Assembly (NCBI GenBank): GCA_965219995.1
Contig: CBDCOX010000002.1
Coordinates: 224,001 to 288,000 of the forward strand
DNA from: Candidatus Latescibacterota bacterium
GTDB taxonomy: Bacteria; Latescibacterota; UBA2968; GCA-2709665
DNA: 64,000 nt
Direction: 5' to 3'
Notes under the pieces: generated by a model
The model's input: only the letters and a program-made list of their open reading frames with translations
What the model was told of the DNA's origin: nothing
Database searches by the model: none
Made by a program: the position numbers and the translations under genes
Shown: piece by piece, positions 1-64,000 of the stretch
How the letters are laid out: every line of letters begins with the position of its first letter
How positions within the stretch are numbered: position 1 is the stretch's first letter

Positions 1-148
1 GAACTCGTGCACTCCACCCATCCGGCGGAAACGTATAATCCGAACTGGCGGCTTATCGAGTAGTGCGCCGTCCGTGGCCGGGAGCCCGTGCGGTTCCGGG
101 TTCACGGCAGTTGTTGCATTCGGCACGGAACCATCCAAGGAATTCGCC

Positions 149-3100
149 GTGGATCCGAGATTTCTCCTGGAAGAAGGCGTTGGGATCTTTACCGGCAATG
201 AGCTCATTGTCAAGGGCGGTCTGGAACACCGCATGGGGTTGCTGACCGGCTACCCGGGCTCTCCGGTCGCCGAGGTCTTCGATGCCGCGGAACGCATCCG
301 GGAACTGCTGGTGGAGCAGGGCGTCGTCGTACAGATCGCCAACAACGAAGCGCTCAGTGCCGCGCGGCTCAACGGTTCCCAGATGGCGCCCGTGCGCGCG
401 ATGGCGGTAATGAAGAGCGTGGGCGCCCATGTGGCTTCCGACGGGCTTGCTCTCGGCAATATGGCGGGCACGGCGCCCGGAGGCGCGGCGGTTGCGGTGT
501 TCGGCGACGATACCTGGTCCGAAGGCACCCAGGTGCCGGCCGATTCCCGGTTTATTGCCAAACATCTCTATATGCCCATTCTTGAGCCAAGTACGTTCCA
601 GGAAATCAAGGACTGGATCGGGGCCGCGTTCGACCTGTCGGAAAAGACACGCCTTTACGTGGCCTATCTGGTGACATCCAACCAGGCCGATGGAGGGGGC
701 ACGGTCGAGGTGGCGGCCAATCGTTTTCCCGACCTGACGGCGAACACGCCCTTAACGATCGACAGCGGGTCGATTCCGCTGGACGACCGGGTGATCATCC
801 CGCCAAGCACGGCCGTCAAAGAGGAGGACGTCCTTCATCGACGGATGCCGGAGTTTATCGAATGCGCCCGTGAATACAATCTCAATCGCATTCTGTATCC
901 GCCTGAATCGGGGAAAAAACGATTGGGATTCGTCAGTTCCAGCCTCGCCTACTGCTATCTGGAGCATGTGATGAATATGCTGGGGCTGGAAGGCAGCATT
1001 CCGATTCTGAAATACGGGCTGACGTATCCGGTCGACCCGGAGATACTGAAGACCTTCGTGGCCTGTGTCGACGAAATATACGTCGTGGAAGAAAAGCGCG
1101 GGTTTCTGGAGGGGCAGGTCACGGCCGCGCTGCAGAGGCTGCATCAGGATGGTGAGATCGGCCCGTTCCGAGTCTGGGGGAAGCGCTTTCCCGGCGGCCA
1201 ACCGGGCATTCCGGACAGCAAGGGGATGAATCCCTCCATCCTGCTCAAGGCGCTCTCGCCCGTACTGCTGCGGCTGGACGATCCCACCGTCCCCATCGAT
1301 CGGGAGCGGATTGCGCGGGAAGTGGACCTGGTAAACGAGACGGCCGGCTACCAGATTCAGGCGGCGGTTCGCACCCCGTCCTTCTGTCCCGGTTGCCCCC
1401 ATCGCGATTCCGCCAGTGTCTTGAATCGGGTCATCGACGATTTCAGCAGCGCGGACTATATGAGGAAACACCATCAGAGAGATCCCGCCGACCTGGTGTT
1501 TCACGGCGACATCGGTTGCTATTCCCTCCTGAAATACAAGCCTTTCGACCGGCTGATGCACAATTTGTCCGGTATGGGTCTGGGCGGCGGCACGGGCGCC
1601 GGGATCGATCCCTATATAGATAACAAGCAGCTTGTCTTTATGGGAGACTCGACCTTCTTTCACAGCGGAATGGCGGCGATTTCCGATTCCATCAAACATG
1701 GCCAGGACATTACCTACGTCATTCTGGACAACAAGACGACGGCGATGACAGGGCACCAGCCCACGCCGGGCGTCGACGTGGATATTCTCGGCAAGCCGAC
1801 GTTCGCACAGGATATCGAGCAGGTTGTGCGGGGGATGGCGGGCGACGGGGAAAGCGTGTTTATCGCGCGGATGGATCCGGCGGAGCGGACGTCCTATCGG
1901 CAGAACCTTGAGCGCGCGCTCTTGAAGGACGGCGTGAAGATCATGATTGCGGACAAGGAATGCGGAATCACCTTCCACCGCAGGCAGCGAGCCTTGCAGA
2001 ACGATATCGTTCAGGACAGGGGATACCTGCCCGAGGAGCGTCACATCAACATTACGCCGGAGGTCTGCGAATATTGCCTGGAATGCACGCGGGCAACCGG
2101 GTGCAGCGGATTGACGGTGGAGGAGACGCTCCACGGTCCGAAAATTGCCACGGATCTGTCCCTGTGTGTCGCGGACGGCGCCTGCACTCGGGTGACCGTT
2201 TCGAACGGCGACGGCACCTGCCCGTCGTTCGAAGAGGTTATCGTCAGGCGCTCCCGGGCCACGCGGCGACAGACGGAAGCCATCGACCTTTCGAATCTGC
2301 CGGCGCCCGACGTCAAGAAGTTTGACGCCACCTGGTACGCGTACATCGCCGGTGTGGGGGGCATGGGCATCAATACCATCGCCGCGATTCTCTCCGTGGC
2401 CGGCGCCCGTCAGGGGTACACCGTACGGTTTACCAACAAGAAGGGGTTGGCGATCCGAAACGGGGCCGTGTATTCCCACGTGAGCTTCGCGAAGGGCGAC
2501 CGCGTGATTTCCCAGATCACCCCCTACGGTCATGCCGATTTGCTTCTGGGCCTGGATATCCTGGAGGCGGTGCGCGGACTGGAATCCCTGGGAAACGGAC
2601 GTGTGGCCAGCCCCAGGCATACGACCGCGGTGGTGGAGACCGGGAAGCGGCACACGGTGCTGACGCTCACCGGTCAGGACGAGTTCGATACCGCGGAACT
2701 GGAGGAAGTGCTGAAGCGCCACACCAGATCCGAGGCGTATTTCGGGATGGACCTCGGGGAGATATCGGAGCGTTTCCTGGGCAACAAGATCTACGCGAAC
2801 AGCATCCTTCTCGGAGTTGCGTATCAGCGGGGCGTGTTGCCTCTGGATCTGGAGAACATAAGATGGTCGATGCGGCGCAACATTAAACGCAGCGACCTCG
2901 AGTCCAATTTCAGGGCCTTTGATCTCGGACGCAAGATCGCCATCGATCCGGAAGTCGTCGCGCAGGAGAAACCCGCGCTTTCCTCCAACGAACTGATTGA
3001 AGACAAAGCCGGCATTCTTGAACGCGGAAGGGGCAGGAAAGCGAGCGCGGCGTACCTCGAGCTGACAGCCGAGGCTGCGTCGCTGGACCTTGCTGAAGAG

Positions 3101-3754
3101 GATCGTCTGCAGTTTGCCCTGGGTGTGTACGATCTGATGCAATGGGATGGCGCGGACTACGCCGGGTCGTACGTGAGGCGGGTGCGGAAGGTGTACGAAA
3201 GAGACCGCCCCGACGAGGGATACGAGGCGACCCGCGCGGTCATCAGATATCTGCCTCGCGTGATGGCCTACAAGGATGAGGTGTACGTCGCGCATCTGCT
3301 GACCAGTGAAGAAAAATACCGGCGCGACCGCGAGCGATTCAACGTGAGCGCCGAACGCGGAGACCGGATTTCCTACCGTCACTTCAACCGGGGCAATTTC
3401 AATATTCTCGGGTTCAACGTGTATCTCAAGCTGACAACCCGGGACTGGATGCTGAAGTTGATGAAACGAATGAAATTCCTGCGGAAGTTGATGCCGGCGT
3501 GGCATCGGGAGGAAAAGGCGTACCGCGACTGGTACGTCGATTTTGTCGACCGGTTCGAATACGATCATGAGGAACGGTACGGGGACTACGTGCGGGTGTT
3601 CCGCATGCCGGAGGAAGTGCGTGGCTATCGCGAGGTGATCCGCCCCAGGATCAAGGCGGCGTATCAGGCGGCCGCAGCGATGATGGACGGCAACGGACGC
3701 CCCCGGTCGGCCGAACCCTATCTTGCCATCGAGCCCGTTGTTGAACGGGTCTGA
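149..3754 (+). CDS. Indolepyruvate ferredoxin oxidoreductase family protein (fused alpha/beta, about 1200 aa)
   Basis: GYPGSP, RTPSFCPGCPH, GDIGC, TPP-binding MGDSTFFHSG...N, CEYCLEC ferredoxin-like motif, beta-like AGVGGMG domain and C-terminal MAYKDEVYVAHLL. Start moved from 74 to GTG 149, which follows an AAGGA RBS. Confidence 0.9.
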   Translation: MDPRFLLEEGVGIFTGNELIVKGGLEHRMGLLTGYPGSPVAEVFDAAERIRELLVEQGVVVQIANNEALSAARLNGSQMAPVRAMAVMKSVGAHVASDGLALGNMAGTAPGGAAVAVFGDDTWSEGTQVPADSRFIAKHLYMPILEPSTFQEIKDWIGAAFDLSEKTRLYVAYLVTSNQADGGGTVEVAANRFPDLTANTPLTIDSGSIPLDDRVIIPPSTAVKEEDVLHRRMPEFIECAREYNLNRILYPPESGKKRLGFVSSSLAYCYLEHVMNMLGLEGSIPILKYGLTYPVDPEILKTFVACVDEIYVVEEKRGFLEGQVTAALQRLHQDGEIGPFRVWGKRFPGGQPGIPDSKGMNPSILLKALSPVLLRLDDPTVPIDRERIAREVDLVNETAGYQIQAAVRTPSFCPGCPHRDSASVLNRVIDDFSSADYMRKHHQRDPADLVFHGDIGCYSLLKYKPFDRLMHNLSGMGLGGGTGAGIDPYIDNKQLVFMGDSTFFHSGMAAISDSIKHGQDITYVILDNKTTAMTGHQPTPGVDVDILGKPTFAQDIEQVVRGMAGDGESVFIARMDPAERTSYRQNLERALLKDGVKIMIADKECGITFHRRQRALQNDIVQDRGYLPEERHINITPEVCEYCLECTRATGCSGLTVEETLHGPKIATDLSLCVADGACTRVTVSNGDGTCPSFEEVIVRRSRATRRQTEAIDLSNLPAPDVKKFDATWYAYIAGVGGMGINTIAAILSVAGARQGYTVRFTNKKGLAIRNGAVYSHVSFAKGDRVISQITPYGHADLLLGLDILEAVRGLESLGNGRVASPRHTTAVVETGKRHTVLTLTGQDEFDTAELEEVLKRHTRSEAYFGMDLGEISERFLGNKIYANSILLGVAYQRGVLPLDLENIRWSMRRNIKRSDLESNFRAFDLGRKIAIDPEVVAQEKPALSSNELIEDKAGILERGRGRKASAAYLELTAEAASLDLAEEDRLQFALGVYDLMQWDGADYAGSYVRRVRKVYERDRPDEGYEATRAVIRYLPRVMAYKDEVYVAHLLTSEEKYRRDRERFNVSAERGDRISYRHFNRGNFNILGFNVYLKLTTRDWMLKLMKRMKFLRKLMPAWHREEKAYRDWYVDFVDRFEYDHEERYGDYVRVFRMPEEVRGYREVIRPRIKAAYQAAAAMMDGNGRPRSAEPYLAIEPVVERV

Positions 3755-3817
3755 TACGGAAGGCGGCGGCGGCCCGGCAGCCTCAAGGAGCCGTCGCGTC
3801 CTGTCCGGGAAGGAGAT

Positions 3818-4867
3818 ATGTTAAAGGTCGGGGTTGCCGGTTTGAGGCGTGGACGTGGCCTTGCGAATACGTTTCAGAACCATCCGGAAGCGCGACTTGC
3901 GGCGATCTGCGATCCTGTAAGGGAACGGAGGGAGCAGGAAGCCGAGGCCTTCTGCGTCGAATCGGCGTACGCGGATTTCGACGCGTTTCTGGAGGCGGGC
4001 CTGGATGTCATCGTGGTAGCGACGCCGGCGCCCATGCACGCGAACCATTCCATTCGGGCGATGGAAGCTGGCGCCCACGTCCTGAGCGAGGTTCCAGCCG
4101 CCTGGTCGCTGGACGAGGCCAGCGCGCTGGCCGATGCCGTTCGCCGCACCGGGCGGATCTACATGATGGCAGAGAATATGAACTTCTACCATTATGTTCA
4201 GGACTGGAAGACGAAGATTCAATCGGGTGCGATCGGGCGAGTCTTCTATGCCGAGGCCGAGTATATACACGATTGTCGGAAACTGATGCAGGGTCCGGAG
4301 GGAGAACTGACGTGGCGGGCGTCGATGCCTCCCATTTATTACTGTACCCACAGCCTCGGTCCGGTATTGGATATCCTGGACGACCGTTGTGTTTCCGCGG
4401 TGGGCATGTCGACGGGCACGCATACCGAGCCCCAGATCGGCTCGATTGACATGCAGGTGGGGTTGTTCCGGACCGCGAAGGGTAACGTCATCAAGATCCT
4501 GTGCGGGTTTACGGTGACCAGGGAGCCCGGGATGCACTGGCAGATCTTCTACGGTACCGAGGGTACCCTGGAAAACAGACGGGCGCCGTGGGAAGACGCC
4601 AAGATTTTCCGTATGGGTGAGGGGCCAATGGAGAAAATCCAGGCACTGGACTCCGATCCCGATGCGTCCGTGGAGGCCAGGGCCGGTGGGCACGGGACCT
4701 CGGAACATTTCATGGTGGACCGGTTCGTGCGGGCCGTCAATGGACAGGGTCCCGTACCGATAGACGTCTACCGTTCGCTGGACTTTTCGGTCCCGGGACT
4801 GTGCGCGCATCTGTCGGCTCAACAGGGAAGCGCGCCGGTCGACGTTCCGGATTACAGGGGCCGCTGA
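3818..4867 (+). CDS. Gfo/Idh/MocA family oxidoreductase
   Basis: KVGVAGLRRG Rossmann start, ATPAPMH, HVLSEVP, YCTHSLGP; AGGAG RBS. Confidence 0.88.
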   Translation: MLKVGVAGLRRGRGLANTFQNHPEARLAAICDPVRERREQEAEAFCVESAYADFDAFLEAGLDVIVVATPAPMHANHSIRAMEAGAHVLSEVPAAWSLDEASALADAVRRTGRIYMMAENMNFYHYVQDWKTKIQSGAIGRVFYAEAEYIHDCRKLMQGPEGELTWRASMPPIYYCTHSLGPVLDILDDRCVSAVGMSTGTHTEPQIGSIDMQVGLFRTAKGNVIKILCGFTVTREPGMHWQIFYGTEGTLENRRAPWEDAKIFRMGEGPMEKIQALDSDPDASVEARAGGHGTSEHFMVDRFVRAVNGQGPVPIDVYRSLDFSVPGLCAHLSAQQGSAPVDVPDYRGR

Positions 4868-5066
4868 GTTCCGGCGTTCAGGTACGGCGCCGGGGTCGGC
4901 CCGGCTGCGAACCTGATTCGGGATCCTCGTCTGCAATCTTGAAACGGTCGACCCGATTGGGAATATTCGACGGGCAATCGGGCGAAATCTACGAAACGGG
5001 TCCGGTCGGAACCAGCGGGATTCGACCGCATCCTACGCTGTTTTCAATTTCCAAGGAGGGCGTGTT

Positions 5067-6212
5067 TTGGCTGCCAATGAGTGGACGACGGTCAATGCTT
5101 CGGGAAATCTGCGCGTGGTGGTTACCAAGGAGCTTCCTGGCGACCGCTGGCTGAATATTCTGGAACAGGCGGGCTGTCGCGTTGAATACAATACCTCCAC
5201 CCGGATCCTGCAGGTGGATGAAATCGAAGCGGCAATCGGCAATCGTTGCGACGGCGTGATCGGACAGCTTACCGAAGATTGGGGCGAACCGCTCTTTTCG
5301 GCACTGAAAACGGCCGGCGGAAAAGCCTACAGCAACTACGCGGTAGGCTATAACAACGTGGACGTGGACGCGGCCACGCAGAATGGAATTCCCGTGGGAA
5401 ACACGCCGGGCGTATTGACGGAGACCACTGCCGAAATGGCGATCGCGCTCACGTTCTCGGCCGCGCGCCGCGTGGTGGAAGCGGATGAATACATGCGCGG
5501 CGGAAGGTACGAAGGTTGGCTTCCCACCCTGTTCCTGGGGCAGTTGCTCAACCGGAAGACCGTCGGCGTGATTGGCGCCGGGCGAATCGGTGCGACCTAT
5601 GCGCGAATGATGGTCGAAGGGTTCAAGATGAACTTCATCTATTACGATCCCTACCCGAATGAACGACTCGAAGATTACTTTCGGGACTACGCCGCGTTCC
5701 TTGAGGCTCACGGCGAAGAGCCCGTGAGCGTGACCAGGGCGGACACCGCGGAAGAGGTGTTGCGCGAGGCCGACGTGGTAAGCCTGCATCCACTTCTGGA
5801 TCCGACAACGCACCACCTGATGAACGAGGAACGCCTGAACCAGATGAAGTCCGATGCGATTCTGGTAAACGCGAGTCGCGGCCCCGTCATCGACGAAACC
5901 GCGCTCGTGGCGCACTGCAGGAAGAATCCGGACTTCCGGGTCGGGCTCGACGTCTTCGAAGACGAGCCGGAAATGAAGCCCGGATTGAATGAACTGAACA
6001 ACGTGGTGATCGTTCCCCACATTGCGTCGGCGACGAGTTGGACCCGCGAAGGTATGGCGACGCTCGCCGCCAGCAACGTCGCCGGCGTTCTAAGGGGCTT
6101 TCCCGCGTGGGCGGACCAGAACGACATCCTGCCCTTTCTGGGCGACGGCGCGCCCAACGCGTGTCCGAGTATCGTGAATGCAGAAGAACTCGGACTGCCG
6201 GTCGCCGGGTAA
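5067..6212 (+). CDS. D-glycerate dehydrogenase / hydroxypyruvate reductase, plant HPR1-like
   Basis: AVGYNNVD, GNTPGVLTETTAE, GAGRIG, NASRGPVIDE, GLDVFEDEP, PHIASA; TTG start after AAGGAGG. Confidence 0.9.
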   Translation: MAANEWTTVNASGNLRVVVTKELPGDRWLNILEQAGCRVEYNTSTRILQVDEIEAAIGNRCDGVIGQLTEDWGEPLFSALKTAGGKAYSNYAVGYNNVDVDAATQNGIPVGNTPGVLTETTAEMAIALTFSAARRVVEADEYMRGGRYEGWLPTLFLGQLLNRKTVGVIGAGRIGATYARMMVEGFKMNFIYYDPYPNERLEDYFRDYAAFLEAHGEEPVSVTRADTAEEVLREADVVSLHPLLDPTTHHLMNEERLNQMKSDAILVNASRGPVIDETALVAHCRKNPDFRVGLDVFEDEPEMKPGLNELNNVVIVPHIASATSWTREGMATLAASNVAGVLRGFPAWADQNDILPFLGDGAPNACPSIVNAEELGLPVAG

Positions 6213-6240
6213 TCAAACCCGTCCGGCTGCGGATGACCAG

Positions 6241-6298
6241 AAACAGAGCGGCGGGGTTCCACGCGCACAAGGCGTGAAATCCCGCCGTTCGGTTTTTC
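6241..6298. terminator. Long GC-rich hairpin between convergent genes, probable (bidirectional) terminator
   Basis: GAGCGGCGGGGTTCCACGC pairs with GCGTGAAATCCCGCCGTTC; AAA before and TTTTT after. Confidence 0.6.
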
Positions 6299-6313
6299 GT
6301 GGCACGGCGCCTT

Positions 6314-7171
6314 TCACTCCGTTATCTTCGCAATTGCGATTCCGTATTCACCGGCGACGGAGTAGAGAAGATAGGTATCGGCGTCCTCCCGGTAGATCCC
6401 CGGATCGCGAAGCTGCCGCACCCGCTCGGGGGACCATCCGCGGCGGGAGGGCTCGAGGGGAAGCTCGGCCCCTTCGTAGTCGGTTTCGGGTTCGAGGATG
6501 ACCTCGGCCTCGGACGCCCGCCAATTCATCCAGTCCGGCGTAAGGTCGACGCGGGAGAGCAGAATCCGTTCGGGGCAGTCGTGTGCGTCTGAATAAAGGA
6601 CCGAAAGTGTGTCACCATCCAGTTTCACGGCCGTATGGCGCTGGTCTTCGGTGAACAGCATGGGACCCTGCCGGAAATCCGTCAGGCCATCTCGCGACCG
6701 ATAGAAAACGCCGGGCATACCCAGCGCATACGTCTCGCCGCGCCACCGGAAGACCCGGAAGTAGGAATTGCCGAGATTTTCCGGATAGGCTGTGAAGTGA
6801 ATCCCGTCGGCCGACAGCGCGACTTTGGACTGCTGGCCGTGGCCCGGCACCGGTCCGTGGTAGTACATCCTGATTTCACGATTCCGGTTGTCCACGTGGA
6901 CGTCCGGCGAGGCGAGGTGTCCGGTCGTGTAGGCGTCGTTCAGGTCCAGCACCCCGGGTTCGTAGGTGGTCCACGGACCCGAGAGCCGGTCCGAAAAGGC
7001 AAGGCGGATATACTCGCCCCGATGGTGGCCGAAATAGAGATAGTACCTGCCGAGGGGGTCCGGGAGCCACTCTGGGACCCGGACGAGCGATGGACCGTTG
7101 ATGTTGTCACCCATCCGGGAGTCCATATGCGGACGGATGATGGGATTGTTCGGCAGTCTTTCGATGCGCAT
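6314..7171 (-). CDS. Five-bladed beta-propeller glycoside hydrolase-like protein (GH32/43/130 fold)
   Basis: NINGPS...YYLYF, ASPDVHVD...MYYHG and LRDPGIY...YLLYS blade motifs. Confidence 0.65.
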   Translation of the reverse strand: MRIERLPNNPIIRPHMDSRMGDNINGPSLVRVPEWLPDPLGRYYLYFGHHRGEYIRLAFSDRLSGPWTTYEPGVLDLNDAYTTGHLASPDVHVDNRNREIRMYYHGPVPGHGQQSKVALSADGIHFTAYPENLGNSYFRVFRWRGETYALGMPGVFYRSRDGLTDFRQGPMLFTEDQRHTAVKLDGDTLSVLYSDAHDCPERILLSRVDLTPDWMNWRASEAEVILEPETDYEGAELPLEPSRRGWSPERVRQLRDPGIYREDADTYLLYSVAGEYGIAIAKITE

Positions 7172-7260
7172 TGACGGATCCTCCTTCAGGCCGGCTGCGC
7201 CTTGACGCGGGCCGCGCCGCCGCCGGCCGTACGGTCTTTCACCAGAGCGGGAGTCTGACG

Positions 7261-8244
7261 TTGGCGGAAAAGAGGTTCAACAGACGCCTGTCGGTCGCAC
7301 CGATGATGGACTGGACGGACAGGCACGAACGGTATTTCCTGAGGTTGTTTTCACGGCACATCCTTCTATACACCGAGATGATCACCGCGGATGCGGTCCT
7401 GCGGGGCCGACGAGAGCAGCTTCTGAAACACCATCACCGTGAGCATCCGGTGGCGCTTCAGCTGGGAGGGTGCGATCCGGCGGCGCTGGCGCGCTGTGCG
7501 CGGATCGGCCGGGACTTCGATTACGACGAGATCAATCTCAACGTGGGCTGCCCGAGCGACCGCGTGCAGGCCGGCCGGTTCGGCGCCTGCCTCATGGCGG
7601 AGCCCGATCTGGTCGCACGTTGCGTAGCGGCCATGCGCGAATCGGTAGAAATCCCGGTCACCGTGAAGACGAGGATTGGTATCGACAACCGGGACTCCTA
7701 CGCGGACCTCGCGCATTTCGTGCGGACGGTTTCAGGCGGCGGATGCCGCGTGTTCGTCATCCACGCGAGAAAGGCGTGGCTGCATGGATTGAGTCCGAAG
7801 CAGAACCGGGAGATCCCTCCGCTGCGATACGACGTGGTACATCGTCTGAAACAGGACTTCCCGGACCTGGAGGTCGTTCTGAATGGAGGAATCACAACCC
7901 GCGAGCAGGTGCGGGAACACCTCGAGTACGTGGATGGCGTCATGATCGGGCGCGAGGCCTATCAGAATCCCTATTTCCTGGCGTCGATGGACCAGGCGTT
8001 CTACGGCGATCCGCGCCCCGTGGCCGGGCGGGGGGAGATCCTGGATCGATTCTGTGAATACGTCGACGATCAGTTGCGCCTGGGGATGCCGCTGGTTGGC
8101 ATGACGCGGCACATCCAGGGCCTTTTTCAGGGGTTGCCGGGCGCCCGCGCCTGGCGCCGGCACCTGAGCGAGAACGCGCACAGGCGCGGATCGGGTGTCG
8201 AGGTGATCCGGCAGGCCGCCACCTTCGTCCTGGGGCCGTCGTGA
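7261..8244 (+). CDS. dusA: tRNA dihydrouridine(20/20a) synthase DusA
   Basis: SVAPMMDWTDRH, NLNVGCPSDRVQAGRFGACLM, HARKAWLHGLSPKQNREIPPL, GREAYQNP. Start taken as TTG 7261 after GGGAG. Confidence 0.93.
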   Translation: MAEKRFNRRLSVAPMMDWTDRHERYFLRLFSRHILLYTEMITADAVLRGRREQLLKHHHREHPVALQLGGCDPAALARCARIGRDFDYDEINLNVGCPSDRVQAGRFGACLMAEPDLVARCVAAMRESVEIPVTVKTRIGIDNRDSYADLAHFVRTVSGGGCRVFVIHARKAWLHGLSPKQNREIPPLRYDVVHRLKQDFPDLEVVLNGGITTREQVREHLEYVDGVMIGREAYQNPYFLASMDQAFYGDPRPVAGRGEILDRFCEYVDDQLRLGMPLVGMTRHIQGLFQGLPGARAWRRHLSENAHRRGSGVEVIRQAATFVLGPS

Positions 8245-8289
8245 CTCGCCCTACACCTGACGATGATGGACTCCTTTCCGAACGGCTGC

Positions 8290-9075
8290 TCACGTCTGTG
8301 ACGCCTGCCGGCAGGCTGCAACCAGTTCGCTGTGGGACGTGGTGTATCCTATATTGACTTCCGTATCGATGACGGCGGCCCGGGACAGGTCCAGATTTTC
8401 GGACGTGTCCGCGACTTCGATGGCGGTGGTGCAGTCTCTGATGAGGATGACGTCGTACCCGCGGTCTTTCATGGCCCTCATGCCGTAGTCCCTGAAGGGG
8501 ACGCACATGTTTGCGGCGAAGCCGGCGTAGAACAGGTGCAGGATCCCCCTGTGCTTCAGCAGGCGGTGCAGCTGGGCGCCGGTTACGACAACTTCGTCAC
8601 CGTCGCAAGGTTCGGCTTCGGGAATGATGCGGCGGTTCCTGATGGTGTCTTCGAACTCCTGATCGTGCGGGTCTTTCGGCTGTGCCCACGCTTCGTAGTC
8701 GCCCGTCCTCGAGCGGAATTCCGCGGGAGGCCAGTCATCGGGGGCCGGACCGGGGCGTCCGAAGACTTCGTCATCGCCCGCAAAGCGGGTCCACGCCTCA
8801 TAGCGTTTGGCGCAGTCCGGGCTGGGCGCGTGGATCACCGCGGCGTCGACCGATCGGAAGGCCTCCGCAACGGGAATGATGCGTTCAAGGGTGATGTCTC
8901 TCCCGCGCTTCAGGTGCGTGCTCACAAAGTGGTCGCTCCACACGTCCACCAGCACCAGTGCGATCCGGTCCGCAGGATAGTCTCGCCGCAGGGTCCGGAG
9001 ATGGAATTCGTCCTCGGTCACTTTGGCGCGCCGGGTGAGGTGATAGTACCGGACGTCCAGCCGGATGTTCTTCAT
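8290..9075 (-). CDS. Isochorismatase / cysteine hydrolase family protein
   Basis: ALVLVDVW and YAGFAANMCV (catalytic Cys), GYDVILIRDCT. Start taken at MKNIRL (9075). Confidence 0.75.
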   Translation of the reverse strand: MKNIRLDVRYYHLTRRAKVTEDEFHLRTLRRDYPADRIALVLVDVWSDHFVSTHLKRGRDITLERIIPVAEAFRSVDAAVIHAPSPDCAKRYEAWTRFAGDDEVFGRPGPAPDDWPPAEFRSRTGDYEAWAQPKDPHDQEFEDTIRNRRIIPEAEPCDGDEVVVTGAQLHRLLKHRGILHLFYAGFAANMCVPFRDYGMRAMKDRGYDVILIRDCTTAIEVADTSENLDLSRAAVIDTEVNIGYTTSHSELVAACRQASQT

Positions 9076-9269
9076 GGCGGACCTTTCGTTTCGGGGCGGA
9101 GATTTCGAACCGTTTTTCCGAATGTAATATGGCGAGGGTCGAACACCGGTGTCAAGGACAACCCGCGGCCCGGGGGGTTTCGGCGCCGCCGATCCGGCGT
9201 GTACGGGCGGCATTGGTTTTTGGAAGGTCAACTTAAAACAGCTTCTAAGAGAGGAAGGCGGCTTTCGGG

Positions 9270-10640
9270 ATGAAGAGAGAGCACATCTGGGCGCATCATG
9301 AGTGGGACGCAACGATCAACTGGAAGTTGATGGAAGGCGGCTACGCCAACATGCAGAGCGTGAAACCGGGGGAGGAAATCACCTTGCACATTTCGAGCTC
9401 ACGGTCGTACTACGAGATCTTCATCTTCCGGGAAGGCGCCAAACGGGAACTGGTCAAGACAATAGAGGGCCTGCGCGGGACGCTTCAGGAGGTTCCGGAA
9501 CTGGGCTATCGGGATGGCTACGGGTGGGCGCCGGCGGTGTCCTTCGTCATTCCGGATACGTGGAAGAGCGGAATTTATATCGCAACCTTCCCGACCGGAC
9601 AGGGGCTGCGCGAGATTTTCTTCGTGGTCCGTCCGAGGTCACCCGAATCTCCGATGTTGCTGACGGTTGCGACGAATACCTACCAGGCCTACAACAACGT
9701 GGGCGGCAAGTGCTTCTACGACTATATATCAACCGACCGGCAGCATGCCAAGCTGCTCAGTTTCGAACGCCCCCTTCAGATGGAGTGCCTGGGCAACTTC
9801 TACATCTGGGACCAGTTTTTCACCTCGTGGCTGGATGCGGAGGGGTACGGCGTCGATTATTGCGTGAACGGCGACCACGACGCGGAACCCGATATTCTGA
9901 ACGACTACCGGGCAAACGTGCGTTTCTGCCACGACGAATACAACAGCAGAAACGAGTGCGAACAGTTACAGCGTTTCGTTCAGAATGGAGGCAATCTCAT
10001 CCTGTTCGGCGGGAACTGTTTCTGCCAGGAAATCGAGCTGAGAAACCACGGCAGGCAGATTTATTGCGCAAAGCCCTACTATCACGATCATCCCACGCCC
10101 GAGCGTCCGGAAACGTCGTTTCTCTGCTTTCTGGACGACCTTCGCCAGCGCACGATCGGCGTGTTCTACACGTCGTTTGTCCACACGAAGACGTCAGATC
10201 CGAATGTTTTCCTGGCTCCCACGACCGGGGACTGGGGGTACTACCGCGTGTGCGACCCGGAACACTGGGTGTATGAGGGAACAGGGTTGGCCGAGGGGGA
10301 CGAATTCGGACGGGAGGACTCGATCGTCGGCGTGGAGGCGGACGCGGCGGACCTGAAATTCAATGACGGCCGGCCCGTGTACACGGGTGCGGACGGGGTA
10401 TCGCCGGAGTACAGGATCGTGGCGCTTGCGGATTGCATGACCCCCGACGGTCACCGTCTGGCGAAGGAAGGGGGGAAAGAGGGCGTTGCGCCGTGCTACG
10501 GCACGGTGGCCATCAATGAAACGGAGTTCGAGGGCACGGTCTTCAACGCCGCCACCATCGAATGGGCTCATGGGTTGTACCGTGATGAGAGCGTGGTGGC
10601 CGGGATTACCCGCAACGTTCTGGACAGGTTGGCGACGTAA
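9270..10640 (+). CDS. N,N-dimethylformamidase beta-subunit family domain protein
   Basis: EGGYAN-SVKPGE, W(K)SGIY, TNTYQAYNNVGGKCFY, SFERP, HDEY, GGN, VGVEAD, VFNAATIEW, ITRNVL. Confidence 0.75.
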   Translation: MKREHIWAHHEWDATINWKLMEGGYANMQSVKPGEEITLHISSSRSYYEIFIFREGAKRELVKTIEGLRGTLQEVPELGYRDGYGWAPAVSFVIPDTWKSGIYIATFPTGQGLREIFFVVRPRSPESPMLLTVATNTYQAYNNVGGKCFYDYISTDRQHAKLLSFERPLQMECLGNFYIWDQFFTSWLDAEGYGVDYCVNGDHDAEPDILNDYRANVRFCHDEYNSRNECEQLQRFVQNGGNLILFGGNCFCQEIELRNHGRQIYCAKPYYHDHPTPERPETSFLCFLDDLRQRTIGVFYTSFVHTKTSDPNVFLAPTTGDWGYYRVCDPEHWVYEGTGLAEGDEFGREDSIVGVEADAADLKFNDGRPVYTGADGVSPEYRIVALADCMTPDGHRLAKEGGKEGVAPCYGTVAINETEFEGTVFNAATIEWAHGLYRDESVVAGITRNVLDRLAT

Positions 10641-10699
10641 CGGGACCGATCCGGTTTCTCACGGCAACACATGGAAACGCTTCGAACGGGGTACAGCCA

Positions 10700-12367
10700 A
10701 TGTCTGATGCGGGTGTGCGAATTCAATTGGACCTGAGCATCCCGATGAGAGACGGGGTGACGCTCTACGGCGCGGCATATCGGCCCGCGCACGGCGAGTG
10801 CTTTCCCGTTCTGCTGATCCGGTCGCCCTACAGTACCGAGCATCCCAGATACGTGGACTGGGCGGTCCGGTTCGCGAGGTCCGGCTACGCGGTGATCATG
10901 GTGGACAGCAGGGGGCGGTACGAATCGGAAGGGGAGTGGCGGGCCTATGCGGACGAAGCTCGCGACGGCTACGACACGCAACAATGGATCGGGGCGCAGG
11001 CATGGTGCGACGGGAATATCGGGATGTTCGGGATTTCCTATCCGGGCTTCACCCAGATTCTGCCGGCCCCGTTCCGGAGCCCCTTCGTCAAGGGGCTGAT
11101 GCCCATCGCAAACCAGGAGGACAACTACGGTCACCTGCGCTACAATGGTCTCCTTCAGCTGCAGAATGCGATGAACTGGATCTGGCTCGGAGGACGGACC
11201 AACCAGAACGCGCCGCGGGAACTGCTGGACTGGGAACGCATCTACCGCCGGCTGCCGCTGATCTCGGCAATGGACGGCATCGCGGAACGGCCTTTTTTCA
11301 GAGAGGTGGTCCGGCACGGCGAATTCGACGAATTCTGGTCGTCAACCAGCATGAAAGGCCGGTACCGGGAAGTGAACGCGCCGGCCTATTTCGTCACGGG
11401 ATGGTACGACAATCTCGTCCACGAGGGCTTCAAGTGTTTTCGCGGCTGGCGTACGGAGCCGGCAGACGCCCGGACCCGAACGTTGACCCGCCTGTTGGTC
11501 GGGCCGTGGACGCATTCGCAGATCGGGAGCGCGGAGCCGTACGGGGACATCGATTTCGGATCGAATGCCGCGGTGGATATTCCCGGCGAACACCTGCGCT
11601 GGTACGACCGGCGGCTGCGCGGAATCGATACGGGGATCGACGAGGAGCCGCCCGTCAGGATCTTTGTGATGGGCCGGAATTCCTGGCGGTGGGAAAACGA
11701 GTGGCCGCTGGCGCGAACGAAATACACGGCGTACTATCTCCACAGCGGCGGCCGCGCCAATACTTCGTTCGGCGATGGAACGCTCAGCCGTGAAGCGCCG
11801 GGGGACGAGCCCGCGGACCGGTTCGACTACGATCCGGAGGATCCGGTGACCACCGTGGGCGGGCAGAGCATGTTTTCCGCCAACACGGGTCCCCGGGACC
11901 GGCGGGGCCTGGAAACCCGCGAGGACGTGCTGGTATACACAACGGAAGCCCTGACGTCGGACGTGGAGGTGACCGGCCCCGTGGAACTCACCCTGTTCGC
12001 CGCATCGGATGCGCGCGATACGGACTTTACGGCCACCCTGGTCGACGTGTATCCCGATGGCGCGGCGATCCACATTACGGAGGGCATCGTGCGGGCCCGT
12101 TACCGAGAATCTTTTCGCAGGCCGAGTCCGATCCGTCCGGGGGCGGTGGTGGAATACCGGATCGTACTCTGGGAGACGAGTAATCTGTTCAAGGCCGGCC
12201 ATCGGATCAGGCTGGAAGTCTCCAGCAGCAACTTTCCCCGTTTCGACCGGAATCTCAACACCGGCAATACCCCCGGCCTGGACGACGAAATGAGAGTCGC
12301 CCGTCAGACGATCCATCACAGCGGCCAATATGTCTCCTTTCTGCGTCTCCCGGTCATTCCCCAATGA
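10700..12367 (+). CDS. CocE/NonD family serine hydrolase
   Basis: PMRDGVTL, RSPY, DSRGRYESEG, GISYPG nucleophile motif, GWYD, GPWTH, SSSNFPRFDRNLNTG. Confidence 0.92.
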   Translation: MSDAGVRIQLDLSIPMRDGVTLYGAAYRPAHGECFPVLLIRSPYSTEHPRYVDWAVRFARSGYAVIMVDSRGRYESEGEWRAYADEARDGYDTQQWIGAQAWCDGNIGMFGISYPGFTQILPAPFRSPFVKGLMPIANQEDNYGHLRYNGLLQLQNAMNWIWLGGRTNQNAPRELLDWERIYRRLPLISAMDGIAERPFFREVVRHGEFDEFWSSTSMKGRYREVNAPAYFVTGWYDNLVHEGFKCFRGWRTEPADARTRTLTRLLVGPWTHSQIGSAEPYGDIDFGSNAAVDIPGEHLRWYDRRLRGIDTGIDEEPPVRIFVMGRNSWRWENEWPLARTKYTAYYLHSGGRANTSFGDGTLSREAPGDEPADRFDYDPEDPVTTVGGQSMFSANTGPRDRRGLETREDVLVYTTEALTSDVEVTGPVELTLFAASDARDTDFTATLVDVYPDGAAIHITEGIVRARYRESFRRPSPIRPGAVVEYRIVLWETSNLFKAGHRIRLEVSSSNFPRFDRNLNTGNTPGLDDEMRVARQTIHHSGQYVSFLRLPVIPQ

Positions 12368-14463
12368 ATCGGACTTCATATCGAATCGGCGCCGACGTTG
12401 GCGGAACCTTCACGGATGTCATCCTCATGGACGGCGAGGGGAATATATGGACCCACAAGATCCCCTCGACGCCGCCGGACTTCGAGCAGGCCGTGCTGGA
12501 CGCCATCGCCCGCCTGCTGGGAGATTCCGGCATCCCGGGCGGAGAGATCGGTGATGTCTCCCACGGGACCACCGTGGCGACGAATGCGGTCCTGGAGCGG
12601 CGGGGCGCCAGGACCGCGCTGATTACCACGCGCGGATTCCGGGACGTTCTGGAACTGAGGCGCATCAGGGCGCCGCAGATGTACGATCTGTTCTTCGACA
12701 AGCCTGAACCGCTGGTGGCCCGGTATCTCAGGTTCGAGGTGACCGAACGCTTTGCCGCGAATGGTGACGTTCTGGCGCCCCTGGACGAGGCGGACCTCAA
12801 GGCGGTCATCTCAGCGCTGGAGAAGGAAAGGGTGGAGTCGATTGCGGTCTGCACGCTTCACTCGTACGCGTATCCCGAGCATGAACACGCAATTGGCCGG
12901 TGTCTCGAAGGCGCGTGTCCCGGTGTACCGGTGTCTCTCTCGACGGAGATTCTGCCGGAGCGGCGGGAGTACGAACGAACGGCAACCACGGTGCTGAATG
13001 CGTACGTGCGTCCGGTGATGCAGCGTTATCTCACGGCGATGCGGGATGGGCTGAGTGAGCAGGGCATTCTGGCGCCGGTGCTGATCATGCAGTCCGCCGG
13101 GGGACTGACGCCTGAAGCCGACGCGGCGCGGCGTCCGGTGTACGTTCTCGAGTCGGGACCCGCGGCCGGCGTTTTCGCCGCCCGTTCCGCCGGCGAGCAA
13201 CTGGAAATCGACGACCTCATCACGTTCGATATGGGAGGCACCACTGCCAAGGCGTCCATCATCGAGAATGGCGAAATCTCCTACAGCCCGGAATACGAGG
13301 TCGGCGCGTCCGTATCGGCCGGAAACCGGCTGGTGGGCGGAGGCGGGGAGCTGATCCGCGCGCCCAGCATCGATATCGCGGAGGTGGGATCGGGCGGCGG
13401 CAGCGTGGCCTGGCTGGATGGGGCCGGCGGGTTGCGGGTGGGGCCAAGAAGCGCGGGCGCGGTTCCGGGCCCCGCATGTTACGGCCGGGGAGGTACGGAG
13501 CCCACAGTGACCGACGCGAATGTGGTGCTCGGATATATCCGGCCGGGCGAATTGGCCGACGGGGAGGTCTCCGTAGACCTTGAGGCGGCGAGAAGGATCG
13601 TCCACGACCGGATCGCGGGTCCGCTGGGCATGGACCTGCTCGAAGCGGCCGAGGGCATACACCGCATTGCCAATGCCCGGTGTATGCGAGCGCTTCGGTC
13701 CGTGTCCACCGAGCGGGGCCGCGATCCAAGGGCGTTCGCTTTGATCGCCTTCGGCGGGTCCGGTCCGATTCATGCAGCCGGGCTGGCCAAAGAGCTCCTC
13801 AGCCCCAGGGTGATCGTACCTCCGCTGCCGGGGCTGTTCAGCGCGCTGGGGCTGCTGTTTTCCGGCGTTGAACATCATGAAATATACAGTTGTCTGCTCT
13901 CCGGCGACGGACTGAGCGCCGGGGCGCTCGGCGGCATCCAGACGGACCTGAAACAGAAAATGCTGGCCAGGTTCGGGGCAGAGGGGTATTCCGCCGAACA
14001 GGTGGCGTTGTACGACAGTGTCGACGTGCGTTTCAGAGGCCAGGCGTCCGAAATCCGGATTCCGGTGCCGGAGTCACCGGCGACGGACGCAGCTATTGGT
14101 CGTCTGCGCGGAGCGTTTGAACGCGCCCATCGGCAGATGTACGGACATTCGTCGGACCCGGACAATCCGGTCGAGGTGGTTGCCGTTCGTCTGATCGGCA
14201 GAACCGCCCGCCGCGACGCAAGTGGCCGGATGCGCGCCATGCGGCGCAGCGGGCCGGGCACCTCGGCGCGTCGGGCGTATTTCGGAAAGGCCTGGGGGAC
14301 CGTGGAAACGCCCGTGATCGAACGAGCGGATCTGACTGCGCCGCGGGTCGGGCCCCTGCTGATCGATGAATACGACTCCACAATCGTGGTGCCGCCGGAA
14401 ATGCGGGCGTATCGGGACCGGCAGGATTACCTGATTCTGGAAGCCGCCGGGGGGCAGGGATAA
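12364..14463 (+). CDS. Hydantoinase A / oxoprolinase family, ATP-binding subunit
   Basis: DVGGTFTD, HGTTVATN, ESGPAAG, DMGGTT, GPRSAGAVPGPACYGRGG, AFGGSGPIH; ATGA overlap with the CocE gene. Confidence 0.93.
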   Translation: MNRTSYRIGADVGGTFTDVILMDGEGNIWTHKIPSTPPDFEQAVLDAIARLLGDSGIPGGEIGDVSHGTTVATNAVLERRGARTALITTRGFRDVLELRRIRAPQMYDLFFDKPEPLVARYLRFEVTERFAANGDVLAPLDEADLKAVISALEKERVESIAVCTLHSYAYPEHEHAIGRCLEGACPGVPVSLSTEILPERREYERTATTVLNAYVRPVMQRYLTAMRDGLSEQGILAPVLIMQSAGGLTPEADAARRPVYVLESGPAAGVFAARSAGEQLEIDDLITFDMGGTTAKASIIENGEISYSPEYEVGASVSAGNRLVGGGGELIRAPSIDIAEVGSGGGSVAWLDGAGGLRVGPRSAGAVPGPACYGRGGTEPTVTDANVVLGYIRPGELADGEVSVDLEAARRIVHDRIAGPLGMDLLEAAEGIHRIANARCMRALRSVSTERGRDPRAFALIAFGGSGPIHAAGLAKELLSPRVIVPPLPGLFSALGLLFSGVEHHEIYSCLLSGDGLSAGALGGIQTDLKQKMLARFGAEGYSAEQVALYDSVDVRFRGQASEIRIPVPESPATDAAIGRLRGAFERAHRQMYGHSSDPDNPVEVVAVRLIGRTARRDASGRMRAMRRSGPGTSARRAYFGKAWGTVETPVIERADLTAPRVGPLLIDEYDSTIVVPPEMRAYRDRQDYLILEAAGGQG

Positions 14464-14495
14464 GCCGCGGCGCCGCCGGGAAGGTCGATGGCACG

Positions 14496-16250
14496 ATGAC
14501 GGAAATAGACCCGATCACGCGTGAGATCATGCAGAATGCACTGGCTGCGGCCGCCGACGAAATGAGCGCCGCGCTGTATCGCACGGCCTATTCCACCATC
14601 GTGCGCGACTGCCTGGACTACTCCACGTCGCTGTGCAGTGCGGATGGCCAGATGATCGCGCAGGGCGTCACGATACCACTGCATCTGGGATCTGTCCCGT
14701 ATGCTCTGAATGCGCTGCTCGAGCGGTTCGGCGATGACATCAACCCCGGCGACGTGTTCATCCTGAACGATCCGTTCGACGGCGGGATGCACATTCCGGA
14801 CATCTTTATCGTACAACCGGTCTTCTGGAACGGTGAGCGGGTGGCTTTTGCGGTGAGTACGGCGCACCATCTGGATCTGGGCGGACGCCTTCCCGGCAGT
14901 TCCGCCTGCGACAACACGGAGATCTTTCAGGAAGGGTTTCGCATTCCGTGGCTGAAGCTCTATCGCCGGGGCGAGCCCGACGAGTCCATATTTTCCCTGA
15001 TCCGTGCGAACGTGCGCGTGCCCCAGATGACGATCGGGGATATCAGGGCGCAGTTGGCGGCCTGCCATATGGGGGAACGGGCGGTGCATGCGCTGATCGA
15101 GCGGTACGGATCCGGGACGTTTCTGGCGTGCGCGCAGGATCTGATCGACTATACGGAACGGCTGGTTCGTGCGGAGATTGCTTCGTGGCCCGATGGCTCC
15201 CATACCTTTACCGATTTCCTGGACAGCGACGGGGTGGGCGGGCCCAGGGTGCGGATCCGGGTGACCGTAACCGTGCGGGGAGACTCGCTCACGGCCGATT
15301 TCACGGGGACGGACCCCCAGGTTCGCGGCGCCGTCAACAGTACGCTCTCGTTTACCGCGGCCGTCGTGGCCCTTTGCGTGCGCGCCGTAATGCGGGAGGA
15401 GATTCCGAATACGGAAGGGATGTTCCGGCCGCTGGAGATCATCGCGCCCGAGGGTACGCTCGTGAACGTGAGGATGCCGGGCGCGTCGTCGATGCGCGGC
15501 GTGACCGGGTTCCGGATGACGGACGTCGTGTTCGGGGCGCTGGCCGGGCTGCTGCCCGACCGTGTGCCGGCCGCCGGCGAAGGCGGCAACACGCTGGTCA
15601 TCATCGGCGGACAGCGGCAGGACCGGTCGCCTTACGTCTATTATGAGTTGCTCTCCGGGACATGGGGGGCGCGGCCGGACAGGGACGGAAACGACGGACT
15701 GTGCAATCCGGCCAACGTGGCCAGCAATATACCCGTTGAACAGGCCGAATGCGAATATCCCGTGAGAATCGACCGGTACGGACTGGTCCGCGACAGCGGC
15801 GGTGCGGGCAAGTACCGGGGCGGATTGGCGATCGAGCGGGAGTGGACGCTGCTTTCGGGAGAAGCGCATCTGGCAATCCGGTCCGATCGACGAGACCATC
15901 TGCCCTACGGATTGTGCGGGGGCCAACCGGCGACGGGGTCGACAAACGTGCTCTATGACAGCGACGGCGGCGAGGAGTTGCCGACGATGATTTCGACGAC
16001 GATGGGGGCCGGAGAGCGGATCTACCACCGGCAGGCGGGCGGCGGGGGATGGGGAAATCCGATGGAACGGGACCCGGGGGCGGTCGCGCGGGACGTGAAA
16101 AACGGGAAGGTGTCGGTGGACCGGGCGCGGGAGCAGTACGGCGTGGTGATCGAAAGCGGGACGCTGGCGGTCAACGAGACGGAAACAGGGAAGGCGCGGC
16201 GGAGGATGGCGCCGCCCGGTACCGTGTCCGAAGGCGGCGACGTGGGTTGA
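14496..16250 (+). CDS. Hydantoinase B / oxoprolinase family subunit
   Basis: DPITREI, RTAYS, NDPFDGGMHIPD, HHLDLGG, DSGGAGKYRGG, GGGGWGNP. Confidence 0.93.
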   Translation: MTEIDPITREIMQNALAAAADEMSAALYRTAYSTIVRDCLDYSTSLCSADGQMIAQGVTIPLHLGSVPYALNALLERFGDDINPGDVFILNDPFDGGMHIPDIFIVQPVFWNGERVAFAVSTAHHLDLGGRLPGSSACDNTEIFQEGFRIPWLKLYRRGEPDESIFSLIRANVRVPQMTIGDIRAQLAACHMGERAVHALIERYGSGTFLACAQDLIDYTERLVRAEIASWPDGSHTFTDFLDSDGVGGPRVRIRVTVTVRGDSLTADFTGTDPQVRGAVNSTLSFTAAVVALCVRAVMREEIPNTEGMFRPLEIIAPEGTLVNVRMPGASSMRGVTGFRMTDVVFGALAGLLPDRVPAAGEGGNTLVIIGGQRQDRSPYVYYELLSGTWGARPDRDGNDGLCNPANVASNIPVEQAECEYPVRIDRYGLVRDSGGAGKYRGGLAIEREWTLLSGEAHLAIRSDRRDHLPYGLCGGQPATGSTNVLYDSDGGEELPTMISTTMGAGERIYHRQAGGGGWGNPMERDPGAVARDVKNGKVSVDRAREQYGVVIESGTLAVNETETGKARRRMAPPGTVSEGGDVG

Positions 16251-16275
16251 CTCGGGCGCGGAATGGTGGTATATT
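16247..16275 (+). promoter_or_regulatory. Sigma70-type promoter of the ankyrin gene
   Basis: TTGACT-17 bp-TATATT with extended -10 TG, about 50 bp upstream of the ATG. Confidence 0.6.
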
Positions 16276-16324
16276 TGGATTGAGGCTGGCGGAAGATCTG
16301 ATGACGTTAATCAGGAGGTGTCCT

Positions 16325-17170
16325 ATGTCCCGAAAAATCAATCAGTTCATTCTGGTTCTTCTGTTGTTCGGGTTCGCGGGCTGCAGCGCCCCGCTGACGG
16401 AGTTGTCGCGGCGCGGAGACGCCAGGGGCGTTCAGCGGGCCCTCGAACGCGGACGCGACGTAAACGCAAGGACGCCGCAGGGCCACAGCCCGCTGACGCT
16501 GGCATCCAGAGAGGGTCACCTGGAGGTCGTTCTCGACCTGCTCCGGGCCGGCGCGGACGTCCACGCCGTGGCCTGGACCGTAGGCGCCCACACCATTGAA
16601 AGCCAGGACCGACACGGCGGCTACGCGTTCATCAGGGAACGGTACGTCAATCCCGACAGTTCCGGCCCGCAGTCCAGATTCATGGCGCAGCGTACGCGCG
16701 GCTCGGCCGGCTGGGTGCTCAGAGACGGGAAGACAGCGCTGATGCTGGCTGCCGAGGCGGGTCACGAGGACGTGGTCCAGGCGCTGGTCGAGGGCGGCGC
16801 CGACCTGTTTGCGACCAGCGGCGGTGAAGTCGTGACCGCGGGAATGCCTTCGTTCAAGGATTACGATGCGTATATCTCCGGATATACCGGCGCGCAACCC
16901 GAAGACATCGGCCGCGAAGAGGATAAACATGGCGGCAGTTACTACGGGCCCGAGCACGGCCGTGTTCTCTATTACGATATTGTCCATTCCTATCCCGAGC
17001 GTCCTTCCTGGTCGATCGGCGGAAGCACGGCGCTGGACCTCGCGTACCGGAACGGACACAAAAAGACCATCGAGTTTCTCCTGGAAGCCGGCGCGGGAAT
17101 GACACCGTCGAAACTGAATCAGAATCCTCCAACGTCCGGTGAAGAGGCGACCGATGTCTCTGAGGATTAA
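16325..17170 (+). CDS. Ankyrin-repeat lipoprotein
   Basis: AGGAGG RBS; signal peptide with lipobox FAGC; repeats GHSPLTLASREGHLEVV, GKTALMLAAEAGHEDVV and GSTALDLAYRNGHKKTI. Confidence 0.8.
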   Translation: MSRKINQFILVLLLFGFAGCSAPLTELSRRGDARGVQRALERGRDVNARTPQGHSPLTLASREGHLEVVLDLLRAGADVHAVAWTVGAHTIESQDRHGGYAFIRERYVNPDSSGPQSRFMAQRTRGSAGWVLRDGKTALMLAAEAGHEDVVQALVEGGADLFATSGGEVVTAGMPSFKDYDAYISGYTGAQPEDIGREEDKHGGSYYGPEHGRVLYYDIVHSYPERPSWSIGGSTALDLAYRNGHKKTIEFLLEAGAGMTPSKLNQNPPTSGEEATDVSED

Positions 17171-17292
17171 CCGTTTCAGAACTGGTTCCTGAAGCGTTCT
17201 TGTCCGTTGGATATTCGGTCTCGTAACAGTACATCCTTGCGAGACCGTTTTTGTATCGGTGTATCTGGATTCCGTAATAACGTGAAGCCATC

Positions 17293-18882
17293 ATGGATCT
17301 GGTGATTTCGGGCGGTACGGTAGTTGACGGTACCGGCGCCGCTCCCGTCCCGGGAGACGTGGCCGTGGCCGACGGCCGGATCGTCGGCGTCGGACGTTTC
17401 CCCTTGCCGGAGGGAGTGCCCTGCGTCGACGCGGCAGGTTGCTACGTAACGCCCGGGTTTATCGATATACACAGTCATTCCGATTTCACGCTGGTCGTGG
17501 ATCCGCGAGCGGTGAGTTCGGTCACGCAGGGCGTGACGCTCGAGGTGGTGGGGAACTGCGGGCACGGTTGCGCGCCCATCATGGACCCGGAGCGCGCCCG
17601 TGCGAACATCTACGGGTGCAGGACCGGTCACGAAATTCAATGGCGCACCGTCGGCGAATACCTGGACGTCCTGGAAGCGCGGCGCCCGGCTGTAAACGTC
17701 GTGACGCTGGTGCCCAACGGAAATCTGAGACTGGCGGTCTGCGACGCGGTGGATCGCCCGTCCACGCCGGATGAACTCGCCACAATGAGACGGATGCTGG
17801 CGCAGGGGATGGAGGAAGGCGCCGCGGGGTATTCCACGGGTCTGGAATACGGCGCCGAGCGGGACTGTCCCGAGAGAGAGATCGCCGACCTGTGCGCGGT
17901 CGCGGCGGAATACGGCGGGATCTACGCAACCCATACCCGCAACCGGATGGGCGAGGCGGAGGAGGCCGTCGAGGAAGCGATCCGTACCGCCGAAACGGCG
18001 GGCGCGCCCCTCCAGATTTCCCACATTTCATCCGTCGCGCGGCTAGCGGACGACGGCGGATGGGCGGTCAATCGGGCACTTGAACAGGTCGACAGTGCGC
18101 GCAGCAGCGGCCTGGACGTGCAGTTCGACATGCACACGCGGCTCTTCGGGACAACCAATCTGAGCGCCGCGCTGCCGTCGTGGGCGCTGGAGGGACATGA
18201 GTGCGACATTGCGCGGCGCCTGCGCGAACCATCCGTTCGGCGGGAGATGGAAGACTGTCAGAGTATCGTCTCCGCGCTGGCGCGCGGAGACTGGGGGCGG
18301 ATCGTCGTCTTCCACTCGCCCGTGCAGCCGGAGCTTGCGGGGAAGAGCATCGCCGAACTTTCCGCCGCCGGAACCGGCAATGCCTTCGACACCATCTGCG
18401 ACGTCCTGGTTGCGGCAGGCGACCGGCTGCACGAAATCATGGTGATCGCGTTCAGCTATCGGGAGGCGGACGTCCGGCCGGCATTCGAACACCCGTTCTG
18501 TATGGTCGGATCCGACGCGACCGCGCTGGCCACCGACGGACCATTGAGAGAAGACACGTTCCACGGCGCCTACACATGGGCATCCTGGTTCTTCCGTCAT
18601 TTCGTACGGGACCGGAAGCTGCTCAGCCCGCAGGAAGCCGTGCGCCGGTTGACGGCGCTGCCGGCCGCCCGGCTGGGGATCGGTGACCGGGGCGTGATTT
18701 GCGAGGGCGCGCGGGCGGATCTGGCCGTTTTCGATCCGGATGGTTTTTCCGAGCGCGGGACCACGTTCGAACCCAACCGCACGGCCGTGGGCATGCGCCA
18801 CGTACTGGTAAACGGCGGCTTCGCGGTGAAGGAAGGCGCCCTTACGGGTCAACGGCACGGCCGGGTATTGCGACACGAATGA
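17293..18882 (+). CDS. N-acyl-D-amino-acid deacylase (D-aminoacylase) family amidohydrolase
   Basis: GGTVVDGTG, PGFIDIHSHSD, QGVT...GNCG, THTR, ISH, GSDA, DLAVFDP. Confidence 0.9.
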   Translation: MDLVISGGTVVDGTGAAPVPGDVAVADGRIVGVGRFPLPEGVPCVDAAGCYVTPGFIDIHSHSDFTLVVDPRAVSSVTQGVTLEVVGNCGHGCAPIMDPERARANIYGCRTGHEIQWRTVGEYLDVLEARRPAVNVVTLVPNGNLRLAVCDAVDRPSTPDELATMRRMLAQGMEEGAAGYSTGLEYGAERDCPEREIADLCAVAAEYGGIYATHTRNRMGEAEEAVEEAIRTAETAGAPLQISHISSVARLADDGGWAVNRALEQVDSARSSGLDVQFDMHTRLFGTTNLSAALPSWALEGHECDIARRLREPSVRREMEDCQSIVSALARGDWGRIVVFHSPVQPELAGKSIAELSAAGTGNAFDTICDVLVAAGDRLHEIMVIAFSYREADVRPAFEHPFCMVGSDATALATDGPLREDTFHGAYTWASWFFRHFVRDRKLLSPQEAVRRLTALPAARLGIGDRGVICEGARADLAVFDPDGFSERGTTFEPNRTAVGMRHVLVNGGFAVKEGALTGQRHGRVLRHE

Positions 18883-18935
18883 CGGCCTGTGTGCCAGTTT
18901 GTCTGTTCACGGTCATTCAGGCGTGGAGAGGATAC

Positions 18936-19937
18936 ATGGAACGGGACCTGCAGTCAGTACGCATCGTCTGGAGATGCAGCGGCGATCATCCGGTCATCGC
19001 GCCGGGACAGTTGCACGCGGATATGGATAGTCGGCGCGCCGGCGCGGCACACGTCATACAGGTCGGGGACCGGTACCGGATGTATTACTGGGGTACCGGT
19101 ACAGACGGACACCATCGAATTCTGATTGCCGAGAGCCCCGTGGATGCGCCCAACGAATGGCAGCCGGCAGGCGTGGCGCTCATCCGGCAGCCGGACACGG
19201 AATACAACGACCAGGGGCCGGGGTTTCCGTTTGTGGTTCCGAGAAACGACGGCCCATGGCTCCTGTACTTTTGCGGTTGGGGGAAACCCAGGGAGGACGG
19301 CAAACTGCCGAATACAACGGGCGTGGCAGTCAGCGACGACGGCGGATACAGGTTCGATACCCCGAAGCGGGAACCCGTTCTGCCATTGGACCGGGACTGG
19401 GACCGGGAGGGCACCGGAAGCGTATGTGTCTTGCGCGTCAATGGCCGTTACCGCATGTATTATACGTCGATCGGTGTCTATTTCGATCGGCCCGAGGGCG
19501 CCATAACGGGCCACGGAGACGTGATTCCACGCATCGGCGTTGCGTACGCAACGTCGCCGGACGGGATCGTGTGGACCAAACCCACAAATGGTCTGATGGT
19601 CAGACCAAGAGGCTTCGACACCGAACCCTACGAATACATCTGTTCGAAGCCCTTCGTCTTACGGGAAGGCGGGGGCTACCGGATGTGGGTGAATACGTTC
19701 GGCACGGCCTATCGGATCAGGAGTCTGGTCGGAACGGACGGCATGGAGTGGCGCTGGTGCGACAGCGGACCCGACGGTGAACTGGGGGTGGGCAGGCCGG
19801 GCGCGTTCGACGACAGACAGCGGTGCTACGTCAGCGTCGTCCGATGCGGAGACGAGTACCGGTGCTGGTATACCGGAAACGGGTTCGGCGTCACGGGGAT
19901 GGGTTACGCGGTGGGGGTGGTTGAAGACGAGCGATGA
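18936..19937 (+). CDS. Beta-propeller glycoside hydrolase-like protein
   Basis: Repeated blade motifs YRMYY, WLLYF, YRMW and YRCWY; SDDG and SPDG Asp-box-like motifs; GGAG RBS. Confidence 0.6.
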   Translation: MERDLQSVRIVWRCSGDHPVIAPGQLHADMDSRRAGAAHVIQVGDRYRMYYWGTGTDGHHRILIAESPVDAPNEWQPAGVALIRQPDTEYNDQGPGFPFVVPRNDGPWLLYFCGWGKPREDGKLPNTTGVAVSDDGGYRFDTPKREPVLPLDRDWDREGTGSVCVLRVNGRYRMYYTSIGVYFDRPEGAITGHGDVIPRIGVAYATSPDGIVWTKPTNGLMVRPRGFDTEPYEYICSKPFVLREGGGYRMWVNTFGTAYRIRSLVGTDGMEWRWCDSGPDGELGVGRPGAFDDRQRCYVSVVRCGDEYRCWYTGNGFGVTGMGYAVGVVEDER

Positions 19938-20035
19938 ACGGGAATCGTTCGATGCGGTCCCGGCGCGGAATCTTCAACCGCCGGGATCGGCGGCAGGGGA
20001 TTCTTGTCCAATGTTGACGATCGGGAGTCAGGCGC

Positions 20036-20758
20036 ATGAAACTGGAAGAGTCGAAAGTGCGGCAGTATGAGAACGAAGGATATACCGCGGTTGAAGGGCT
20101 GATTTCCACCGCCGAGGCCGCCGCGGTGCGAAAGCGGCTGATGGAATTGATGGACGGAGAGCATGACTGGCCGGACCTGCATTTTCAGGTCCTGGATCCC
20201 GCGAAGTTCCGCAATTCGAAGGATAAATTCGTACCGATCGGCGTCCAGAGGCCCGCCAGGCAGGAGGCCGTATTCCGGGAGGTTGCGGACCACGCCAATC
20301 TGAGGCGGGCGATGTCGCAGCTGCTGGGCGGGCCGGTGAAGCGATTTACGGATCAGGCGCTCATCAAGAACCGCGAGATCGACGGCCAGTCGTTCTATCA
20401 CCAGGACTCCTACTACTGGAAGATCGAGCCGAAGCGGGGGTGCAATGCCTGGATCGCGCTGGATGAGGTGGGGACGGACGCCAGCGCGCTGGGCATCCTG
20501 CCCGGGTCCCACGCGGACTGGACGCTGACCGCCCACGAACGCTATTACGATGAGCCCAATTACTACGCCGCGCGGACCGGCGAAGCGTTCACCCGCTGGC
20601 GGATTCCGACAGAGGGTGTCGACCTGTCCCGCGAAGTCGTACTGCCGATGCGGCCCGGAGACGCGGCTTTTTTCTCCAATTATACGTGGCACCGGTCGGA
20701 GGTGAACCGGTCGGGCGAGCACAAGACGGCCTACGCGATCGCGTACCAGTTGCGGTAG
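20036..20758 (+). CDS. Phytanoyl-CoA dioxygenase (PhyH) family Fe(II)/2-oxoglutarate oxygenase
   Basis: HQD...WIALD...LPGSH...PGDAAFF...HRS facial-triad pattern. Confidence 0.88.
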   Translation: MKLEESKVRQYENEGYTAVEGLISTAEAAAVRKRLMELMDGEHDWPDLHFQVLDPAKFRNSKDKFVPIGVQRPARQEAVFREVADHANLRRAMSQLLGGPVKRFTDQALIKNREIDGQSFYHQDSYYWKIEPKRGCNAWIALDEVGTDASALGILPGSHADWTLTAHERYYDEPNYYAARTGEAFTRWRIPTEGVDLSREVVLPMRPGDAAFFSNYTWHRSEVNRSGEHKTAYAIAYQLR

Positions 20759-20835
20759 ATCCCCACCGGCGGCGATGTGAGCGGCAAGTCCGGTGTACGC
20801 GCGGTTGCGTCGTCGAATGCTGAGAGAGGATCCGG

Positions 20836-22293
20836 ATGGTACGAAGAACGGAACGCGCGCCGACCTCCCGCGTGCGCTTTGGCTTTGCGCGGGTGGATAT
20901 AACGCCCCCGGTGGGGATCTACCATCGGATGTGGGGTGCGGCCCGGCACGACAGGTCGACGGGGGTTCATAGCCCCATTCTGGCCGACGTGCTGGCGTTC
21001 GGGTCGGTGGACGCGACGGGGGAAATCGCGCTGGTTCGGGCGCATCTGGACCTGGTCGGCCTGGTCGCCCAACAGTATGCGGCGCTCGTGAAGGCTCTCT
21101 GCGACGCCGCTGGGGTAGGGCCGGATCGCGCGGACGTGACGTTCTCGCACACCCATGCCTCGGGATGGTACGCACCGGATCGATTCGGCATGCCGGGTGG
21201 CGAACTGATACAACCGTTTCTGAAGGATGTCGGAGAGAAGCTCGCACGGGCCTGTACGAACGCGGTGGCGGGGATGCGGGAGGTGCTGATCACCTACGCG
21301 GACGGGCACTGCAGTATGGCGGCAGACCGGGATTACCGGGACGACGTGTTCGGCGGATACGTGTGCGGGTACAATCCGGAAGGAGACGGCGACGACACAT
21401 TGCTGGTGGGCAGGATCTGCGACGAGGAGGGGACGCCGGTGACAACGGTGGTGAATTACGGATGCCACCCGACGACGCTCGCCTGGGAAAATTCCCTGAT
21501 CAGCCCGGATTACGTGGGTGCGATGCGGGAGGAAGTCGAGAGGGTGACCGGTGCGCCGTGCACGTTCGCGCTGGCGCCCTGTGGAGACCTGGGACCGAAA
21601 CAGGGGTTTGTCGGAGACCTCGCGGCGGCCGAGAAGAACGGCCGGCAGCTCGGTTTTGCGGCGCTGTCCGTCCTGATGTCGATGGGCCCGCCGGGTATGG
21701 ACTTCGAATACCGGGGGCCCGTGATCTCGGGCGCCACGCTGGGCACGTGGGCGCATTCGGCATTCGGTCGGGAGCGTTTGCGGGCGGCTTCTCTCGTCAC
21801 CGGCGGCGTCTGGTCCGTGGACCTGCCGATGGTGGAGCGGCCCGACCGGGAAACGCTCCGGGAAGACGTGGCGCGGTGGACCGAGGCCCAGCGGGCCGCT
21901 GACGAGGACGGGGATGACCTGAAAGCCCGGTCCTGCGGCGCCCGGGCCGAACGGGCCCGGCGCTGGCTCGCGCGGGTCGCAAACCTGCCGCCTGGCGAGT
22001 CGTATCCCTATCGATTTTCGGTAACCCGAATGGGAGACGCGATCTGGGTGACCTGCGGCGGGGAACCGTACAGCGATCTTCAGGTCGCGTTGCGCCGGCG
22101 GTTTCCCGGGTTCTCGATTCTGGTTTCCCCGCTGGCGGGCAACGTACAGGTCGCTTACCTGCTGAGGAGAGACGCGTACGGCAAGGGATTGTACCAGGAG
22201 GAGCCGTCGAGTCTCGCGCCGGGCTGCCTCGAAATCCTGACCGAGGCCATCGCGGAACGAATCGAAAAACTCGTTGCTTTGGAAGCTTCTTGA
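20836..22293 (+). CDS. Neutral ceramidase N-terminal-like metallohydrolase, function unknown
   Basis: ARVDITPP, SHTHAS, NYGCHPT, ISPDY, CGDLGP. Confidence 0.65.
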   Translation: MVRRTERAPTSRVRFGFARVDITPPVGIYHRMWGAARHDRSTGVHSPILADVLAFGSVDATGEIALVRAHLDLVGLVAQQYAALVKALCDAAGVGPDRADVTFSHTHASGWYAPDRFGMPGGELIQPFLKDVGEKLARACTNAVAGMREVLITYADGHCSMAADRDYRDDVFGGYVCGYNPEGDGDDTLLVGRICDEEGTPVTTVVNYGCHPTTLAWENSLISPDYVGAMREEVERVTGAPCTFALAPCGDLGPKQGFVGDLAAAEKNGRQLGFAALSVLMSMGPPGMDFEYRGPVISGATLGTWAHSAFGRERLRAASLVTGGVWSVDLPMVERPDRETLREDVARWTEAQRAADEDGDDLKARSCGARAERARRWLARVANLPPGESYPYRFSVTRMGDAIWVTCGGEPYSDLQVALRRRFPGFSILVSPLAGNVQVAYLLRRDAYGKGLYQEEPSSLAPGCLEILTEAIAERIEKLVALEAS

Positions 22294-22307
22294 GTGGAGA
22301 CGTCGAC

Positions 22308-23192
22308 ATGGCGGAATTGAAATACGATGGCGGCGCCGATACGTATCGGTTCGAGACGGAAGCGATGACGGGTGAGATCCGCGCGTCGGGAAACTACCAC
22401 GGGGTGTGGACGCTTACGGACAAAGCCACGGGCAGACAGGTGATCCATCCGGAATATTCGGCACTGAACCTGTTCCGGCTGTTCGCGGTTCACCAGGGCC
22501 TGGACCAGCCGCGCCTTATGGACCGCACGATCGAAGCCGTGGACAAAGCCTTGGAAGTGCATTGGCCCGTTACCGAAACACACCAGGGCGCGCTGACTGC
22601 ACGGTACGAAGTGAACGAGCCCAACGTTGTCGATCTGACGGTGACGGTGAGTTGCGAAGGGACCTACGCGGGATATGAACTCTTCCTTTCCAACTATTTC
22701 CACAAGACACTGCGGCCGCACGTCTATCTCCACGGAAGCCGGTACGGCCGGGCGAGCACGGCGCCGGAGCTTGTCGTTCCCATGGTCAACGACGTCTTTC
22801 GCGGAACCGTCGTCGTATTTCCGCGGGACCCGCACGGAGCCCGGCGATGCGTGGACGGGCGGTGGAACCGTAGTGAGGGTAACTCGCCCACGGTGCAGAT
22901 GTGCCCGGTGCGGTATTATGGGTATCCGTTCTCCTTCCTGACGGACACCGCGAACCGGCTGGGCGTTGTGCTGATGTCCACGGTAGCGGACTGCTATGCC
23001 ATCAGTACGCGTTACCACGTGAACGACGAAGCCGATCGCATGACGGATTACAGCGCGTTCGACTTTTCGCTGTTCGGCGACGACCTGGTGCCCGGCAGCC
23101 GACGCACGGTCCGGATGCGGCTGGTATTGACAGAGCTCGATGAAGACATGTCCCAGCCTCTGGCGCACTATCGGGCGTTTGCAGGGGTTTGA
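22308..23192 (+). CDS. Hypothetical protein, probably beta-rich
   Basis: About 294-aa ORF directly after the previous gene, with GGAG RBS; no motif recognised. Confidence 0.6.
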   Translation: MAELKYDGGADTYRFETEAMTGEIRASGNYHGVWTLTDKATGRQVIHPEYSALNLFRLFAVHQGLDQPRLMDRTIEAVDKALEVHWPVTETHQGALTARYEVNEPNVVDLTVTVSCEGTYAGYELFLSNYFHKTLRPHVYLHGSRYGRASTAPELVVPMVNDVFRGTVVVFPRDPHGARRCVDGRWNRSEGNSPTVQMCPVRYYGYPFSFLTDTANRLGVVLMSTVADCYAISTRYHVNDEADRMTDYSAFDFSLFGDDLVPGSRRTVRMRLVLTELDEDMSQPLAHYRAFAGV

Positions 23193-23200
23193 CGGCGCCC

Positions 23201-23209
23201 TGCTATAAT
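23201..23209 (+). promoter_or_regulatory. Extended -10 promoter element
   Basis: TGCTATAAT about 120 bp upstream of the NHL gene. Confidence 0.4.
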
Positions 23210-23327
23210 GGCATTCAGGGCGCGGTTCGCCGTTGGGTCCCGAGTACAGGCCCCAATGCGCGGAATTCAGGGTACCGAATCGATTTCGGGGTTGAATCGC
23301 GGACGGCTTGTACCTATTTTTACACAG

Positions 23328-24521
23328 ATGAAATTACTGAAACAGTTGTGGGTTCGGCTCGTGTTGGTGGTCGGGGCTTCCGCGGCCGTGGCGGCCTGCG
23401 GAAAGACGCCACCCACCGTGGACGATGATTTATACGAAGAGTATCCAGGGTTGCCCTACGGGATCATGATCACCCTCGCCGGCACCGGAGATCCGGGCAG
23501 AAGTGCCGCGGGATCGGGTCCTCTTGATACGAACCTGTATTTCCCCCAGGACGTGGCCGTCGGACCCGGCGGCCGAACGTACATTCTGGACTGGAACAAC
23601 AATCGGGTTGTTGTGATCGACAACGGAATCGCCCGGCCGCTCATCGGTAACGGCGAGCCGGGCAAGGCGCTTGCAGGCCCCGCGCTGGAGACGGGGGTCG
23701 ATCACCCGACCCATATTTCTTTCGATCTCCAGGGGCGGCTGGTTCTGTCGGCGTGGCAGAATTCCACGATTCTGAGATACGACGCGACCTCGGGTCGCGT
23801 CGAACCGATTGCCGGGCGTGGAGACCGCGGGTTCGGGGGTGACGGCGGGCCCGCTCTCGAGGCTTCGCTGAACCTGCCGAGTTCCACGGTATTCGACCCG
23901 GCCGGTCGTATGTATATCTCGGACCAGGGCAACCTTCGCATAAGAATGGTGGATCTCAACGGTGTGATCTCCACCGTTGCGGGCACCGGACGGGAGGGGT
24001 TTTCCGGGGACGGCGGTCCGGCAGTCCTGGCCGACCTCTATGCGCCCACGGGAGACGCCGCGCAGCCGGGGGGCCGGATAGCGATGGATGGCCGGGGCAA
24101 CCTCTACATCGCCGATACGTTCAACAACCGCATCCGCATGGTGGACGCCACGGGCAGGATCAGTACGGTGGCCGGCGGCGGCAGCATCGGCCCCACAGCC
24201 GGAACGTATTCCGGAGACAGCGGCCCGGCGACTCAGGCCAGCCTTTCCCGCCCCAGCGACGTGGCCGTCGACGCGGAGGGAAATCTGTATATTGCCGATA
24301 CCGGCAACCACTGTATCCGGAAGGTGGATACGGAGGGGGTCATTACCACGCTTGCCGGGAGGTGCGGCGAGCCGGGTTTCAAGGGCGACAGCGACCATCC
24401 CCGGTGGGGCAAGCTCCGGAGTCCGTTCGGGGTCGCGCTCGATCAGGAAGAGAATCTGTACATCGCCGACACGTTCAACCATCGCATCCGCGTGGTGTAC
24501 AAGCACGTCGCCGAAAGATGA
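23328..24521 (+). CDS. NHL-repeat (teneurin-like) lipoprotein
   Basis: Signal peptide with lipobox VAAC; repeated GFSGDGGPA...L.xP.xVAVD.xGNLYIADT.N.RIR units. Confidence 0.88.
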   Translation: MKLLKQLWVRLVLVVGASAAVAACGKTPPTVDDDLYEEYPGLPYGIMITLAGTGDPGRSAAGSGPLDTNLYFPQDVAVGPGGRTYILDWNNNRVVVIDNGIARPLIGNGEPGKALAGPALETGVDHPTHISFDLQGRLVLSAWQNSTILRYDATSGRVEPIAGRGDRGFGGDGGPALEASLNLPSSTVFDPAGRMYISDQGNLRIRMVDLNGVISTVAGTGREGFSGDGGPAVLADLYAPTGDAAQPGGRIAMDGRGNLYIADTFNNRIRMVDATGRISTVAGGGSIGPTAGTYSGDSGPATQASLSRPSDVAVDAEGNLYIADTGNHCIRKVDTEGVITTLAGRCGEPGFKGDSDHPRWGKLRSPFGVALDQEENLYIADTFNHRIRVVYKHVAER

Positions 24522-24586
24522 TCCTTCGGGCATTCGCCCGCAGACAAAGCACAGGGGATCGAACGCGGCTCCCTGAGGGTTTGATA

Positions 24587-25087
24587 ATGGGTCGAATGCA
24601 ACGGCTCCGCATCACCGGTATCGTACTGACCGCGGGTCTGTTCATTTTTTCCGGTGATACCGCGGCCGCGGGGGATTTGCCCGACCCACTGCCCCGGGTG
24701 CAGGTCGTCACGCTCGAAGGAGATACGCTGAGTCTGACGGACGTCTGCAATGGGAAGACGTCCTTTGTCTATCTGTGGGCAACCTGGTGCAAGACATGCA
24801 AAAGGGAGTTGAAGCACGTCTACAGGTTGAGGAAGAAATACGGAGACAGGGTGCAGGTGTTCGGGATCGCGTGGAAGAACAGCGCGGAGGAAATACAGAC
24901 CTACTTCGCCGACAAGAAGGAATCGCTGCAAAGCTATATAGATTGGGATGGCCGGGTGTTCGATGCCTTCGAGACCCGATTGACGCCCACGGTTGTCATC
25001 GTAAACGCCCGGGGAGAGGTCCTTTTTTCGGGGTACGGTTCATTTCGAAAATACCGGAAGATTCTGGATAAGTCATTGAAGGGTTAG
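24587..25087 (+). CDS. TlpA/ResA-like thiol-disulfide oxidoreductase
   Basis: N-terminal signal/anchor, LWATWCKTC and cis-Pro motif TPTVVIVN. Confidence 0.85.
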   Translation: MGRMQRLRITGIVLTAGLFIFSGDTAAAGDLPDPLPRVQVVTLEGDTLSLTDVCNGKTSFVYLWATWCKTCKRELKHVYRLRKKYGDRVQVFGIAWKNSAEEIQTYFADKKESLQSYIDWDGRVFDAFETRLTPTVVIVNARGEVLFSGYGSFRKYRKILDKSLKG

Positions 25088-25101
25088 TCGCCGAAGGAGC
25101 C

Positions 25102-26082
25102 ATGACCATGAGACGCACGATACCTGGTTTCACGTTATTTCTGTTTGCGCATCTGGTTCTCGCAATCCAGCCCGTTCAGGCGCAGCCCGGCGTGAGCTGA
25201 CGCCGTCCCGTGCTCCCGGGCGGGAGAATGCTGCAGGGCAGTCTGATCACCAGGGACCTGCTGGTTCTGAGCGTGAATTACGAGTATGAGTACCTGGGCG
25301 ACGCAATGTACGGTACCGGGCCGATCCCCAACATCAACCAGGAAGTGACCAGCATGTCCACGGTATCCGTTTTTGCCAGTTACGGGGTCAAGGACTGGTT
25401 CGGCGCCGCCGTGGTTCTGCCGTTTCGTTCCATAACCAACGACAAAATCCTCCTTCCGGGTCAGTACGACAACCAGTATCAGGGCGGCAAGTACATACGG
25501 CATGCCGCGGGCCTCGGCGACGTCGTTCTGATGTTGAACTTTGCTCCTCCTCTGCCGGAATCATTGCCGGGCCTGCTCTTTTCTGCAGGCGTCAAACTCG
25601 CGAACGGGTCGACCCACGCGGTCGACGAATACGGCGAGCGCTTCGCCGACCTTCTGCAGGTGGGATCCGGAAGCATGGACCCCATTTTCTCCGTCAGTCT
25701 GTCGCGTGCATTCGACAGCCTGTTTTTCAACGGTATGCTGTTCACCCGCATCATTTCCCGCGAGAATGTTTACGGGTACAAATACGGGAACGAGTTTCAG
25801 GGCATCTTTTCGATGGATTATATGCACGGGGACAAGCTTGTTGCGGGTGTCAGCATGAATCACGTCTACACGTCGCGTGATTATTTCCAATATGGAAAGA
25901 TCGCCCGAAAACGCGGCGGGACATGGGTTTATCTCGCACCGAAGCTGGGCATACGGGCAACGGAGAGTCTGAGCCTCGAGGCCCGGCTGCCGCTACCGGT
26001 CTATCAGAAGGTGAACGAAAGCCAGTTGACGTCCGACTACCAGCTCCACGTGGGCGCCACGTATCACTTTTTCGCTCGTTAG
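25102..26082 (+). CDS. Outer-membrane beta-barrel ('transporter', phenol-MetA-deg-like) protein with in-frame UGA; candidate selenoprotein
   Basis: AAGGAG RBS, ATG 25102, signal peptide ending VQA, TGA at 25198-25200 in frame with ORF 25210-26082; GLGD, LQVGSGSMDP and aromatic C-terminus YHFFAR. Confidence 0.7.
25209..25230 (+). promoter_or_regulatory. Putative bacterial SECIS stem-loop
   Basis: CTCCC-GGGC-GGGAG hairpin (25213-25226) with a G-first loop 17 nt after the UGA; can extend by U-A, G-U and C-G pairs past one mismatch. Confidence 0.5.
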
Positions 26083-26097
26083 TGTCCGGAGGCTTCC

Positions 26098-26832
26098 GTG
26101 GCACCCAGAGAAACCGAGAAGATGTGGGCCGCTCTGGCGCCGTTCTACGACGTGATGTATCAGTGGAAGGATTACCGGGCCGAGTCGGAGCAAGTTCATC
26201 GGCTGATCCAGGCAAGGCGCGTGTCATCCGGCCGCTCCCTGCTGGACGTCGCGTGCGGGACCGGAGAACACACCCGGTTCTTGCGGGAACACTATGATGT
26301 TACCGGGCTCGATTTGAACCGGGAAATGTTGAAGGTGGCGCGAAACAAGAACCCGGGTATCCCGTTGCGCTGCGGCGACATGACCTCCTTCGACCTGAAG
26401 CGCCGCTTCGACGCCGTCGTCTGCCTGTTCAGTTCGATCGCCTACGTACGGACGTACCGGAACCTGAGGCGGTCGATCGCATGCTTTGAAAAACACCTGA
26501 AACCGGGCGGCGTCCTTGTGATCGAGCCCTTCTTCACGACCGGGACGTTTCTTCCGGGTTCGATCCACGGCGGCACCATGGAAGGAGAGGGCGTCAGAAT
26601 CTCCAGGCACAGCGTGAGCAGACGCCGCGGAAACCTGGCCGTTCTCGATTTCCATTTTCTCCTGTCCACAAAAAAGGGCGTACGATATTTCCACGACACC
26701 CACGAACTGGCCCTCTTCGACCCGTCGCGGTTCCTTGAAATCCTTTCGGACGCCGGGCTCCGCGCCCGGTATTGCGAGGATGGATTGACGCCGGGTCGAG
26801 GGCTGTACGTGTCGTTGAAAGCACTCCCGTAA
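26098..26832 (+). CDS. Class I SAM-dependent methyltransferase (TylM1/DesVI-like)
   Basis: LLDVACGTGEH, GLDLN, GDM, FDAVVCLFSSIAY, HLKPGG, GRGLYV; GGAGG RBS. Confidence 0.88.
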   Translation: MAPRETEKMWAALAPFYDVMYQWKDYRAESEQVHRLIQARRVSSGRSLLDVACGTGEHTRFLREHYDVTGLDLNREMLKVARNKNPGIPLRCGDMTSFDLKRRFDAVVCLFSSIAYVRTYRNLRRSIACFEKHLKPGGVLVIEPFFTTGTFLPGSIHGGTMEGEGVRISRHSVSRRRGNLAVLDFHFLLSTKKGVRYFHDTHELALFDPSRFLEILSDAGLRARYCEDGLTPGRGLYVSLKALP

Positions 26833-26892
26833 GCCTCCCCGCCAGGATCGTCGATGGGTCTGAAACCTTTGACCCCCGCAGCGTTTCCTCCT

Positions 26893-26920
26893 TTGACATC
26901 ATTCGGCCCTGCCGTATTAT
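26893..26920 (+). promoter_or_regulatory. Sigma70-type promoter of the methylamine cluster
   Basis: TTGACA-16 bp-TATTAT about 100 bp upstream of ATG 27019. Confidence 0.55.
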
Positions 26921-27018
26921 CTACCGACTACCCCCTGATGCATAGACGATTGAACGCGTAAGTGTGCGCAGCTCCCGGGTCCACGATTCTCCGAAGCTGA
27001 CGCCAGGAGTGACGGGTC

Positions 27019-28389
27019 ATGGATACACCCGGAAATGACGTTTCCGGAAACGGCCGGACCGGCCGGAACCCGCAGGTTCTGGGCAGGAATTTCATGTTTC
27101 CGCCCCAGGTGATCGACGACATCCACATCAAGGCCAATCTGGGTCGGTACCGCATGCGCGGCATGGCGCTCTTCAAGCAGATTCCATCGTGGGACGACCT
27201 GACGTTTCTTCCCGGAACGCTCACGAGGTTCGTCATCGAGGGATACCGCGAGAAATGCGAGACGCGGACGGTGATCGGACCACGGGCCGAACGGCCGCTC
27301 GAGCTGGATATTCCCATATATATTACGGGCATGAGCTTCGGCGCGTTGTCCTACGAGGCGAAGGTGGCGCTGGCAAGAGGTGCCACCATGGCGGGTACCG
27401 CGACCTGTTCGGGAGAAGGCGGCATGCTGCCCGACGAGCGCCGGTATTCCGAGAAGTGGCTCTACCAGTGCATCCAGTCCCGCTACGGGTTCAACCCGCA
27501 CCACATGCGTCTCGCCGACGGCGTGGAGTTCTTTATCGGACAGGGATGCAAGGTGGGCCTCGGCGGACATCTGATGGGCCAGAAGGTGACGGACCAGGTG
27601 GCCGAAATGCGTTCGCTGCCCGCGGGGATCGACCAGCGGTCGCCGGCGAGGCACCCGGACTGGCTCGGCCCCGATGACCTTGCCCTGAAGATCGAAGAGA
27701 TCCGCGAGGCGACCGACTGGCAGTTGCCCATTCAATTGAAACTCGGCGCGGCCCGGGTCTACGACGACGTGCGGATGGCGGCGAAGACGGGGCCCGACAG
27801 CATCTATATGGACGGGATGGAGGGCTCGACCGGGGCGGGGCCCCACCTTGCCACCGAGGAGACGGGCGTGCCGGGGATCGCGGCCATACGGCAGGCCAGA
27901 AAGGCGCTGGATGACGTGGGCAAGACCGGGGAGATCACGCTCGTATACGCGGGCGGGATTCGCAACGGAGCCGACGTTGCCAAGGCGCTTGCGCTCGGCG
28001 CCGACGTGGTGGCCATCGGCACGGCGGCGATGGTGGCGCTGAATTGCAACAAGGATATCCCCGAGGCGGACTACGAGGGCACGGTAGGCGTACCAGCGGG
28101 GCAATGCTACCACTGCCATACAGGACTCTGTCCCGTGGGCGTGGCCACCCAGGATCCGGTATTGCGCAGCCGGCTGGACCCGGATGAGGCGGCCGAGCGG
28201 GTGTATAACTTCCTGCATACGCTTGCGATCGAATGCCAGATGTTCGCCAGGGCCTGCGGCAAGACCGATGTCCATTCCCTGGAGCCGGAGGATCTCGCCG
28301 CGCTCACCATGGAAGCCTCCGCCATGGCGGAGGTCCCCCTGGCCGGCACCCGATATACCGTCGGGCATCCCGAAATGAACAGGTATTGA
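27019..28389 (+). CDS. glxD: FMN-binding glutamate synthase family protein (N-methylglutamate synthase subunit C type)
   Basis: GMSFGALS, GEGGM, GQGCKVGLGGHLMGQKV, RSPARHPDWLGPDDL, AGGIRNGADVAKALALGA, CYHCHTGLCPVGVATQD. Confidence 0.85.
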   Translation: MDTPGNDVSGNGRTGRNPQVLGRNFMFPPQVIDDIHIKANLGRYRMRGMALFKQIPSWDDLTFLPGTLTRFVIEGYREKCETRTVIGPRAERPLELDIPIYITGMSFGALSYEAKVALARGATMAGTATCSGEGGMLPDERRYSEKWLYQCIQSRYGFNPHHMRLADGVEFFIGQGCKVGLGGHLMGQKVTDQVAEMRSLPAGIDQRSPARHPDWLGPDDLALKIEEIREATDWQLPIQLKLGAARVYDDVRMAAKTGPDSIYMDGMEGSTGAGPHLATEETGVPGIAAIRQARKALDDVGKTGEITLVYAGGIRNGADVAKALALGADVVAIGTAAMVALNCNKDIPEADYEGTVGVPAGQCYHCHTGLCPVGVATQDPVLRSRLDPDEAAERVYNFLHTLAIECQMFARACGKTDVHSLEPEDLAALTMEASAMAEVPLAGTRYTVGHPEMNRY

Positions 28390-28419
28390 ACGGCGGAAAG
28401 ACAGGAACAGGAGACGCCG

Positions 28420-28857
28420 ATGGACGAAGCCAAAGACGTGAACTACTACCTGAAATCCACGGGGCTGGACTCGGACCGGGAGAAGGAAATCGGACAGCAC
28501 ATCGGATACCGGTACGATGTGAACCTGCCGCCCCACTACGGGCTTCTGACGCCGTTCCTGGAGCGGTACATCGAGGTGATGGGGTGGAGGGACCTGAACT
28601 GGCTGGAAGACGTACATATGGGATACGAAGACGGAAAGCCGGCAGTATTCGACCGGAACATCAATGGCTGGGTGCTGGTTCCCGAAGATATGCCCCTGCC
28701 CGACAACCAGCAGGAACGTGACATGATTGCGCGGGAGTTGCTCGTCAAGTTTCAGATGTCCGCAAAACATCCGATGATGGAACTTGGAGATGCCTACGGC
28801 CTGAAGCTGGAAGCCGAAGACGGCGAGCATGGAGCAGTCTCAAACCCGGCAACCTGA
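28420..28857 (+). CDS. Hypothetical protein, 145 aa, soluble and acidic
   Basis: AGGAG RBS; tightly placed between glxD and the ACAD-like gene; no motif recognised. Confidence 0.75.
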   Translation: MDEAKDVNYYLKSTGLDSDREKEIGQHIGYRYDVNLPPHYGLLTPFLERYIEVMGWRDLNWLEDVHMGYEDGKPAVFDRNINGWVLVPEDMPLPDNQQERDMIARELLVKFQMSAKHPMMELGDAYGLKLEAEDGEHGAVSNPAT

Positions 28858-28873
28858 AAACCCGGGAGGCGCA

Positions 28874-30268
28874 ATGAGCAATACGAAGATGTGGGGCCCG
28901 GAGGCGTTCTGGGGTCTGGACTACGACTGGGATCCCCAATGGGTATTGACGCCCGGCCAAAAGGCGCTCCAGGAGAGACTGATCGACCTCTGCCGGACAA
29001 CGCTGCGGGACAACGCCGTAGAGAGCGATCGCAACCTCGTGTTTCCACGGGAAAACTTCGAGGCGCTGGCTTCGCTGGGCCTGCTTGGACTGAACGTGCC
29101 CCGGGAATGGGGAGGCCTGGGAGAAGACCACACGTGTACGGCGATGGTGGTGGAGACGATCGCGCGTTACGGGTGCGCCAGTACCGCGATGTGTTATACC
29201 ATGCACGTCGGGGCCGTGGCCGCCGCCATGTTCCGGGCGCACGACAACGCGACGCTTCAGGCCCTCATGAAGCGCCTCGACAGCGACGTGCTGGTGGGCA
29301 CGTTATCCTATTCGGACCCGGAGACGGGCTCCCATTTCTGGTACCCCATTTCTTCCGGGGCCGAACGGGTGGAAGGCGGCTGGAAGGTGCGAAAAAAGGC
29401 GTCGTGGACGACGTCCGCGGGTTTCGCCGACTGGTACATCGTGCAGACGACGAGCCCCGATTTCGCCGGTGATTATTCGAATCTTTCCTGCTTCCTCGTC
29501 ATGGCGGACGAGGTGAAAGCGGAACCGTCGCTGTGGGACGGCCTGGGTCTGCGCGGGAACCAGTCCGGCACATTGGAGGTCGACAACGTCACGATGCCGG
29601 AAAGCAGGCTGGTGGGGCCGGTGGGCGACGGGGCGAATTCGAATGACGAGACGGTGGATCCGTTCTTCCTGTTATGTTCATCGGCCTGCTGGAACGGGAT
29701 TTCTCTGGGGATGATCGACATCGCCAGGCGGCACACCACGGCGCGGCGACACGCCGACGTGGGGATGCGGGTGGCGGACTATCCGACAATCCAGGACTAC
29801 GTGGGCGAGGCCGTGATCGATACCAACACCTCCCGGTCCTTTGTGTACATGATGGCCCGTGCGATGGACGACGTCACGAATCAATGCGACTGGTCCATCC
29901 ACCGGGACCTCTCCTGCATGCCAAGGGCGGACGTGCTGCACTGGATGTGGCAGGTAAAGTTCACCGCGGCGAAGAACGTGGCAAACGTCTCCGACAAGAT
30001 GCTTCATGCCTGCGGCGGGACGGGGTACAAACCCGATCTGGGGATTGAACGGTACCTGCGCGACGGCAAGGCCGGCTGGGTGATGGGCCCCACGAACGAG
30101 GTCCTCCGCCAGTTTGTAGGGAAGAGCGTACTGTTGGGATTCGACTCGCTGGATTACTGGAACCAGTCGGTGAACGAGCGCCTGTTGAGGAACGAACTCA
30201 AGAAGATGGACGGCGAGACGAAGAAGGAACTCGCGCGTCAGCTTCTGGCTGAAACCGAAGACGGGTGA
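28874..30268 (+). CDS. Acyl-CoA dehydrogenase-fold flavoprotein
   Basis: GLLGLNVPREWGGLG, STAMCYTMH, YSDPETGS, KASWTTSAG, GLRGNQS, HACGGTGY, IERYLRD; GGAGG RBS before ATG 28874. Confidence 0.85.
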   Translation: MSNTKMWGPEAFWGLDYDWDPQWVLTPGQKALQERLIDLCRTTLRDNAVESDRNLVFPRENFEALASLGLLGLNVPREWGGLGEDHTCTAMVVETIARYGCASTAMCYTMHVGAVAAAMFRAHDNATLQALMKRLDSDVLVGTLSYSDPETGSHFWYPISSGAERVEGGWKVRKKASWTTSAGFADWYIVQTTSPDFAGDYSNLSCFLVMADEVKAEPSLWDGLGLRGNQSGTLEVDNVTMPESRLVGPVGDGANSNDETVDPFFLLCSSACWNGISLGMIDIARRHTTARRHADVGMRVADYPTIQDYVGEAVIDTNTSRSFVYMMARAMDDVTNQCDWSIHRDLSCMPRADVLHWMWQVKFTAAKNVANVSDKMLHACGGTGYKPDLGIERYLRDGKAGWVMGPTNEVLRQFVGKSVLLGFDSLDYWNQSVNERLLRNELKKMDGETKKELARQLLAETEDG

Positions 30269-32601
30269 TGCCTGCAGATGTCCAAATGACGGGGACGGGG
30301 TTGCTGAGGTGGATGCCGGGCAGGGAGCGCTATCGGGTGCCGGGCGGGGGGGCGATCGCCCTTGTGCTGTCGCCTGGCGACCGGCTGGCGGTTGTGGACG
30401 TGGAGGGGCGCCAGCGCTGCGAACTGGGTGTGTTCGGCCCGGATGGCAATGCCGATCCGTCCAGGCTGGGCGTCCGGGCCGATGGCCCGATGGAGGGTTT
30501 CACGTCCGCGCTCAGGCGGGGCGACGAAAGCGCCCAGGCGGCCGACGCGGCGCTTCGGCGGCGCGGCGTTGACCTTGCCCTGGCCACAGCGGTGCAGGTT
30601 TTCGGCGGAGAAACGGAAGCCGGCGCCGAAGCGTGCTTCGACGCCGCGGACGACGCCGTTTGCCTGATTGCTGCGCCGGGCGGGCCGATGAGGGTGGATG
30701 CCCAGAACCCTCCCACGGACCTCGATGTCGTGGTCAGGCGCTCGCGCGTTGCGGCGCCGGAACGCCCCCCGCTGCCTTCGCCTCTTGGTGACGTGCGCCT
30801 GGACCTGGAGGTGGAGAAGGCGTCGGCGATCGCTTACGAGGTAAAGGCCGGAGAGTTCATCCAGGTGATCGACGCCGCCGGCAGGCAGTGTTCCGATTTT
30901 CTGGCCTTCGACGCCAGGCAGTTGCAGCGGGGCATCGAGCGGGGGCTGGACGCGACCACGACGCGGACGCTCATGGGCACGGCCTATCCCGGCCCGGGAC
31001 TATTCTCGAGATTCTACGACCAGGATATGCAGCCGCTGGTCGAAGTCGTTCGGGATACGGTAGGCCGGCACGATACGTTTGCGCTTGCGTGCACCGCGAA
31101 ATATTACGAGGATATGGGTTACCCGGGCCACGTCAACTGTACGGACAACTTCAACGCGGCACTGGACCCGTATACGATTCAGTCCCGCCGCGGCTGGCCC
31201 GCGGTGAATTTTTTCTACAATACGAGAATAGACCTTAATAACGTCCTCTTCATGGATGAACCATGGTCTCGTCCGGGTGATTACGTGCTGCTGAAAGCCC
31301 TGACGGACCTGGTCTGCCTGTCGTCCGCGTGCCCGGACGATATCGATCCGGCCAACGGCTGGGAGCCAACGGAGATCCAGGTCCGCGTCTACCCGGAACG
31401 GTACCGGTTTTCCAGAGGAATTGCGCACCGGATGACGGCCGACGCCGAACCGAAGTTGACGAGGGAGACGGCCTTTCACCAGCGAACCTCGGCCCTGACT
31501 CGACATTTCGAGGAATACCGCGGTTTCTGGCTGCCGTCAGCCTACACGGGGACCGGCGCCGTCGAGGAATATTTCGCATGCCGCGAGGCCGCGGCGGTGA
31601 TGGACCTGTCCGCGCTTCGCAAGTTCGAGGTACTGGGCCCGGACGCCGAGGCATTGTTACAGCACACGATTACACGAGACGTTCGCAGGCTTTCGCCCGG
31701 GCAGGTGACGTATTCCGCCATGTGTTACGAAACCGGCGGCATGATGGACGACGGCACCCTGTTCCGGTTGGGCCCCGAGAATTTCCGTTGGATCTGCGGC
31801 GACGAATACGGCGGCGCGTGGCTGCGCGAACAGGCCGGTCGCCTTGGAATGCGGGCATGGGTCAGAAATTCGACCGATCAGCTCCACAATCTTGCCGTTC
31901 AGGGCCCCCGAAGCCGGGATATTCTGCGTGGGGTCATCTGGACGCCTCCGTCCCGCCCGTCCCTGGCCGAATTGGGCTGGTTCAAATTCACGGTGGGTCG
32001 AATCGGCGATGGAAGCGGAGCGGCGGTTGTGGTATCCAGGACCGGGTACACGGGAGAACTGGGCTATGAGGTGTGGTGCCATCCCAACGACGCATCCGCG
32101 GTCTGGGACGCAATCTGGGAATCGGGACAGCCGCATGGCCTGACCCCGTTGGGGCTGGAAGCCCTGGACATCCTTCGGATCGAGGCCGGTCTGGTTTTCG
32201 CCGGCTGCGAGTTCGACGATCAGACGGACCCGTTCGAGGCGGGTATCGGCTTCACCGTTCCGCTCAAGCGCAAGAAGGACGATTTCATCGGAAAAGAGGC
32301 GCTGATTCGAAGACGGTCCCATCCCCAGCGTGTGCTCGTGGGCCTGGAGTTGTCCGGGAACGAGCCCGCCGCCACGGGCGACGACGTCTACGTCGGGCGC
32401 GGACGCGTGGGCATGATTACCAGCGGCACCCGTTCACCCATTCTGGGCAGAAATATCGCGCTGTGCCGTCTGGCGACCGGGTACGCGGCGATCGGCGTGG
32501 ACGTGGAGGTGGGAAGGCTGGACGGACATCAGAAGCGGATCCCCGCCCGTGTGGTGCGGTTTCCGTTCTACGACCCGGAGAAGTCCCGGCCCCGTTCCTG
32601 A
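30265..32601 (+). CDS. tdm: DUF1989-GcvT fusion; trimethylamine N-oxide demethylase-like
   Basis: DUF1989 part (GRQCSDF, HDTFALAC-x-YYEDMGYPGHVNC, SSACPDD) fused to an aminomethyltransferase (DLSALRKFE, DDGT, SRTGYTGELGYE, RIEAGL, PFYDPEK); 778 aa. Confidence 0.85.
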   Translation: MMPADVQMTGTGLLRWMPGRERYRVPGGGAIALVLSPGDRLAVVDVEGRQRCELGVFGPDGNADPSRLGVRADGPMEGFTSALRRGDESAQAADAALRRRGVDLALATAVQVFGGETEAGAEACFDAADDAVCLIAAPGGPMRVDAQNPPTDLDVVVRRSRVAAPERPPLPSPLGDVRLDLEVEKASAIAYEVKAGEFIQVIDAAGRQCSDFLAFDARQLQRGIERGLDATTTRTLMGTAYPGPGLFSRFYDQDMQPLVEVVRDTVGRHDTFALACTAKYYEDMGYPGHVNCTDNFNAALDPYTIQSRRGWPAVNFFYNTRIDLNNVLFMDEPWSRPGDYVLLKALTDLVCLSSACPDDIDPANGWEPTEIQVRVYPERYRFSRGIAHRMTADAEPKLTRETAFHQRTSALTRHFEEYRGFWLPSAYTGTGAVEEYFACREAAAVMDLSALRKFEVLGPDAEALLQHTITRDVRRLSPGQVTYSAMCYETGGMMDDGTLFRLGPENFRWICGDEYGGAWLREQAGRLGMRAWVRNSTDQLHNLAVQGPRSRDILRGVIWTPPSRPSLAELGWFKFTVGRIGDGSGAAVVVSRTGYTGELGYEVWCHPNDASAVWDAIWESGQPHGLTPLGLEALDILRIEAGLVFAGCEFDDQTDPFEAGIGFTVPLKRKKDDFIGKEALIRRRSHPQRVLVGLELSGNEPAATGDDVYVGRGRVGMITSGTRSPILGRNIALCRLATGYAAIGVDVEVGRLDGHQKRIPARVVRFPFYDPEKSRPRS

Positions 32602-32719
32602 TCGATAAGCGAAATCTGAAACGCTTCAGAAGGAATTTCGGCGGCCCGGTTCACGGCGTCCGGACGTCCGGCGGCGGACTCGGCGAATCCCGCGCCGAGT
32701 CTGTTGAGAGGGTATCGGA

Positions 32720-33208
32720 ATGGCGTTCGACCCGATGGAACAACGGCGGATTATGGGCTGTTTCGCGACCGGCGTTACCGTCGTGACGACGGTTGCGGGC
32801 GGCCAGTCGCGGGGGATGACGGCCAATGCCGTGACCTCCCTGTCGCTGGATCCGCCCCTGGTCATGGTGGCCGTGGACAAAGGGGCGCAGATGCACGCCC
32901 ATCTGACCGGAAGCCGGCATTTTGCATTGAATATCCTCAGCGAGGATCAGGAAGCGCTTTCCGTGCAGTTCGCCAGGCCGGGGCCGAAGGACTTTTCGAA
33001 CGTGGCCTCGACCACGGGCAGGACTGGCTCGCCTGTCTTCGCGGAGACGCTGGGTCACGTGGAGTGTCTGCTGGTCGACGTACTTCGGACCGGCGACCAC
33101 GACATTTTCGTTGGTGAGATCGTGGCGGGCGATGCCGGTGAGGGTCGTCCGCTGCTGTTTTACCGGGGGAAGTACAGCCGGATGGTGGAAGTGTCCGTTC
33201 AGACCTGA
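32720..33208 (+). CDS. Flavin reductase (HpaC/RutF-like)
   Basis: FATGVTVVT, GMTANAVTSLSLDPPL, GDHDIFVGE, PLLFYRG. Confidence 0.92.
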   Translation: MAFDPMEQRRIMGCFATGVTVVTTVAGGQSRGMTANAVTSLSLDPPLVMVAVDKGAQMHAHLTGSRHFALNILSEDQEALSVQFARPGPKDFSNVASTTGRTGSPVFAETLGHVECLLVDVLRTGDHDIFVGEIVAGDAGEGRPLLFYRGKYSRMVEVSVQT

Positions 33209-33309
33209 AGGACCTCTGCCGCGGGCCTGAGCTTGTCTTCTGGTGTTCTGTCCCGCAGTTAGGTCTCCTGAATTCGGCCTGAGAGAAGCAGCGATCAGCC
33301 AAAGGCGGT

Positions 33310-33588
33310 GAGACGGGAGAGGATAGACGGGAGACGATATGAGTGCCTGATGAACGGGTAGACGTAAGACGGGAGAGGGGAGATGATGTGAGTGTCCGTT
33401 CGGTTTATTAATCGTAGCGACGATTCCTATGCAATCGGCACCGGTTATTTTGAGATACTTTCAGTCAATCCTGAGAGTAACGCAATGTGGCTGAGTTCCA
33501 AATTCGTGTTCCGGCGCTATCTTTTTGGGTTGGCGCCGCATCAGACGGTAAGGTTATCCTCTACCGTCTCCCGGCTCACGTCTTACCG
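33310..33588. repeat. Degenerate 7-bp tandem repeats in inverted orientation
   Basis: GAGACGG-like heptamers at 33310-33379 and complementary CTCCCGT-like heptamers at 33555-33588. Confidence 0.55.
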
Positions 33589-33685
33589 AAGTTAGAAGAC
33601 CACACCGCAGCGAGACGGGATGAATCGTCGGCAAAATGGTGAGATATTTTCTGGACAGATCGCCAGTTTTGAAGGGAGGAATGGA

Positions 33686-35077
33686 ATGGATAACGAACTC
33701 AGCGCATTGACCGTCGTGTTTACGGAGTTCTATTACTGGATATGCATCGTTCTCATGTTCCTGATCCACGTCGGCTTCTGTCTGTATGAAGTCGGCGTTT
33801 CCAGGCGGAAGAATATGATGCACACCTTGATGAAGAACGCGATGTTGATTCCTCTGGTGACCATCACGTTCTATTTCTTCGGGTGGTGGATCTACTTTGC
33901 GGTCCAGAACGGGCCCGGGATCACGGGCGGGCTCATCAAGGCCGCCTGGGCGGAGCCGTGGAATGAACTGATGGGGACGCATATGGGCGGAAAGCCGCAC
34001 GGCGGCGGGTTGACGGGGGCCGATACGGCACTCTGGGCGCGGTTGAACGGCGTGTTCTGGGCGGCGTTTCTCCTGTTTTCGTGGACGGCGGGATCGATTC
34101 TTTCGGGGGCGGTCATCGAACGCATCCGATCCGGCGCGTTCTGGATTTTTGCGGTGCTGGTGGGTTCGGTCACGTGGGTGATCGATGCGGCCTGGGGATG
34201 GTCCGCGGACGGCTGGATGGTGCAGTTGCTGGGCTATCACGACGCGTACGCGTCCGGCGTGATCCACGCGATCAGCGGCGGTTCCGCGCTGGCGATACTT
34301 TATCACCTCGGGCCGCGCATCGGCAGGTTCAGGCCTGACGGCTCTCCGAGGAATTTCCCGCCGCAGAACACGTGGCTGGTCATCATCGGACTGTTTCTGA
34401 TCTATACCGGATTCTGGGGCTTCTACGCGGCCTGCAACGTTCCCATAATGGACATCGATGCCGCCGACGGCAGGGCGTTCTTCTCGGCCACCACGATTTA
34501 CCTCACACCCACGACGCTCAGCGCCATCACCTTCAACTTTCTGATGTCTCTCGCCGGCGGATTGATCATGGGGTACTTCGTGTCCAAAGGCGATCCGTAC
34601 TGGACCTTCTCGGGCGGACTGGCCGGCATCATTACGGCGTCGGCCGGCAACGACCTGTACCATCCGATGCAGGCGCTTCTCATCGGCGCATTCGGCACGT
34701 TCTGCATGTACAAGCTGCACAATTGGGTCGAACGCCGCTTCAGGATCGACGATGCGGTGGGCGCCGTGGCGGTGCACGGATACGCCGGGGTCATCGGCGT
34801 GATTGTCGCGGGGTTCGTGCTGTGGGGGTATCCGGGCGCGAATCCCGACTACGCCCCCATAACGCCCTGGGGCCAGACGCTCGGCGCCGTCATCATGTTC
34901 TTCGTGCTGGGTTTTCTGCCCTGTTACGTGGTGGGCGCGGTTCTCAAGAAACTGGGCGTTCTCCGCATTCCGGGGCGAATCGAACTGGCGGGTCTGGATC
35001 ACGCGACCATCGAGAACGAAACGTCGGCTGCGAACGAACTCGTTCAGGCGGAAGTCGACGAAGCGCGGGGAAAATGA
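33686..35077 (+). CDS. amt: Ammonium transporter (Amt) family, methylamine-cluster type
   Basis: IHVGFCLYEVG, SGAVIERIR, GVIH and IDDAVGAVAVHG twin-His motifs; multiple TM helices; GGAGG RBS. Confidence 0.9.
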   Translation: MDNELSALTVVFTEFYYWICIVLMFLIHVGFCLYEVGVSRRKNMMHTLMKNAMLIPLVTITFYFFGWWIYFAVQNGPGITGGLIKAAWAEPWNELMGTHMGGKPHGGGLTGADTALWARLNGVFWAAFLLFSWTAGSILSGAVIERIRSGAFWIFAVLVGSVTWVIDAAWGWSADGWMVQLLGYHDAYASGVIHAISGGSALAILYHLGPRIGRFRPDGSPRNFPPQNTWLVIIGLFLIYTGFWGFYAACNVPIMDIDAADGRAFFSATTIYLTPTTLSAITFNFLMSLAGGLIMGYFVSKGDPYWTFSGGLAGIITASAGNDLYHPMQALLIGAFGTFCMYKLHNWVERRFRIDDAVGAVAVHGYAGVIGVIVAGFVLWGYPGANPDYAPITPWGQTLGAVIMFFVLGFLPCYVVGAVLKKLGVLRIPGRIELAGLDHATIENETSAANELVQAEVDEARGK

Positions 35078-35086
35078 AGGGTAGCG

Positions 35087-36772
35087 ATGCGCGAGCAGGG
35101 GAACTTGCCGGATATTGAAATCGCGAGGCGGGCCGATTTGCTTCAGGTCGGCGAGGTCGGTCGAAAGCTGGGCGTACCCGAAGATCAACTGGAGGTCTAC
35201 GGCAGGTACAAGGCCAAGGTTTCGTTGGGTTTTTGCGACAGCCTGGCCGGAAATCCCACCGGAAAACTGGTGCTGGTCTCGGCGATCAATCCGACACCCT
35301 CCGGCGAGGGAAAGACCACCACAACCGTGGGTCTGGGCGACGCGCTGAACCGGCTGGGCAAGCGCGCGGCCGTGTGTCTCCGGGAGCCCTCTCTGGGTCC
35401 CTGTTTCGGCATGAAGGGAGGCGCTGCCGGCGGCGGGGCCTCGCAGGTCGCGCCGATGGAGGACATCAACCTGCACTTTACGGGCGATATCCACGCCATC
35501 GGCGTCGCCCACAATCTGCTGGCCGCGGCAATCGACAACCACATTCATCACCGCAACAGGCTGGATATCGATCCCCGGCGCATCCTGTGGAAGCGCGCCC
35601 TGGATATGAACGACAGGGCGCTGCGCGATATCGTCATCGGTCTCGGGGGCACGGGGAATTCCTACCCTCGGGAATCCGGCTTTGAAATCACGGTCGCGTC
35701 CGAAGTGATGGCGATCTTCTGCCTGTCGGAGTCGCTCGACGAACTTCGTGAGCGGCTGGGTCGAATCATCGTGGCGCGTACACGGGCCAACGAGCCGGTC
35801 ACAGCGGCGGACCTCAACGTGCACGGGGCGATGGCCGTGCTGTTGAAGGACGCGTTAAAACCGAATCTGGTCCAGACGCTCGAGAACAACCCTGCGATCG
35901 TCCACGGGGGTCCGTTCGCCAATATCGCGCACGGATGCAACTCGGTGATCGCGACGAAACTGGCGATGCGTCTGGCCGAGTACACCGTTACAGAGGCCGG
36001 ATTCGGCGCGGACCTCGGCGCGGAGAAATTTCTGAACATCAAATGCCGCCAGGCCGGCATCCGCCCGGACGTGGTGGTGCTCGTGGCAACCGTCCGTGGC
36101 CTGAAATACCATGGAGGGACGTCGCTCAGGAGGCTGGCGGACCCGGATCCGGCCGCGGTCGAGAAAGGCCTCGTAAACCTCAGGAAGCATATTGAGAATG
36201 TCCGGCGCTTCGGGCTGCCGGCGGTGGTCGCCGTGAACCGGTTTCTTTCCGACACCACCGGTGAGGTCGCATTGATCCTGGACAGGTGCGCCGACATGGA
36301 TTTACCGATCGTTCCTTCGGAACACTGGGCCGGAGGAGGGGCTGGCGCCGAAGCGCTTGCCCGCACGGTGGTCGAAGCCGCGAAAACGGCGCCTGCCGAT
36401 TTCAACCTGTTGTATCCCGACAGCCTGCGGTTGTGGGACAAGGCCAGGATCGTGGCCCGGGAAATCTACGGCGCCGACGATATCCTGGGGGACAAACGCC
36501 TGAGAGCCCGGTTCGGAAAGCTCGAGGAAGCGGGGTACGGGAGGCTTCCGGTCTGTATGGCCAAGACCCAGTATTCGCTCTCGACCGATCCGGGACTGAA
36601 GGGCAGACCGAAAGGTTTCGACGTGCCCATCCGCGACGTGAGGGTGTCTGCCGGGGCCGGTTTTGTTGTCGTCTACACCGGCGACGTCATGACAATGCCG
36701 GGGCTGCCCCGAAAGCCATCGGCCGAAGCGATCGACTACGATGAAGCCGGACAGACCGTGGGACTGTTCTGA
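35087..36772 (+). CDS. fhs: Formate--tetrahydrofolate ligase
   Basis: [72 protein letters not shown]. Confidence 0.97.
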
Positions 36773-36909
36773 GAGCGGAGCCGCCACCGATGGTGTCCGC
36801 CGTCTCTGGTGAGCGCGACACCTTCGAAATCCGGCATCCGGACGCTTCGCTTCAGGTTCCGAATGAGACGAATGGTTTCAACATACTCACCAGCGTAAGG
36901 AGGTGGCAG

Positions 36910-37140
36910 ATGAGAACGGGTCAGATAGACACGTGGACGGGAAATCCGGCTGACGTGGGTCCCATGTATCCCTTTGTCGGGTACGAGGTCCCGCTGTTCG
37001 TGGTCTGCGTTGCGCTGTGGCTTGCGTACACGGTCTGGCAGATGAAACACGAGAACGCGGTCTATCAGGACGAACTGGATCGGTCCGCCGAGGCCGCGCC
37101 TTCCGTATCGGAAACGGAAGGTGAGGGCAGGGATTCCTAA
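36910..37140 (+). CDS. Small single-pass membrane protein, 76 aa
   Basis: GGAGG RBS; W...DVGPMYPFVG followed by a hydrophobic helix and WQMKHE. Confidence 0.7.
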   Translation: MRTGQIDTWTGNPADVGPMYPFVGYEVPLFVVCVALWLAYTVWQMKHENAVYQDELDRSAEAAPSVSETEGEGRDS

Positions 37141-37167
37141 CGATGTTTTTCCGGGGGAGAATTTGCA

Positions 37168-38502
37168 ATGACGGTGGACCAGGTTAAGGAAGTTGTAGAG
37201 AGAAATGGAATAGACTTCTTTCTGTGTTCTTTCGTGGAAATGAGCGGAATGCCGAAGGCCAAGGTCGTGCCGGTCACGCACCTGGACGACATGGCATCGG
37301 AAGGCGCGGGGTTCGCGGGGTTCGCGGCGGGCAATATGGGGCAGGGGCCGCACGATTCCGACATGATGAACATACCGGATTTCCGTTCGATGACCGTGTT
37401 GCCGTGGCGAAAGAACACGGCGTGGGTGGCGGGCAATATCCAGGTCGAAGGGGAACCGTTCGGCTATTGTCCCCGGACGATTCTGCAGCGGCAGCTCGAG
37501 AAGGCGGAGGCAAAGGGATATCGGTTGAATCTGGGCGTGGAAGCGGAGTTCATCCTCCTGAAGAAGGACGATCAGGGCCAATATACGCTGGCCGATCCGA
37601 TGGACACGTTGGAAAAGCCCTGTTACGATCTCGTCACCCTGCATCGCAATCTGGATGTGATGACCACGCTCATCGGGTATATGCAGGAACTGGGATGGGA
37701 ACCCTACGCCAACGACCACGAAGACGCCAATTGCCAGTTCGAGATCAACTGGACCTATTCCGACGCGCTGACGACCGCGGACCGGCAGACGTTTTTCAGA
37801 TGGATGGTGAAAGTCAACGCGGAGCGTCACGGATACCACGCGACCTTCATGCCGAAACCGTTTTCTCATCTCACCGGGAGCGGGGCGCATTATCACATGA
37901 GCCTGTGGGATCCGGAAAACACGACCAATCTGTTCCTGGACGAGACGGACGAAAACGGCCTTTCGAAAGAGGCCTACTGGTTTATGGCGGGCATTCTCAA
38001 TCACGCCAAGGCGATTTCGGCCGTTTCGGCCCCTCTGGTGAACAGCTACAAGCGCCTGACGAGGGGCGCTCCCCGGTCCGGCGCGTCCTGGGCGCCGATC
38101 TGCATCACTTACGGCGGATCGAACCGGACGCAGATGGTCCGCATCCCGGACGCGGGGCGTATCGAGAATCGGGCGATCGACGGGGCGGCCAATCCATACC
38201 TGACGGCCGCGGTGATGCTGGCGGCGGGGCTCGACGGCATCGAAAACCGCATGGAGCCGGGCGAGCGCAACGAGGGCAATCTCTACGAGGTGTCCGAGAG
38301 CGAGTTGAAAGCGCGGGGCATCGATCTGCTGCCCGGTACCCTGGCCGAGGCGGCCGACCACCTGGCGTCCGACGACGTACTCCGGGAAGCGCTCGGAACG
38401 GAATATGCCGACTACTATGTGCAGGTGAAGCGCGAAGAGTGGGCGGAGTACCATTTGCACGTCGACCAGTGGGAGCGTGAACGCTATCTGCCGGTCTACT
38501 AG
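37168..38502 (+). CDS. glnT: Type III glutamine synthetase family (GlnT); probable gamma-glutamylmethylamide synthetase GmaS
   Basis: KAKVVP, GAGFAGFA, GVEAEF, NDHEDANCQFEIN, TFMPKPF, GSGAHYH, NSYKRL, NRTQMVRIP, ENRAIDGAANPYL; context with glxD and tdm. Confidence 0.85.
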   Translation: MTVDQVKEVVERNGIDFFLCSFVEMSGMPKAKVVPVTHLDDMASEGAGFAGFAAGNMGQGPHDSDMMNIPDFRSMTVLPWRKNTAWVAGNIQVEGEPFGYCPRTILQRQLEKAEAKGYRLNLGVEAEFILLKKDDQGQYTLADPMDTLEKPCYDLVTLHRNLDVMTTLIGYMQELGWEPYANDHEDANCQFEINWTYSDALTTADRQTFFRWMVKVNAERHGYHATFMPKPFSHLTGSGAHYHMSLWDPENTTNLFLDETDENGLSKEAYWFMAGILNHAKAISAVSAPLVNSYKRLTRGAPRSGASWAPICITYGGSNRTQMVRIPDAGRIENRAIDGAANPYLTAAVMLAAGLDGIENRMEPGERNEGNLYEVSESELKARGIDLLPGTLAEAADHLASDDVLREALGTEYADYYVQVKREEWAEYHLHVDQWERERYLPVY

Positions 38503-38598
38503 CTCCGGATGTCGGACGAATTCCCGTACCGTTCCAGGCTCGCGGTCAACCGCGTGCCTGGAACGTTGCAGTTTCGGTTGACGCCGAGAGGTCTGTAA

Positions 38599-39942
38599 AT
38601 GGAGAATGCAGCTGAGCGGACGGTTCGGGAGGCGCCGCGGGGCTTAGGAGGACTGTTGCGGAATATCGGTCCGGGCGTGGTTGTGTCGGGGTCGGTGGTC
38701 GGATCCGGCGAGTTGCTGGTTACCACGCGAATGGGCGCCGAGGTGGGCTTCGTGTTCCTCTGGGGGGTGATCCTGGCCTGTCTGGTCAAGTTCTTCATCC
38801 AGCTTGAACTCGGGCGCCAGTGCGTTCTGCACAACAGTACGACGATACAGGTACTGGATCGCGTGCCCGGAATGCGGCTGGCGAATACGTCGTGGGCGGC
38901 ATGGTTGTGCGTGCTGGGATACTTCTCGGTAATGATCGCCGTGATCGGCATCCTGGGGTCGGTGGCCGGTCTGATGGTGACCCTCCTACCCGGTGTCCCG
39001 TACAACGTCTGGGCCGTTCTGGTTTTCGCGGCCATCTCGATCCTGTTGTACCGGGGTCTGTACGCCGACCTGGAACGCATGATCACCATACTGGTTGCGG
39101 GCTTCAGCCTGGTCGTCATCGGGTCCGTCGCGGCGATGCAGGCAACGCCCTACGCCGTGGGCGGCGACGAGGTATTGTCGGGGTTTCGCTTCGCGTTGCC
39201 GGCGGACGGGGCGTTCGTGGCCATGGCTGTGATGGGGTCGGTGGGTGCGACGGCGGTGGAGTTGTTTATGTATCCTTACTGGGTGAGGGAGAAAGGGTAT
39301 GCGGATTTCGTGGGGCCCCGTGAGGATACGCCCGAATGGCGCGCGCGCTATCGGGGCTGGATGCGGGTGCTGAAAACCGACGCGCTGGTCTGCACGGGAA
39401 TCGCATTGGTGATTACCTGCGCCTACTATCTGCTTGGCGCTTCGATTCTCAAGAAACTGAACGTGGTTCCCCAGGGCATGGAGGTCGTCGAGCAGGTATC
39501 GCTGATTTTTACCCGAAGCATCGGACCGTGGACCAAGAACGTGTTCATGTTCGGCGCTTTCTGTACGCTGTTTTCCACGCTGCTCGTCTTTACGGCCAGT
39601 TCGGGGCGCATCAGCGTGGATTTTCTGAGGCAGACGGGGGTCGCCAGTCTCGATCATGAAGGCGGCCGGCTTCGGCTGCTGAGGGCACTGCAGATCGCTT
39701 TTCCGTTTCTGTGGCTCTGTGTGACCATTGCAACTCCCGATACGCCGCTGGCCCTGGTGCTGATCGGGGCCAATGCCAATAACCTGCTGCTGATTCCGAT
39801 GGCCTACGGCGTGGTGCACCTGGCGATGCGCGCCGCGGACACGGAACGGATGTCCGTCTGGACGGAACTTGGATTGCTGCTGACGATCTGGGCGATCGTC
39901 AACTTTACCGCGATCAACCTTTATCTGAATTGGACGCGTTAG
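38599..39942 (+). CDS. Nramp-related (YcsG-like) secondary transporter
   Basis: IGPGVVVSGSVVGSGEL, GSVGAT, YPYW, TLFSTL; about 11 TM segments. Confidence 0.8.
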   Translation: MENAAERTVREAPRGLGGLLRNIGPGVVVSGSVVGSGELLVTTRMGAEVGFVFLWGVILACLVKFFIQLELGRQCVLHNSTTIQVLDRVPGMRLANTSWAAWLCVLGYFSVMIAVIGILGSVAGLMVTLLPGVPYNVWAVLVFAAISILLYRGLYADLERMITILVAGFSLVVIGSVAAMQATPYAVGGDEVLSGFRFALPADGAFVAMAVMGSVGATAVELFMYPYWVREKGYADFVGPREDTPEWRARYRGWMRVLKTDALVCTGIALVITCAYYLLGASILKKLNVVPQGMEVVEQVSLIFTRSIGPWTKNVFMFGAFCTLFSTLLVFTASSGRISVDFLRQTGVASLDHEGGRLRLLRALQIAFPFLWLCVTIATPDTPLALVLIGANANNLLLIPMAYGVVHLAMRAADTERMSVWTELGLLLTIWAIVNFTAINLYLNWTR

Positions 39943-39967
39943 GGATCTGGAAAGACGCAGAATCCTG

Positions 39968-39997
39968 AAGGGCGGCCGGTCGCGGCCGCCCTTTTTC
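39968..39997 (+). terminator. Rho-independent terminator
   Basis: AAGGGCGGCCG-GTCG-CGGCCGCCCTT then TTTC, downstream of the Nramp-like gene. Confidence 0.75.
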
Positions 39998-40041
39998 TGA
40001 TCGACACGCGCAGAGTCCCGGCGTGGGAGCCGTGGCGACGG

Positions 40042-42393
40042 TCAATCCGACGTCTCCACCCAGATGGGTGTGCTCCATCCCTTCGCGCCCATGGCGTGCG
40101 CGACGTTGCCGGGGTATTGGGGGATGGGTTCGGGCGACAGGACTTCGAGGTGGTAGTAGTGCCTTCCGGGACGGTACCGGCACAACCGGAATTCCCTGCG
40201 CTCGCCCCGGGTCCGGCCGATGAACCTTTCGTCGTGCATCAGACGCCCGTCCCGGTGGATGCGCAGGATGTATTCACATCCGGCCTCTCCCACGACGCGC
40301 CATTTCAGCACCGGATCGTCCCTCACGAGCAGCGAACTGCCCATCATCCGGTCGTTGATCGTGAATTCGATCAGGATCTGCTGGCCGGCCGTCGCGTAAC
40401 AACGCCTGGCCCTGATCGCGTCGAGGAAGGCGGCCCGGTCCAGCCGATCGGCCCAGATGCCGGTGAGCGCGCCGCTCAGGCCCGGGTTGCGGTGGTGGCT
40501 GTCGCCGCTGCCGGTGAAGGCGAATTTTCGGCCCGCGTCAAGGTATTTGAAATAGACGTCGTACAGGTCGATGTTGATCATCCAGCCGGCGCATACGTCG
40601 ACGCCCCATTCCACGTCCGTGTCGTAAAGATTCCATTTCCCGTTGTGGGGATGGGGGAGCGGCAGGTAGCCCTTTTCCTTGAACCAGGCGAGGCACTCCC
40701 GGGTGTCCTTGTGGGTATGCCGCTCGCCCTTCGTGTGAGCGTCCTTGTACTTGAAGTGCAGCAGGTCCATCTCCATGTCGTCGTCGTCCGACATCACCGA
40801 CCGGTGGTCCCGCCCGGAGTCCACCCGGTCGGTGATGGTCATTTCGTAACCCGGAAACATGGCGAATTGCCCCGGATCATTCAGGACCATCGCGTTGCCT
40901 TTCACGTAGTCCCACTCATAGTCTTTCAGGTGCCGTACGTTCCGGCGCGCGGGCAGATTCCAGAAGCTATCGTTGTCGGAAACGGTCATTCCGTCGATCT
41001 GCGCCTTGTCGCGGGCGTAGTGACCCAATTCATCCGGCTCGCCCTCTACTTCAATGGATGCCGCCGAGTGGCAGTGCAGGTCCAACCAGAAGAGGTGGTA
41101 TTTGCCGCGTTCCGCGCCGGGCAGTTCGTTGTCGGGCCGTTCCGTGCGCCGCCGCCTTTCGAACGGAAGCCGGACTTCCTTCCATTCGGTCAGGTCGATA
41201 CGGCGGTTTTCAACGGGTACCACGGGGAGATCGACTGTCAGGCGCGCGTTTTCCAGATATCGCTCGTCGGTAACCATGTCTTGAGACATCAGGTAAACCC
41301 CGGTACTGACCGTGCCGTTGTGGGGAAGCTCATAGAAGACGTTTCCTTCGGCGACAGTGCGAGGATCCGACCAGACGCCGTCGACGCAGGGTTGGCCGAA
41401 GAGGCGGCCCGTGGAAGTGAGCGTGCCCTGTTCGCTGTCGGCCTTGACTTCGTAGAACAGCCACACGCCGCCGGATTCCGCGCCCTTGAGGATGGGGAAT
41501 AGCCGCCTGCCCATGTGCCCCAGGTTGGGCGGTTTCGGAAACTCGGTCAGCAGCCCGTAGTGCAGCGGGGCGATCTCCGTCCCTCCTTCGGCACCGGAAA
41601 CCGGCTCCCAGGACAGGCCGTCCAGCCGGGCGCACCGCAGGGAATACTTCTGCTGCAGGGTGCTGTCCCTGTACATGACGTCCACGCCGCGCACCCACGC
41701 CGCCCAGAGTGAACCTCCCGTGTCCCTGCAGAGCGTCGACCTGTTCTCCCACCCCTCGTCGGTGCTGATCCGGACCACTTTCCGCGGGCCAGAGGGATCG
41801 ACAGCGCACCCGAATATGTCGTAGGTGCGTTCCACGTAGCTGTCCCAGATGATATAGATGCCTTCCGACCCCCATTCGACCATCCTGGGCCGGTAGTTGT
41901 AGCGTCCTCCGTTTCGAATCGTCCAGGTCGCGGTTGTGCCATCCGGTAGTGTCCTGAGGACCCGGATGCTGCCGTTTCGACTGACGGATTCGGCCCAGCT
42001 GATCCACAGAGCGCCGGTTTCGTCGAGGAGGGCCTGCGGCTCCCAGACTTTCGCCGACGCAGGCAGGATCAGGCATGTCCGGCAGGGACTGAACGAATTC
42101 CCGTCCCGCCTGCGGGTTCTGAACGCGTACTGGCGGCCGGTCTTTTCCAGCCAGACGAATACCACTTCATTCCCGTCGGGTATGCAGATGGGACGGGTCT
42201 GCATGGCGTCGTTCGTGGATATCGGCTCAATTGGACCCGCGGTCTCTCCGGCGAACTGTCGAACGAAAACCCTCGACCCCTCGGCCGCGTAAGCCGCCCA
42301 GGCCGCCCAGCAGGTGTTGCCGTCCTGCAGGGTGCACAGATTGGGTTCGTAACTGTCGTTCGAATAGACGCCCTCTGTGACGGCAATTTTCAC
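40042..42393 (-). CDS. Hypothetical protein with N-terminal propeller-like region and C-terminal PHP-like (DUF3604/CehA-like) metallohydrolase domain
   Basis: DLHCHS, SDND, PGYE, PHPH, GSGDSH, LTGIWA...R.RRCYAT. Confidence 0.65.
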   Translation of the reverse strand: MKIAVTEGVYSNDSYEPNLCTLQDGNTCWAAWAAYAAEGSRVFVRQFAGETAGPIEPISTNDAMQTRPICIPDGNEVVFVWLEKTGRQYAFRTRRRDGNSFSPCRTCLILPASAKVWEPQALLDETGALWISWAESVSRNGSIRVLRTLPDGTTATWTIRNGGRYNYRPRMVEWGSEGIYIIWDSYVERTYDIFGCAVDPSGPRKVVRISTDEGWENRSTLCRDTGGSLWAAWVRGVDVMYRDSTLQQKYSLRCARLDGLSWEPVSGAEGGTEIAPLHYGLLTEFPKPPNLGHMGRRLFPILKGAESGGVWLFYEVKADSEQGTLTSTGRLFGQPCVDGVWSDPRTVAEGNVFYELPHNGTVSTGVYLMSQDMVTDERYLENARLTVDLPVVPVENRRIDLTEWKEVRLPFERRRRTERPDNELPGAERGKYHLFWLDLHCHSAASIEVEGEPDELGHYARDKAQIDGMTVSDNDSFWNLPARRNVRHLKDYEWDYVKGNAMVLNDPGQFAMFPGYEMTITDRVDSGRDHRSVMSDDDDMEMDLLHFKYKDAHTKGERHTHKDTRECLAWFKEKGYLPLPHPHNGKWNLYDTDVEWGVDVCAGWMINIDLYDVYFKYLDAGRKFAFTGSGDSHHRNPGLSGALTGIWADRLDRAAFLDAIRARRCYATAGQQILIEFTINDRMMGSSLLVRDDPVLKWRVVGEAGCEYILRIHRDGRLMHDERFIGRTRGERREFRLCRYRPGRHYYHLEVLSPEPIPQYPGNVAHAMGAKGWSTPIWVETSD

Positions 42394-42502
42394 GGTAACG
42401 GTTCCTCGTGCAGGGACGTTTTCGGGGAAGATCCGGGGCCCGTGGTTCGGATGCCCGCTCTGGAACGATGGAGTAAGGTCCTGGCCGTCCTGGATCGAGC
42501 CA

Positions 42503-44131
42503 CTAGGTTCGCTTCCACGGTTCTCCGGCTGCAGTCACTTCCTCCCGGGTCGTGGCATCGGGTCCAAAGCGGATGTGTCGGAAGGCGAATGGGATATGGC
42601 GTCTGCCGAACAGGGCGTGGGTAAGTCCCCATTCGGACAGACTAAAGGCGACAGTTGCCGCCAGACCGACGCATATCGTGTAACCGATCCACGCGGCGAA
42701 GCTGCCCGCGGACAGAAAAAGGGGTTGATGAAACGCGTCGGTCCGGACGACAAGCGCCGCGAAAATGGTGCAGATGACGGCGTTGAATGTAATCACGCCC
42801 TCGGTGACCAGACGCCGCGGTGTGAATTCGACGATCTTCAGGGCGAAGTTGAAGTTGACGACCCACCAGAGGAAGACCAGATAGAAGAGCTGGCCCGTTC
42901 CCGTCCACGTATCGGGAATGAATGAAATCGGCTTGGAGCGGTGTGCGTGCATCAGCCAGAACAGGGCGATACCGATGGCAATGTATACCAGTTCAAGCCA
43001 GCCGATCCACCCCTTCGACCGCACGAACCAGCCTGCAACCGGCAGGCCGTAGGGCCTCTTCGGCAGCGACGCCACCTTATCCACCCAGTTCAACGGCGCC
43101 TTTCTGTGATTGAGATAGGTGAGTCCCACCAGGACGAATCCCGTCGCGAACATCCCGGTCCACCCGGGCAGCGGGTCCGCATTCGAGCCGGCAGGCGCGA
43201 CGGTCGATAACAGCCCCATGCAGACGGCGATGGCAATGCCGAACAAGAGCCCTTGGGTCTGCTCCATGACGCTGTGCCAGTTGGTCTGTAAACCGGTGCG
43301 GATGTTCAGCAGTTTCAGGAGTTGCCCCAGCCCGAAGCCGATGCCGCCGATGAATCCCGTGATCAGTCCTGCAAAAGCCAGACCGTAGAGGTCGTACCGC
43401 CAGCAGTAGATCAGCAGACCGGCGGCAAGGCCGACACACCCGGCCCAGTTGTCGCCCCTGGGCGGGGTCATCCGGAGCTTGAGGACGACGACAAGCACCA
43501 GGAAGGACACGAACCACCCGATGGTCATGTGGAGCACAAGCGACGTGGCAATATCGAAGCCGCCGCGGAAGAGAGAAACGACGAAGCCGGCGGCCATCGC
43601 CACCAGGTTGGCAAGCCAGTCGGTATCGTACCAGGAAAGAGCGGCTCTGCCTGATTTGCCGGCACCCGAAAAAAGCAGGTCGACCAGGACCGACTGCAGC
43701 GCCCACCCCGCAAAAATCGCGGCCAATGGGGCAAAGAAGAGGGCAAGTCGGTCTCCGGTGAAGAATACGGGAAGCGCGGTTCCCGCTCCGCCCAAAAACG
43801 CCCACAGGAAGCCGATGACGAAGAGGTTGGCGAATCCGTACAGGACGGAAGGCGGGTGGCCCGAGTGCGTGTATCCAACCACGCCCATATACGACATGCT
43901 TCCACCGAAAGACCAGCCGAGCGCGCCGAACATGGCGAAGTAGTGAACGTGCGCAAGCCAGTCGGAACGGCCGGATACCAGAACGGCCGCAATGGCCGCC
44001 AGCGCACCCGGTATGGCCGCACCGTATTCGTGGCCGAAGTTACCGCGAATGCCCCATCCCACGGATAGGGAAAGGCCGCAGAAGGCCACGAGTTGCCATG
44101 TGATGCCGCTTGCCGCCAGGTGGAGATCCAT
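42503..44131 (-). CDS. Polytopic membrane protein of unknown function
   Basis: More than 12 hydrophobic segments; GWGIRGNFGHEYGA, WSFGGSMSY, NWHSVMEQ. Confidence 0.7.
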   Translation of the reverse strand: MDLHLAASGITWQLVAFCGLSLSVGWGIRGNFGHEYGAAIPGALAAIAAVLVSGRSDWLAHVHYFAMFGALGWSFGGSMSYMGVVGYTHSGHPPSVLYGFANLFVIGFLWAFLGGAGTALPVFFTGDRLALFFAPLAAIFAGWALQSVLVDLLFSGAGKSGRAALSWYDTDWLANLVAMAAGFVVSLFRGGFDIATSLVLHMTIGWFVSFLVLVVVLKLRMTPPRGDNWAGCVGLAAGLLIYCWRYDLYGLAFAGLITGFIGGIGFGLGQLLKLLNIRTGLQTNWHSVMEQTQGLLFGIAIAVCMGLLSTVAPAGSNADPLPGWTGMFATGFVLVGLTYLNHRKAPLNWVDKVASLPKRPYGLPVAGWFVRSKGWIGWLELVYIAIGIALFWLMHAHRSKPISFIPDTWTGTGQLFYLVFLWWVVNFNFALKIVEFTPRRLVTEGVITFNAVICTIFAALVVRTDAFHQPLFLSAGSFAAWIGYTICVGLAATVAFSLSEWGLTHALFGRRHIPFAFRHIRFGPDATTREEVTAAGEPWKRT

Positions 44132-44141
44132 GACGTTACTC

Positions 44142-46235
44142 TCAATCGACGTCGATCAGGAGATTGCCGTAGTCGTCCACGGTTACGGCACAATCGGGCG
44201 GAACAAGGGTTGTGGAGTCGATTTCCTCCACGATGGCGGGACCCGTGAAGCGGTTGTTCGCCTGAAGGCGGTACCGGTCGTAGATCGACGTGGGCGCCGG
44301 TTCGGTGGAACCCGGCATGCGGACGTCGCGTTTCGCCTTCAGGGCCGTGCGCGAGGATGGTCCGCCCTTGGGAACCTGCCGTCGGCTGGGGCGGGGCACG
44401 GCGCCCACGGCTGAGAGACGCGCGTTGACGATTTCGGTGGGCTCGTCCCGGGTTGCGAAACCGTACTGGCGCCGGTGGGCTGCGAAGAAGGCGTCGTTCA
44501 TCTTCCGGGGAAGGCTTTCCGACAATTGGGCAACGGGTACCCGAAGTTCGTAGGACTGGCCCAGATACCGCATATCGGCCTCGCGGACGAAGCGGATGTT
44601 GTCGCGGGTGACCCCCTCGCTCAGAAGCAAGCCGGTCGCATGGTCTTCAAACTCGCGGTAGATGGCCGTAAGTGCCGGCAGGTCCAAATCGTCCGTCTTC
44701 GAGATATAGGTGCGAACGTAGTCGTGGCGCAGGTCCGTAACGAGCAGTCCGAGCGCTGTGGTCACGCCCGGGCTGGGCGGTACGAGGACGGTGCGGATGT
44801 GCAGCGCCCTGGCAAGCGCGGCGGCATGGAGGGGGCCGGCGCCGCCGAAGGCCACCAGGACGAACGCGCGGGGGTCCACGCCTTTCTGGACCGACACGAG
44901 TTGGAGGATGCCCGTCATATTGGCATTGGCGATTTCAATCAGACCGGCCGCGGCCTCGTCGACGGCCATATTCAGTGGCCCTGCGATGCGCCGGTCGATT
45001 GCCAGTTCCGCGAGCGATCTGTCGAGGCGGAGTTCACCACCCAGAAAGTAACCGGGATCGAGCCGGTCGAGAACGAGGTTTGCGTCCGTCAGCGTGGGTT
45101 CCGACCCTCCCTTTCCGTAACAGGCGGGTCCAGGCGCCGCGCCCGCGGATTGCGGGCCCACGGCAAGCGCCCCGCCCGGATCAACGTGGCCGATGCTCCC
45201 GCCGCCGGACCCGATTTCAACCAGATCGATCACGGGCGTCTTTACGGGATAACCCTGACCCTTGTCGCGGGTCGTGGTTGCAACCGCCGCATCGCCGACC
45301 TCGAATTCGGCAGCCAGGCGCGGCCGGCCGTTTTCGATGAGCGCGGCCTTCGCGGTTGTGCCGCCAATGTCCAGCGCAATCAGATTTTCGTACCCGGCCA
45401 GCCGGCCCACGTACGAAGCCGCGATGACGCCCGCTGCCGGACCGGATTCGATGAGCTGTACGGGCTGCTGCCTGGCGGTCCCGGAGGCGATGATGCCGCC
45501 GCCGGAGGTCATCAGGAACAGGCCGGAACCCGGGTTTACCGCTCCGAGCCGGTCCTCCAGGCGTTCCACGTAGGCGCCCACCGCCGGAAGCAGCGCGGCG
45601 TTGACGGCCGTTGTGCTGGCGCGGGTATATTCGCGGTATTCGGGACAGATGTCGGAGGAGACGCAGACGGGCAGACCGGGACATGCGTCCCGGATGATCC
45701 CGGCGGCCCTCCGTTCGTGCGCCGGGTCCCGGTACGCGTGCAGGAAGCACACGAGAATCGCTTCCACCCCGTCCTCGGCCAGTCTACAGGCGGCACGGTA
45801 CACGGCGGCCTCGTCCAGGGGGACGAGCACCTCCCCATGGGCATCGATACGTTCGGGTACGCCAATGCACAGGTGGCGCGGAACGAGCGGAGGAGGTTTG
45901 TCGTAATCGAGGTCGTAGAGGTTGGGCCGAATCTGCCACGCGATCTCGAACAGATCACTGAAACCTTCGGAGGCGATGAGGCCGATCCGGGCGCCTTTTT
46001 GCTGGATGATCGTGTTGGTCGCCACGGTCGTACCGTGTACCACGAAGCCCACCTGCCGGGCCGTGAGCCCCTGGTTGTCGAGGCCGCGGGTATACGCTTC
46101 CATGAACGCCCGTGACGGATCGTCAGGAGTGGAGGATACCTTGACGGGGCGGAAGTCGCCCGTGTTCTCGTCCATCACCACGGCATCCGTAAACGTGCCG
46201 CCGATGTCGATGCCGATGCGGTATGAATCACTCAT
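44142..46235 (-). CDS. Hydantoinase A / oxoprolinase family subunit
   Basis: DIGGTFTD, HGTTVATN, ESGPAAG, GPQSAGAAPGPACYG; start MSDSY overlaps the stop of the B gene. Confidence 0.92.
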   Translation of the reverse strand: MSDSYRIGIDIGGTFTDAVVMDENTGDFRPVKVSSTPDDPSRAFMEAYTRGLDNQGLTARQVGFVVHGTTVATNTIIQQKGARIGLIASEGFSDLFEIAWQIRPNLYDLDYDKPPPLVPRHLCIGVPERIDAHGEVLVPLDEAAVYRAACRLAEDGVEAILVCFLHAYRDPAHERRAAGIIRDACPGLPVCVSSDICPEYREYTRASTTAVNAALLPAVGAYVERLEDRLGAVNPGSGLFLMTSGGGIIASGTARQQPVQLIESGPAAGVIAASYVGRLAGYENLIALDIGGTTAKAALIENGRPRLAAEFEVGDAAVATTTRDKGQGYPVKTPVIDLVEIGSGGGSIGHVDPGGALAVGPQSAGAAPGPACYGKGGSEPTLTDANLVLDRLDPGYFLGGELRLDRSLAELAIDRRIAGPLNMAVDEAAAGLIEIANANMTGILQLVSVQKGVDPRAFVLVAFGGAGPLHAAALARALHIRTVLVPPSPGVTTALGLLVTDLRHDYVRTYISKTDDLDLPALTAIYREFEDHATGLLLSEGVTRDNIRFVREADMRYLGQSYELRVPVAQLSESLPRKMNDAFFAAHRRQYGFATRDEPTEIVNARLSAVGAVPRPSRRQVPKGGPSSRTALKAKRDVRMPGSTEPAPTSIYDRYRLQANNRFTGPAIVEEIDSTTLVPPDCAVTVDDYGNLLIDVD

Positions 46236-47986
46236 CGAGTCGAACTCCGTTCGAGGCGTTCGCGCTGCGCCAGCGTCGCCTCGTGGGCCGCGGACCATGT
46301 CGCCGCGTCATAGATGACTCCGTAGGTTTCACTCGCGGTCCGAGGTGATACCTTCCCGGCTCTCACGTCTCTCACTACGGCGTCCGGTTCCCGTTCGTGG
46401 GGGTGTCCGAAACCTCCCCCGCCAGGGGTCTGCACGCTGACGCGGCCGCCCTTCGGCACGGTGATGCTGACTTTGGAGGGAAGTTTTTCCGCACTGCCTT
46501 CCGGATCCAGAATGAACAGGGCGGTGCGTCCGTCCCCACCGCCCCTGAGTCCCCATGGTGGAAAACGCGTGCCGTCTGAGAGGACCGTAAAGATGGTATC
46601 GCAGTCCGGAAACTCAAAATCCCTCCTGATGCCGAGGCCGCCGCGGAAACGACCCGGGCCCCCGCTGTCGGGTATCAGGCCGTACCGGGCGAAGCGGATG
46701 GGATAGTTGATTTCCACCTCCTCGACCGGCGCGTTTTCCGTATTGTGGATGGTGGTCTGGATGGCATCCGGACCGTCCTTGGCGGGGCGGGCGCCGTTGC
46801 CGCCGCCAACGGTCTCCATGTAACAGTAATACGCTTCTTTACGCGGATCGTTTCCCGCGAAACCCAGGTTGCAGATAATGGCTTTGCCGCAGGCGGGAAT
46901 CCGGTCCGGCAACGCGTCGCGCAGGGAGGTGAGGGTCAACTCCGCCGTGAGTTGCGCCAGTTCCCACGCGCCGACCACGGCGGCGGGCCAGGTTGCGGTG
47001 AGCACGGTATTGTCCGGTCCGATCACGTCCATGCATCGGTAGAGCCCGTCGTTGACCAGGATGCGCGGATCGATCAGGCTCTTGATGACCACCGCGATGG
47101 CGGCCAGTGTATTTGAGCGCGTGGCGTTCAGCGGGCCTGTCTGCTGCGGCGCGGACCCGGTGACGTCCAGTCTGGCGCTTCCGTCGCGGAGTTGGACGGC
47201 AACGGCGATTTTGACCGGTTCGTCGTCGAATCCGTTGTTGTCGCGATATCCCTCAGCCTTGTATACACCTGCCGGCAATGCGGCGATCTCACGCCGCGCC
47301 CAGCGCTCCGTATAGTCCAGCAGTTCGTCGAAGAAGGCCTCCACCTGGCCGACGTCGTAACGGTCCATGAGTTCGGCGATGCGTGTAGCGCCCACCAGGT
47401 TCGCACCCATCTGCGCGCGCAGGTCCCCTCCGGTTTCGTGGGGCGCGCGCACGTTTTCGAGGATGAGGCCCAGGACGTCGTTGTCGATTTCCCCCCGGCG
47501 CATGATTTTCGTGGGGGGGATGATGATGCCTTCCTGGTAGATCTCGCGGTTGACGCCCAGGCTGCTCGGCGTGCTGCCCCCCACGTCGACGTGGTGGGCC
47601 ATGTTGGCCAGGTACCCGAGCCGGGTCTTTCCGGCAAAGACCGGCGCGATCAGGGCGATGTCGTTCAGATGGCTGCTTCCGCGGTGAGGATCGTTCAGGA
47701 CGAGGCCGTCGCCGGGACCGAGGTTCTCCGCGCCGTATTCCCGGAGGGCGTTCGGGATCGCGGTCTTCATGGATGAGAGGTGCGGCGGCTGCGAGAAAGA
47801 TTGTGCGACCACTCGGAATGAAGCGTCGAAGAAGGCACAGGAAAAGTCGGCCCGGGTCTTGATATTCGTGGAGTACGCGGTTCGGCGAATGGTGTACGCC
47901 ATCTCCTCGGTGGCGTTGAGCAGTGCATTCTTCATCACTTCGAACGTGATGGGGTCCATGGTCAGTTGAGATGATCGCTCGGACAT
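46232..47986 (-). CDS. Hydantoinase B / oxoprolinase family subunit
   Basis: DPITFEV, RTAYS, NDPHRGSSHLND, HHVDVGG, DSGGPGRFRGG, PGGGGFG. Start at 47986 or 47959. Confidence 0.92.
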   Translation of the reverse strand: MSERSSQLTMDPITFEVMKNALLNATEEMAYTIRRTAYSTNIKTRADFSCAFFDASFRVVAQSFSQPPHLSSMKTAIPNALREYGAENLGPGDGLVLNDPHRGSSHLNDIALIAPVFAGKTRLGYLANMAHHVDVGGSTPSSLGVNREIYQEGIIIPPTKIMRRGEIDNDVLGLILENVRAPHETGGDLRAQMGANLVGATRIAELMDRYDVGQVEAFFDELLDYTERWARREIAALPAGVYKAEGYRDNNGFDDEPVKIAVAVQLRDGSARLDVTGSAPQQTGPLNATRSNTLAAIAVVIKSLIDPRILVNDGLYRCMDVIGPDNTVLTATWPAAVVGAWELAQLTAELTLTSLRDALPDRIPACGKAIICNLGFAGNDPRKEAYYCYMETVGGGNGARPAKDGPDAIQTTIHNTENAPVEEVEINYPIRFARYGLIPDSGGPGRFRGGLGIRRDFEFPDCDTIFTVLSDGTRFPPWGLRGGGDGRTALFILDPEGSAEKLPSKVSITVPKGGRVSVQTPGGGGFGHPHEREPDAVVRDVRAGKVSPRTASETYGVIYDAATWSAAHEATLAQRERLERSSTR

Positions 47987-48112
47987 GCCCGGTCTCCCTG
48001 AAGGGCTTCCCCGGGAAGGAAGCAGGGGTGCACGAAGAGTGGTGTGATCGGTTGTGGCGCGCCGGCGGAACCGGAAGTCCATCCGCACTTTCGCGCCGCA
48101 GGACGTTGTTTT

Positions 48113-51100
48113 CTACGATGCGGCGCTCTCGCCGGCTTCCCGCCCGCTGTCCCGGGCGGAAGTCTGCCGCTGCCAGTGACCCGAACCGAAGATCCGGAAT
48201 CGATCCACCCCCGGATGCAGAGCCGAAAATGCGATCTCATCGCCGGCGGACAGGTGATGGGCCGCGTCGAGGCGCAGGGCGAACCGGGTGCGGATACGGG
48301 TTCCATGTTCGTCCAGAATGTCCGCCGCAACCGGGTCGTTCAGAGGTTGGAGGAAGGCCAGGTTTCGGTCCGGTCTCACTTTGAAGACGTTCAGGTTGTC
48401 TTCCCTGCCCTGGATCACCGGGGGCGGCTCCACCCACGCGCGGCCGGTTTCGACCCCGGTGACAAGCAGATAGCCGACGGCAAGGTGGGGAAAGCCTGTC
48501 AGGCGCAGTGTATAGGTGCCTTCAGGATTTCGCATGCAGGATTGAATGGTGTAGGCGGAGGCACGAGCGCGGTGGCGGATGGTGATGGTTTTGTTCGAAA
48601 GGGTGTTGAGGTCCGCGATTGCAGCGTCCGGCTGGATCGTCAGTGACTTCACGACGTCGTCGAATCCGGTGAGCAGGCCTTCGATGGTGAAGGAGGGTTC
48701 GATCCTGCGGCCGCCGGATTCCGCGAATGTCCCGCCGATCATAGCCAGCGTCCGGAGACCCTCGGCATCGAACGACGCAAAGGCGAGTTCGCCGTCGCTG
48801 CGAAGTTCACGCCCGTTACGGGAGATTTTACAGGGTGCGCCGGAGGGGTTGCTCAGAATCAGATCCGTACCCCGGTTGTGCGCCACCTGCAGTCCGGCCG
48901 CCTCGCCGCTTTCACATGCCATGCGGCTGGCCCGTTCGATAAACGGGGTCTTGCGGTAGGGTTCGTGGACGGCCAGAAAGGTGTTCGGGTGGTGACGGTT
49001 GCGTCGGCGAACGGTGACCAGCTTCATCTGCTCGCCGAGGTCGCGGTTGTCCAGCCAGCGCTGCGCGGGACCGGTGCCAACGATGATTTCGGATCCGGGC
49101 GCGTCGAGCATGTGTAATCTGAGAAAGGCTTCCGTGTCGGTTACGGGTGCGCCGTCCGGCCCCGGGTATTCGGTCACGTCGCCCCAGGTTGCCGTCCACG
49201 GCCCGTCGCTGTGACCCGTACTGAGCTGCGCAACGCGCTGTGAACCCCACATGGCGCCCGCCCGGGGGGTGCGTCGGGACGGCTTGAACGTAAAGCCGCT
49301 GTAATCGTAGAGGGATTCCGCCGGGTCGGGCCGGTCCCTGAGATCGACGCCTTCAGTGGAAAAGCGATGCCCGTTGCCGTGGAATGTCCAGTCGTGCAGG
49401 TGGCCGCCGCTGACGCGGAAGAGGTCTACGACGTAGGCGTTTTCGGCGTCGCAGTCGATCAGGGCGACGGTGCGTTGGAACCGGTCGGCCCCGGGCACTT
49501 TTGCGAGCTCGTCGGCGTCCTCCTCGGCGGCATCGATTGCCTTGAATCCGGGCAGATCCACAAAAGACCGAAGGTCTCCGCGGAGGTTGTCCGTACCCAT
49601 CGGGTCGCCGTCCCGCGTACGGATGGCGACGGTATTGTGGGCAGGAAAGGTCTTTATCCAGTCCACCGTCATAAAGTGGGTGGATCCCATGTAGCCGAGG
49701 TCGGTTGCGAGTTCGTGGCCTGCCGCGTAGAGCGTGAGGTTGAGGGGCGCCATGTGGTAGTGCCCGACTCGCTCCGTGTAGTCGAGTGAGAGTGTGCGGG
49801 CACGGTCTCCCTCGCCGCTGCGCAGGATGGCTTTGCGGTTCTGGCCCAACAGGTGTGAAGGAAGGGGCATCGGAAGTTTCAGCGAGACGACGGGATCGCC
49901 CTCGGGATCGATATTCAGGTAGTCCCGGTACCCATCCGGGATGCCGCCGCCATGGGTTTCTGCCAGGGCGAGCTGTTCCAGCGGCATGGCGGCTCTGATG
50001 ACACAGTCTTCCCAGGCGATGGGGCGACCGTCCGGGAAGCCGGTCTTGAGGTACTGCCCGAGACCGTGCCTGAAGACGGGCAGGGAAAGCATGTTGATCC
50101 CGTTGAGTTTCCCGTCGTAATAGGGGGCGGTCCTGTCAAATGCGCCCCGCTGGCCGTGGATCGCCTCCATCACGCCCGAGATTCCCCAACTGGTGTACGA
50201 GGGGGAGCCCTCCTTGCCCAGACCGTCCCCGGTAAAGAAGTTGTGCAGAAAGTAAAATATATCTCTGGCCACGTTTTCGATGATCCGGTCGTCGCCGACG
50301 ATGCGTCCGAGTTGCAGCCTGGGCATCTGGGTAGAGGAGGAAAGGTTGTCGGCGCCTGTGACAAGCGAATAGGGATGGAGGGTGTATTCCAGAATGCCGC
50401 GTTTGAGTTTTCGGCCGCTGGCCGCCAGTTGCAATGAATCGCCTTCGACGGACGTGAGAATGCGCAGCGCCGCGGCTTTCAGGTCGGACTCGGATTCTTC
50501 GAAGGTCCCGGCAATCAGGCTGTAACCGACCAGGAGATCCTCGGCGAGGCTGGCTTTCCAGTTCCACACGCCAGGGTAGATGGAGGCGCCTGTGGTGCCG
50601 TAGCGGTCTCCCGGCGCGTTCAACGGGCGTTCCGGGTCCCCCTCGATATGATCGAACGGGGCGTAAAGGCGATACCCGGGATAGGTTTTCGCGGGCGTGC
50701 CAGGTTCGTAGAAACCGGCCAGACGTCTCCCCAGATTCGCTTCGGATGTTTCCAGGAGTGCGGCAAGATAGGCGTCGCCGAGGAGAGCCCTGGCAAGCGT
50801 TACGAGGATGACGCGGGCCTTGCGGGCGTGTTTGCTTGCCGTGTCGGGATCGGATCTGAGCCTTGCAGCGTGGCTGGCTTCGCCCAGGCGATGGAGTACG
50901 CGGCCGGACAACGCCCGCAGTGAATTCATCCAGCAGAGGGCCTTGAAATAAAAGGCGTTGGTCGGTTCTACGTAGCCGTGGGCCTCGCCGTCCCAGTGGT
51001 CCCAGGGGATGCCGTCGTGCGCCTCGCTCCAGGCTTCGTCGTGGTCCTCGCGCCACACCCGGTCCGTGGGAAAGCATCCGTCTCCGTCGTCAGGGTACCG

Positions 51101-51559
51101 GGGGTTGGGATAGTAGGCATACTCACGGCCATCCGCCCTGCAATAAGGACAGTAGAGGCGCCAGGGATCGTCCAGGGACCAGTCGAAATAGCTGTAGTAC
51201 CGTACCCGAAACGGGTGGATGGGGCAGGCGCAGGTATAGATCCCGCGCGGCTCCCGATGCCAGATGGTATCCAGGTACCATGCATCGGACCTGGCGGACC
51301 ACTCTTCCGCGACGGCGAGAGACTCGTCCGCCCAGGAACAGACGTCTTCGTTGCCGGCTGCGTACCTGCGGCGGATTTCCTCAATGGAATGCGCGCCGAT
51401 CCAGACGTTGGGCCGGTCGGGGAATCCGACCACGCGGTGACCCATGTCTTCGGGCGGCGTCCAGGACGGTTTCACGAATCGTCGATCTCCGATTGGATCC
51501 GGCAGAGCGCCATCGTGGGATTGCGCGGGGCGAGCGGTCGCCAAGCGCCGGCCGGACAC
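48113..51559 (-). CDS. Heparinase II/III-like protein, about 1100 aa
   Basis: DGLGKEGSPSY, GHYH...LNLTLY, DLGY, AHNTVAI, YVVDLFRVSGG...DWTFHG. True start uncertain (51559 or 51445). Confidence 0.65.
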   Translation of the reverse strand: MSGRRLATARPAQSHDGALPDPIGDRRFVKPSWTPPEDMGHRVVGFPDRPNVWIGAHSIEEIRRRYAAGNEDVCSWADESLAVAEEWSARSDAWYLDTIWHREPRGIYTCACPIHPFRVRYYSYFDWSLDDPWRLYCPYCRADGREYAYYPNPRYPDDGDGCFPTDRVWREDHDEAWSEAHDGIPWDHWDGEAHGYVEPTNAFYFKALCWMNSLRALSGRVLHRLGEASHAARLRSDPDTASKHARKARVILVTLARALLGDAYLAALLETSEANLGRRLAGFYEPGTPAKTYPGYRLYAPFDHIEGDPERPLNAPGDRYGTTGASIYPGVWNWKASLAEDLLVGYSLIAGTFEESESDLKAAALRILTSVEGDSLQLAASGRKLKRGILEYTLHPYSLVTGADNLSSSTQMPRLQLGRIVGDDRIIENVARDIFYFLHNFFTGDGLGKEGSPSYTSWGISGVMEAIHGQRGAFDRTAPYYDGKLNGINMLSLPVFRHGLGQYLKTGFPDGRPIAWEDCVIRAAMPLEQLALAETHGGGIPDGYRDYLNIDPEGDPVVSLKLPMPLPSHLLGQNRKAILRSGEGDRARTLSLDYTERVGHYHMAPLNLTLYAAGHELATDLGYMGSTHFMTVDWIKTFPAHNTVAIRTRDGDPMGTDNLRGDLRSFVDLPGFKAIDAAEEDADELAKVPGADRFQRTVALIDCDAENAYVVDLFRVSGGHLHDWTFHGNGHRFSTEGVDLRDRPDPAESLYDYSGFTFKPSRRTPRAGAMWGSQRVAQLSTGHSDGPWTATWGDVTEYPGPDGAPVTDTEAFLRLHMLDAPGSEIIVGTGPAQRWLDNRDLGEQMKLVTVRRRNRHHPNTFLAVHEPYRKTPFIERASRMACESGEAAGLQVAHNRGTDLILSNPSGAPCKISRNGRELRSDGELAFASFDAEGLRTLAMIGGTFAESGGRRIEPSFTIEGLLTGFDDVVKSLTIQPDAAIADLNTLSNKTITIRHRARASAYTIQSCMRNPEGTYTLRLTGFPHLAVGYLLVTGVETGRAWVEPPPVIQGREDNLNVFKVRPDRNLAFLQPLNDPVAADILDEHGTRIRTRFALRLDAAHHLSAGDEIAFSALHPGVDRFRIFGSGHWQRQTSARDSGREAGESAAS

Positions 51560-51566
51560 GTCCGGA

Positions 51567-52856
51567 TCAATCTGTGCGACCCTCGGCGATCTGTGCCAGG
51601 CGTTTGCCGTGATTCGCCACTTTCGCGAAGGCGGCGGCAACCTGGTCCACCCACGCCGGGCTGGGGTCAACCGGCGTTGACAGCCAGAAGCCGGAATCGT
51701 GGATTCTTTCGCTGATCGGCAGGTCTCCGCGGCTGTAAGGGATCCGGGCGTCTGGCGGCAGGTCGCCCCAGGGACCGCCGAGGTCGTCGAAGGGGAAATC
51801 GTTGAAGAGGGGTTCCAGGTGCATCGCACCGTAGCCGAATGGCGTGATGGCCGGGGTGGTCGCCACGCCCTCCGCCACGAGTGCCTTGAGGATTGTGGAA
51901 ACCGGCGCGCCGATTTCCGCCGGATCGATAAGCCCGGTATACAGCAGGAGTCCGCCCCGTACCGCCTGCGTGTAGGTTTTCTGGGGGTGGAAGCCCGGGA
52001 CGGATTCCAGGTGGCTGTCCAGCCGTCCGAACCAGGCTCTCCTTTTTTCGTTCAGTCCCGGCAGCCGTTCGAGCTGGGCGCGGGCCAGGGCGATCCCCAG
52101 AGGGTTCGCGCGGTATTTGACGCCCAGGCCCATGTTGCGGAGGTCCCTGAATCTGTCGGTTACGAACGCGTTCTCGCACCGCCCGTAATGGCCGAGGGCC
52201 AGCATGCGGTCGTAGAGGTCTCCGTCGTCGGTAACGACCACACCCGCTTCGATCCCCGTGACCGGCTTGCTACCCTGCAGACTGAAGCAGCCGATGTGAC
52301 CCAGTGAGCCGACAGGCGTGCCGTTCCAGAGGGCGCCGTGGGCGTGCGATGCGTCTTCGATCAGCGTGATCCCGGTTCCGGCGACGAGGTTCCGGAAAGC
52401 GTCCATCTGGGCGGGGTTGCCGTAGACGTGGGTTACGATGATCGCGCACGTGTTCTCCGAAATTCGACGCTCGGCGTCTCCGGGATCCGCGCAGAAGGTG
52501 TCGGGGTCCGCGTCGCAGAAGACCGGTGTCGCGCCGCAGTGCAGGATGGGCGTGATGCTGGCGTGCCAGGTGACGGAAGGCACAATGACCTCTTTGCCGG
52601 TCCGTGCGCCGGAGGCGAACACCGCCGAATGCAGGGCCGCCGTGCCGTTACAGGTGGCAATGGCGAATCTGGAGCCGGTGAAGGCGCGGAACTCTTCCTG
52701 AAAACGATCAATCTGTGAATAGGATTCACCCAGATTGCCTTCGATTACGCTCAGGACGGTTTGTTTCTCCAGGTCCGTTATGGTCTTCCAGCCATCGCCC
52801 TGGGGCTCGGTAACCGCCGCAGGGCCGCCATCGAGTGCCAGTTCCGATTGAGACAT
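51567..52856 (-). CDS. DegT/DnrJ/EryC1/StrS PLP-dependent aminotransferase
   Basis: LALDGG, NGTAAL, HVYGNP, EDASHAHGA, FSLQGSK (PLP lysine), GLGVKYR. Confidence 0.92.
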   Translation of the reverse strand: MSQSELALDGGPAAVTEPQGDGWKTITDLEKQTVLSVIEGNLGESYSQIDRFQEEFRAFTGSRFAIATCNGTAALHSAVFASGARTGKEVIVPSVTWHASITPILHCGATPVFCDADPDTFCADPGDAERRISENTCAIIVTHVYGNPAQMDAFRNLVAGTGITLIEDASHAHGALWNGTPVGSLGHIGCFSLQGSKPVTGIEAGVVVTDDGDLYDRMLALGHYGRCENAFVTDRFRDLRNMGLGVKYRANPLGIALARAQLERLPGLNEKRRAWFGRLDSHLESVPGFHPQKTYTQAVRGGLLLYTGLIDPAEIGAPVSTILKALVAEGVATTPAITPFGYGAMHLEPLFNDFPFDDLGGPWGDLPPDARIPYSRGDLPISERIHDSGFWLSTPVDPSPAWVDQVAAAFAKVANHGKRLAQIAEGRTD

Positions 52857-53055
52857 ATCCCTTGTTCTCCCGGAAGTTGATCCGTGTGAATCGCCGGCGT
52901 TCCGTTATAGGGGCGCCATGATATGCGGACGGCATTCCGTGCGGAAGAAAGGCCGCCTTCGCCGGGTTCCCGAGACGGCGACGGCTGCCGGCAGAGGTGT
53001 TCCAAAATAGCATGGGCGGTGGAAATTGTCAAAGCGGAAGGCGACCCGTGGAAGC

Positions 53056-53086
53056 TTGACAGTCGTGCCCGCGTGTGTTATATATT
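53056..53086 (+). promoter_or_regulatory. Sigma70 promoter
   Basis: TTGACA-17 bp-TATATA(TT), upstream of an AAGGAGG RBS. Confidence 0.65.
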
Positions 53087-53119
53087 ATCCGAAGCATTCT
53101 TCCAAGGAGGGCCTCTCGG

Positions 53120-53620
53120 ATGATGCGATTCACGATGGTATTGAAGGCGATCACAATCCTGCTGATGGGGTCGGGCGCGGGCCTCGCTTACAACGCCATG
53201 TCCGACTCGGGCATTCCGCTTCGGACGCCCAGAAACGTGACGGCATCGGAACATGTGAACTGGAGCCTTTACCTCGAGGGCGTCCGTGCGAGTCTTGCCG
53301 ACGCGAAAGCGGCGTACGATTCCGGGACCGTTATCTTCCTGGATGCGCGCGTCTCGCGGTCCTATGCAGCCGGCCACATTCCGGGCGCATTGAATCTGAC
53401 GCCTCACGACGTCAGCACGGACGGCAGGAAAAAGCTCGTGGGTATTCCCAGGGATGCGCAAATCATCACGTACTGCGGGGGGGCCAGATGTCAGGCCAGC
53501 GTCAAGCTCGCCCATTTGCTGAAGCAGGGTCTGGGGTTTACGCGCGTACGGGCATTTTTCGATGGATGGGGCGCCTGGATCGACGCCGGTTATCCGGTAA
53601 GAAAAGGAAGTGACCCATGA
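53120..53620 (+). CDS. Rhodanese-like domain protein with N-terminal anchor
   Basis: FLDAR...Y.AGHIPGALN, TYCGGARC, GWGAWIDAGYPV. Confidence 0.87.
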   Translation: MMRFTMVLKAITILLMGSGAGLAYNAMSDSGIPLRTPRNVTASEHVNWSLYLEGVRASLADAKAAYDSGTVIFLDARVSRSYAAGHIPGALNLTPHDVSTDGRKKLVGIPRDAQIITYCGGARCQASVKLAHLLKQGLGFTRVRAFFDGWGAWIDAGYPVRKGSDP

Positions 53621-54075
53621 GGTGGGCCCGGAACGGAATTCCGGTCGTTCTGCGTCTGGTGCTGGGCGGTGTGCTGGTCTGGGCGGGGTTGGCCAAAGTG
53701 TCGGAACCGGCGTTGTTCGCCCTGACCGTGCGGGCGTATAACGTGCTCCCACAGGCGTTCATCAATGGTTTCGCGGTGGTCGTCCCGTGGATGGAAATCG
53801 CCGTCGGCGCGTGCCTGCTGTCGGGATTCTGGTCCCGGAGCGGCGCGCTCGCCGGGCTCGCGTTGCTCGTGTCTTTTGGTATTGCCATCACCATTAACAT
53901 CTACCGTGGCGCAAATCTGGACTGCGGCTGCTTCGGTTTGGACGGCACCCGTGGCTCACTCGAAGCGGCTCTTGTGCAGGATCTCCTGCTGATCGGATGT
54001 TCGCTGATATTGTTGTTTGTGCGCAAGATGCCGGTTTCGCTGGACAGGTTGCTTTTCGAAAACGCCGATCTGTAG
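53617..54075 (+). CDS. MauE/DoxX family redox-associated membrane protein
   Basis: RLVLGGV...K, PWME, DCGCFG; ATGA overlap with the rhodanese gene. Confidence 0.87.
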   Translation: MRWARNGIPVVLRLVLGGVLVWAGLAKVSEPALFALTVRAYNVLPQAFINGFAVVVPWMEIAVGACLLSGFWSRSGALAGLALLVSFGIAITINIYRGANLDCGCFGLDGTRGSLEAALVQDLLLIGCSLILLFVRKMPVSLDRLLFENADL

Positions 54076-54201
54076 CCTGGGCGGCGTGTAACAAAGAACG
54101 TGTCGTCTGATTTGGCGTTATCAGGAGCGGCGCCGTTTTGCTACGGTTCCGCCTTTCTGCTTTACGGCGGAAAAAAGCGACCCATTCCGGGGGGTTGACG
54201 C

Positions 54202-57200
54202 ATGAAATACGTGTCCATCGCGCTAATCCTGATCGGTCTGTCCGCGGGGTGTGAAACGTACGTGCCGGAACCGGGAAGCGAGGCCTACCGCAGTGCGGTC
54301 GCCGACTTCTATACCGGACTTGCCGCCCTCGACGTTGGCGCCCGGGACCGGGCGGCCGCAGCGCTGGCGCGCATGACGGAAAACGTGCCTGGTGAACCCG
54401 CGGGATGGGCGAACCTGGCCCTGCTGCAGTTTTCCATGGGGCGGGAAGAAGAAGCGATCAGGTCGATGGAGCGCGCGCAGGGACTCTCTCCCGAAAGCGG
54501 GGAACTTGCTTTCCTGATGGGGGCATTCGAGAGCCGCCGCGGCCGGACGGACGAGGCGGTTTTTCACCTTCGGCGGGCAACGAACCTGGCCGGCCCGTCC
54601 CATCTCAAAGCGGGCTACGCGCTGGCGCGTGAGCTGGAAAGGAAAGGAGACACGCGAGAGGCGCTCGCCGTGGTGGAAGGGATGCTCGGCAAGGCGCCGC
54701 GGAATCTCGCCCTCCTGCTGGAGCGGATCAGGCTGGCCGCGAAGGCGCAGGATGCGGATGGGCTGAGGGTTTCGATTGCAGGGATCGCCGGGCGTACCGG
54801 CGCGTGGCCGGAAACGGCGAAGGATCAGGCGCGTGCGCTCGCAAATGCAAAGACGGACTTCCGGCTCGCGGCGCGGCATGCTGCATTTCTGCACAATGCG
54901 CTGCTGCGGACGCCTTCCTTCCGCAGCGACCTGAGTCGGCTGCGTATTCCGTCACAGGCGGTGGGCGAGCCACTGCGACGGTTCCTGAAGATGCAGAGTC
55001 CTCAGGCCGATTCCGCGCCCGCGGATACAGCGCTTGCTTTTTTTCCGAAAACACTCGATGAAGCCGCCGGTCTCACGATGCTCGGCCTCGCGTGGGAGGA
55101 TACCCCGGTGGCGCTGTCCGCAACGGAGGAAGCCGTCCGGTGGCTGGATTCGTCCGGCCGGGCCGTCCCGTCTCCCGCCTCCAGGCCATTGGGTGCCAAC
55201 GGTTTGCTGTCGGTCGACTGGAACAACGATTTCAGGCTGGATCTGGTGGCGGCGGGGGAGGGCGGCGTTCGTCTGTATCGACGGGAAGAGGACGGATCGC
55301 CCGCCGACGTCACGGATCTGATCGGCGTGGGCCGGAGCGTTACCGACAGTGGGTATCACGGCGTCTGGGCTGCAGACATTGAGATGGACGGGGACCTCGA
55401 CCTCGTCCTCGGGGGACGGGATGTCTGCCCGGTATTGCGAAACAACGGTGACGGCACGTTCGGACTCGCGCATCCGTTTACGGACGCGGACGGCGCGCGG
55501 GCGTTCGAATGGACGGACCTCGATGGCGACGGCGTACCGGATGCGGCGCTGGTGGACAACCGGGGTCGATTGGTTGTGTATCTCAACGAGCGAAGCGGTT
55601 TGTTCGAGCGTACGTACAAGAGTGATGACGAAGTTCGCGCGCTCGCGTCCGGCGACGTGGACGGCGATGGAAGTCAGGATCTGGTGGTCCTTTTCGGGGA
55701 CGGGCGTGTCGTTGCGATTTCGCACGAAGACGGGCGATGGGTGAACAGCGAACTGGTCGATACCGGGGAATACGACGCGCCGGTCCGCCTGTTCCTGGCC
55801 GACTTGGACAATAACGGCCAGCTCGATCTGGTTGTCGGCGGCGACGTCCGGGGTGGGTACTGGCTGGGAGATTCCGCAGGGTCCTGGCGTCACAACGCCC
55901 TGCCGAAGGGGTTTCGAGTCTTCGAGATAACGGACATGACCCGGGACGGACGCCTGGATCTGCTTGGACTCTCTGACGCCGGTCGACCGATGATTCTCGT
56001 GAACCGTGGAAAACGCGACTACCACTGGCAGGTCGTCCGGCCGCGGGTGCGGGAGGTCCGTGGGGACGGAAGGATCAATTCGTTCGCGCTGGGCGGGGAG
56101 GTGCTGGTGCGGTCCGGGCTTCTGGCGCAGCGCCGGGCGATCAGGACGCCCGCGGTACATTTCGGTCTGGGCGAATACGACCTGGCGAACGTGGTGCGTG
56201 TGCAGTGGCCGAACGGAACGATACAGGCGGAGTTCGACGTCGCGGCCGATCAGACGGTTCTCGCCCGGCAGCGCCTGAAAGGGTCGTGCCCATGGGTGTT
56301 CGCGTTCAATGGCGAAGAAGTGGCCTTCATAAAAGACTTTCTGTGGCGGTCCCCGCTGGGGATGAGGATCAATGCGCAGGTGACGGCCGGTGTGTCTCAA
56401 ACGGAGGATTGGATCCTGATCCGCGGCGATGAGCTCGCGTCCCGGGACGGATATTACGACATTCGCATCACGTCCGAATTGTGGGAGACGCAGTTCGTGG
56501 ACTGGGTGGAACTGATGGTGGTGGACCACCCCGCGGACGTGGCCGCATTCGTGGACGAACGGTTTGCCATGCGGCAGCCGGAACTCAGGGTGATTCCAAC
56601 GGGAACGCCCGTCACGGTCCGTGCGGCGCGGGACGAAAAGGGGCGGGACGTGACGGATCGGGTCGCGGCGAGAGACGGCCGCTATCTCGATACGTTCGAT
56701 GTCGGGCGATACCAGGGCGTGGCCGCGGACCACTGGGTTGAAGTGGACCTGCCGCGGGCGGCCGGGAACGGCGGCGGATGGTTGATCGGATACGGATGGA
56801 TCTATCCCACCGACAGTTCGATCAACGTCGCGATGGGTCATGGCGCGCATGCGAGACCCCGGGGGCTCCGTCTGGAGGCGCAGCGGAACGATGGAACCTG
56901 GGAAACCGCGGTCCCGGACCTGGGGTTCCCCGCCGGTAAGTTCAAGACGATTACGATCGATCTGTCGGGTGTGACGTCCCCCCGGTTGCGCCTTCGGACA
57001 AATCTGGAGATCTACTGGGACTGGCTGGCGTGGGCGGAAACCGCAAACGACGCGCTGCTGCGGACACGCCGGGTGTCGTCTCAGACTGCCGTATTGAGGG
57101 GCCGAGGGTTCTCGGAGGTCTCGCAACCGGATCGCCGTTCACCCGACGTTCCTCTGTACACTTCCCCCGTAAACCCCACGCCCCTTTGGTGGGACCTGAA

Positions 57201-57558
57201 GGGATATCACACCCGTTTCGGAGACGTGCGTCCGCTGTTGGCCGAGGTTGACGACCGATATGTAATCATGAACGCCGGAGACGAGCTTGTCTTCCGTTTT
57301 CCCGATCCGGGTCCGCCGCCCCCGGGGTGGGTGAGGGATTTCGTGCTGATGGGCGACGGCTGGGTTAAGGACGGGGACTACAACACGGCATTCTCCGAAA
57401 CCGTACTGCCGCTGCCGTCACACGCCCGGTCTACGTATGACACTCCGCCGGGGCTGCTGGAAGATGACCCGGTCTACCGCCGCAATCCGGCAGATTGGCA
57501 GGAATTCCACACCCGGTACGTCGCACCGGAAATTTCCCGGATGCACGCCGGAAGATAG
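54202..57558 (+). CDS. Lipoprotein with TPR, FG-GAP repeats and ASPIC/UnbV domain
   Basis: Lipobox SAGC; TPR-like helices; DWNNDFRLDL, DMDGDLDL and DLDGDG repeats; HFGLG, WPNG, GSCP. Confidence 0.85.
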   Translation: MKYVSIALILIGLSAGCETYVPEPGSEAYRSAVADFYTGLAALDVGARDRAAAALARMTENVPGEPAGWANLALLQFSMGREEEAIRSMERAQGLSPESGELAFLMGAFESRRGRTDEAVFHLRRATNLAGPSHLKAGYALARELERKGDTREALAVVEGMLGKAPRNLALLLERIRLAAKAQDADGLRVSIAGIAGRTGAWPETAKDQARALANAKTDFRLAARHAAFLHNALLRTPSFRSDLSRLRIPSQAVGEPLRRFLKMQSPQADSAPADTALAFFPKTLDEAAGLTMLGLAWEDTPVALSATEEAVRWLDSSGRAVPSPASRPLGANGLLSVDWNNDFRLDLVAAGEGGVRLYRREEDGSPADVTDLIGVGRSVTDSGYHGVWAADIEMDGDLDLVLGGRDVCPVLRNNGDGTFGLAHPFTDADGARAFEWTDLDGDGVPDAALVDNRGRLVVYLNERSGLFERTYKSDDEVRALASGDVDGDGSQDLVVLFGDGRVVAISHEDGRWVNSELVDTGEYDAPVRLFLADLDNNGQLDLVVGGDVRGGYWLGDSAGSWRHNALPKGFRVFEITDMTRDGRLDLLGLSDAGRPMILVNRGKRDYHWQVVRPRVREVRGDGRINSFALGGEVLVRSGLLAQRRAIRTPAVHFGLGEYDLANVVRVQWPNGTIQAEFDVAADQTVLARQRLKGSCPWVFAFNGEEVAFIKDFLWRSPLGMRINAQVTAGVSQTEDWILIRGDELASRDGYYDIRITSELWETQFVDWVELMVVDHPADVAAFVDERFAMRQPELRVIPTGTPVTVRAARDEKGRDVTDRVAARDGRYLDTFDVGRYQGVAADHWVEVDLPRAAGNGGGWLIGYGWIYPTDSSINVAMGHGAHARPRGLRLEAQRNDGTWETAVPDLGFPAGKFKTITIDLSGVTSPRLRLRTNLEIYWDWLAWAETANDALLRTRRVSSQTAVLRGRGFSEVSQPDRRSPDVPLYTSPVNPTPLWWDLKGYHTRFGDVRPLLAEVDDRYVIMNAGDELVFRFPDPGPPPPGWVRDFVLMGDGWVKDGDYNTAFSETVLPLPSHARSTYDTPPGLLEDDPVYRRNPADWQEFHTRYVAPEISRMHAGR

Positions 57559-57736
57559 CAGTCCGTTGAAAAGGTCGCTCTGCAGGCGAGGCCGAGTCAT
57601 TGTGGCCGAAGACAAGGCGCGCGACCGACGCGAATCCCTGGATTCAGGGAGGGAGCGCAACGCCGTCATTCGGTCACAAGGGCCGGACGCAGCCCGGATG
57701 GACTTTATCAACGGGCTGATAGGCAAGGAGTGTCGT

Positions 57737-59497
57737 ATGTCACGTCGAACCGTCCATGGCGTACCGCTCGCGATCTTTGTGCTGCTGCTGGCGATTCCCG
57801 TCATCATGAAATCCGGTCTGTGGCCGCGGAATGAAAAGATGGTGGCCCGGTTCGGATTTGCGCTCGAGGAAGTCGCCGGGAAAAGCGGCATTGACTTCGT
57901 ACACCGCGGCCCTGCGTTTGATGCGAAGTTGGCCCATATCATGCCGCACGTCGCCGCAATGGGCGCCGCGGTGTCCGCGGCGGATTTTGACCGGGACGGC
58001 TGGCAGGACCTGTACCTGACCAACAGCGCGGAGGGCGCGGCGAACCGGCTGTACCGCAATCTCGGCAACGGGAAATTCGAAGACGTGGCCGGCAGGGTGG
58101 GCGTGGCCGATCTGAATCCCGCCGGCACCGGGATTTCGGTTGGCGCCGTCTGGGGGGACTATAACAACGACGGCTTCGAAGATCTCTTCGTGTACAAATG
58201 GGGTCGGCCGGAGCTGTTTCGGAACGAGTCCGGGCAGAGGTTCACCCGTGTGAGCGAGGACGCAGGGCTGCCCGGCTGGATCAATGCGGGAAGCGCCGTC
58301 TGGCTCGATTACGATTGCGACGGGCGTCTGGATCTGTTTGTCGCCGGGTACTGGCCGGATGGACTGGATTTGTGGCATCTCCAATCCACCAGGATGATGC
58401 CCGAGAGTTTCGAATACGCCGAGAACGGCGGTCGGAAGTACCTCTTTCGCAATCTGGGAGACGGGCGGTTCGAGGACGTTGCCCAGCGGCTGGGCATTCG
58501 GAGCCGGCGGTGGACGCTTGCCGTGGCGGCGGCGGATCTGAACCGGTCGGGTTATCCGGATATCTTCCTGGCCAACGACTACGGCGTCTCGGAACTCTAC
58601 CGGAACGATGACGGAACGGGCTTTGAGGAAATCGGGCGGCGGGCCGGGGTCGGATACCAGCCGAAGAGCGGAATGAACGCGACATTCGGCGACGTGCTGA
58701 ACCAGGGTCGCCTGGCGATCTACGAGACCAATATCTCGGAGGCCGGGATTCTGCTGCAGGGCAACAACCTCTGGGTCGCCCGGCAGGACGGGGAGCTGGC
58801 GTTCGAAAACCTGGCGCAGGTGATGGGCGTGGAGCTGGGCGACTGGAGTTTCGGCGCGCAGTTCGGTGACCTCAACAACGACGGGCGCCTGGATCTGTTC
58901 TTGACCAACGGCTACGTGTCGGCCTCGGAGTCGGAGAGCTATTGGTACGACTTCTCACAGGTGGCCGGCGGGCACAGGGCGATCATTTCAGATGCGAAGC
59001 ACTGGCCCGCGATGAAGGGACGCAGCCTCGCCGGCTTTCAGCAATCGCGGGTGTGGGTGAACGACGGGATGGGACGTTTCGTAGACGTGGCTCGCGAGGC
59101 GGGGGTGCACGACCGTTTTGACGGGCGTGCGGTAGCGCTCGTTGATCTCTGGAACCGCGGGGTGCTTGACGTTGTGGTGGCCAACCAGCGCGGCCCGCTT
59201 CTCGTATACAGAAACACAGTGGATCCCGCCCGCCAATGGATCGGATTCGATCTGGCGGGCGTAACGAGCAACCGAAGCGCGATCGGGGCGCAGGTGAGGG
59301 TATTCTGGAACGGACAGGAACAGATGCAGGAGGTGTCGGGCGGCAGCGGTTTCTCGTCGCAGAATCAACGGCGATTGCATTTCGGGCTGGGGGTCGGTCC
59401 GGAGCTGGAAAAGGTCGTTTTGACCTGGCCTTCCGGACGCAGCCTCACCATGGAAAACCCTGCACTGAATGTGTACCACCGCGTTGAAGAACCCTGA
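57737..59497 (+). CDS. CRTAC1 / UnbV-like FG-GAP repeat protein
   Basis: AAGGAG RBS; DFDRDGWQDL, DYNNDG and DLNNDG repeats; NRSAIGAQV, GSGFSSQN..RLHFGLG, WPSG. Confidence 0.88.
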   Translation: MSRRTVHGVPLAIFVLLLAIPVIMKSGLWPRNEKMVARFGFALEEVAGKSGIDFVHRGPAFDAKLAHIMPHVAAMGAAVSAADFDRDGWQDLYLTNSAEGAANRLYRNLGNGKFEDVAGRVGVADLNPAGTGISVGAVWGDYNNDGFEDLFVYKWGRPELFRNESGQRFTRVSEDAGLPGWINAGSAVWLDYDCDGRLDLFVAGYWPDGLDLWHLQSTRMMPESFEYAENGGRKYLFRNLGDGRFEDVAQRLGIRSRRWTLAVAAADLNRSGYPDIFLANDYGVSELYRNDDGTGFEEIGRRAGVGYQPKSGMNATFGDVLNQGRLAIYETNISEAGILLQGNNLWVARQDGELAFENLAQVMGVELGDWSFGAQFGDLNNDGRLDLFLTNGYVSASESESYWYDFSQVAGGHRAIISDAKHWPAMKGRSLAGFQQSRVWVNDGMGRFVDVAREAGVHDRFDGRAVALVDLWNRGVLDVVVANQRGPLLVYRNTVDPARQWIGFDLAGVTSNRSAIGAQVRVFWNGQEQMQEVSGGSGFSSQNQRRLHFGLGVGPELEKVVLTWPSGRSLTMENPALNVYHRVEEP

Positions 59498-59506
59498 CGT
59501 AAGCCA

Positions 59507-61477
59507 TTACCCCCGGGCAGGCTTGTCCGGATTCCTGCCGAACAGGAGCAGGATCGCCGGAATCGCGCAAGAGCCGATGACAAGCCCGATCCATCCCGGG
59601 TAGAAAAAGGCGGTGCCGACGTACCCCGCGAGTGCGGCGACGGACATCGTGGTCAGTGCGTAGGGAAGTTGCGTTCTCACGTGGTCCAGGTGGTCGCACG
59701 AAGTGGCGATGCTCGACATGACGGTCGTGTCGCTGATGGGTGAGCAGTGATCCCCGAAGATGGCGCCGTCCAGTACGGCGGCGGCCGCGAGAATCGTGAG
59801 CGGGAGTCCGCCCAGGCTGTGCGCGAGTGGAACCGCGGTGGGGATCAGGATTGCCATGGTTGCCCACGATGTGCCGATGGCGAACGCGATCGCAGCCGCC
59901 AGAAGGAAAATCAGCAGGGGCAGCAGGCCGGGGACCATAAGGGGCGATAGCGCCGCCGTGAGATACACGGACGTGCCAATGTCCTTGCATATAGCCTGAA
60001 TTGCCCAGGCCATGATGAGGATGGCGATCGCATGTTGGATTCCCATGATTCCCATGGCCCACGTCTTCATTGCGGTAAGTGGTGAGATCAGGGCGGTCCT
60101 GCCGTTGGTCCGGCGCCGCATGACCGCGATGAGCAGCGCAACGACGGAACCGAGGATGGCGGACAGGAACAGCACCCGCGGGTTGTCCGCGTTGGAGAAA
60201 CATTCGGTCCAATAGGAGAAACTGACGAGGGAATACTGGAGTCGGACCGGCCGGACGCCGGCGTGGTTCCAGGTATCGACGGCCATACCGAAGACGACGG
60301 CGAACACAACGACCAGAACGGGCACGGCGGCGGCCCACCAGGCGGGTTGAACGCCGCCCGCCGCTTTCACGTCCGCGCCTCGGCGTCCCGTCAGGGGAGC
60401 AGCGCCGGGCCGAAGCACCCGGCCGGTCGACCGTGCGCGGCGTTCGGCCCTGTACATGGTCCCGTAGTCCCGTTGGAACCACGACGACGTGGCGACGAAC
60501 AAGAGCGTAAACAGGCAGTAGAATCGGACGGGAAGCGCATTGAAGAAGAGCTGATATCCGGAGACGCCGGTCCCGAGATCTCGCATGAGGTCTCCGAACA
60601 GTCCGACTTCGAAGCCAATCCAGGTGCTGATCACCGCCACGCCCGCGACCGGTGCCGCGGTGGAATCTACGATGTACGCAAGCTTTTCACGGGAGATGCG
60701 GAACCGGTCCGTCGTGGGCCGCAGCGTCGTGCCGACCACGATCGTGTTGGCATAGTCATCGAAGAAAATCGCCAGGCCCATGAGAAACGCGGCAAACCGC
60801 GTGGACCTGGCGCTCTCGGCTCGGGCGGCCAGGACCGCGGCGATGCCGGCGTTTCCCCCGGCGAGCGTGGTTACGCGTACCATGCCGATCAGCGCCGCCG
60901 TAAAGCCGAGAATGTATAGCTGGAAGGACGATCTCAGCGGTGTCCAGACGTAATCTACGGCCGCTCTTTCCAGGGCGGCGAACGGGAGTTCGTACAGGGG
61001 TGCGTCGCCCACGCCAAGCATGCCGCCGGCGAGAACGGCAAGCGCGAGCCCAAGGAGCACGCGACCGCTGATCACCGCGACAAAAATAGCAGCGAAGGGT
61101 GGAAACAGACTCCAGCCGTCGACGGGATTCAGGCGGACCTGCCGTTGGATTGCGGCGGTTGCGACGACCAGGATCAGACCGTCGCGTTCTTCCCGGCACG
61201 TCACTGTGATTGGGAGTGAATCGGTCTCGGGGGCTGTTCTCCGCCGGTCCGCCCGGTCGAAAGCGGAGCGGCAGCGGGCGTCCTGATTTTCCGCAAGGCG
61301 CCACGGGCCGTCGCCCACGGCTTTTGCCAGTTCAGGCAATTCAGTCGCGATTTGCTGATGAATGACGCGGTCACGGTTTTTCGGCAGCACAGCTGCGATA
61401 ACGGCCGCAAGCGTCAGTGCTGCAAGAATTCGCGCCACCAGATAGACCTTTTTTCCTGTTGCCTTTTTCGGATTCAT
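59507..61477 (-). CDS. NhaC family Na+/H+ antiporter or amino-acid transporter
   Basis: FFDDYAN, SREKLAYIVDSTAAP, GTSWATM, GAIFGDHCSPISDTT, HVRTQLPYA. Start inferred at MNPKK. Confidence 0.88.
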   Translation of the reverse strand: MNPKKATGKKVYLVARILAALTLAAVIAAVLPKNRDRVIHQQIATELPELAKAVGDGPWRLAENQDARCRSAFDRADRRRTAPETDSLPITVTCREERDGLILVVATAAIQRQVRLNPVDGWSLFPPFAAIFVAVISGRVLLGLALAVLAGGMLGVGDAPLYELPFAALERAAVDYVWTPLRSSFQLYILGFTAALIGMVRVTTLAGGNAGIAAVLAARAESARSTRFAAFLMGLAIFFDDYANTIVVGTTLRPTTDRFRISREKLAYIVDSTAAPVAGVAVISTWIGFEVGLFGDLMRDLGTGVSGYQLFFNALPVRFYCLFTLLFVATSSWFQRDYGTMYRAERRARSTGRVLRPGAAPLTGRRGADVKAAGGVQPAWWAAAVPVLVVVFAVVFGMAVDTWNHAGVRPVRLQYSLVSFSYWTECFSNADNPRVLFLSAILGSVVALLIAVMRRRTNGRTALISPLTAMKTWAMGIMGIQHAIAILIMAWAIQAICKDIGTSVYLTAALSPLMVPGLLPLLIFLLAAAIAFAIGTSWATMAILIPTAVPLAHSLGGLPLTILAAAAVLDGAIFGDHCSPISDTTVMSSIATSCDHLDHVRTQLPYALTTMSVAALAGYVGTAFFYPGWIGLVIGSCAIPAILLLFGRNPDKPARG

Positions 61478-61653
61478 CAGTCGCTTCTCGTTTCTGAGGG
61501 TTCCTGAAAAGAGATTGCGGCGGAGATTCCGCCCAGGGGATGCACTCATTGGAAAAAGACGTTTCCAATCGGACGATAGAGTCCTATCTTTAAGGATATC
61601 CGCGCCGACGCCCGGGGTTGGCCGGCGGCGGATACGGCGAGCCGACGCCAATC

Positions 61654-62469
61654 ATGCGATCGCGGAAGGGCGCCCTGGTGCATTGGATTCAAGTACGAAC
61701 CAACGAAATCCTGGATAAGGCGCAGGCGGGCGACCGGACGAGCCGACTGATCGACCTGTTCATCATGGGGCTGATCGTCCTGAACGTCGTGGCGGTCATC
61801 CTGGAGACGGTCGAGGCCGTTCACGTGTCGTACCGATTGCTGTTCGAGGTGTTTGACGCCTTCTCGGTGGGTGTCTTTACCGTAGAGTACCTGATGCGGA
61901 TGTGGTCGTGTACCGCCGATCAAAGGTACACGCGCCCCATTCGGGGTCGATTACGATATTTCTTTACGCCGCTGGCGATGGTGGACCTGATCGCGATCCT
62001 GCCGTTCTATCTTCCCCTGGTGACAACCGTCGACCTGCGGGTGTTGCGCGCCATGCGGCTGTTGCGGTTGTTCAAGCTCGGACGGTATTCCACCTCTCTT
62101 CAGACCCTCGGCAATGTGTTACGGAAGCACAGGGGCGAACTGCTGGTCACCCTGTTCGTGCTGCTGATCATGCTGGTGATCGCGTCGACGCTGATGTACT
62201 TTGCGGAACACAACGCCCAGCCTCACGCTTTTTCCAGCATTCCGTCGGCCATGTGGTGGGGCATCGTGACGCTTACGACGGTGGGATACGGAGATACGTA
62301 CCCCGTGACCGGCTTGGGAAAGATACTCGGTGCGGTGATCGCGTTGCTGGGTATCGGGATGTTCGCGCTCCCCGCGGGTATCCTGGGATCGGGTTTCGCC
62401 GAAGAGATCGACCGCCGGAAGAAAGAGGGCGGCATCTGTCCGCACTGCGGGCGTGAAATGGAGAAGTGA
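61654..62469 (+). CDS. Voltage-gated potassium channel family ion transporter
   Basis: S4 segment LRVLRAMRLLRLFKL, pore TTVGYGD, C-terminal CPHCG. Confidence 0.92.
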   Translation: MRSRKGALVHWIQVRTNEILDKAQAGDRTSRLIDLFIMGLIVLNVVAVILETVEAVHVSYRLLFEVFDAFSVGVFTVEYLMRMWSCTADQRYTRPIRGRLRYFFTPLAMVDLIAILPFYLPLVTTVDLRVLRAMRLLRLFKLGRYSTSLQTLGNVLRKHRGELLVTLFVLLIMLVIASTLMYFAEHNAQPHAFSSIPSAMWWGIVTLTTVGYGDTYPVTGLGKILGAVIALLGIGMFALPAGILGSGFAEEIDRRKKEGGICPHCGREMEK

Positions 62470-62511
62470 TCCGGCGTTTTGTCCGGACGAACTAGCAAAG
62501 GAGCGACAAGG

Positions 62512-63309
62512 ATGGAGTTGACGGTTGGATGTACGACGCGGCCTTACGGCCAACTTGGTTACAGCGAAGCGTACAGTCGGATTGCCGAGGCCGGTTACTC
62601 GGACGTGGCGGTATTTGCCAATGACGGGCAGGTGCCGGTCGGTTCGGACAGCTCGCCCGCAGCGGTCGCGGACGTGCGGAAAGCCGCGGAAGACGCCGGC
62701 GTCGTTCCATCGATGCTCATCGGCGGCACACGGCTTGGCGACGGCCTGGATGCCGCGGTGGACGACTACAAGCGACTGATCGACAATGCGGCCGCGCTGG
62801 GCGCCACCTGGCTGCTGGATTGCGGTACCAGCAACGATGCCCACTTCGACGACTATTTCGAGCTGATGCGGCAGGCCGCGCCGCATGCGGACGAGGTCGG
62901 CGTGCAGATCACCATGAAACCCCACGGCGGTATCAGCCTTACGGTGTCTCACCTCCTCGCGGCCCGCGACAACGTGGATCACGCGGCGTTCGGCATCTGT
63001 TTCGATCCGGGTAACATCATCTACTATACAAAGGGTGATCTGCGGCCCGAGACGGATGTCGCGGAAGTGGCGCCGGTGGTGACGACGGGGATCATCAAGG
63101 ACTGCTCGGTGGTCGACGGTGTGCCGGACGTAATGGTAACGCCCGGCGACGGGCTCGTGGATTTCCATTCGGTGTTGTCCGGTCTGGTCGGCGGCGGATT
63201 CCACGGGCCGCTCTACGTTGAATGCGTGGGCGGCAAGGAGCCCAAAGAGGTGGACCGGGACGTGGCGTTTGCACGGGGCTACGTCGAGGGGATTCTATCG
63301 GGACTGTAG
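62512..63309 (+). CDS. Sugar phosphate isomerase/epimerase (xylose isomerase-like TIM barrel)
   Basis: KPHGG, FDPGN, KD, PGDGLVDF, GPLYVE. Confidence 0.8.
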   Translation: MELTVGCTTRPYGQLGYSEAYSRIAEAGYSDVAVFANDGQVPVGSDSSPAAVADVRKAAEDAGVVPSMLIGGTRLGDGLDAAVDDYKRLIDNAAALGATWLLDCGTSNDAHFDDYFELMRQAAPHADEVGVQITMKPHGGISLTVSHLLAARDNVDHAAFGICFDPGNIIYYTKGDLRPETDVAEVAPVVTTGIIKDCSVVDGVPDVMVTPGDGLVDFHSVLSGLVGGGFHGPLYVECVGGKEPKEVDRDVAFARGYVEGILSGL

Positions 63310-63325
63310 TGCAGCCACTGGGAGT

Positions 63326-63709
63326 TCAGGTCAGAACCGCGGTGACTTCGATTTCAACGTGGGCTCCGGCGGGGAGGGCAACCACCTGAACGCAGCTCCG
63401 CCCCGGCGGGTCGTTTGGAAAATAGCTTGCATAGACGTCGTTCATTTCGGCAAATTCCGATATATCCGTCATATAGACAACCGTCCGAACCACGTGTTCC
63501 ATCGTCGCGCCGGCTGCGTCCAGGATCGCCACGATGTTGTCGAGCGTCTGCCGGGTCTCCTCGGCAATGCCGCCGCCGACGATTTTGCCGGTTGCGGGAT
63601 CGATTCCCTTTTCGCCGGCGACAAAGACCAATTCGCCGGTTCTGATAGCCTGCGAATAGGGACCCACGGGAAGCGCTGCCTTGTCGGTGGTAATCACTTC
63701 TTTCTGCAT
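63326..63709 (-). CDS. RidA family reactive-intermediate deaminase
   Basis: GPYSQAI, MNDVYASYF, PPGRSCVQV..LP..VEIE. Confidence 0.9.
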   Translation of the reverse strand: MQKEVITTDKAALPVGPYSQAIRTGELVFVAGEKGIDPATGKIVGGGIAEETRQTLDNIVAILDAAGATMEHVVRTVVYMTDISEFAEMNDVYASYFPNDPPGRSCVQVVALPAGAHVEIEVTAVLT

Positions 63710-63791
63710 GACGCGATATCTCCATACTGTTATACGGGATGTACAGTGTGAGCGGTGTGAAGGCCGGAGATCCTTTTACCTTCGGGGTTGT

Positions 63792-63822
63792 TCTTGATAA
63801 CGTCAAGAGCCGGGATTGTCAA
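63792..63822 (-). promoter_or_regulatory. Sigma70 promoter of the RidA gene with an overlapping palindrome
   Basis: Minus strand TTGACA (63822-63817)-17 bp-TATCAA (63799-63794); inverted repeat TCTTGA-N5-TCAAGA at 63792-63808. Confidence 0.5.
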
Positions 63823-64000
63823 GGAGAATCCCCCACTCGGGCGGCGGAGACATTCGCCGCACCGGTGAACGGAACGAGGGAATGCGTGTATGGGTGTCGA
63901 ATCTCGCAACGTCAGACGACTGGAGTTGCCGAGCTGCGTTGAGTCGCTTCACGTGGTGGTCGACGCCGCGGCACAGGTCACGGCCGATCTGGCGATGAGC

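What the first reader, a model, noticed from the sequence alone, without database searches (positions are those of the whole stretch)
25102..26082. Hidden in-frame UGA with SECIS-like hairpin: candidate selenocysteine-containing outer-membrane beta-barrel
Seen in sequence: the ORF track starts this gene at GTG 25210, which has no RBS and yields a barrel with no signal peptide. Upstream and in the same frame, AAGGAG precedes ATG 25102, giving MTMRRTIPGFTLFLFAHLVLAIQPVQA|QPGVS-TGA-RRPVLPGG. The TGA (25198-25200) falls at about residue 6 of the mature protein. A CTCCC-GGGC-GGGAG hairpin follows, with a G-first loop 17 nt after the UGA. The 326-aa product has no Cys at all. Established knowledge: bacterial SECIS elements lie just 3' of the UGA with a G in the apical loop, and outer-membrane barrels need a Sec-pathway signal peptide. 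Inference: the UGA is read as selenocysteine, giving a redox- or metal-binding N-terminal arm on a channel family I do not know as a selenoprotein family.
Basis: partly seen in the sequence, partly recalled or inferred. Interest (0 to 1): 0.88.

Follow-up and report, generated by a model that had tools for sequence, protein, structure and literature searches.

The report
Selenocysteine arm on outer-membrane barrel
A stop-like UGA codon near the start of an outer-membrane channel gene is almost certainly read as selenocysteine, which points to a selenoprotein family absent from the current inventory I checked and common in sponge and ocean bacteria.

Summary
TGA 25198-25200 lies in frame between a signal peptide and a 12-stranded-barrel-like protein, and a 5-bp hairpin follows it at 25213-25226. 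This is not a nonsense mutation. The TGA sits at the same place in both paralogues of 15 genomes of the genus, in two further Latescibacterota genera, and in 61 of 80 metagenome loci. In total there are 105 TGA loci giving 72 distinct sequences. The hairpin is kept throughout. Its one base pair that is free at synonymous sites takes C-G, U-A, A-U, G-C or U-G and is never unpaired (0 of 72). The hairpin fits the published bacterial SECIS rules. Its tetraloop lies at the same distance from UGA as in this genome's own selD. The genome has selA, selB, tRNA-Sec and selD, and TGA is otherwise its commonest terminator. In distant relatives a Cys pair (CC, CxC, CGxxxC) occupies the same mature N-terminus in 113 of the 150 best representatives. 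One metagenome pair shows CPAU against UAAU. The fold matches COG4313 and FapF channels. The family is missing from a 2026 table of 119 selenoprotein families and from NCBIfam. Function is inferred only: a reduced chalcogen arm, probably metal-binding, serviced by the adjacent TlpA-like redoxin.

The parts
25094..25099 (+). Shine-Dalgarno-like AAGGAG
   Evidence: Read. It lies 8 nt before ATG 25108 and 2 nt before ATG 25102.
25108..25182 (+). Signal peptide. The likely start is ATG 25108, with an alternative in-frame ATG at 25102. The predicted cleavage is after VQA.
   Evidence: translation. In some searches the Met matching 25108 is kept in the orthologues. The hydrophobic core varies but always stays in frame with the TGA and the barrel (28-30 codons). 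No SignalP-type tool was run; the n-h-c layout was read by eye.
25198..25200 (+). In-frame TGA read as selenocysteine, residue 6 of the mature protein
   Evidence: It is conserved in 33 genome places, in G068 and in 61 of 80 metagenome loci.
25213..25226 (+). SECIS-like hairpin with stem 25213-25217 / 25222-25226 and tetraloop GGGC 25218-25221
   Evidence: the five core pairs are paired in 354 of 360 cells. The middle pair is CG 43, UA 18, UG 5, AU 4, GC 2, with none unpaired.: -8.3 kcal/mol; the loop lies at the same distance from UGA as in selD; published bSECIS constraints.
25183..26082 (+). Mature outer-membrane beta-barrel protein (299 residues) and its TAG stop
   Evidence: AlphaFold2 model with pLDDT 93.7 and pTM 0.89. 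Foldseek matches FapF 5o65 and the COG4313 channel 4rl8 with TM 0.70-0.78.
24587..25087 (+). Exported TlpA-like redoxin with a WCKTC motif; it ends 14 nt before ATG 25102
   Evidence: Pfam Redoxin 9.3e-13 and AhpC-TSA 4.8e-12. It sits directly upstream of the barrel in the orthologues of two genera and in 8 metagenome loci.
23328..24521 (+). NHL-repeat beta-propeller with a lipoprotein-like signal (…AVAAC|GKTPP)
   Evidence: Pfam NHL 5.1e-28. The lipobox was read. It is conserved upstream in the orthologues. A different propeller follows the barrel in the paralogue and in marine loci.
26098..26832 (+). SAM-dependent methyltransferase, starting 15 nt after the barrel's stop
   Evidence: Pfam Methyltransf_25 1.2e-17. 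It is kept in the genus at 75-95% identity but was not found within the flank held for G021. Its link to the barrel is therefore weak.

Best explanation
The gene at 25108 (or 25102) to 26082 encodes one exported protein. It has a signal peptide, a short N-terminal arm whose sixth mature residue is selenocysteine encoded by UGA 25198-25200, and an outer-membrane barrel of the COG4313/FapF type.

The hairpin at 25213-25226 acts as the bacterial SECIS element. It recruits SelB with Sec-tRNA(Sec), so the ribosome inserts Sec instead of terminating.

What the data show: a conserved in-frame TGA, a covarying hairpin that fits the SECIS rules, a complete Sec machinery, Cys at the same place in distant relatives, and the barrel fold.

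What is inferred, at about 35-40% odds: the Sec, like the Cys pair of the relatives, is a soft-metal ligand, most plausibly for copper. It would sit on the N-terminal segment that occupies the barrel lumen in the solved relatives. The adjacent periplasmic TlpA-like redoxin would keep it reduced. A beta-propeller partner would work with the barrel.
For: 1. Conservation.
- 33 of 38 listed matches carry exactly one TGA. These are the orthologue and a roughly 52%-identical paralogue in G000 and all 14 other genomes of the genus, plus G021 and G018 of another genus.
- One search places every one at AQ[PG]GVS-TGA-RRPVLPGG.
- G068, from another family of the phylum at 29% identity, has AWAVA-TGA-RRPTLPGE.
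- Among the 80 metagenome loci, 61 have TGA at the position.

2. RNA structure.
- In 72 distinct sequences the five core pairs are paired in 354 of 360 cells.
- The only pair free under the LPGG peptide (Leu and Gly third codon positions) is CG 43, UA 18, UG 5, AU 4, GC 2, with 0 unpaired.
- 0 of 500 shuffles reach the covariation score, and all slid registers score lower (the smaller set is).

3. Fit to the published bSECIS model (review Fig. 2 legend).
- The loop is 4 nt and starts with GG, the stem is 5 bp, the spacing is 17 nt, and the energy is -8.3 kcal/mol.
- The genome's own selenoprotein gene selD has a GGUC tetraloop at nt 21-24 from the U of UGA. That is the position of GGGC here.

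4. Machinery.
- selA scores 473.8 bits, selB 366.8 bits and tRNA-Sec 73.4 bits, all clustered at C2:1802582-1805869.
- selD carries its own TGA.
- A strong SelA is also present in G012, G021 and G068.

5. TGA is otherwise a stop. It ends 819 of 1479 long frames.

6. Cys counterparts.
- 113 of the 150 best representatives have CC, CxC or CGxxxC straight after the signal peptide.
- In alignment A4, 85 of 128 rows have Cys in the column where G068's Sec aligns.
- P0046 has Cys in the window's Sec column in A3.
- L143 reads Q-C-P-A-TGA and L144 reads Q-TGA-A-A-TGA, with the same hairpin register.

7. Fold.

8. Function hints.
- A redoxin lies next to the barrel in the orthologues and in 8 Sec-type metagenome loci.
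- A redoxin or TlpA protein also lies next to or near Cys-type barrels: in L149, in Ralstonia in the order DUF2946, barrel (CATCGC), redoxin, and on a Manganitrophus plasmid among nikR and HupE/UreJ genes.
- DUF2946 is CruR, a copper-sensing upstream ORF that heads copper-acquisition operons. Those operons include AhpC_TSA genes (PMC9426467, abstract and sections 5, 9 and 10).
Against: - No selenium incorporation has been measured.
- Folding energy alone is unremarkable (z = 0.21), and in a 33-nt context another fold is more stable (-11.4 against -8.3 kcal/mol).
- The mature protein has a single Sec and no Cys, so the usual UxxC or CxxU redox pair is absent.
- Close relatives replace the residue. 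Two database proteins nested inside the Sec clade have Ser (P0012, P0023). A sister clade has Pro (7 loci). P0095 has Glu, P0076 has neither Cys nor Sec at the site, and P0138 prints Trp.
- In G018 (80% complete) only weak SelA-like matches were found.
- The window protein itself scores no Pfam family at E <= 1.
- The copper reading rests on gene neighbourhoods in two distant lineages and on one paper about a neighbouring gene family. The window's own neighbourhood holds no recognisable copper gene.
Confidence: 0.88

Rival explanations
1. The UGA is read through without selenocysteine. A near-cognate tRNA (Trp, Cys or Arg) would do this at low efficiency, with the hairpin stimulating it, as a way to throttle synthesis of the barrel.
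For: One database fragment, P0138, prints Trp at exactly this position (GVSWRRPILPGG). Several relatives tolerate Ser, Pro or Glu there. No Cys partner exists in the mature protein.
Against: - The genome keeps a full Sec machinery, and its selD uses a hairpin with the loop at the same distance.
- Distant relatives have Cys at the site, and L143 and L144 swap Cys for TGA.
- The TGA is kept in 72 distinct sequences with no drift to TGG, TGC or CGA.
- P0138's Trp may come from a gene call made under a TGA=Trp table. I could not see its DNA.
Confidence: 0.05
2. The UGA is a real stop. On this reading a 31-codon leader ORF is followed by a separate barrel ORF that starts at GTG 25210 or ATG 25228, or else the gene is a pseudogene.
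For: Table 11 gives exactly this picture. Public gene callers made the same call: 42 of the 45 homologues are 181-289 residues long and begin after the TGA.
Against: - A barrel without a signal peptide cannot reach the outer membrane (established knowledge).
- The upstream piece always has signal-peptide character and is always in the barrel's frame, while its sequence drifts and its length changes by whole codons.
- A pseudogene would not keep one TGA at one place through two paralogues, several genera and dozens of marine lineages at 29-95% protein identity.
Confidence: 0.03
3. The TGA is a sequencing or assembly error in this one genome.
For: None was found.
Against: - The same codon stands in 10 named independent MAG records.
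- It stands in 33 places of 17 genomes and in 61 metagenome loci.
- A DNA contig of another study (X6, record 16, 25124-25799) covers it with one other letter in 676. No difference at 25198-25200 appears among those listed, although 91 unlisted differences could not be seen.
Confidence: 0.005
4. This rival concerns function only and takes Sec as given. The arm would be a redox gate or a carrier of sulfur or selenium species (persulfide or perselenide on Sec next to two Arg), not a metal ligand.
For: - The invariant U-R-R-P context puts two cationic residues beside the selenolate.
- L143 has a classical CxxU redox motif.
- A thiol-disulfide oxidoreductase is the most conserved neighbour.
- Multihaem cytochrome genes lie near the paralogue and near G068's copy.
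Against: - No sulfur- or selenium-metabolism gene was seen next to any copy.
- The two annotated contexts of Cys-type relatives are metal-related.
- More distant relatives carry His/Met-rich N-termini (L145-L148).
Confidence: 0.25

Closest known systems
COG4313 outer-membrane channel Pput2725 of Pseudomonas putida F1 (PDB 4rl8); Pfam PF13557 Phenol_MetA_deg
   Same: It is the best-matching solved fold together with FapF (Foldseek E 1.3e-11, TM 0.71/0.78). PF13557 is precomputed on 8 close homologues and scores just over its cut-off in 5 of 10 distant relatives. From memory of the 2015 structure paper, which I did not read here, its N-terminal segment occludes the barrel lumen.
   Different: - The window protein itself gives no Pfam hit at E <= 1, and a profile of the family finds no PDB sequence.
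- Sequence identity to 4rl8 is 10%.
- I did not inspect the N-terminus of 4rl8. From memory, which I did not check, it has neither a Sec nor a Cys pair.
- From memory, COG4313 channels are linked to uptake of hydrophobic molecules, not to redox or metal chemistry.
FapF amyloid-subunit secretion channel of Pseudomonas (PDB 5o65)
   Same: It is the top Foldseek match (E 4.2e-12, TM 0.70). From memory, it is a 12-stranded barrel with an N-terminal plug.
   Different: Identity is 13-14%. None of the neighbours I scanned is a fap-type gene.
Known outer-membrane barrel selenoproteins: the GSU2204 family (MtrB/PioB-type, NF041027) and the TonB-dependent receptor of FCYXU type (NF049945)
   Same: These are outer-membrane beta-barrels predicted to hold Sec. 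Both are listed in Table 1 of PMC13188914.
   Different: The families and sizes differ. The NCBIfam scan of the window protein returns nothing at E <= 1. In this protein the Sec lies on the mature N-terminus, with no partner Cys.
TlpA with its copper-site client proteins (ScoI, CoxB) in Bradyrhizobium
   Same: A periplasmic TlpA-like CxxC reductase is encoded beside a protein whose exposed Cys or Sec must stay reduced. The TlpA role is recalled, not read here.
   Different: The presumed client here is an outer-membrane barrel arm, not a cytochrome oxidase assembly factor. No interaction was tested.

Membership tests
Bacterial selenoprotein (UGA decoded as Sec through a SECIS element) | In-frame UGA kept at the same codon in orthologues and paralogues | tested here: met
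   105 loci giving 72 distinct sequences.
Bacterial selenoprotein (UGA decoded as Sec through a SECIS element) | Stem-loop just 3' of the UGA that meets the bSECIS model: loop 3-9 nt with G in its first two positions, stem 4-16 bp, 16-37 nt spacing, MFE <= -7.5 kcal/mol | tested here: met
   Constraints come from the Fig. 2 legend of PMC13188914. Here the loop is GGGC, the stem is 5 bp, the spacing is 17 nt and the energy is -8.3 kcal/mol. Covariation is shown. bSECISearch itself was not available.
Bacterial selenoprotein (UGA decoded as Sec through a SECIS element) | selA, selB, selC and selD in the genome | tested here: met
   all over the curated cut-offs.
Bacterial selenoprotein (UGA decoded as Sec through a SECIS element) | Homologues with Cys in place of Sec | tested here: met
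   The Cys forms are distant (about 20-28% identity) and usually carry a Cys pair. The closest non-Sec forms have Ser or Pro.
Bacterial selenoprotein (UGA decoded as Sec through a SECIS element) | Selenium shown in the protein | not testable with these tools
   This needs 75Se labelling or mass spectrometry.
PF13557 / COG4313 outer-membrane channels | Match to the Pfam model over its gathering score | tested here: not met
   One search gives no family at E <= 1 for the window protein. Relatives pass marginally. I therefore file it as a divergent relative of that superfamily, not as a member by the Pfam criterion.
PF13557 / COG4313 outer-membrane channels | Barrel fold like 4rl8 | tested here: met
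   (TM 0.71/0.78, E 1.3e-11).
PF13557 / COG4313 outer-membrane channels | N-terminal segment inside the barrel lumen | not testable with these tools
   Model coordinates are not readable here. Only pLDDT of about 70 and a helix at residues 13-19 are reported for the arm.
FapF amyloid secretion channels | Placement in a fap operon | tested here: not met
   The neighbours are an NHL propeller, a redoxin and a methyltransferase. Other copies have propellers, cytochromes or FG-GAP proteins nearby.
Listed selenoprotein families with NCBIfam models (such as NF041027, NF049945, NF041374, NF045500) | Match to any NCBIfam model | tested here: not met
   One search gives no hit at E <= 1. One search gives none for 10 relatives.

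The most novel reading that the evidence does not exclude
The N-terminal arm is a mobile selenolate (or dithiolate) "fishing line" threaded through a small plugged barrel. It would capture Cu(I) or another soft metal at the cell surface and hand it to the periplasm. A dedicated TlpA-like reductase would reset it and a beta-propeller partner would assist. That would be a TonB-independent route for metal uptake across the outer membrane, used by a family of more than 5000 protein clusters, with selenium as the high-affinity version in ocean and sponge bacteria.
Probability: 0.15. Interest if true: 0.85.

Novelty: new variant of a known kind. Interest (0 to 1): 0.66.

Why it matters
- It adds a selenoprotein family that the newest inventory I could read does not list. 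That inventory holds 119 families and I read its whole table.
- Sec here sits on an outer-membrane channel. This is unusual for residues that are mostly found in soluble thioredoxin-fold enzymes.
- Gene callers truncate the family. 42 of the 45 database homologues start after the TGA, so the signal peptide and the key residue are missing from public protein sets.
- The finding also exposes a large uncharacterised family. A profile search gives 5276 representative clusters at E <= 0.001. Its members carry a Cys pair, or Sec, at the very start of the mature protein and often sit beside a periplasmic thiol reductase.
- This gives a concrete, testable lead on how soft metals or redox equivalents cross or are sensed at the outer membrane.

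Tried and rejected
- Thermodynamics alone did not single out the hairpin. One search gave z = 0.21.
- A rigid genome scan was too strict to list other selenoprotein genes. It required TGA, a stem of at least 5 bp and a GG tetraloop at +20. Among hits with open frames on both sides, only the two barrels and selD looked like real proteins by eye.
- Rfam found nothing at 25000-25400.
- A profile search of PDB sequences found nothing. It used alignment A2, which held one wrong-frame row (L057:1457-2452), an error of mine. A3 and A4 carry the right frame.
- Pfam and NCBIfam gave no name for the window protein.
- tblastn with the window's NHL, redoxin and methyltransferase found no counterpart beside the paralogues. 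The redoxin was found beside only 8 Sec-type metagenome loci, plus L149 and a weak opposite-strand hit in L111. Most marine copies instead have a lactonase/NHL-like propeller downstream.
- Paper searches for selenocysteine with COG4313, and for selenoprotein with PF13557 or MetA-pathway, gave nothing relevant. Together and the review table, these are the only basis for saying the family is not in print. Supplementary lists of the screening papers could not be seen and may hold it.
- RNA-library contigs cover parts of the operon. One bridges the redoxin's end to the hairpin (X19, record 4, 25000-25230, 19 other letters). Contigs of an RNA library do not prove transcription.
Full report
**What is in the window.**

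- AAGGAG lies at 25094-25099. In-frame ATGs lie at 25102 and 25108.
- A signal-peptide-like stretch ends in VQA and is followed by QPGVS.
- TGA is at 25198-25200, followed by RRPVLPGG. The frame then stays open to TAG 26080-26082.
- The table-11 ORF list begins the gene only at GTG 25210.
- The product has no Cys.
- The hairpin is CTCCC-GGGC-GGGAG at 25213-25226, and its loop starts 17 nt after the TGA.
- ATG 25108 is 8 nt behind the AAGGAG and is the Met shared by the orthologues. It is the likelier start.

**Is the TGA a mutation, an error or a signal?**

A six-frame search of 61 related genomes listed 38 matches, and 33 of them contain exactly one TGA.
- These are the orthologue (83-100% identity) and a roughly 52%-identical paralogue in G000 and in all 14 other genomes of the genus.
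- They also include copies in both genomes of a second genus.
- The other five matches are a C-terminal fragment and four distant hits at 24-29% identity without stops.
- I cut out the loci. Every copy reads AQ[PG]GVS-TGA-RRPVLPGG.
- The signal peptide before the motif differs widely in sequence and by whole codons in length.

A phylum-wide search of 168 genomes found 19 with a match at E <= 1e-10.
- It added G068, from another family of the phylum at 29% identity, which reads AWAVA-TGA-RRPTLPGE.
- It also added G092 at 25% identity, which has no stop and reads QTCSCAAAPVL instead.

A scan of metagenome contigs with a family alignment returned 80 loci. Their N-termini sort as follows.

| Class | Loci |
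|---|---|
| TGA at the position | 61 |
| Pro (EIG-P-RRMTLP) | 7 |
| Cut by a contig end before the site | 5 |
| Unreadable upstream | 1 |
| Distant, with other N-termini | 6 |

- The 61 TGA loci comprise 52 found by pattern, 6 more by eye, L139, and the pair L143/L144.
- Ten named MAG records of Candidatus Latescibacterota carry the TGA (two of them are labelled Gemmatimonadota and one 'uncultured bacterium').
- Contigs from sponge and marine metagenome runs of other studies hold the stretch.
- An error or a recent nonsense mutation is therefore excluded.

**The hairpin.**

The peptide LPGG[RS] fixes four of the five stem pairs. Only the middle pair, the third codon positions of Leu and of the second Gly, is free.
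- In 32 genome sequences that pair is C-G in 25, U-A in 6 and U-G in 1.
- In the full set of 72 distinct sequences it is C-G 43, U-A 18, U-G 5, A-U 4 and G-C 2, and never unpaired.
- The five core pairs are paired in 354 of 360 cells.
- None of 500 shuffles reaches the observed covariation score or the count of double changes, and every slid register scores lower.
- Leu is always CTN. The residue after GG keeps AGN in most sequences even where Arg changes to Ser.
- In G068, where Gly became Glu, the stem shifts by one base but is kept (listing).

The 2026 review gives the bacterial SECIS model in its Fig. 2 legend. The hairpin meets each constraint.

| Constraint | Model | This hairpin |
|---|---|---|
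| Apical loop | 3-9 nt | 4 nt |
| Upper stem | 4-16 bp | 5 bp |
| Spacing from UGA | 16-37 nt | 17 nt |
| Energy | <= -7.5 kcal/mol | -8.3 kcal/mol |

- The genome's own selD, whose TGA sits at the known Sec site (CG-TGA-AAK), has a 7-bp stem with tetraloop GGUC at nt 21-24 from the U of UGA. That is exactly where GGGC lies here.
- Against this, the energy of the wider region is ordinary. In a short context another fold is more stable in this one sequence, but that fold is not conserved in the marine sequences.

**Machinery and code.**

- selA, selB and tRNA-Sec lie together at C2:1802582-1805869. selD lies elsewhere. All score over their curated cut-offs.
- TGA ends 819 of the 1479 stop-to-stop frames of 500 codons or more. 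So it is the ordinary terminator here, not a sense codon.
- A strong SelA is present in G012, G021 and G068.
- In the fragmented G018 only weak matches were found.
- In G092, which has the Cys form and is 75% complete, none was found.

**Relatives with Cys.**

A profile of 12 full-length sequences was searched against 1.84 billion representatives. It gave 5276 hits at E <= 0.001, 2201 at 1e-10 and 181 at 1e-30.

Of the best 150, 113 carry a Cys pair directly behind the signal peptide.

| Motif | Count |
|---|---|
| CC | 59 |
| CxC | 26 |
| CGxxxC | 24 |
| Other CC | 3 |
| CxxxxC | 1 |

- By a crude test, 21 of the 150 lack a signal peptide. Some of the 13 rows with no motif also look truncated.
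- A few of the 150 have the RRP motif with Glu, Pro or Trp at the site.
- In alignment A4, G068's Sec falls in a column that is Cys in 85 of 128 rows. In A3, P0046's Cys falls in the window's Sec column.
- L143 and L144, two related metagenome genes, read Q-C-P-A-TGA-SNPNLPGRR and Q-TGA-A-A-TGA-SNPNLPGRR. Both have a 7-bp stem in the same register. This is a direct Cys/Sec exchange.

A maximum-likelihood tree of 59 rows was built on the barrel part only.
- It separates a half holding the Cys-motif forms from a half holding all the Sec forms.
- The core Sec clade (22 rows, support 100/99) contains the two Ser forms nested inside it, so they look like secondary losses.
- The root is only a midpoint root, so I claim no direction for Cys-to-Sec change.

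**What the protein is.**

- The AlphaFold2 model of the mature protein has mean pLDDT 93.7 and pTM 0.89. Its first 20 residues score about 70, and there is a short helix at residues 13-19.
- Foldseek finds FapF (5o65, E 4.2e-12, TM 0.70) and the COG4313 channel of P. putida (4rl8, E 1.3e-11, TM 0.71/0.78).
- Pfam PF13557 is precomputed on 8 close homologues and passes narrowly in 5 of 10 distant relatives. The window protein itself gives no hit.
- I therefore call it a divergent relative of the COG4313/PF13557 channels.
- That the N-terminal segment of those channels sits in the lumen is my recollection of the structure papers. I did not read them here and I could not check it on the model.

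**Neighbours and likely function (inference).**

The window has four closely spaced genes on one strand:
- an NHL propeller with a lipoprotein signal (23328-24521);
- an exported TlpA-like redoxin with WCKTC (24587-25087);
- the barrel;
- a methyltransferase (26098-26832).

What is conserved around the barrel elsewhere:
- The propeller and the redoxin are kept in the orthologues of both genera.
- The redoxin sits directly upstream in 8 Sec-type metagenome loci, and one sits downstream of the Cys-type L149.
- The paralogue and six marine loci I inspected have a 350-410-residue ORF abutting or overlapping the barrel's end. In the paralogue and the five marine ORFs I scanned, it scores weakly as a lactonase/NHL-like propeller.

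Cys-type relatives in annotated records show the same pairing:
- On the Ralstonia solanacearum megaplasmid the order is a copper-uptake-associated protein, a TonB-dependent receptor, DUF2946, the barrel and a redoxin. The barrel's mature N-terminus there is CATCGC.
- On a Candidatus Manganitrophus plasmid the barrel (SCGSANC) lies among nikR, a cation transporter, a TlpA-family reductase and HupE/UreJ.

DUF2946 is CruR, a copper-sensing upstream ORF found first in copper-acquisition operons. Those operons also contain AhpC_TSA genes (PMC9426467; I read the abstract, passages of sections 5 and 9, and section 10).

More distant relatives have His/Met-rich N-termini (L145-L148) or the motif CCAHCGGNMP (L149).

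Taken together, the most likely role is a reduced chalcogen ligand for a soft metal on the channel's N-terminal arm, kept reduced by the redoxin. I put about 35-40% on that and about 25% on a redox or sulfur/selenium-carrier role. The rest is open.

Evidence against over-reading the function:
- The window's own neighbourhood has no recognisable copper gene.
- The mature protein has one Sec and no Cys.
- Some lineages do without any chalcogen at the site.

**Novelty.**

- I read the whole Table 1 of the 2026 review of prokaryotic selenoproteins (119 families and subfamilies).
- It lists two outer-membrane barrels, the GSU2204 MtrB/PioB-type family and the FCYXU-type TonB-dependent receptor. It lists nothing of the PF13557/COG4313 kind.
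- NCBIfam release 20 has no model that matches.
- The paper searches found no description.
- The decoding mechanism is canonical. What is new is the protein family and the placement of Sec.

**Limits.**

- No experiment shows selenium in the protein.
- The binding of barrel, propeller and redoxin is untested.

Noticed in passing
G000:C2:802232-803185 (- strand), outside the window; locus L040: A second copy of the Sec barrel in the same genome, about 52% identical. It has the same GVS-TGA-RRPVLPGG motif and hairpin. A beta-propeller gene overlaps its end, and a phosphodiesterase and a multihaem cytochrome gene lie on the other strand.
   Followed up: partly
G000:C2:1802582-1805869 and C2:2652925-2653848: selA, selB and tRNA-Sec lie together. 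selD is itself a selenoprotein gene (CG-TGA-AAK) whose SECIS tetraloop GGUC lies at nt 21-24 from the UGA.
   Followed up: partly
L143:94-147 and L144:2155-2208: A more distant branch of the family reads C-P-A-TGA in one contig and TGA-A-A-TGA in another. That gives a CxxU form and a double-Sec UxxU form at the mature N-terminus, with a longer stem in the same register.
   Followed up: partly
Database proteins (P0002-P0045): 42 of the 45 public homologues are called from a Met, Val or Leu just behind the TGA and lack the signal peptide. So the family is systematically mis-annotated as 181-289-residue proteins.
   Followed up: partly
P0138: This is a 172-residue fragment that prints Trp at the Sec position (GVSWRRPILPGG). 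It is either a real TGG or a gene call made under a TGA=Trp table. Its DNA could not be fetched.
   Followed up: no
L145-L149: Very distant barrel relatives have other metal-like N-termini. L145-L148 carry DHAPIGVMGDHxHKxGEWM-type His/Met stretches. L149 has CCAHCGGNMP with a redoxin gene downstream.
   Followed up: no
window 26082-26084: Contigs of two RNA-library runs of one study carry 42 extra letters between the barrel's stop and the methyltransferase gene (table 5). This is probably a strain difference in the intergenic spacer.
   Followed up: no
window 20836-23192: Two long ORFs upstream of the operon give no Pfam family: 20836-22293 (485 aa) and 22290-23192 (300 aa).
   Followed up: no
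L057 (G092:C284), next to the Cys-type barrel: The neighbouring gene is a DUF3179 protein (Pfam 7.4e-92). That family is itself listed as a selenoprotein family (UxxC/T) in the 2026 review table.
   Followed up: no

Follow-up and report, generated by a model that had tools for sequence, protein, structure and literature searches.

A candidate two-component flavin oxygenase encoded alongside tdm in Latescibacterota and other bacteria

An ACAD-fold protein and an HpaC-type flavin reductase probably make TMAO in many bacteria that are without the usual enzyme. The genes for both flank tdm in the window analyzed here, a stretch of 64,000 nucleotides from a Candidatus Latescibacterota bacterium (assembly GCA_965219995.1, contig CBDCOX010000002.1, positions 224,001 to 288,000). 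Judged from sequence and gene distribution, it is fairly likely that the two proteins form a two-component (group D) trimethylamine (TMA) N-oxygenase that replaces Tmm. We infer the substrate, product, and flavin chemistry of the pair as follows. The reductase would reduce free FMN or FAD with NAD(P)H; the ACAD-fold component would bind the reduced flavin and, with O2, form a flavin C4a-hydroperoxide; and this would give its oxygen to the trimethylamine nitrogen, yielding TMAO, which Tdm would cleave to dimethylamine (DMA) and methylene-THF.

The sequence-only reading of this DNA had grouped the ACAD-fold protein, the reductase, and the small orphan protein hyp145 as one trio. The linkage of the first two stands, but hyp145 travels with a glxD paralogue, and the best explanation of the locus is two adjacent modules, ACAD with reductase and glxD with hyp145, instead of one trio.

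Layout of the locus

All open reading frames lie on the plus strand at the positions first assigned to them (Table 1), and relatives as well as members of other phyla conserve the gene block, so the arrangement is not due to chance. The GTGA overlap reported earlier is real: the ACAD stop TGA occupies 30266-30268 and the Tdm GTG lies at 30265, and through this stop/start overlap tdm is predicted to be translationally coupled to the ACAD gene. There is also an in-frame ATG at 30268. The ACAD frame is open from 28829, but the ATG at 28874, 16 nt past the hyp145 stop, is the likelier start, since it sits behind GGGAGG and gives 464 residues, the length of the homologues.

Table 1. Features of the locus, in window coordinates
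Feature	Position	Strand	Evidence
sigma-70-like promoter match (TTGACA, 16 nt, TATTAT)	26893..26920	+	11/12 positions; ~100 nt 5' of glxD
glxD-like FMN subunit (glutamate-synthase central domain), "type 2" kind	27019..28389	+	PF01645, 305 bits
hyp145, small orphan protein, very conserved	28420..28857	+	Pfam / NCBIfam: none
ACAD-fold protein, 464 aa, candidate oxygenase component	28874..30268	+	PF02771, PF02770, PF00441
Tdm, TMAO demethylase (DUF1989 + GcvT domains)	30265..32601	+	NF053776 1240 bits, cut-off 1100
HpaC-type NAD(P)H:flavin reductase, candidate reductase component	32720..33208	+	PF01613, 141.6 bits
Amt-family channel	33620..35077	+	PF00909, 192 bits
formate-tetrahydrofolate ligase (fhs)	35087..36772	+	NF010030 854 bits, cut-off 652
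type III glutamine synthetase (GlnT/GmaS type)	37168..38502	+	TIGR03105 596 bits, cut-off 469.6

The promoter match is to the consensus only, in a region that holds six such sites against 4.0 expected from shuffles; it is possibly the start of a glxD-hyp145-ACAD-tdm transcript. Tdm also matches PF09347, PF01571, and PF08669, as a member of its family should. The Amt channel, which recurs in 13 of 80 ACAD loci, possibly takes up ammonium or methylated amines, and the formate-tetrahydrofolate ligase would handle the C1 units released by Tdm, placing them on THF.

Neither tmm nor dmmDABC had been seen in the window, and searches of the entire assembly (5.44 Mb in two contigs, 98.58% complete, 7.63% contamination) did not turn them up either. 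The assembly gave zero matches to PF00743 (FMO-like; Tmm) and zero in tblastn with DmmA, DmmB, and DmmC from related loci. It likewise gave none to PF11927 (DmmC) or PF22289 (DmmA), families that were matched in 0 of 14 control genomes and found in other genomes. The genome therefore does not combine tmm and dmmABC elsewhere with an unconserved ACAD linkage, the state of affairs named beforehand as telling against an amine oxygenase.

The ACAD-fold protein and its partners

At the sequence level the protein has the ACAD fold, with matches to all three ACAD domains in Pfam, and the clade to which it belongs is very conserved, with 72-98% identity across at least six phyla. Its nearest solved proteins by sequence are true ACADs (E values of 1e-31 to 1e-25, with 8i4p, 7w0j, 3pfd, and 2dvl as the best matches among solved structures), and matches to solved group D members are weaker (HsaA, when searched with the family profile, at 5e-11; 3m9v and 4kcf at 1e-12 to 1e-13). 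NCBIfam returned 17 hits, all below cut-off, so that none makes the protein an ACAD proper. The top hit was the uncharacterised family Rv1679_FadE16 (NF049984), in which membership was rejected at 218.4 bits against an equivalog cut-off of 600, and a CoA-dependent desulfinase family came second; models of the group D type scored 69 bits (SfnB), 65 (DszC), 62 (HsaA), and 50 (HpaH), all far below their cut-offs. Membership in the Tmm family was also rejected, as the FMO domain is absent, and the likeness to Tmm that we propose is one of function only.

In MCAD- and SCAD-type enzymes the alpha proton is abstracted by a catalytic base, the Glu in the motif IYEGT. In HMMER alignments VMGPT of the query lies opposite IYEGT of the four solved ACADs, and all 13 family members compared have the corresponding G405 and P406. 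The earlier view that this is not an ordinary acyl-CoA dehydrogenase is thus supported, and by alignment the protein lacks the ACAD catalytic Glu, a Gly-Pro pair standing in its place. It further differs from true ACADs in its genomic partners, which are a flavin reductase and tdm rather than CoA ligases, hydratases, and ETF; the lack of a CoA ligase or ETF gene nearby, first remarked in the window, extends across the conserved neighborhood.

Passages of PMC6165268 describe group D enzymes as having the ACAD fold and HpaC-like reductases and as including N-hydroxylases, and an Acinetobacter enzyme of this group converts DMSO to DMSO2 according to part of PMC13352529. On these sources, isobutylamine N-hydroxylase, the sugar N-oxygenases/nitrososynthases, DszC, and the Acinetobacter DMSO monooxygenase ACIAD0428 have an ACAD-like fold and an HpaC-like reductase, and carry out N- or S-oxygenation by a flavin hydroperoxide, a chemistry that for our candidate is proposed only (PMC6165268, PMC13352529). 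The sequence similarity to these heteroatom oxygenases is only distant. A conserved extension of ~45 residues at the C-terminus and a ~16-residue insertion set the candidate family apart from ACADs. As a catabolic enzyme, the candidate would take a small tertiary amine, not an aromatic compound or an intermediate of biosynthesis.

As in group D systems, the locus encodes an HpaC-type NAD(P)H:flavin reductase as a protein of its own, and the pairing of its gene with the ACAD gene and tdm, first noted in this window, recurs across phyla. A reductase homologue occurs in 48 of the 80 ACAD loci, within 300 nt of the ACAD gene in 24 of the 48. Among the 45 loci with full 10-kb flanks it is present in 31 and was not found within 10 kb of the ACAD gene in the other 14; searching four stretches from three genomes whose tdm clusters are of the Tmm type likewise gave none.

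The ACAD is also coupled to Tdm. Tdm was detected at E≤1e-100 in all 50 ACAD-positive genomes (above cut-off in 46) and lies within 10 kb of the ACAD gene in 38 of the 45 full loci. Of 401 sampled alphaproteobacterial genomes, with the ACAD called at ≥67% identity, it occurs in 9 of 37 that are Tdm positive and in 0 of 364 that are Tdm negative, as the predicted co-occurrence with tdm requires (Fisher p = 1.8e-10; the Fisher tests in this report ignore kinship, and Xanthobacter or Labrys make up 7 of the 50 ACAD-positive genomes). Five proteins have the length of an ACAD-Tdm fusion, and at least one is clean: P0243 (1220 residues), whose Tdm part is 60% identical to the Tdm of the window over 759 residues. 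In a FastTree phylogeny a single clade, with local support of 100%, takes in the ACADs of the loci and the fusions P0243 and P0244, four paralogues excepted. These four are unlinked to tdm, three coming from Tdm-lacking genomes or contexts and one being a second copy in a Tdm-positive genome (G432).

Paralogues of 50-62% identity occur in Tdm-less genomes or contexts, which means that the substrate cannot be read from the fold alone. The ACAD-fold protein might act on something else (an acyl-thioester, a different small amine, a sulfur compound, or a precursor from which TMA or TMAO is formed), with the tdm link reflecting a shared regulon only. Such a role would suit these paralogues, the acyl-CoA dehydrogenases nearest among solved proteins, and the Rv1679 and desulfinase families that lead the NCBIfam list, as well as the loci of Dongiaceae and Rhodospirillales, where reductase-ACAD follows a HAL/PAL-type lyase and a fatty-acid-desaturase-like gene and tdm is several kilobases off. 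We nevertheless regard it as unlikely, given the missing catalytic Glu and the conserved neighborhood free of CoA ligase and ETF genes, and since co-regulation alone hardly explains the Tdm co-occurrence, the fusions, and the exclusion of Tmm described below.

Distribution against Tmm and DmmC

Tmm (NF058570) is a class B, single-component enzyme that uses FAD and NADPH. The TMA N-oxygenase proposed here would catalyze the same reaction, TMA + O2 -> TMAO, and its gene has the same tdm-adjacent place in methylated-amine clusters, with the same flanking module and a mutually exclusive distribution. The two share no homology, however, the candidate combining an ACAD fold with a separate flavin reductase, and it would use free reduced flavin where Tmm has bound FAD with NADPH.

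With Tmm called by NF058570 above cut-off, the 37 Tdm-positive Alphaproteobacteria divide into 19 with Tmm, 9 with the ACAD, none with both, and 9 with neither. The anti-correlation with tmm that had been predicted is therefore seen, none of the 19 genomes with Tmm and Tdm carrying the ACAD (p = 3.9e-4, or 8e-4 without the centre genome, kinship ignored). Tmm is likewise present in 4 of the 50 ACAD-positive genomes compared to 19 of 28 Tdm-positive, ACAD-negative ones (p = 4.8e-8, with no account of kinship). The nine genomes with neither enzyme indicate that Tdm is not strictly dependent on an in-house source of TMAO. Four genomes have Tmm and ACAD together, three of them in one common locus (L040, L043, and L057), and if the two are redundant there, a transitional or dual-cofactor explanation is needed.

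A matching anti-correlation with dmmABC did not appear. DmmC occurs in 11 of the 50 ACAD-positive genomes, and in the Alphaproteobacteria the ACAD is unassociated with it (2 of 9 ACAD-positive versus 7 of 28 ACAD-negative genomes, counting strong matches only; p = 1.0). DmmDABC (PF22290, PF22289, and PF11927) belongs to the same pathway, is unrelated to all genes of the window, and surrounds ACAD-reductase-tdm in Xanthobacter, Labrys, and an Armatimonadota MAG. The order is dmmD, ACAD-reductase-tdm, dmmA-dmmB-dmmC in Xanthobacter and ACAD-tdm-dmmD-dmmABC in Labrys, with a reductase hit between ACAD and tdm in the latter; overall, dmmA, dmmB, and dmmC share a locus with the ACAD in 8 of 80 cases (9 of 80 for dmmA and dmmB only).

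The sequence-only reading had left the choice between a TMA N-oxygenase and a DMA N-demethylase. The former is favored because the ACAD excludes Tmm and is unassociated with DmmC, with whose genes it often shares an operon. That the pair acts on DMA in place of DmmDABC, by demethylation to methylamine or by N-hydroxylation, we consider improbable. It would account for this genome, which has Tdm and methylamine-handling genes but neither DmmA nor DmmC, for the 39 of 50 ACAD-positive genomes that are missing DmmC, and for the three genomes with Tmm, ACAD, and Tdm in one locus, which have no DmmC; the co-occurrence and fusion with Tdm, too, would be expected equally if the pair acted on the product of Tdm or supplied its substrate. 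Against this stand the distributions and shared dmm loci just described, and flavin hydroperoxide chemistry, which yields N-oxygenation and not direct N-demethylation. Furthermore, the hyp145 module discussed below is a better candidate for the DMA step, and DmmC or that module is already present in 48 of the 50 ACAD-positive genomes.

A single N-oxygenase might also serve both steps, converting TMA to TMAO and DMA to dimethylhydroxylamine, with Tdm cleaving both and so stripping methyl groups successively. The 36 of 50 ACAD-positive genomes that lack both Tmm and DmmC would be explained, as would the constant company of Tdm in the genomes sampled and its occasional fusion to the ACAD, and cleavage of an N-hydroxy secondary amine would formally be the same reaction as TMAO demethylation. 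Yet acceptance of dimethylhydroxylamine by Tdm has to be assumed, the cycle would be superfluous in genomes with ACAD, Tdm, and DmmDABC, and of the 39 ACAD-positive genomes without DmmC, 37 have the hyp145 module to account for the lack of Dmm; we consider this scheme very improbable.

The hyp145 module and the dimethylamine step

Pfam and NCBIfam searches gave no family for hyp145, which has 67 invariant columns across 19 sequences and is matched at E≤0.001 by only 298 of 1.84 billion cluster representatives. It belongs with glxD, outside the oxygenase. The glxD of the window is of a "type 2" kind found at 79-98% identity in 23 of the 80 ACAD loci, and a second copy elsewhere in this genome is 59% identical. 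A role for hyp145 within the oxygenase, as a chaperone or third subunit, is most improbable. In favor of such a role, hyp145 ends 16 nt 5' of the ACAD start, L009 and L013 keep it 25-29 nt from the ACAD gene with glxD 1.5-1.7 kb off, and one congener has frameshifts in hyp145, ACAD, tdm, and amt beside an intact glxD. Against it, hyp145 lies at most 125 nt 3' of glxD in 18 of the 23 loci with both; it is absent from three of five ACAD-positive genomes tested (G001, Xanthobacter; G002, Labrys; G043, the Armatimonadota MAG) and on another contig or megabases from the ACAD in the other two (G003 and G005); searches of the 50 ACAD-positive genomes failed to find it in 11; and 18 Alphaproteobacteria with Tdm but no ACAD carry it, as do 12 that are Tdm negative.

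In other genomes hyp145 is part of one block with genes for a 487-residue glutamine synthetase (GS)-like protein, GATase, GXGXG, glxD, and a DAO-type (amine-oxidase-like) protein. Here the module is split, with glxD and hyp145 in the window and the GS-like, GATase, and GXGXG genes at C2:1455095-1458313 (GATase and GXGXG at C2:1455095-1456872); the genome also holds a second complete GATase/GXGXG/FMN-subunit set. The block from DAO to hyp145 flanks ACAD-tdm in Latescibacterota and Acidobacteriota and tmm-tdm in three ACAD-less Alphaproteobacteria. Its parts are those of the GmaS-MgsABC-MgdABCD (N-methylglutamate) pathway, namely, a GS-like ligase, GATase, GXGXG, a glxD-like FMN subunit, and a sarcosine-oxidase-like DAO, but they form a second set, to which hyp145, of no known family, is added.

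Across 84 Tdm-positive genomes, hyp145 and DmmC almost never occur together. The hyp145-positive genomes have two glxD genes, one at 79-87% identity and another at 53-57%, and the DmmC-positive genomes have only the one at 51-53%. This distribution, complementary to that of DmmDABC, suggests that the hyp145 module may handle DMA. Under such a gamma-glutamyl-type route, DMA would be ligated to glutamate and passed on, and the product would be demethylated. We put forward only tentatively that the module processes DMA and so fills the DMA gap, SAR11-like genomes included. More doubtful is the conjunction in which undescribed enzymes take both gap steps, a group D oxygenase with its reductase standing in for Tmm and a gamma-glutamyl-type route for DmmDABC.

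In marine, soil, and animal-host settings, TMA, TMAO, and DMA rank among the major organic nitrogen and C1 compounds, and they also give rise to climate-active aerosols. Surveys of aerobic TMA oxidation count tmm. In part of a 2026 paper, the FMO-type Tmm is still named as the enzyme of the pathway (PMC13390433). The ACAD-type gene occurs in at least 574 species genomes, with carriers in Latescibacterota, Gemmatimonadota, Acidobacteriota, Alphaproteobacteria, Armatimonadota, and cyanobacteria-related MAGs, many of them soil or sponge/coral bacteria. In the alphaproteobacterial sample it accounts for 9 of the 28 Tdm-positive genomes with a recognizable candidate for the first step. If the proposed TMA N-oxygenase is real, tmm-based surveys miss these organisms, and TMA oxidation may be undercounted.

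The DMA step has been thought absent in SAR11 and many other bacteria, according to passages of PMC5520151. The hyp145 module occurs also in SAR11-like and other Tmm-type genomes without Dmm, and its complementarity with DmmC makes it a concrete candidate for a step that may not be missing; if this reading of the module is true, the "DMA bottleneck" that was postulated for marine bacteria in 2017 would disappear.

Gene run in the window and its host genome

The gene order described in the sequence-only reading is real (see table), and the lack of tmm (FMO-type TMA oxygenase) and dmm (DmmDABC, the DMA monooxygenase) that it noted in the window holds assembly-wide (5.44 Mb; completeness 98.58%). 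Profile searches of the assembly for FMO, DmmC, and DmmA gave no matches, nor did tblastn with DmmA, DmmB, and DmmC from other loci. For the ACAD-fold protein, the ATG at 28874 is the probable start codon, judging from the GGGAGG ahead of it and the resulting 464-aa product, which has the same length as its homologues. The TGA stop of this gene overlaps the GTG of tdm, which encodes the demethylase that converts TMAO to DMA. A good sigma-70-like site, recognized by consensus match alone, lies 5' of glxD.

Features of the window discussed in the text
Feature	Position	Strand	Basis or remark
Hydantoinase/oxoprolinase A+B pair	12364-16250	+	Caprolactamase-subunit-like, score under cut-off
glxD-like FMN subunit	27019-28389	+	ORF and family search
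hyp145, 145 aa	28420-28857	+	Without a family
ACAD-fold protein	ORF 28829-30268	+	ORF and family search
Tdm	30265-32601	+	NF053776, 1240 bits vs cut-off 1100
HpaC-type flavin reductase	32720-33208	+	ORF and family search
Amt channel, formate-THF ligase (fhs), type III glutamine synthetase (GS)	3' of reductase, in that order	+	
Small ORF, 116 aa	36790-37140		Between fhs and the GS gene
ORF after the GS gene	38599-39942		NCBIfam Nramp-family metal transporter, 105 bits vs cut-off 50
Hydantoinase/oxoprolinase A+B pair	44142-48088	-	

Among the matches listed, the closest relatives that carry names are MAGs of Latescibacterota and Gemmatimonadota. All or part of the stretch 27019-33208 occurs in metagenome runs from sponges, corals, and the sea (11 studies), and the source organism is probably a bacterium living in association with sponges or corals. 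Metatranscriptome contigs from marine, sponge, or coral material (three runs, two studies) partly cover glxD, hyp145, tdm, amt, fhs, and the GS gene, with 90-99% similarity; their coverage of the ACAD gene is thin and locally absent. These matches indicate neither expression nor silence. The 116-aa ORF is kept in 7 of the 80 loci compared, every one a Latescibacterota or Gemmatimonadota relative, and the Nramp-like ORF has no Pfam match at E<=1e-5.

The ACAD-fold protein, its relatives, and their neighborhoods

The ACAD-fold protein has three ACAD Pfam domains but scores under every curated NCBIfam cut-off; its top match is the uncharacterized Rv1679/FadE16 family, at 218 bits vs 600, and the DszC, HsaA, SfnB, and HpaH oxygenase families score 50-69 bits. 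HMMER alignments place its VMGPT opposite the IYEGT of four solved ACADs, and G405 and P406 do not vary among the 13 family members aligned (mean identity 83%). The Glu of IYEGT is the catalytic base in MCAD/SCAD-type enzymes. By its sequence, the window's protein is not an ordinary ACAD, although true ACADs are its closest solved proteins by the same measure, which counts against reading it as an oxygenase.

A single scan of 185,579 species genomes yielded at least 574 confirmed relatives. The best 80 of these are 71-98% identical over the best tblastn segment; they represent Latescibacterota, Gemmatimonadota, Acidobacteriota, Armatimonadota, Melainabacteria, cyanobacterial MAGs, and many Alphaproteobacteria, including Xanthobacter, Labrys, Dongia, Zavarzinia, Virgifigura, and Devosia. 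In a FastTree tree of 76 sequences, the locus copies and two fusion proteins, minus four paralogues, group in a single clade (local support 100%); phyla are interleaved in this tree, which points to horizontal transfer. Searching the plasmid collection turned up no homologues of the ACAD-fold protein or of hyp145.

A paralogous clade, 50-62% identical (L086-L089, in genomes G090, G440, G024, and G432), occurs where tdm is missing either from the neighborhood or from the genome as a whole. The L086 copy lies near a Liv-type ABC transporter, those at L086 and L087 adjoin an M41-peptidase-like fragment and glycosyltransferases, and the neighbors in this clade, which also include a cupin and a sugar kinase, give no hint of substrate.

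Neighbor counts are from tblastn with the window's proteins, and no count in this text rests on ORF calls; ORF calling used a codon-position GC filter. Tdm is near the ACAD gene in 51 of 80 loci (38 of the 45 with full 10-kb flanks), and within less than 1 kb in 34 of the 51. The corresponding counts are 48/80 and 31/45 for the flavin reductase, which lies less than 300 nt away in 24 of the 48, and 24/80 and 17/45 for hyp145. The order is dmmD - ACAD - reductase - tdm - dmmA - dmmB - dmmC in Xanthobacter; ACAD - tdm - dmmD - dmmA - dmmB - dmmC in Labrys, with a reductase match between ACAD and tdm; and dmmABC - ACAD - tdm in an Armatimonadota MAG. Latescibacterota and Acidobacteriota have GS-like - GATase - GXGXG - glxD - hyp145 - ACAD - tdm - (reductase) - DAO - amt - (fhs).

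Searching among longer proteins gave five of ACAD-Tdm fusion length (852-1286 aa), 61-64% identical to the ACAD-fold protein. One of them, P0243 (1220 aa), is clean: the ACAD part is joined by a linker of ~30 residues to a Tdm part that is 60% identical to the window's Tdm over 759 residues. Frameshift-like stretches in another, P0246, mean that some of the five may be unreal.

hyp145 and its possible part in the dimethylamine step

The sequence-only reading had combined hyp145, the ACAD-fold protein, and the reductase in one oxygenase. That trio must be split, since hyp145 goes with glxD and is absent from the ACAD-bearing Xanthobacter, Labrys, and one Armatimonadota MAG; it does not belong to the candidate oxygenase. 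Of the 23 loci having both hyp145 and glxD, 18 place hyp145 at most 125 nt 3' of glxD. At two loci it is instead 25-29 nt 5' of the ACAD gene and separated from glxD by amt, and in Zavarzinia and Virgifigura it is far from the ACAD gene. A further 79 Tdm-positive genomes include 61 with hyp145, among them 18 Alphaproteobacteria without the ACAD gene; in a sample of 401 Alphaproteobacteria, hyp145 occurs in 26 of 37 genomes with Tdm vs 12 of 364 without. The family is a compact orphan, with 298 matching cluster representatives of 1.84 billion at E<=0.001, many fragmentary and none an informative fusion; 67 columns are invariant among 19 sequences, and the protein atlas gave no usable match.

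Across 84 distinct Tdm-positive genomes, hyp145 and DmmC are nearly complementary: 59 have hyp145 only, 17 DmmC only, 4 both, and 4 neither (Fisher p = 1.1e-10, kinship ignored). The same pattern is seen in the alphaproteobacterial sample alone (p = 3.5e-5, counting strong DmmC matches alone). Of the 21 genomes with DmmC, three small ones are scored on weak PF11927 matches (E between 1e-14 and 1e-16), and two of these three are among the four with both.

Five DmmC-positive genomes without hyp145 have a sole glxD that is 51-53% identical to the window's, and five hyp145-positive genomes have two, one adjoining hyp145 (79-87%) and one at 53-57%. The presence of both glxD types rules out the hyp145-type glxD as the lineage's sole N-methylglutamate synthase. 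One of the five two-glxD genomes is SAR11-like, at 1.4 Mb; it and two others with tmm-tdm keep a block of DAO, 487-aa GS-like, GATase, GXGXG, glxD, and hyp145 genes. The window's own genome has its GS-like, GATase, and GXGXG genes 1.2 Mb off, adjoining a second complete glxBCD-like set and sox-like genes. The module is thus divided there between 27019-28857 in the window and C2:1455095-1458313; it is also seen at loci L096, L098, and L099.

We regard hyp145 as a marker of an extra, very conserved glutamate-synthase-like system where Dmm is absent. Its complementarity with DmmC makes the hyp145 module a candidate alternative dimethylamine route. By analogy with GmaS/Mgs, that route might be a gamma-glutamyl one, which we put forward tentatively and at somewhat less than even likelihood. 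One paper (PMC5520151) reported that all SAR11 lack dmmDABC and called this a "metabolic bottleneck." We found no gamma-glutamyl route for dimethylamine in the non-subscription literature searched. For the dimethylamine gap, this is a different candidate from the ACAD-fold protein, and possibly a more interesting one.

Co-occurrence with Tdm and a candidate trimethylamine oxygenase

Whole-genome searches covered 50 genomes of the best-80 ACAD-positive set and the even sample of 401 Alphaproteobacteria. Tdm is present in all 50 ACAD-positive genomes at E<=1e-100 (46 above cut-off), Tmm in 4 (NF058570, above cut-off), and DmmC in 11. The ACAD query gave 11 matches at E<=1e-80 among the 401 Alphaproteobacteria: nine at >=67% identity, every one in a Tdm-positive genome, and two paralogues (59-60%) in Tdm-negative genomes. 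Co-occurrence with tdm, a check that the sequence-only reading had proposed, was borne out (p = 1.8e-10; this and the following Fisher tests ignore kinship). Anti-correlation was found with tmm and not with DmmC. The 37 Tdm-positive Alphaproteobacteria comprise 19 with Tmm, 9 with the ACAD gene, none with both, and 9 with neither (p = 3.9e-4), and Tmm occurs in 4/50 ACAD-positive vs 19/28 Tdm-positive, ACAD-negative genomes (p = 4.8e-8); for DmmC the comparison within the 37 is 2/9 ACAD-positive vs 7/28 ACAD-negative (p = 1.0). Xanthobacter (Dmm-positive) and Dongia deserti (hyp145-positive) are cultured examples that have the ACAD gene and lack Tmm.

Within Latescibacterota, Tdm is found in 17 of 168 genomes and 4 of 49 genera, and by contig coordinates 7 of the 17 match genomes already scored as having the ACAD gene and lacking Tmm. 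Two congeners seemed to lack Tdm: one contig stops within the ACAD gene and the other has a frameshifted block. At the latter locus (L101, G498:C12:191000-208000), hyp145, ACAD, tdm, and amt are each in 2-6 frame-shifted pieces, flanked by glxD, reductase, fhs, and GS genes without such damage. Joint decay of the block or a local assembly error could be the cause.

Judged from sequence and distribution, the ACAD-fold protein and reductase would, with reasonable though limited confidence, be a two-component group D monooxygenase that gives Tdm its TMAO. What fits this reading is the missing ACAD base, the linked flavin reductase, the strict dependence of the ACAD gene on Tdm, its exclusion of Tmm, and the lack of association with Dmm. 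Of the two functions that the sequence-only reading proposed, TMA N-oxygenase is the one that these results support; DMA N-demethylase does not fit them. Group D enzymes with HpaC-like reductases N-hydroxylate amines (PMC6165268), and one oxidizes DMSO (PMC13352529). A common flanking module stands beside either tmm-tdm or ACAD-tdm, which fits the ACAD-fold protein standing in for Tmm, and no flavin reductase was found in four stretches, from three genomes, with Tmm-type clusters. Tmm appears to have been displaced by this non-homologous pair.

Against this oxygenase reading, four genomes have both Tmm and the ACAD gene, three of them at one locus; nine Tdm-positive genomes have neither; and related genomes were counted as independent. 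The loci where tmm, the ACAD gene, and tdm stand together (L040, L043, and L057) may be displacement intermediates or a sign that the two oxygenases are incompletely redundant.

Other neighbors recur in particular groups. In Dongiaceae and Rhodospirillales (L017, L028-L030, L032, L037, L040, L044, L049, and others), the order is desaturase-like - HAL/PAL-type lyase - cold-shock-domain gene - reductase and ACAD, and tdm lies 3-10 kb off; ahead of reductase-ACAD, the fatty-acid-desaturase-like gene is seen in 12, the lyase in 9, and the cold-shock-domain gene in 13 of 80 loci. Some HAL/PAL-family lyases free trimethylamine from betaines, e.g., ergothioneine, and trimethylamine so released would supply the candidate oxygenase at these loci. 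A Liv/urea-type ABC transporter (Peripla_BP_6 binding protein, two permeases, and two ATPases) directly adjoins the ACAD gene in several Alphaproteobacteria (L015, L019, L026, L031, L033, L036, L063, and L090-L093) and could be for uptake of the amine substrate. A ~196-aa gene without a family, often adjoining hyp145 or the reductase and frequently divergent from the ACAD gene, occurs at 16 of 80 loci (L007, L010, L012, L021, L039, L043, L050, L051, L054, and others) and at L096, L098, and L099; it occurs in Tmm-type clusters too and was not found in the window's genome.

In the non-subscription literature searched, we found no description of a TMA oxygenase encoded next to tdm that has the ACAD fold or two components, nothing useful on Xanthobacter and TMA, and no papers for four PDB codes. 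The class to which the enzyme would belong is known; what would be new is its function and its displacement of Tmm.
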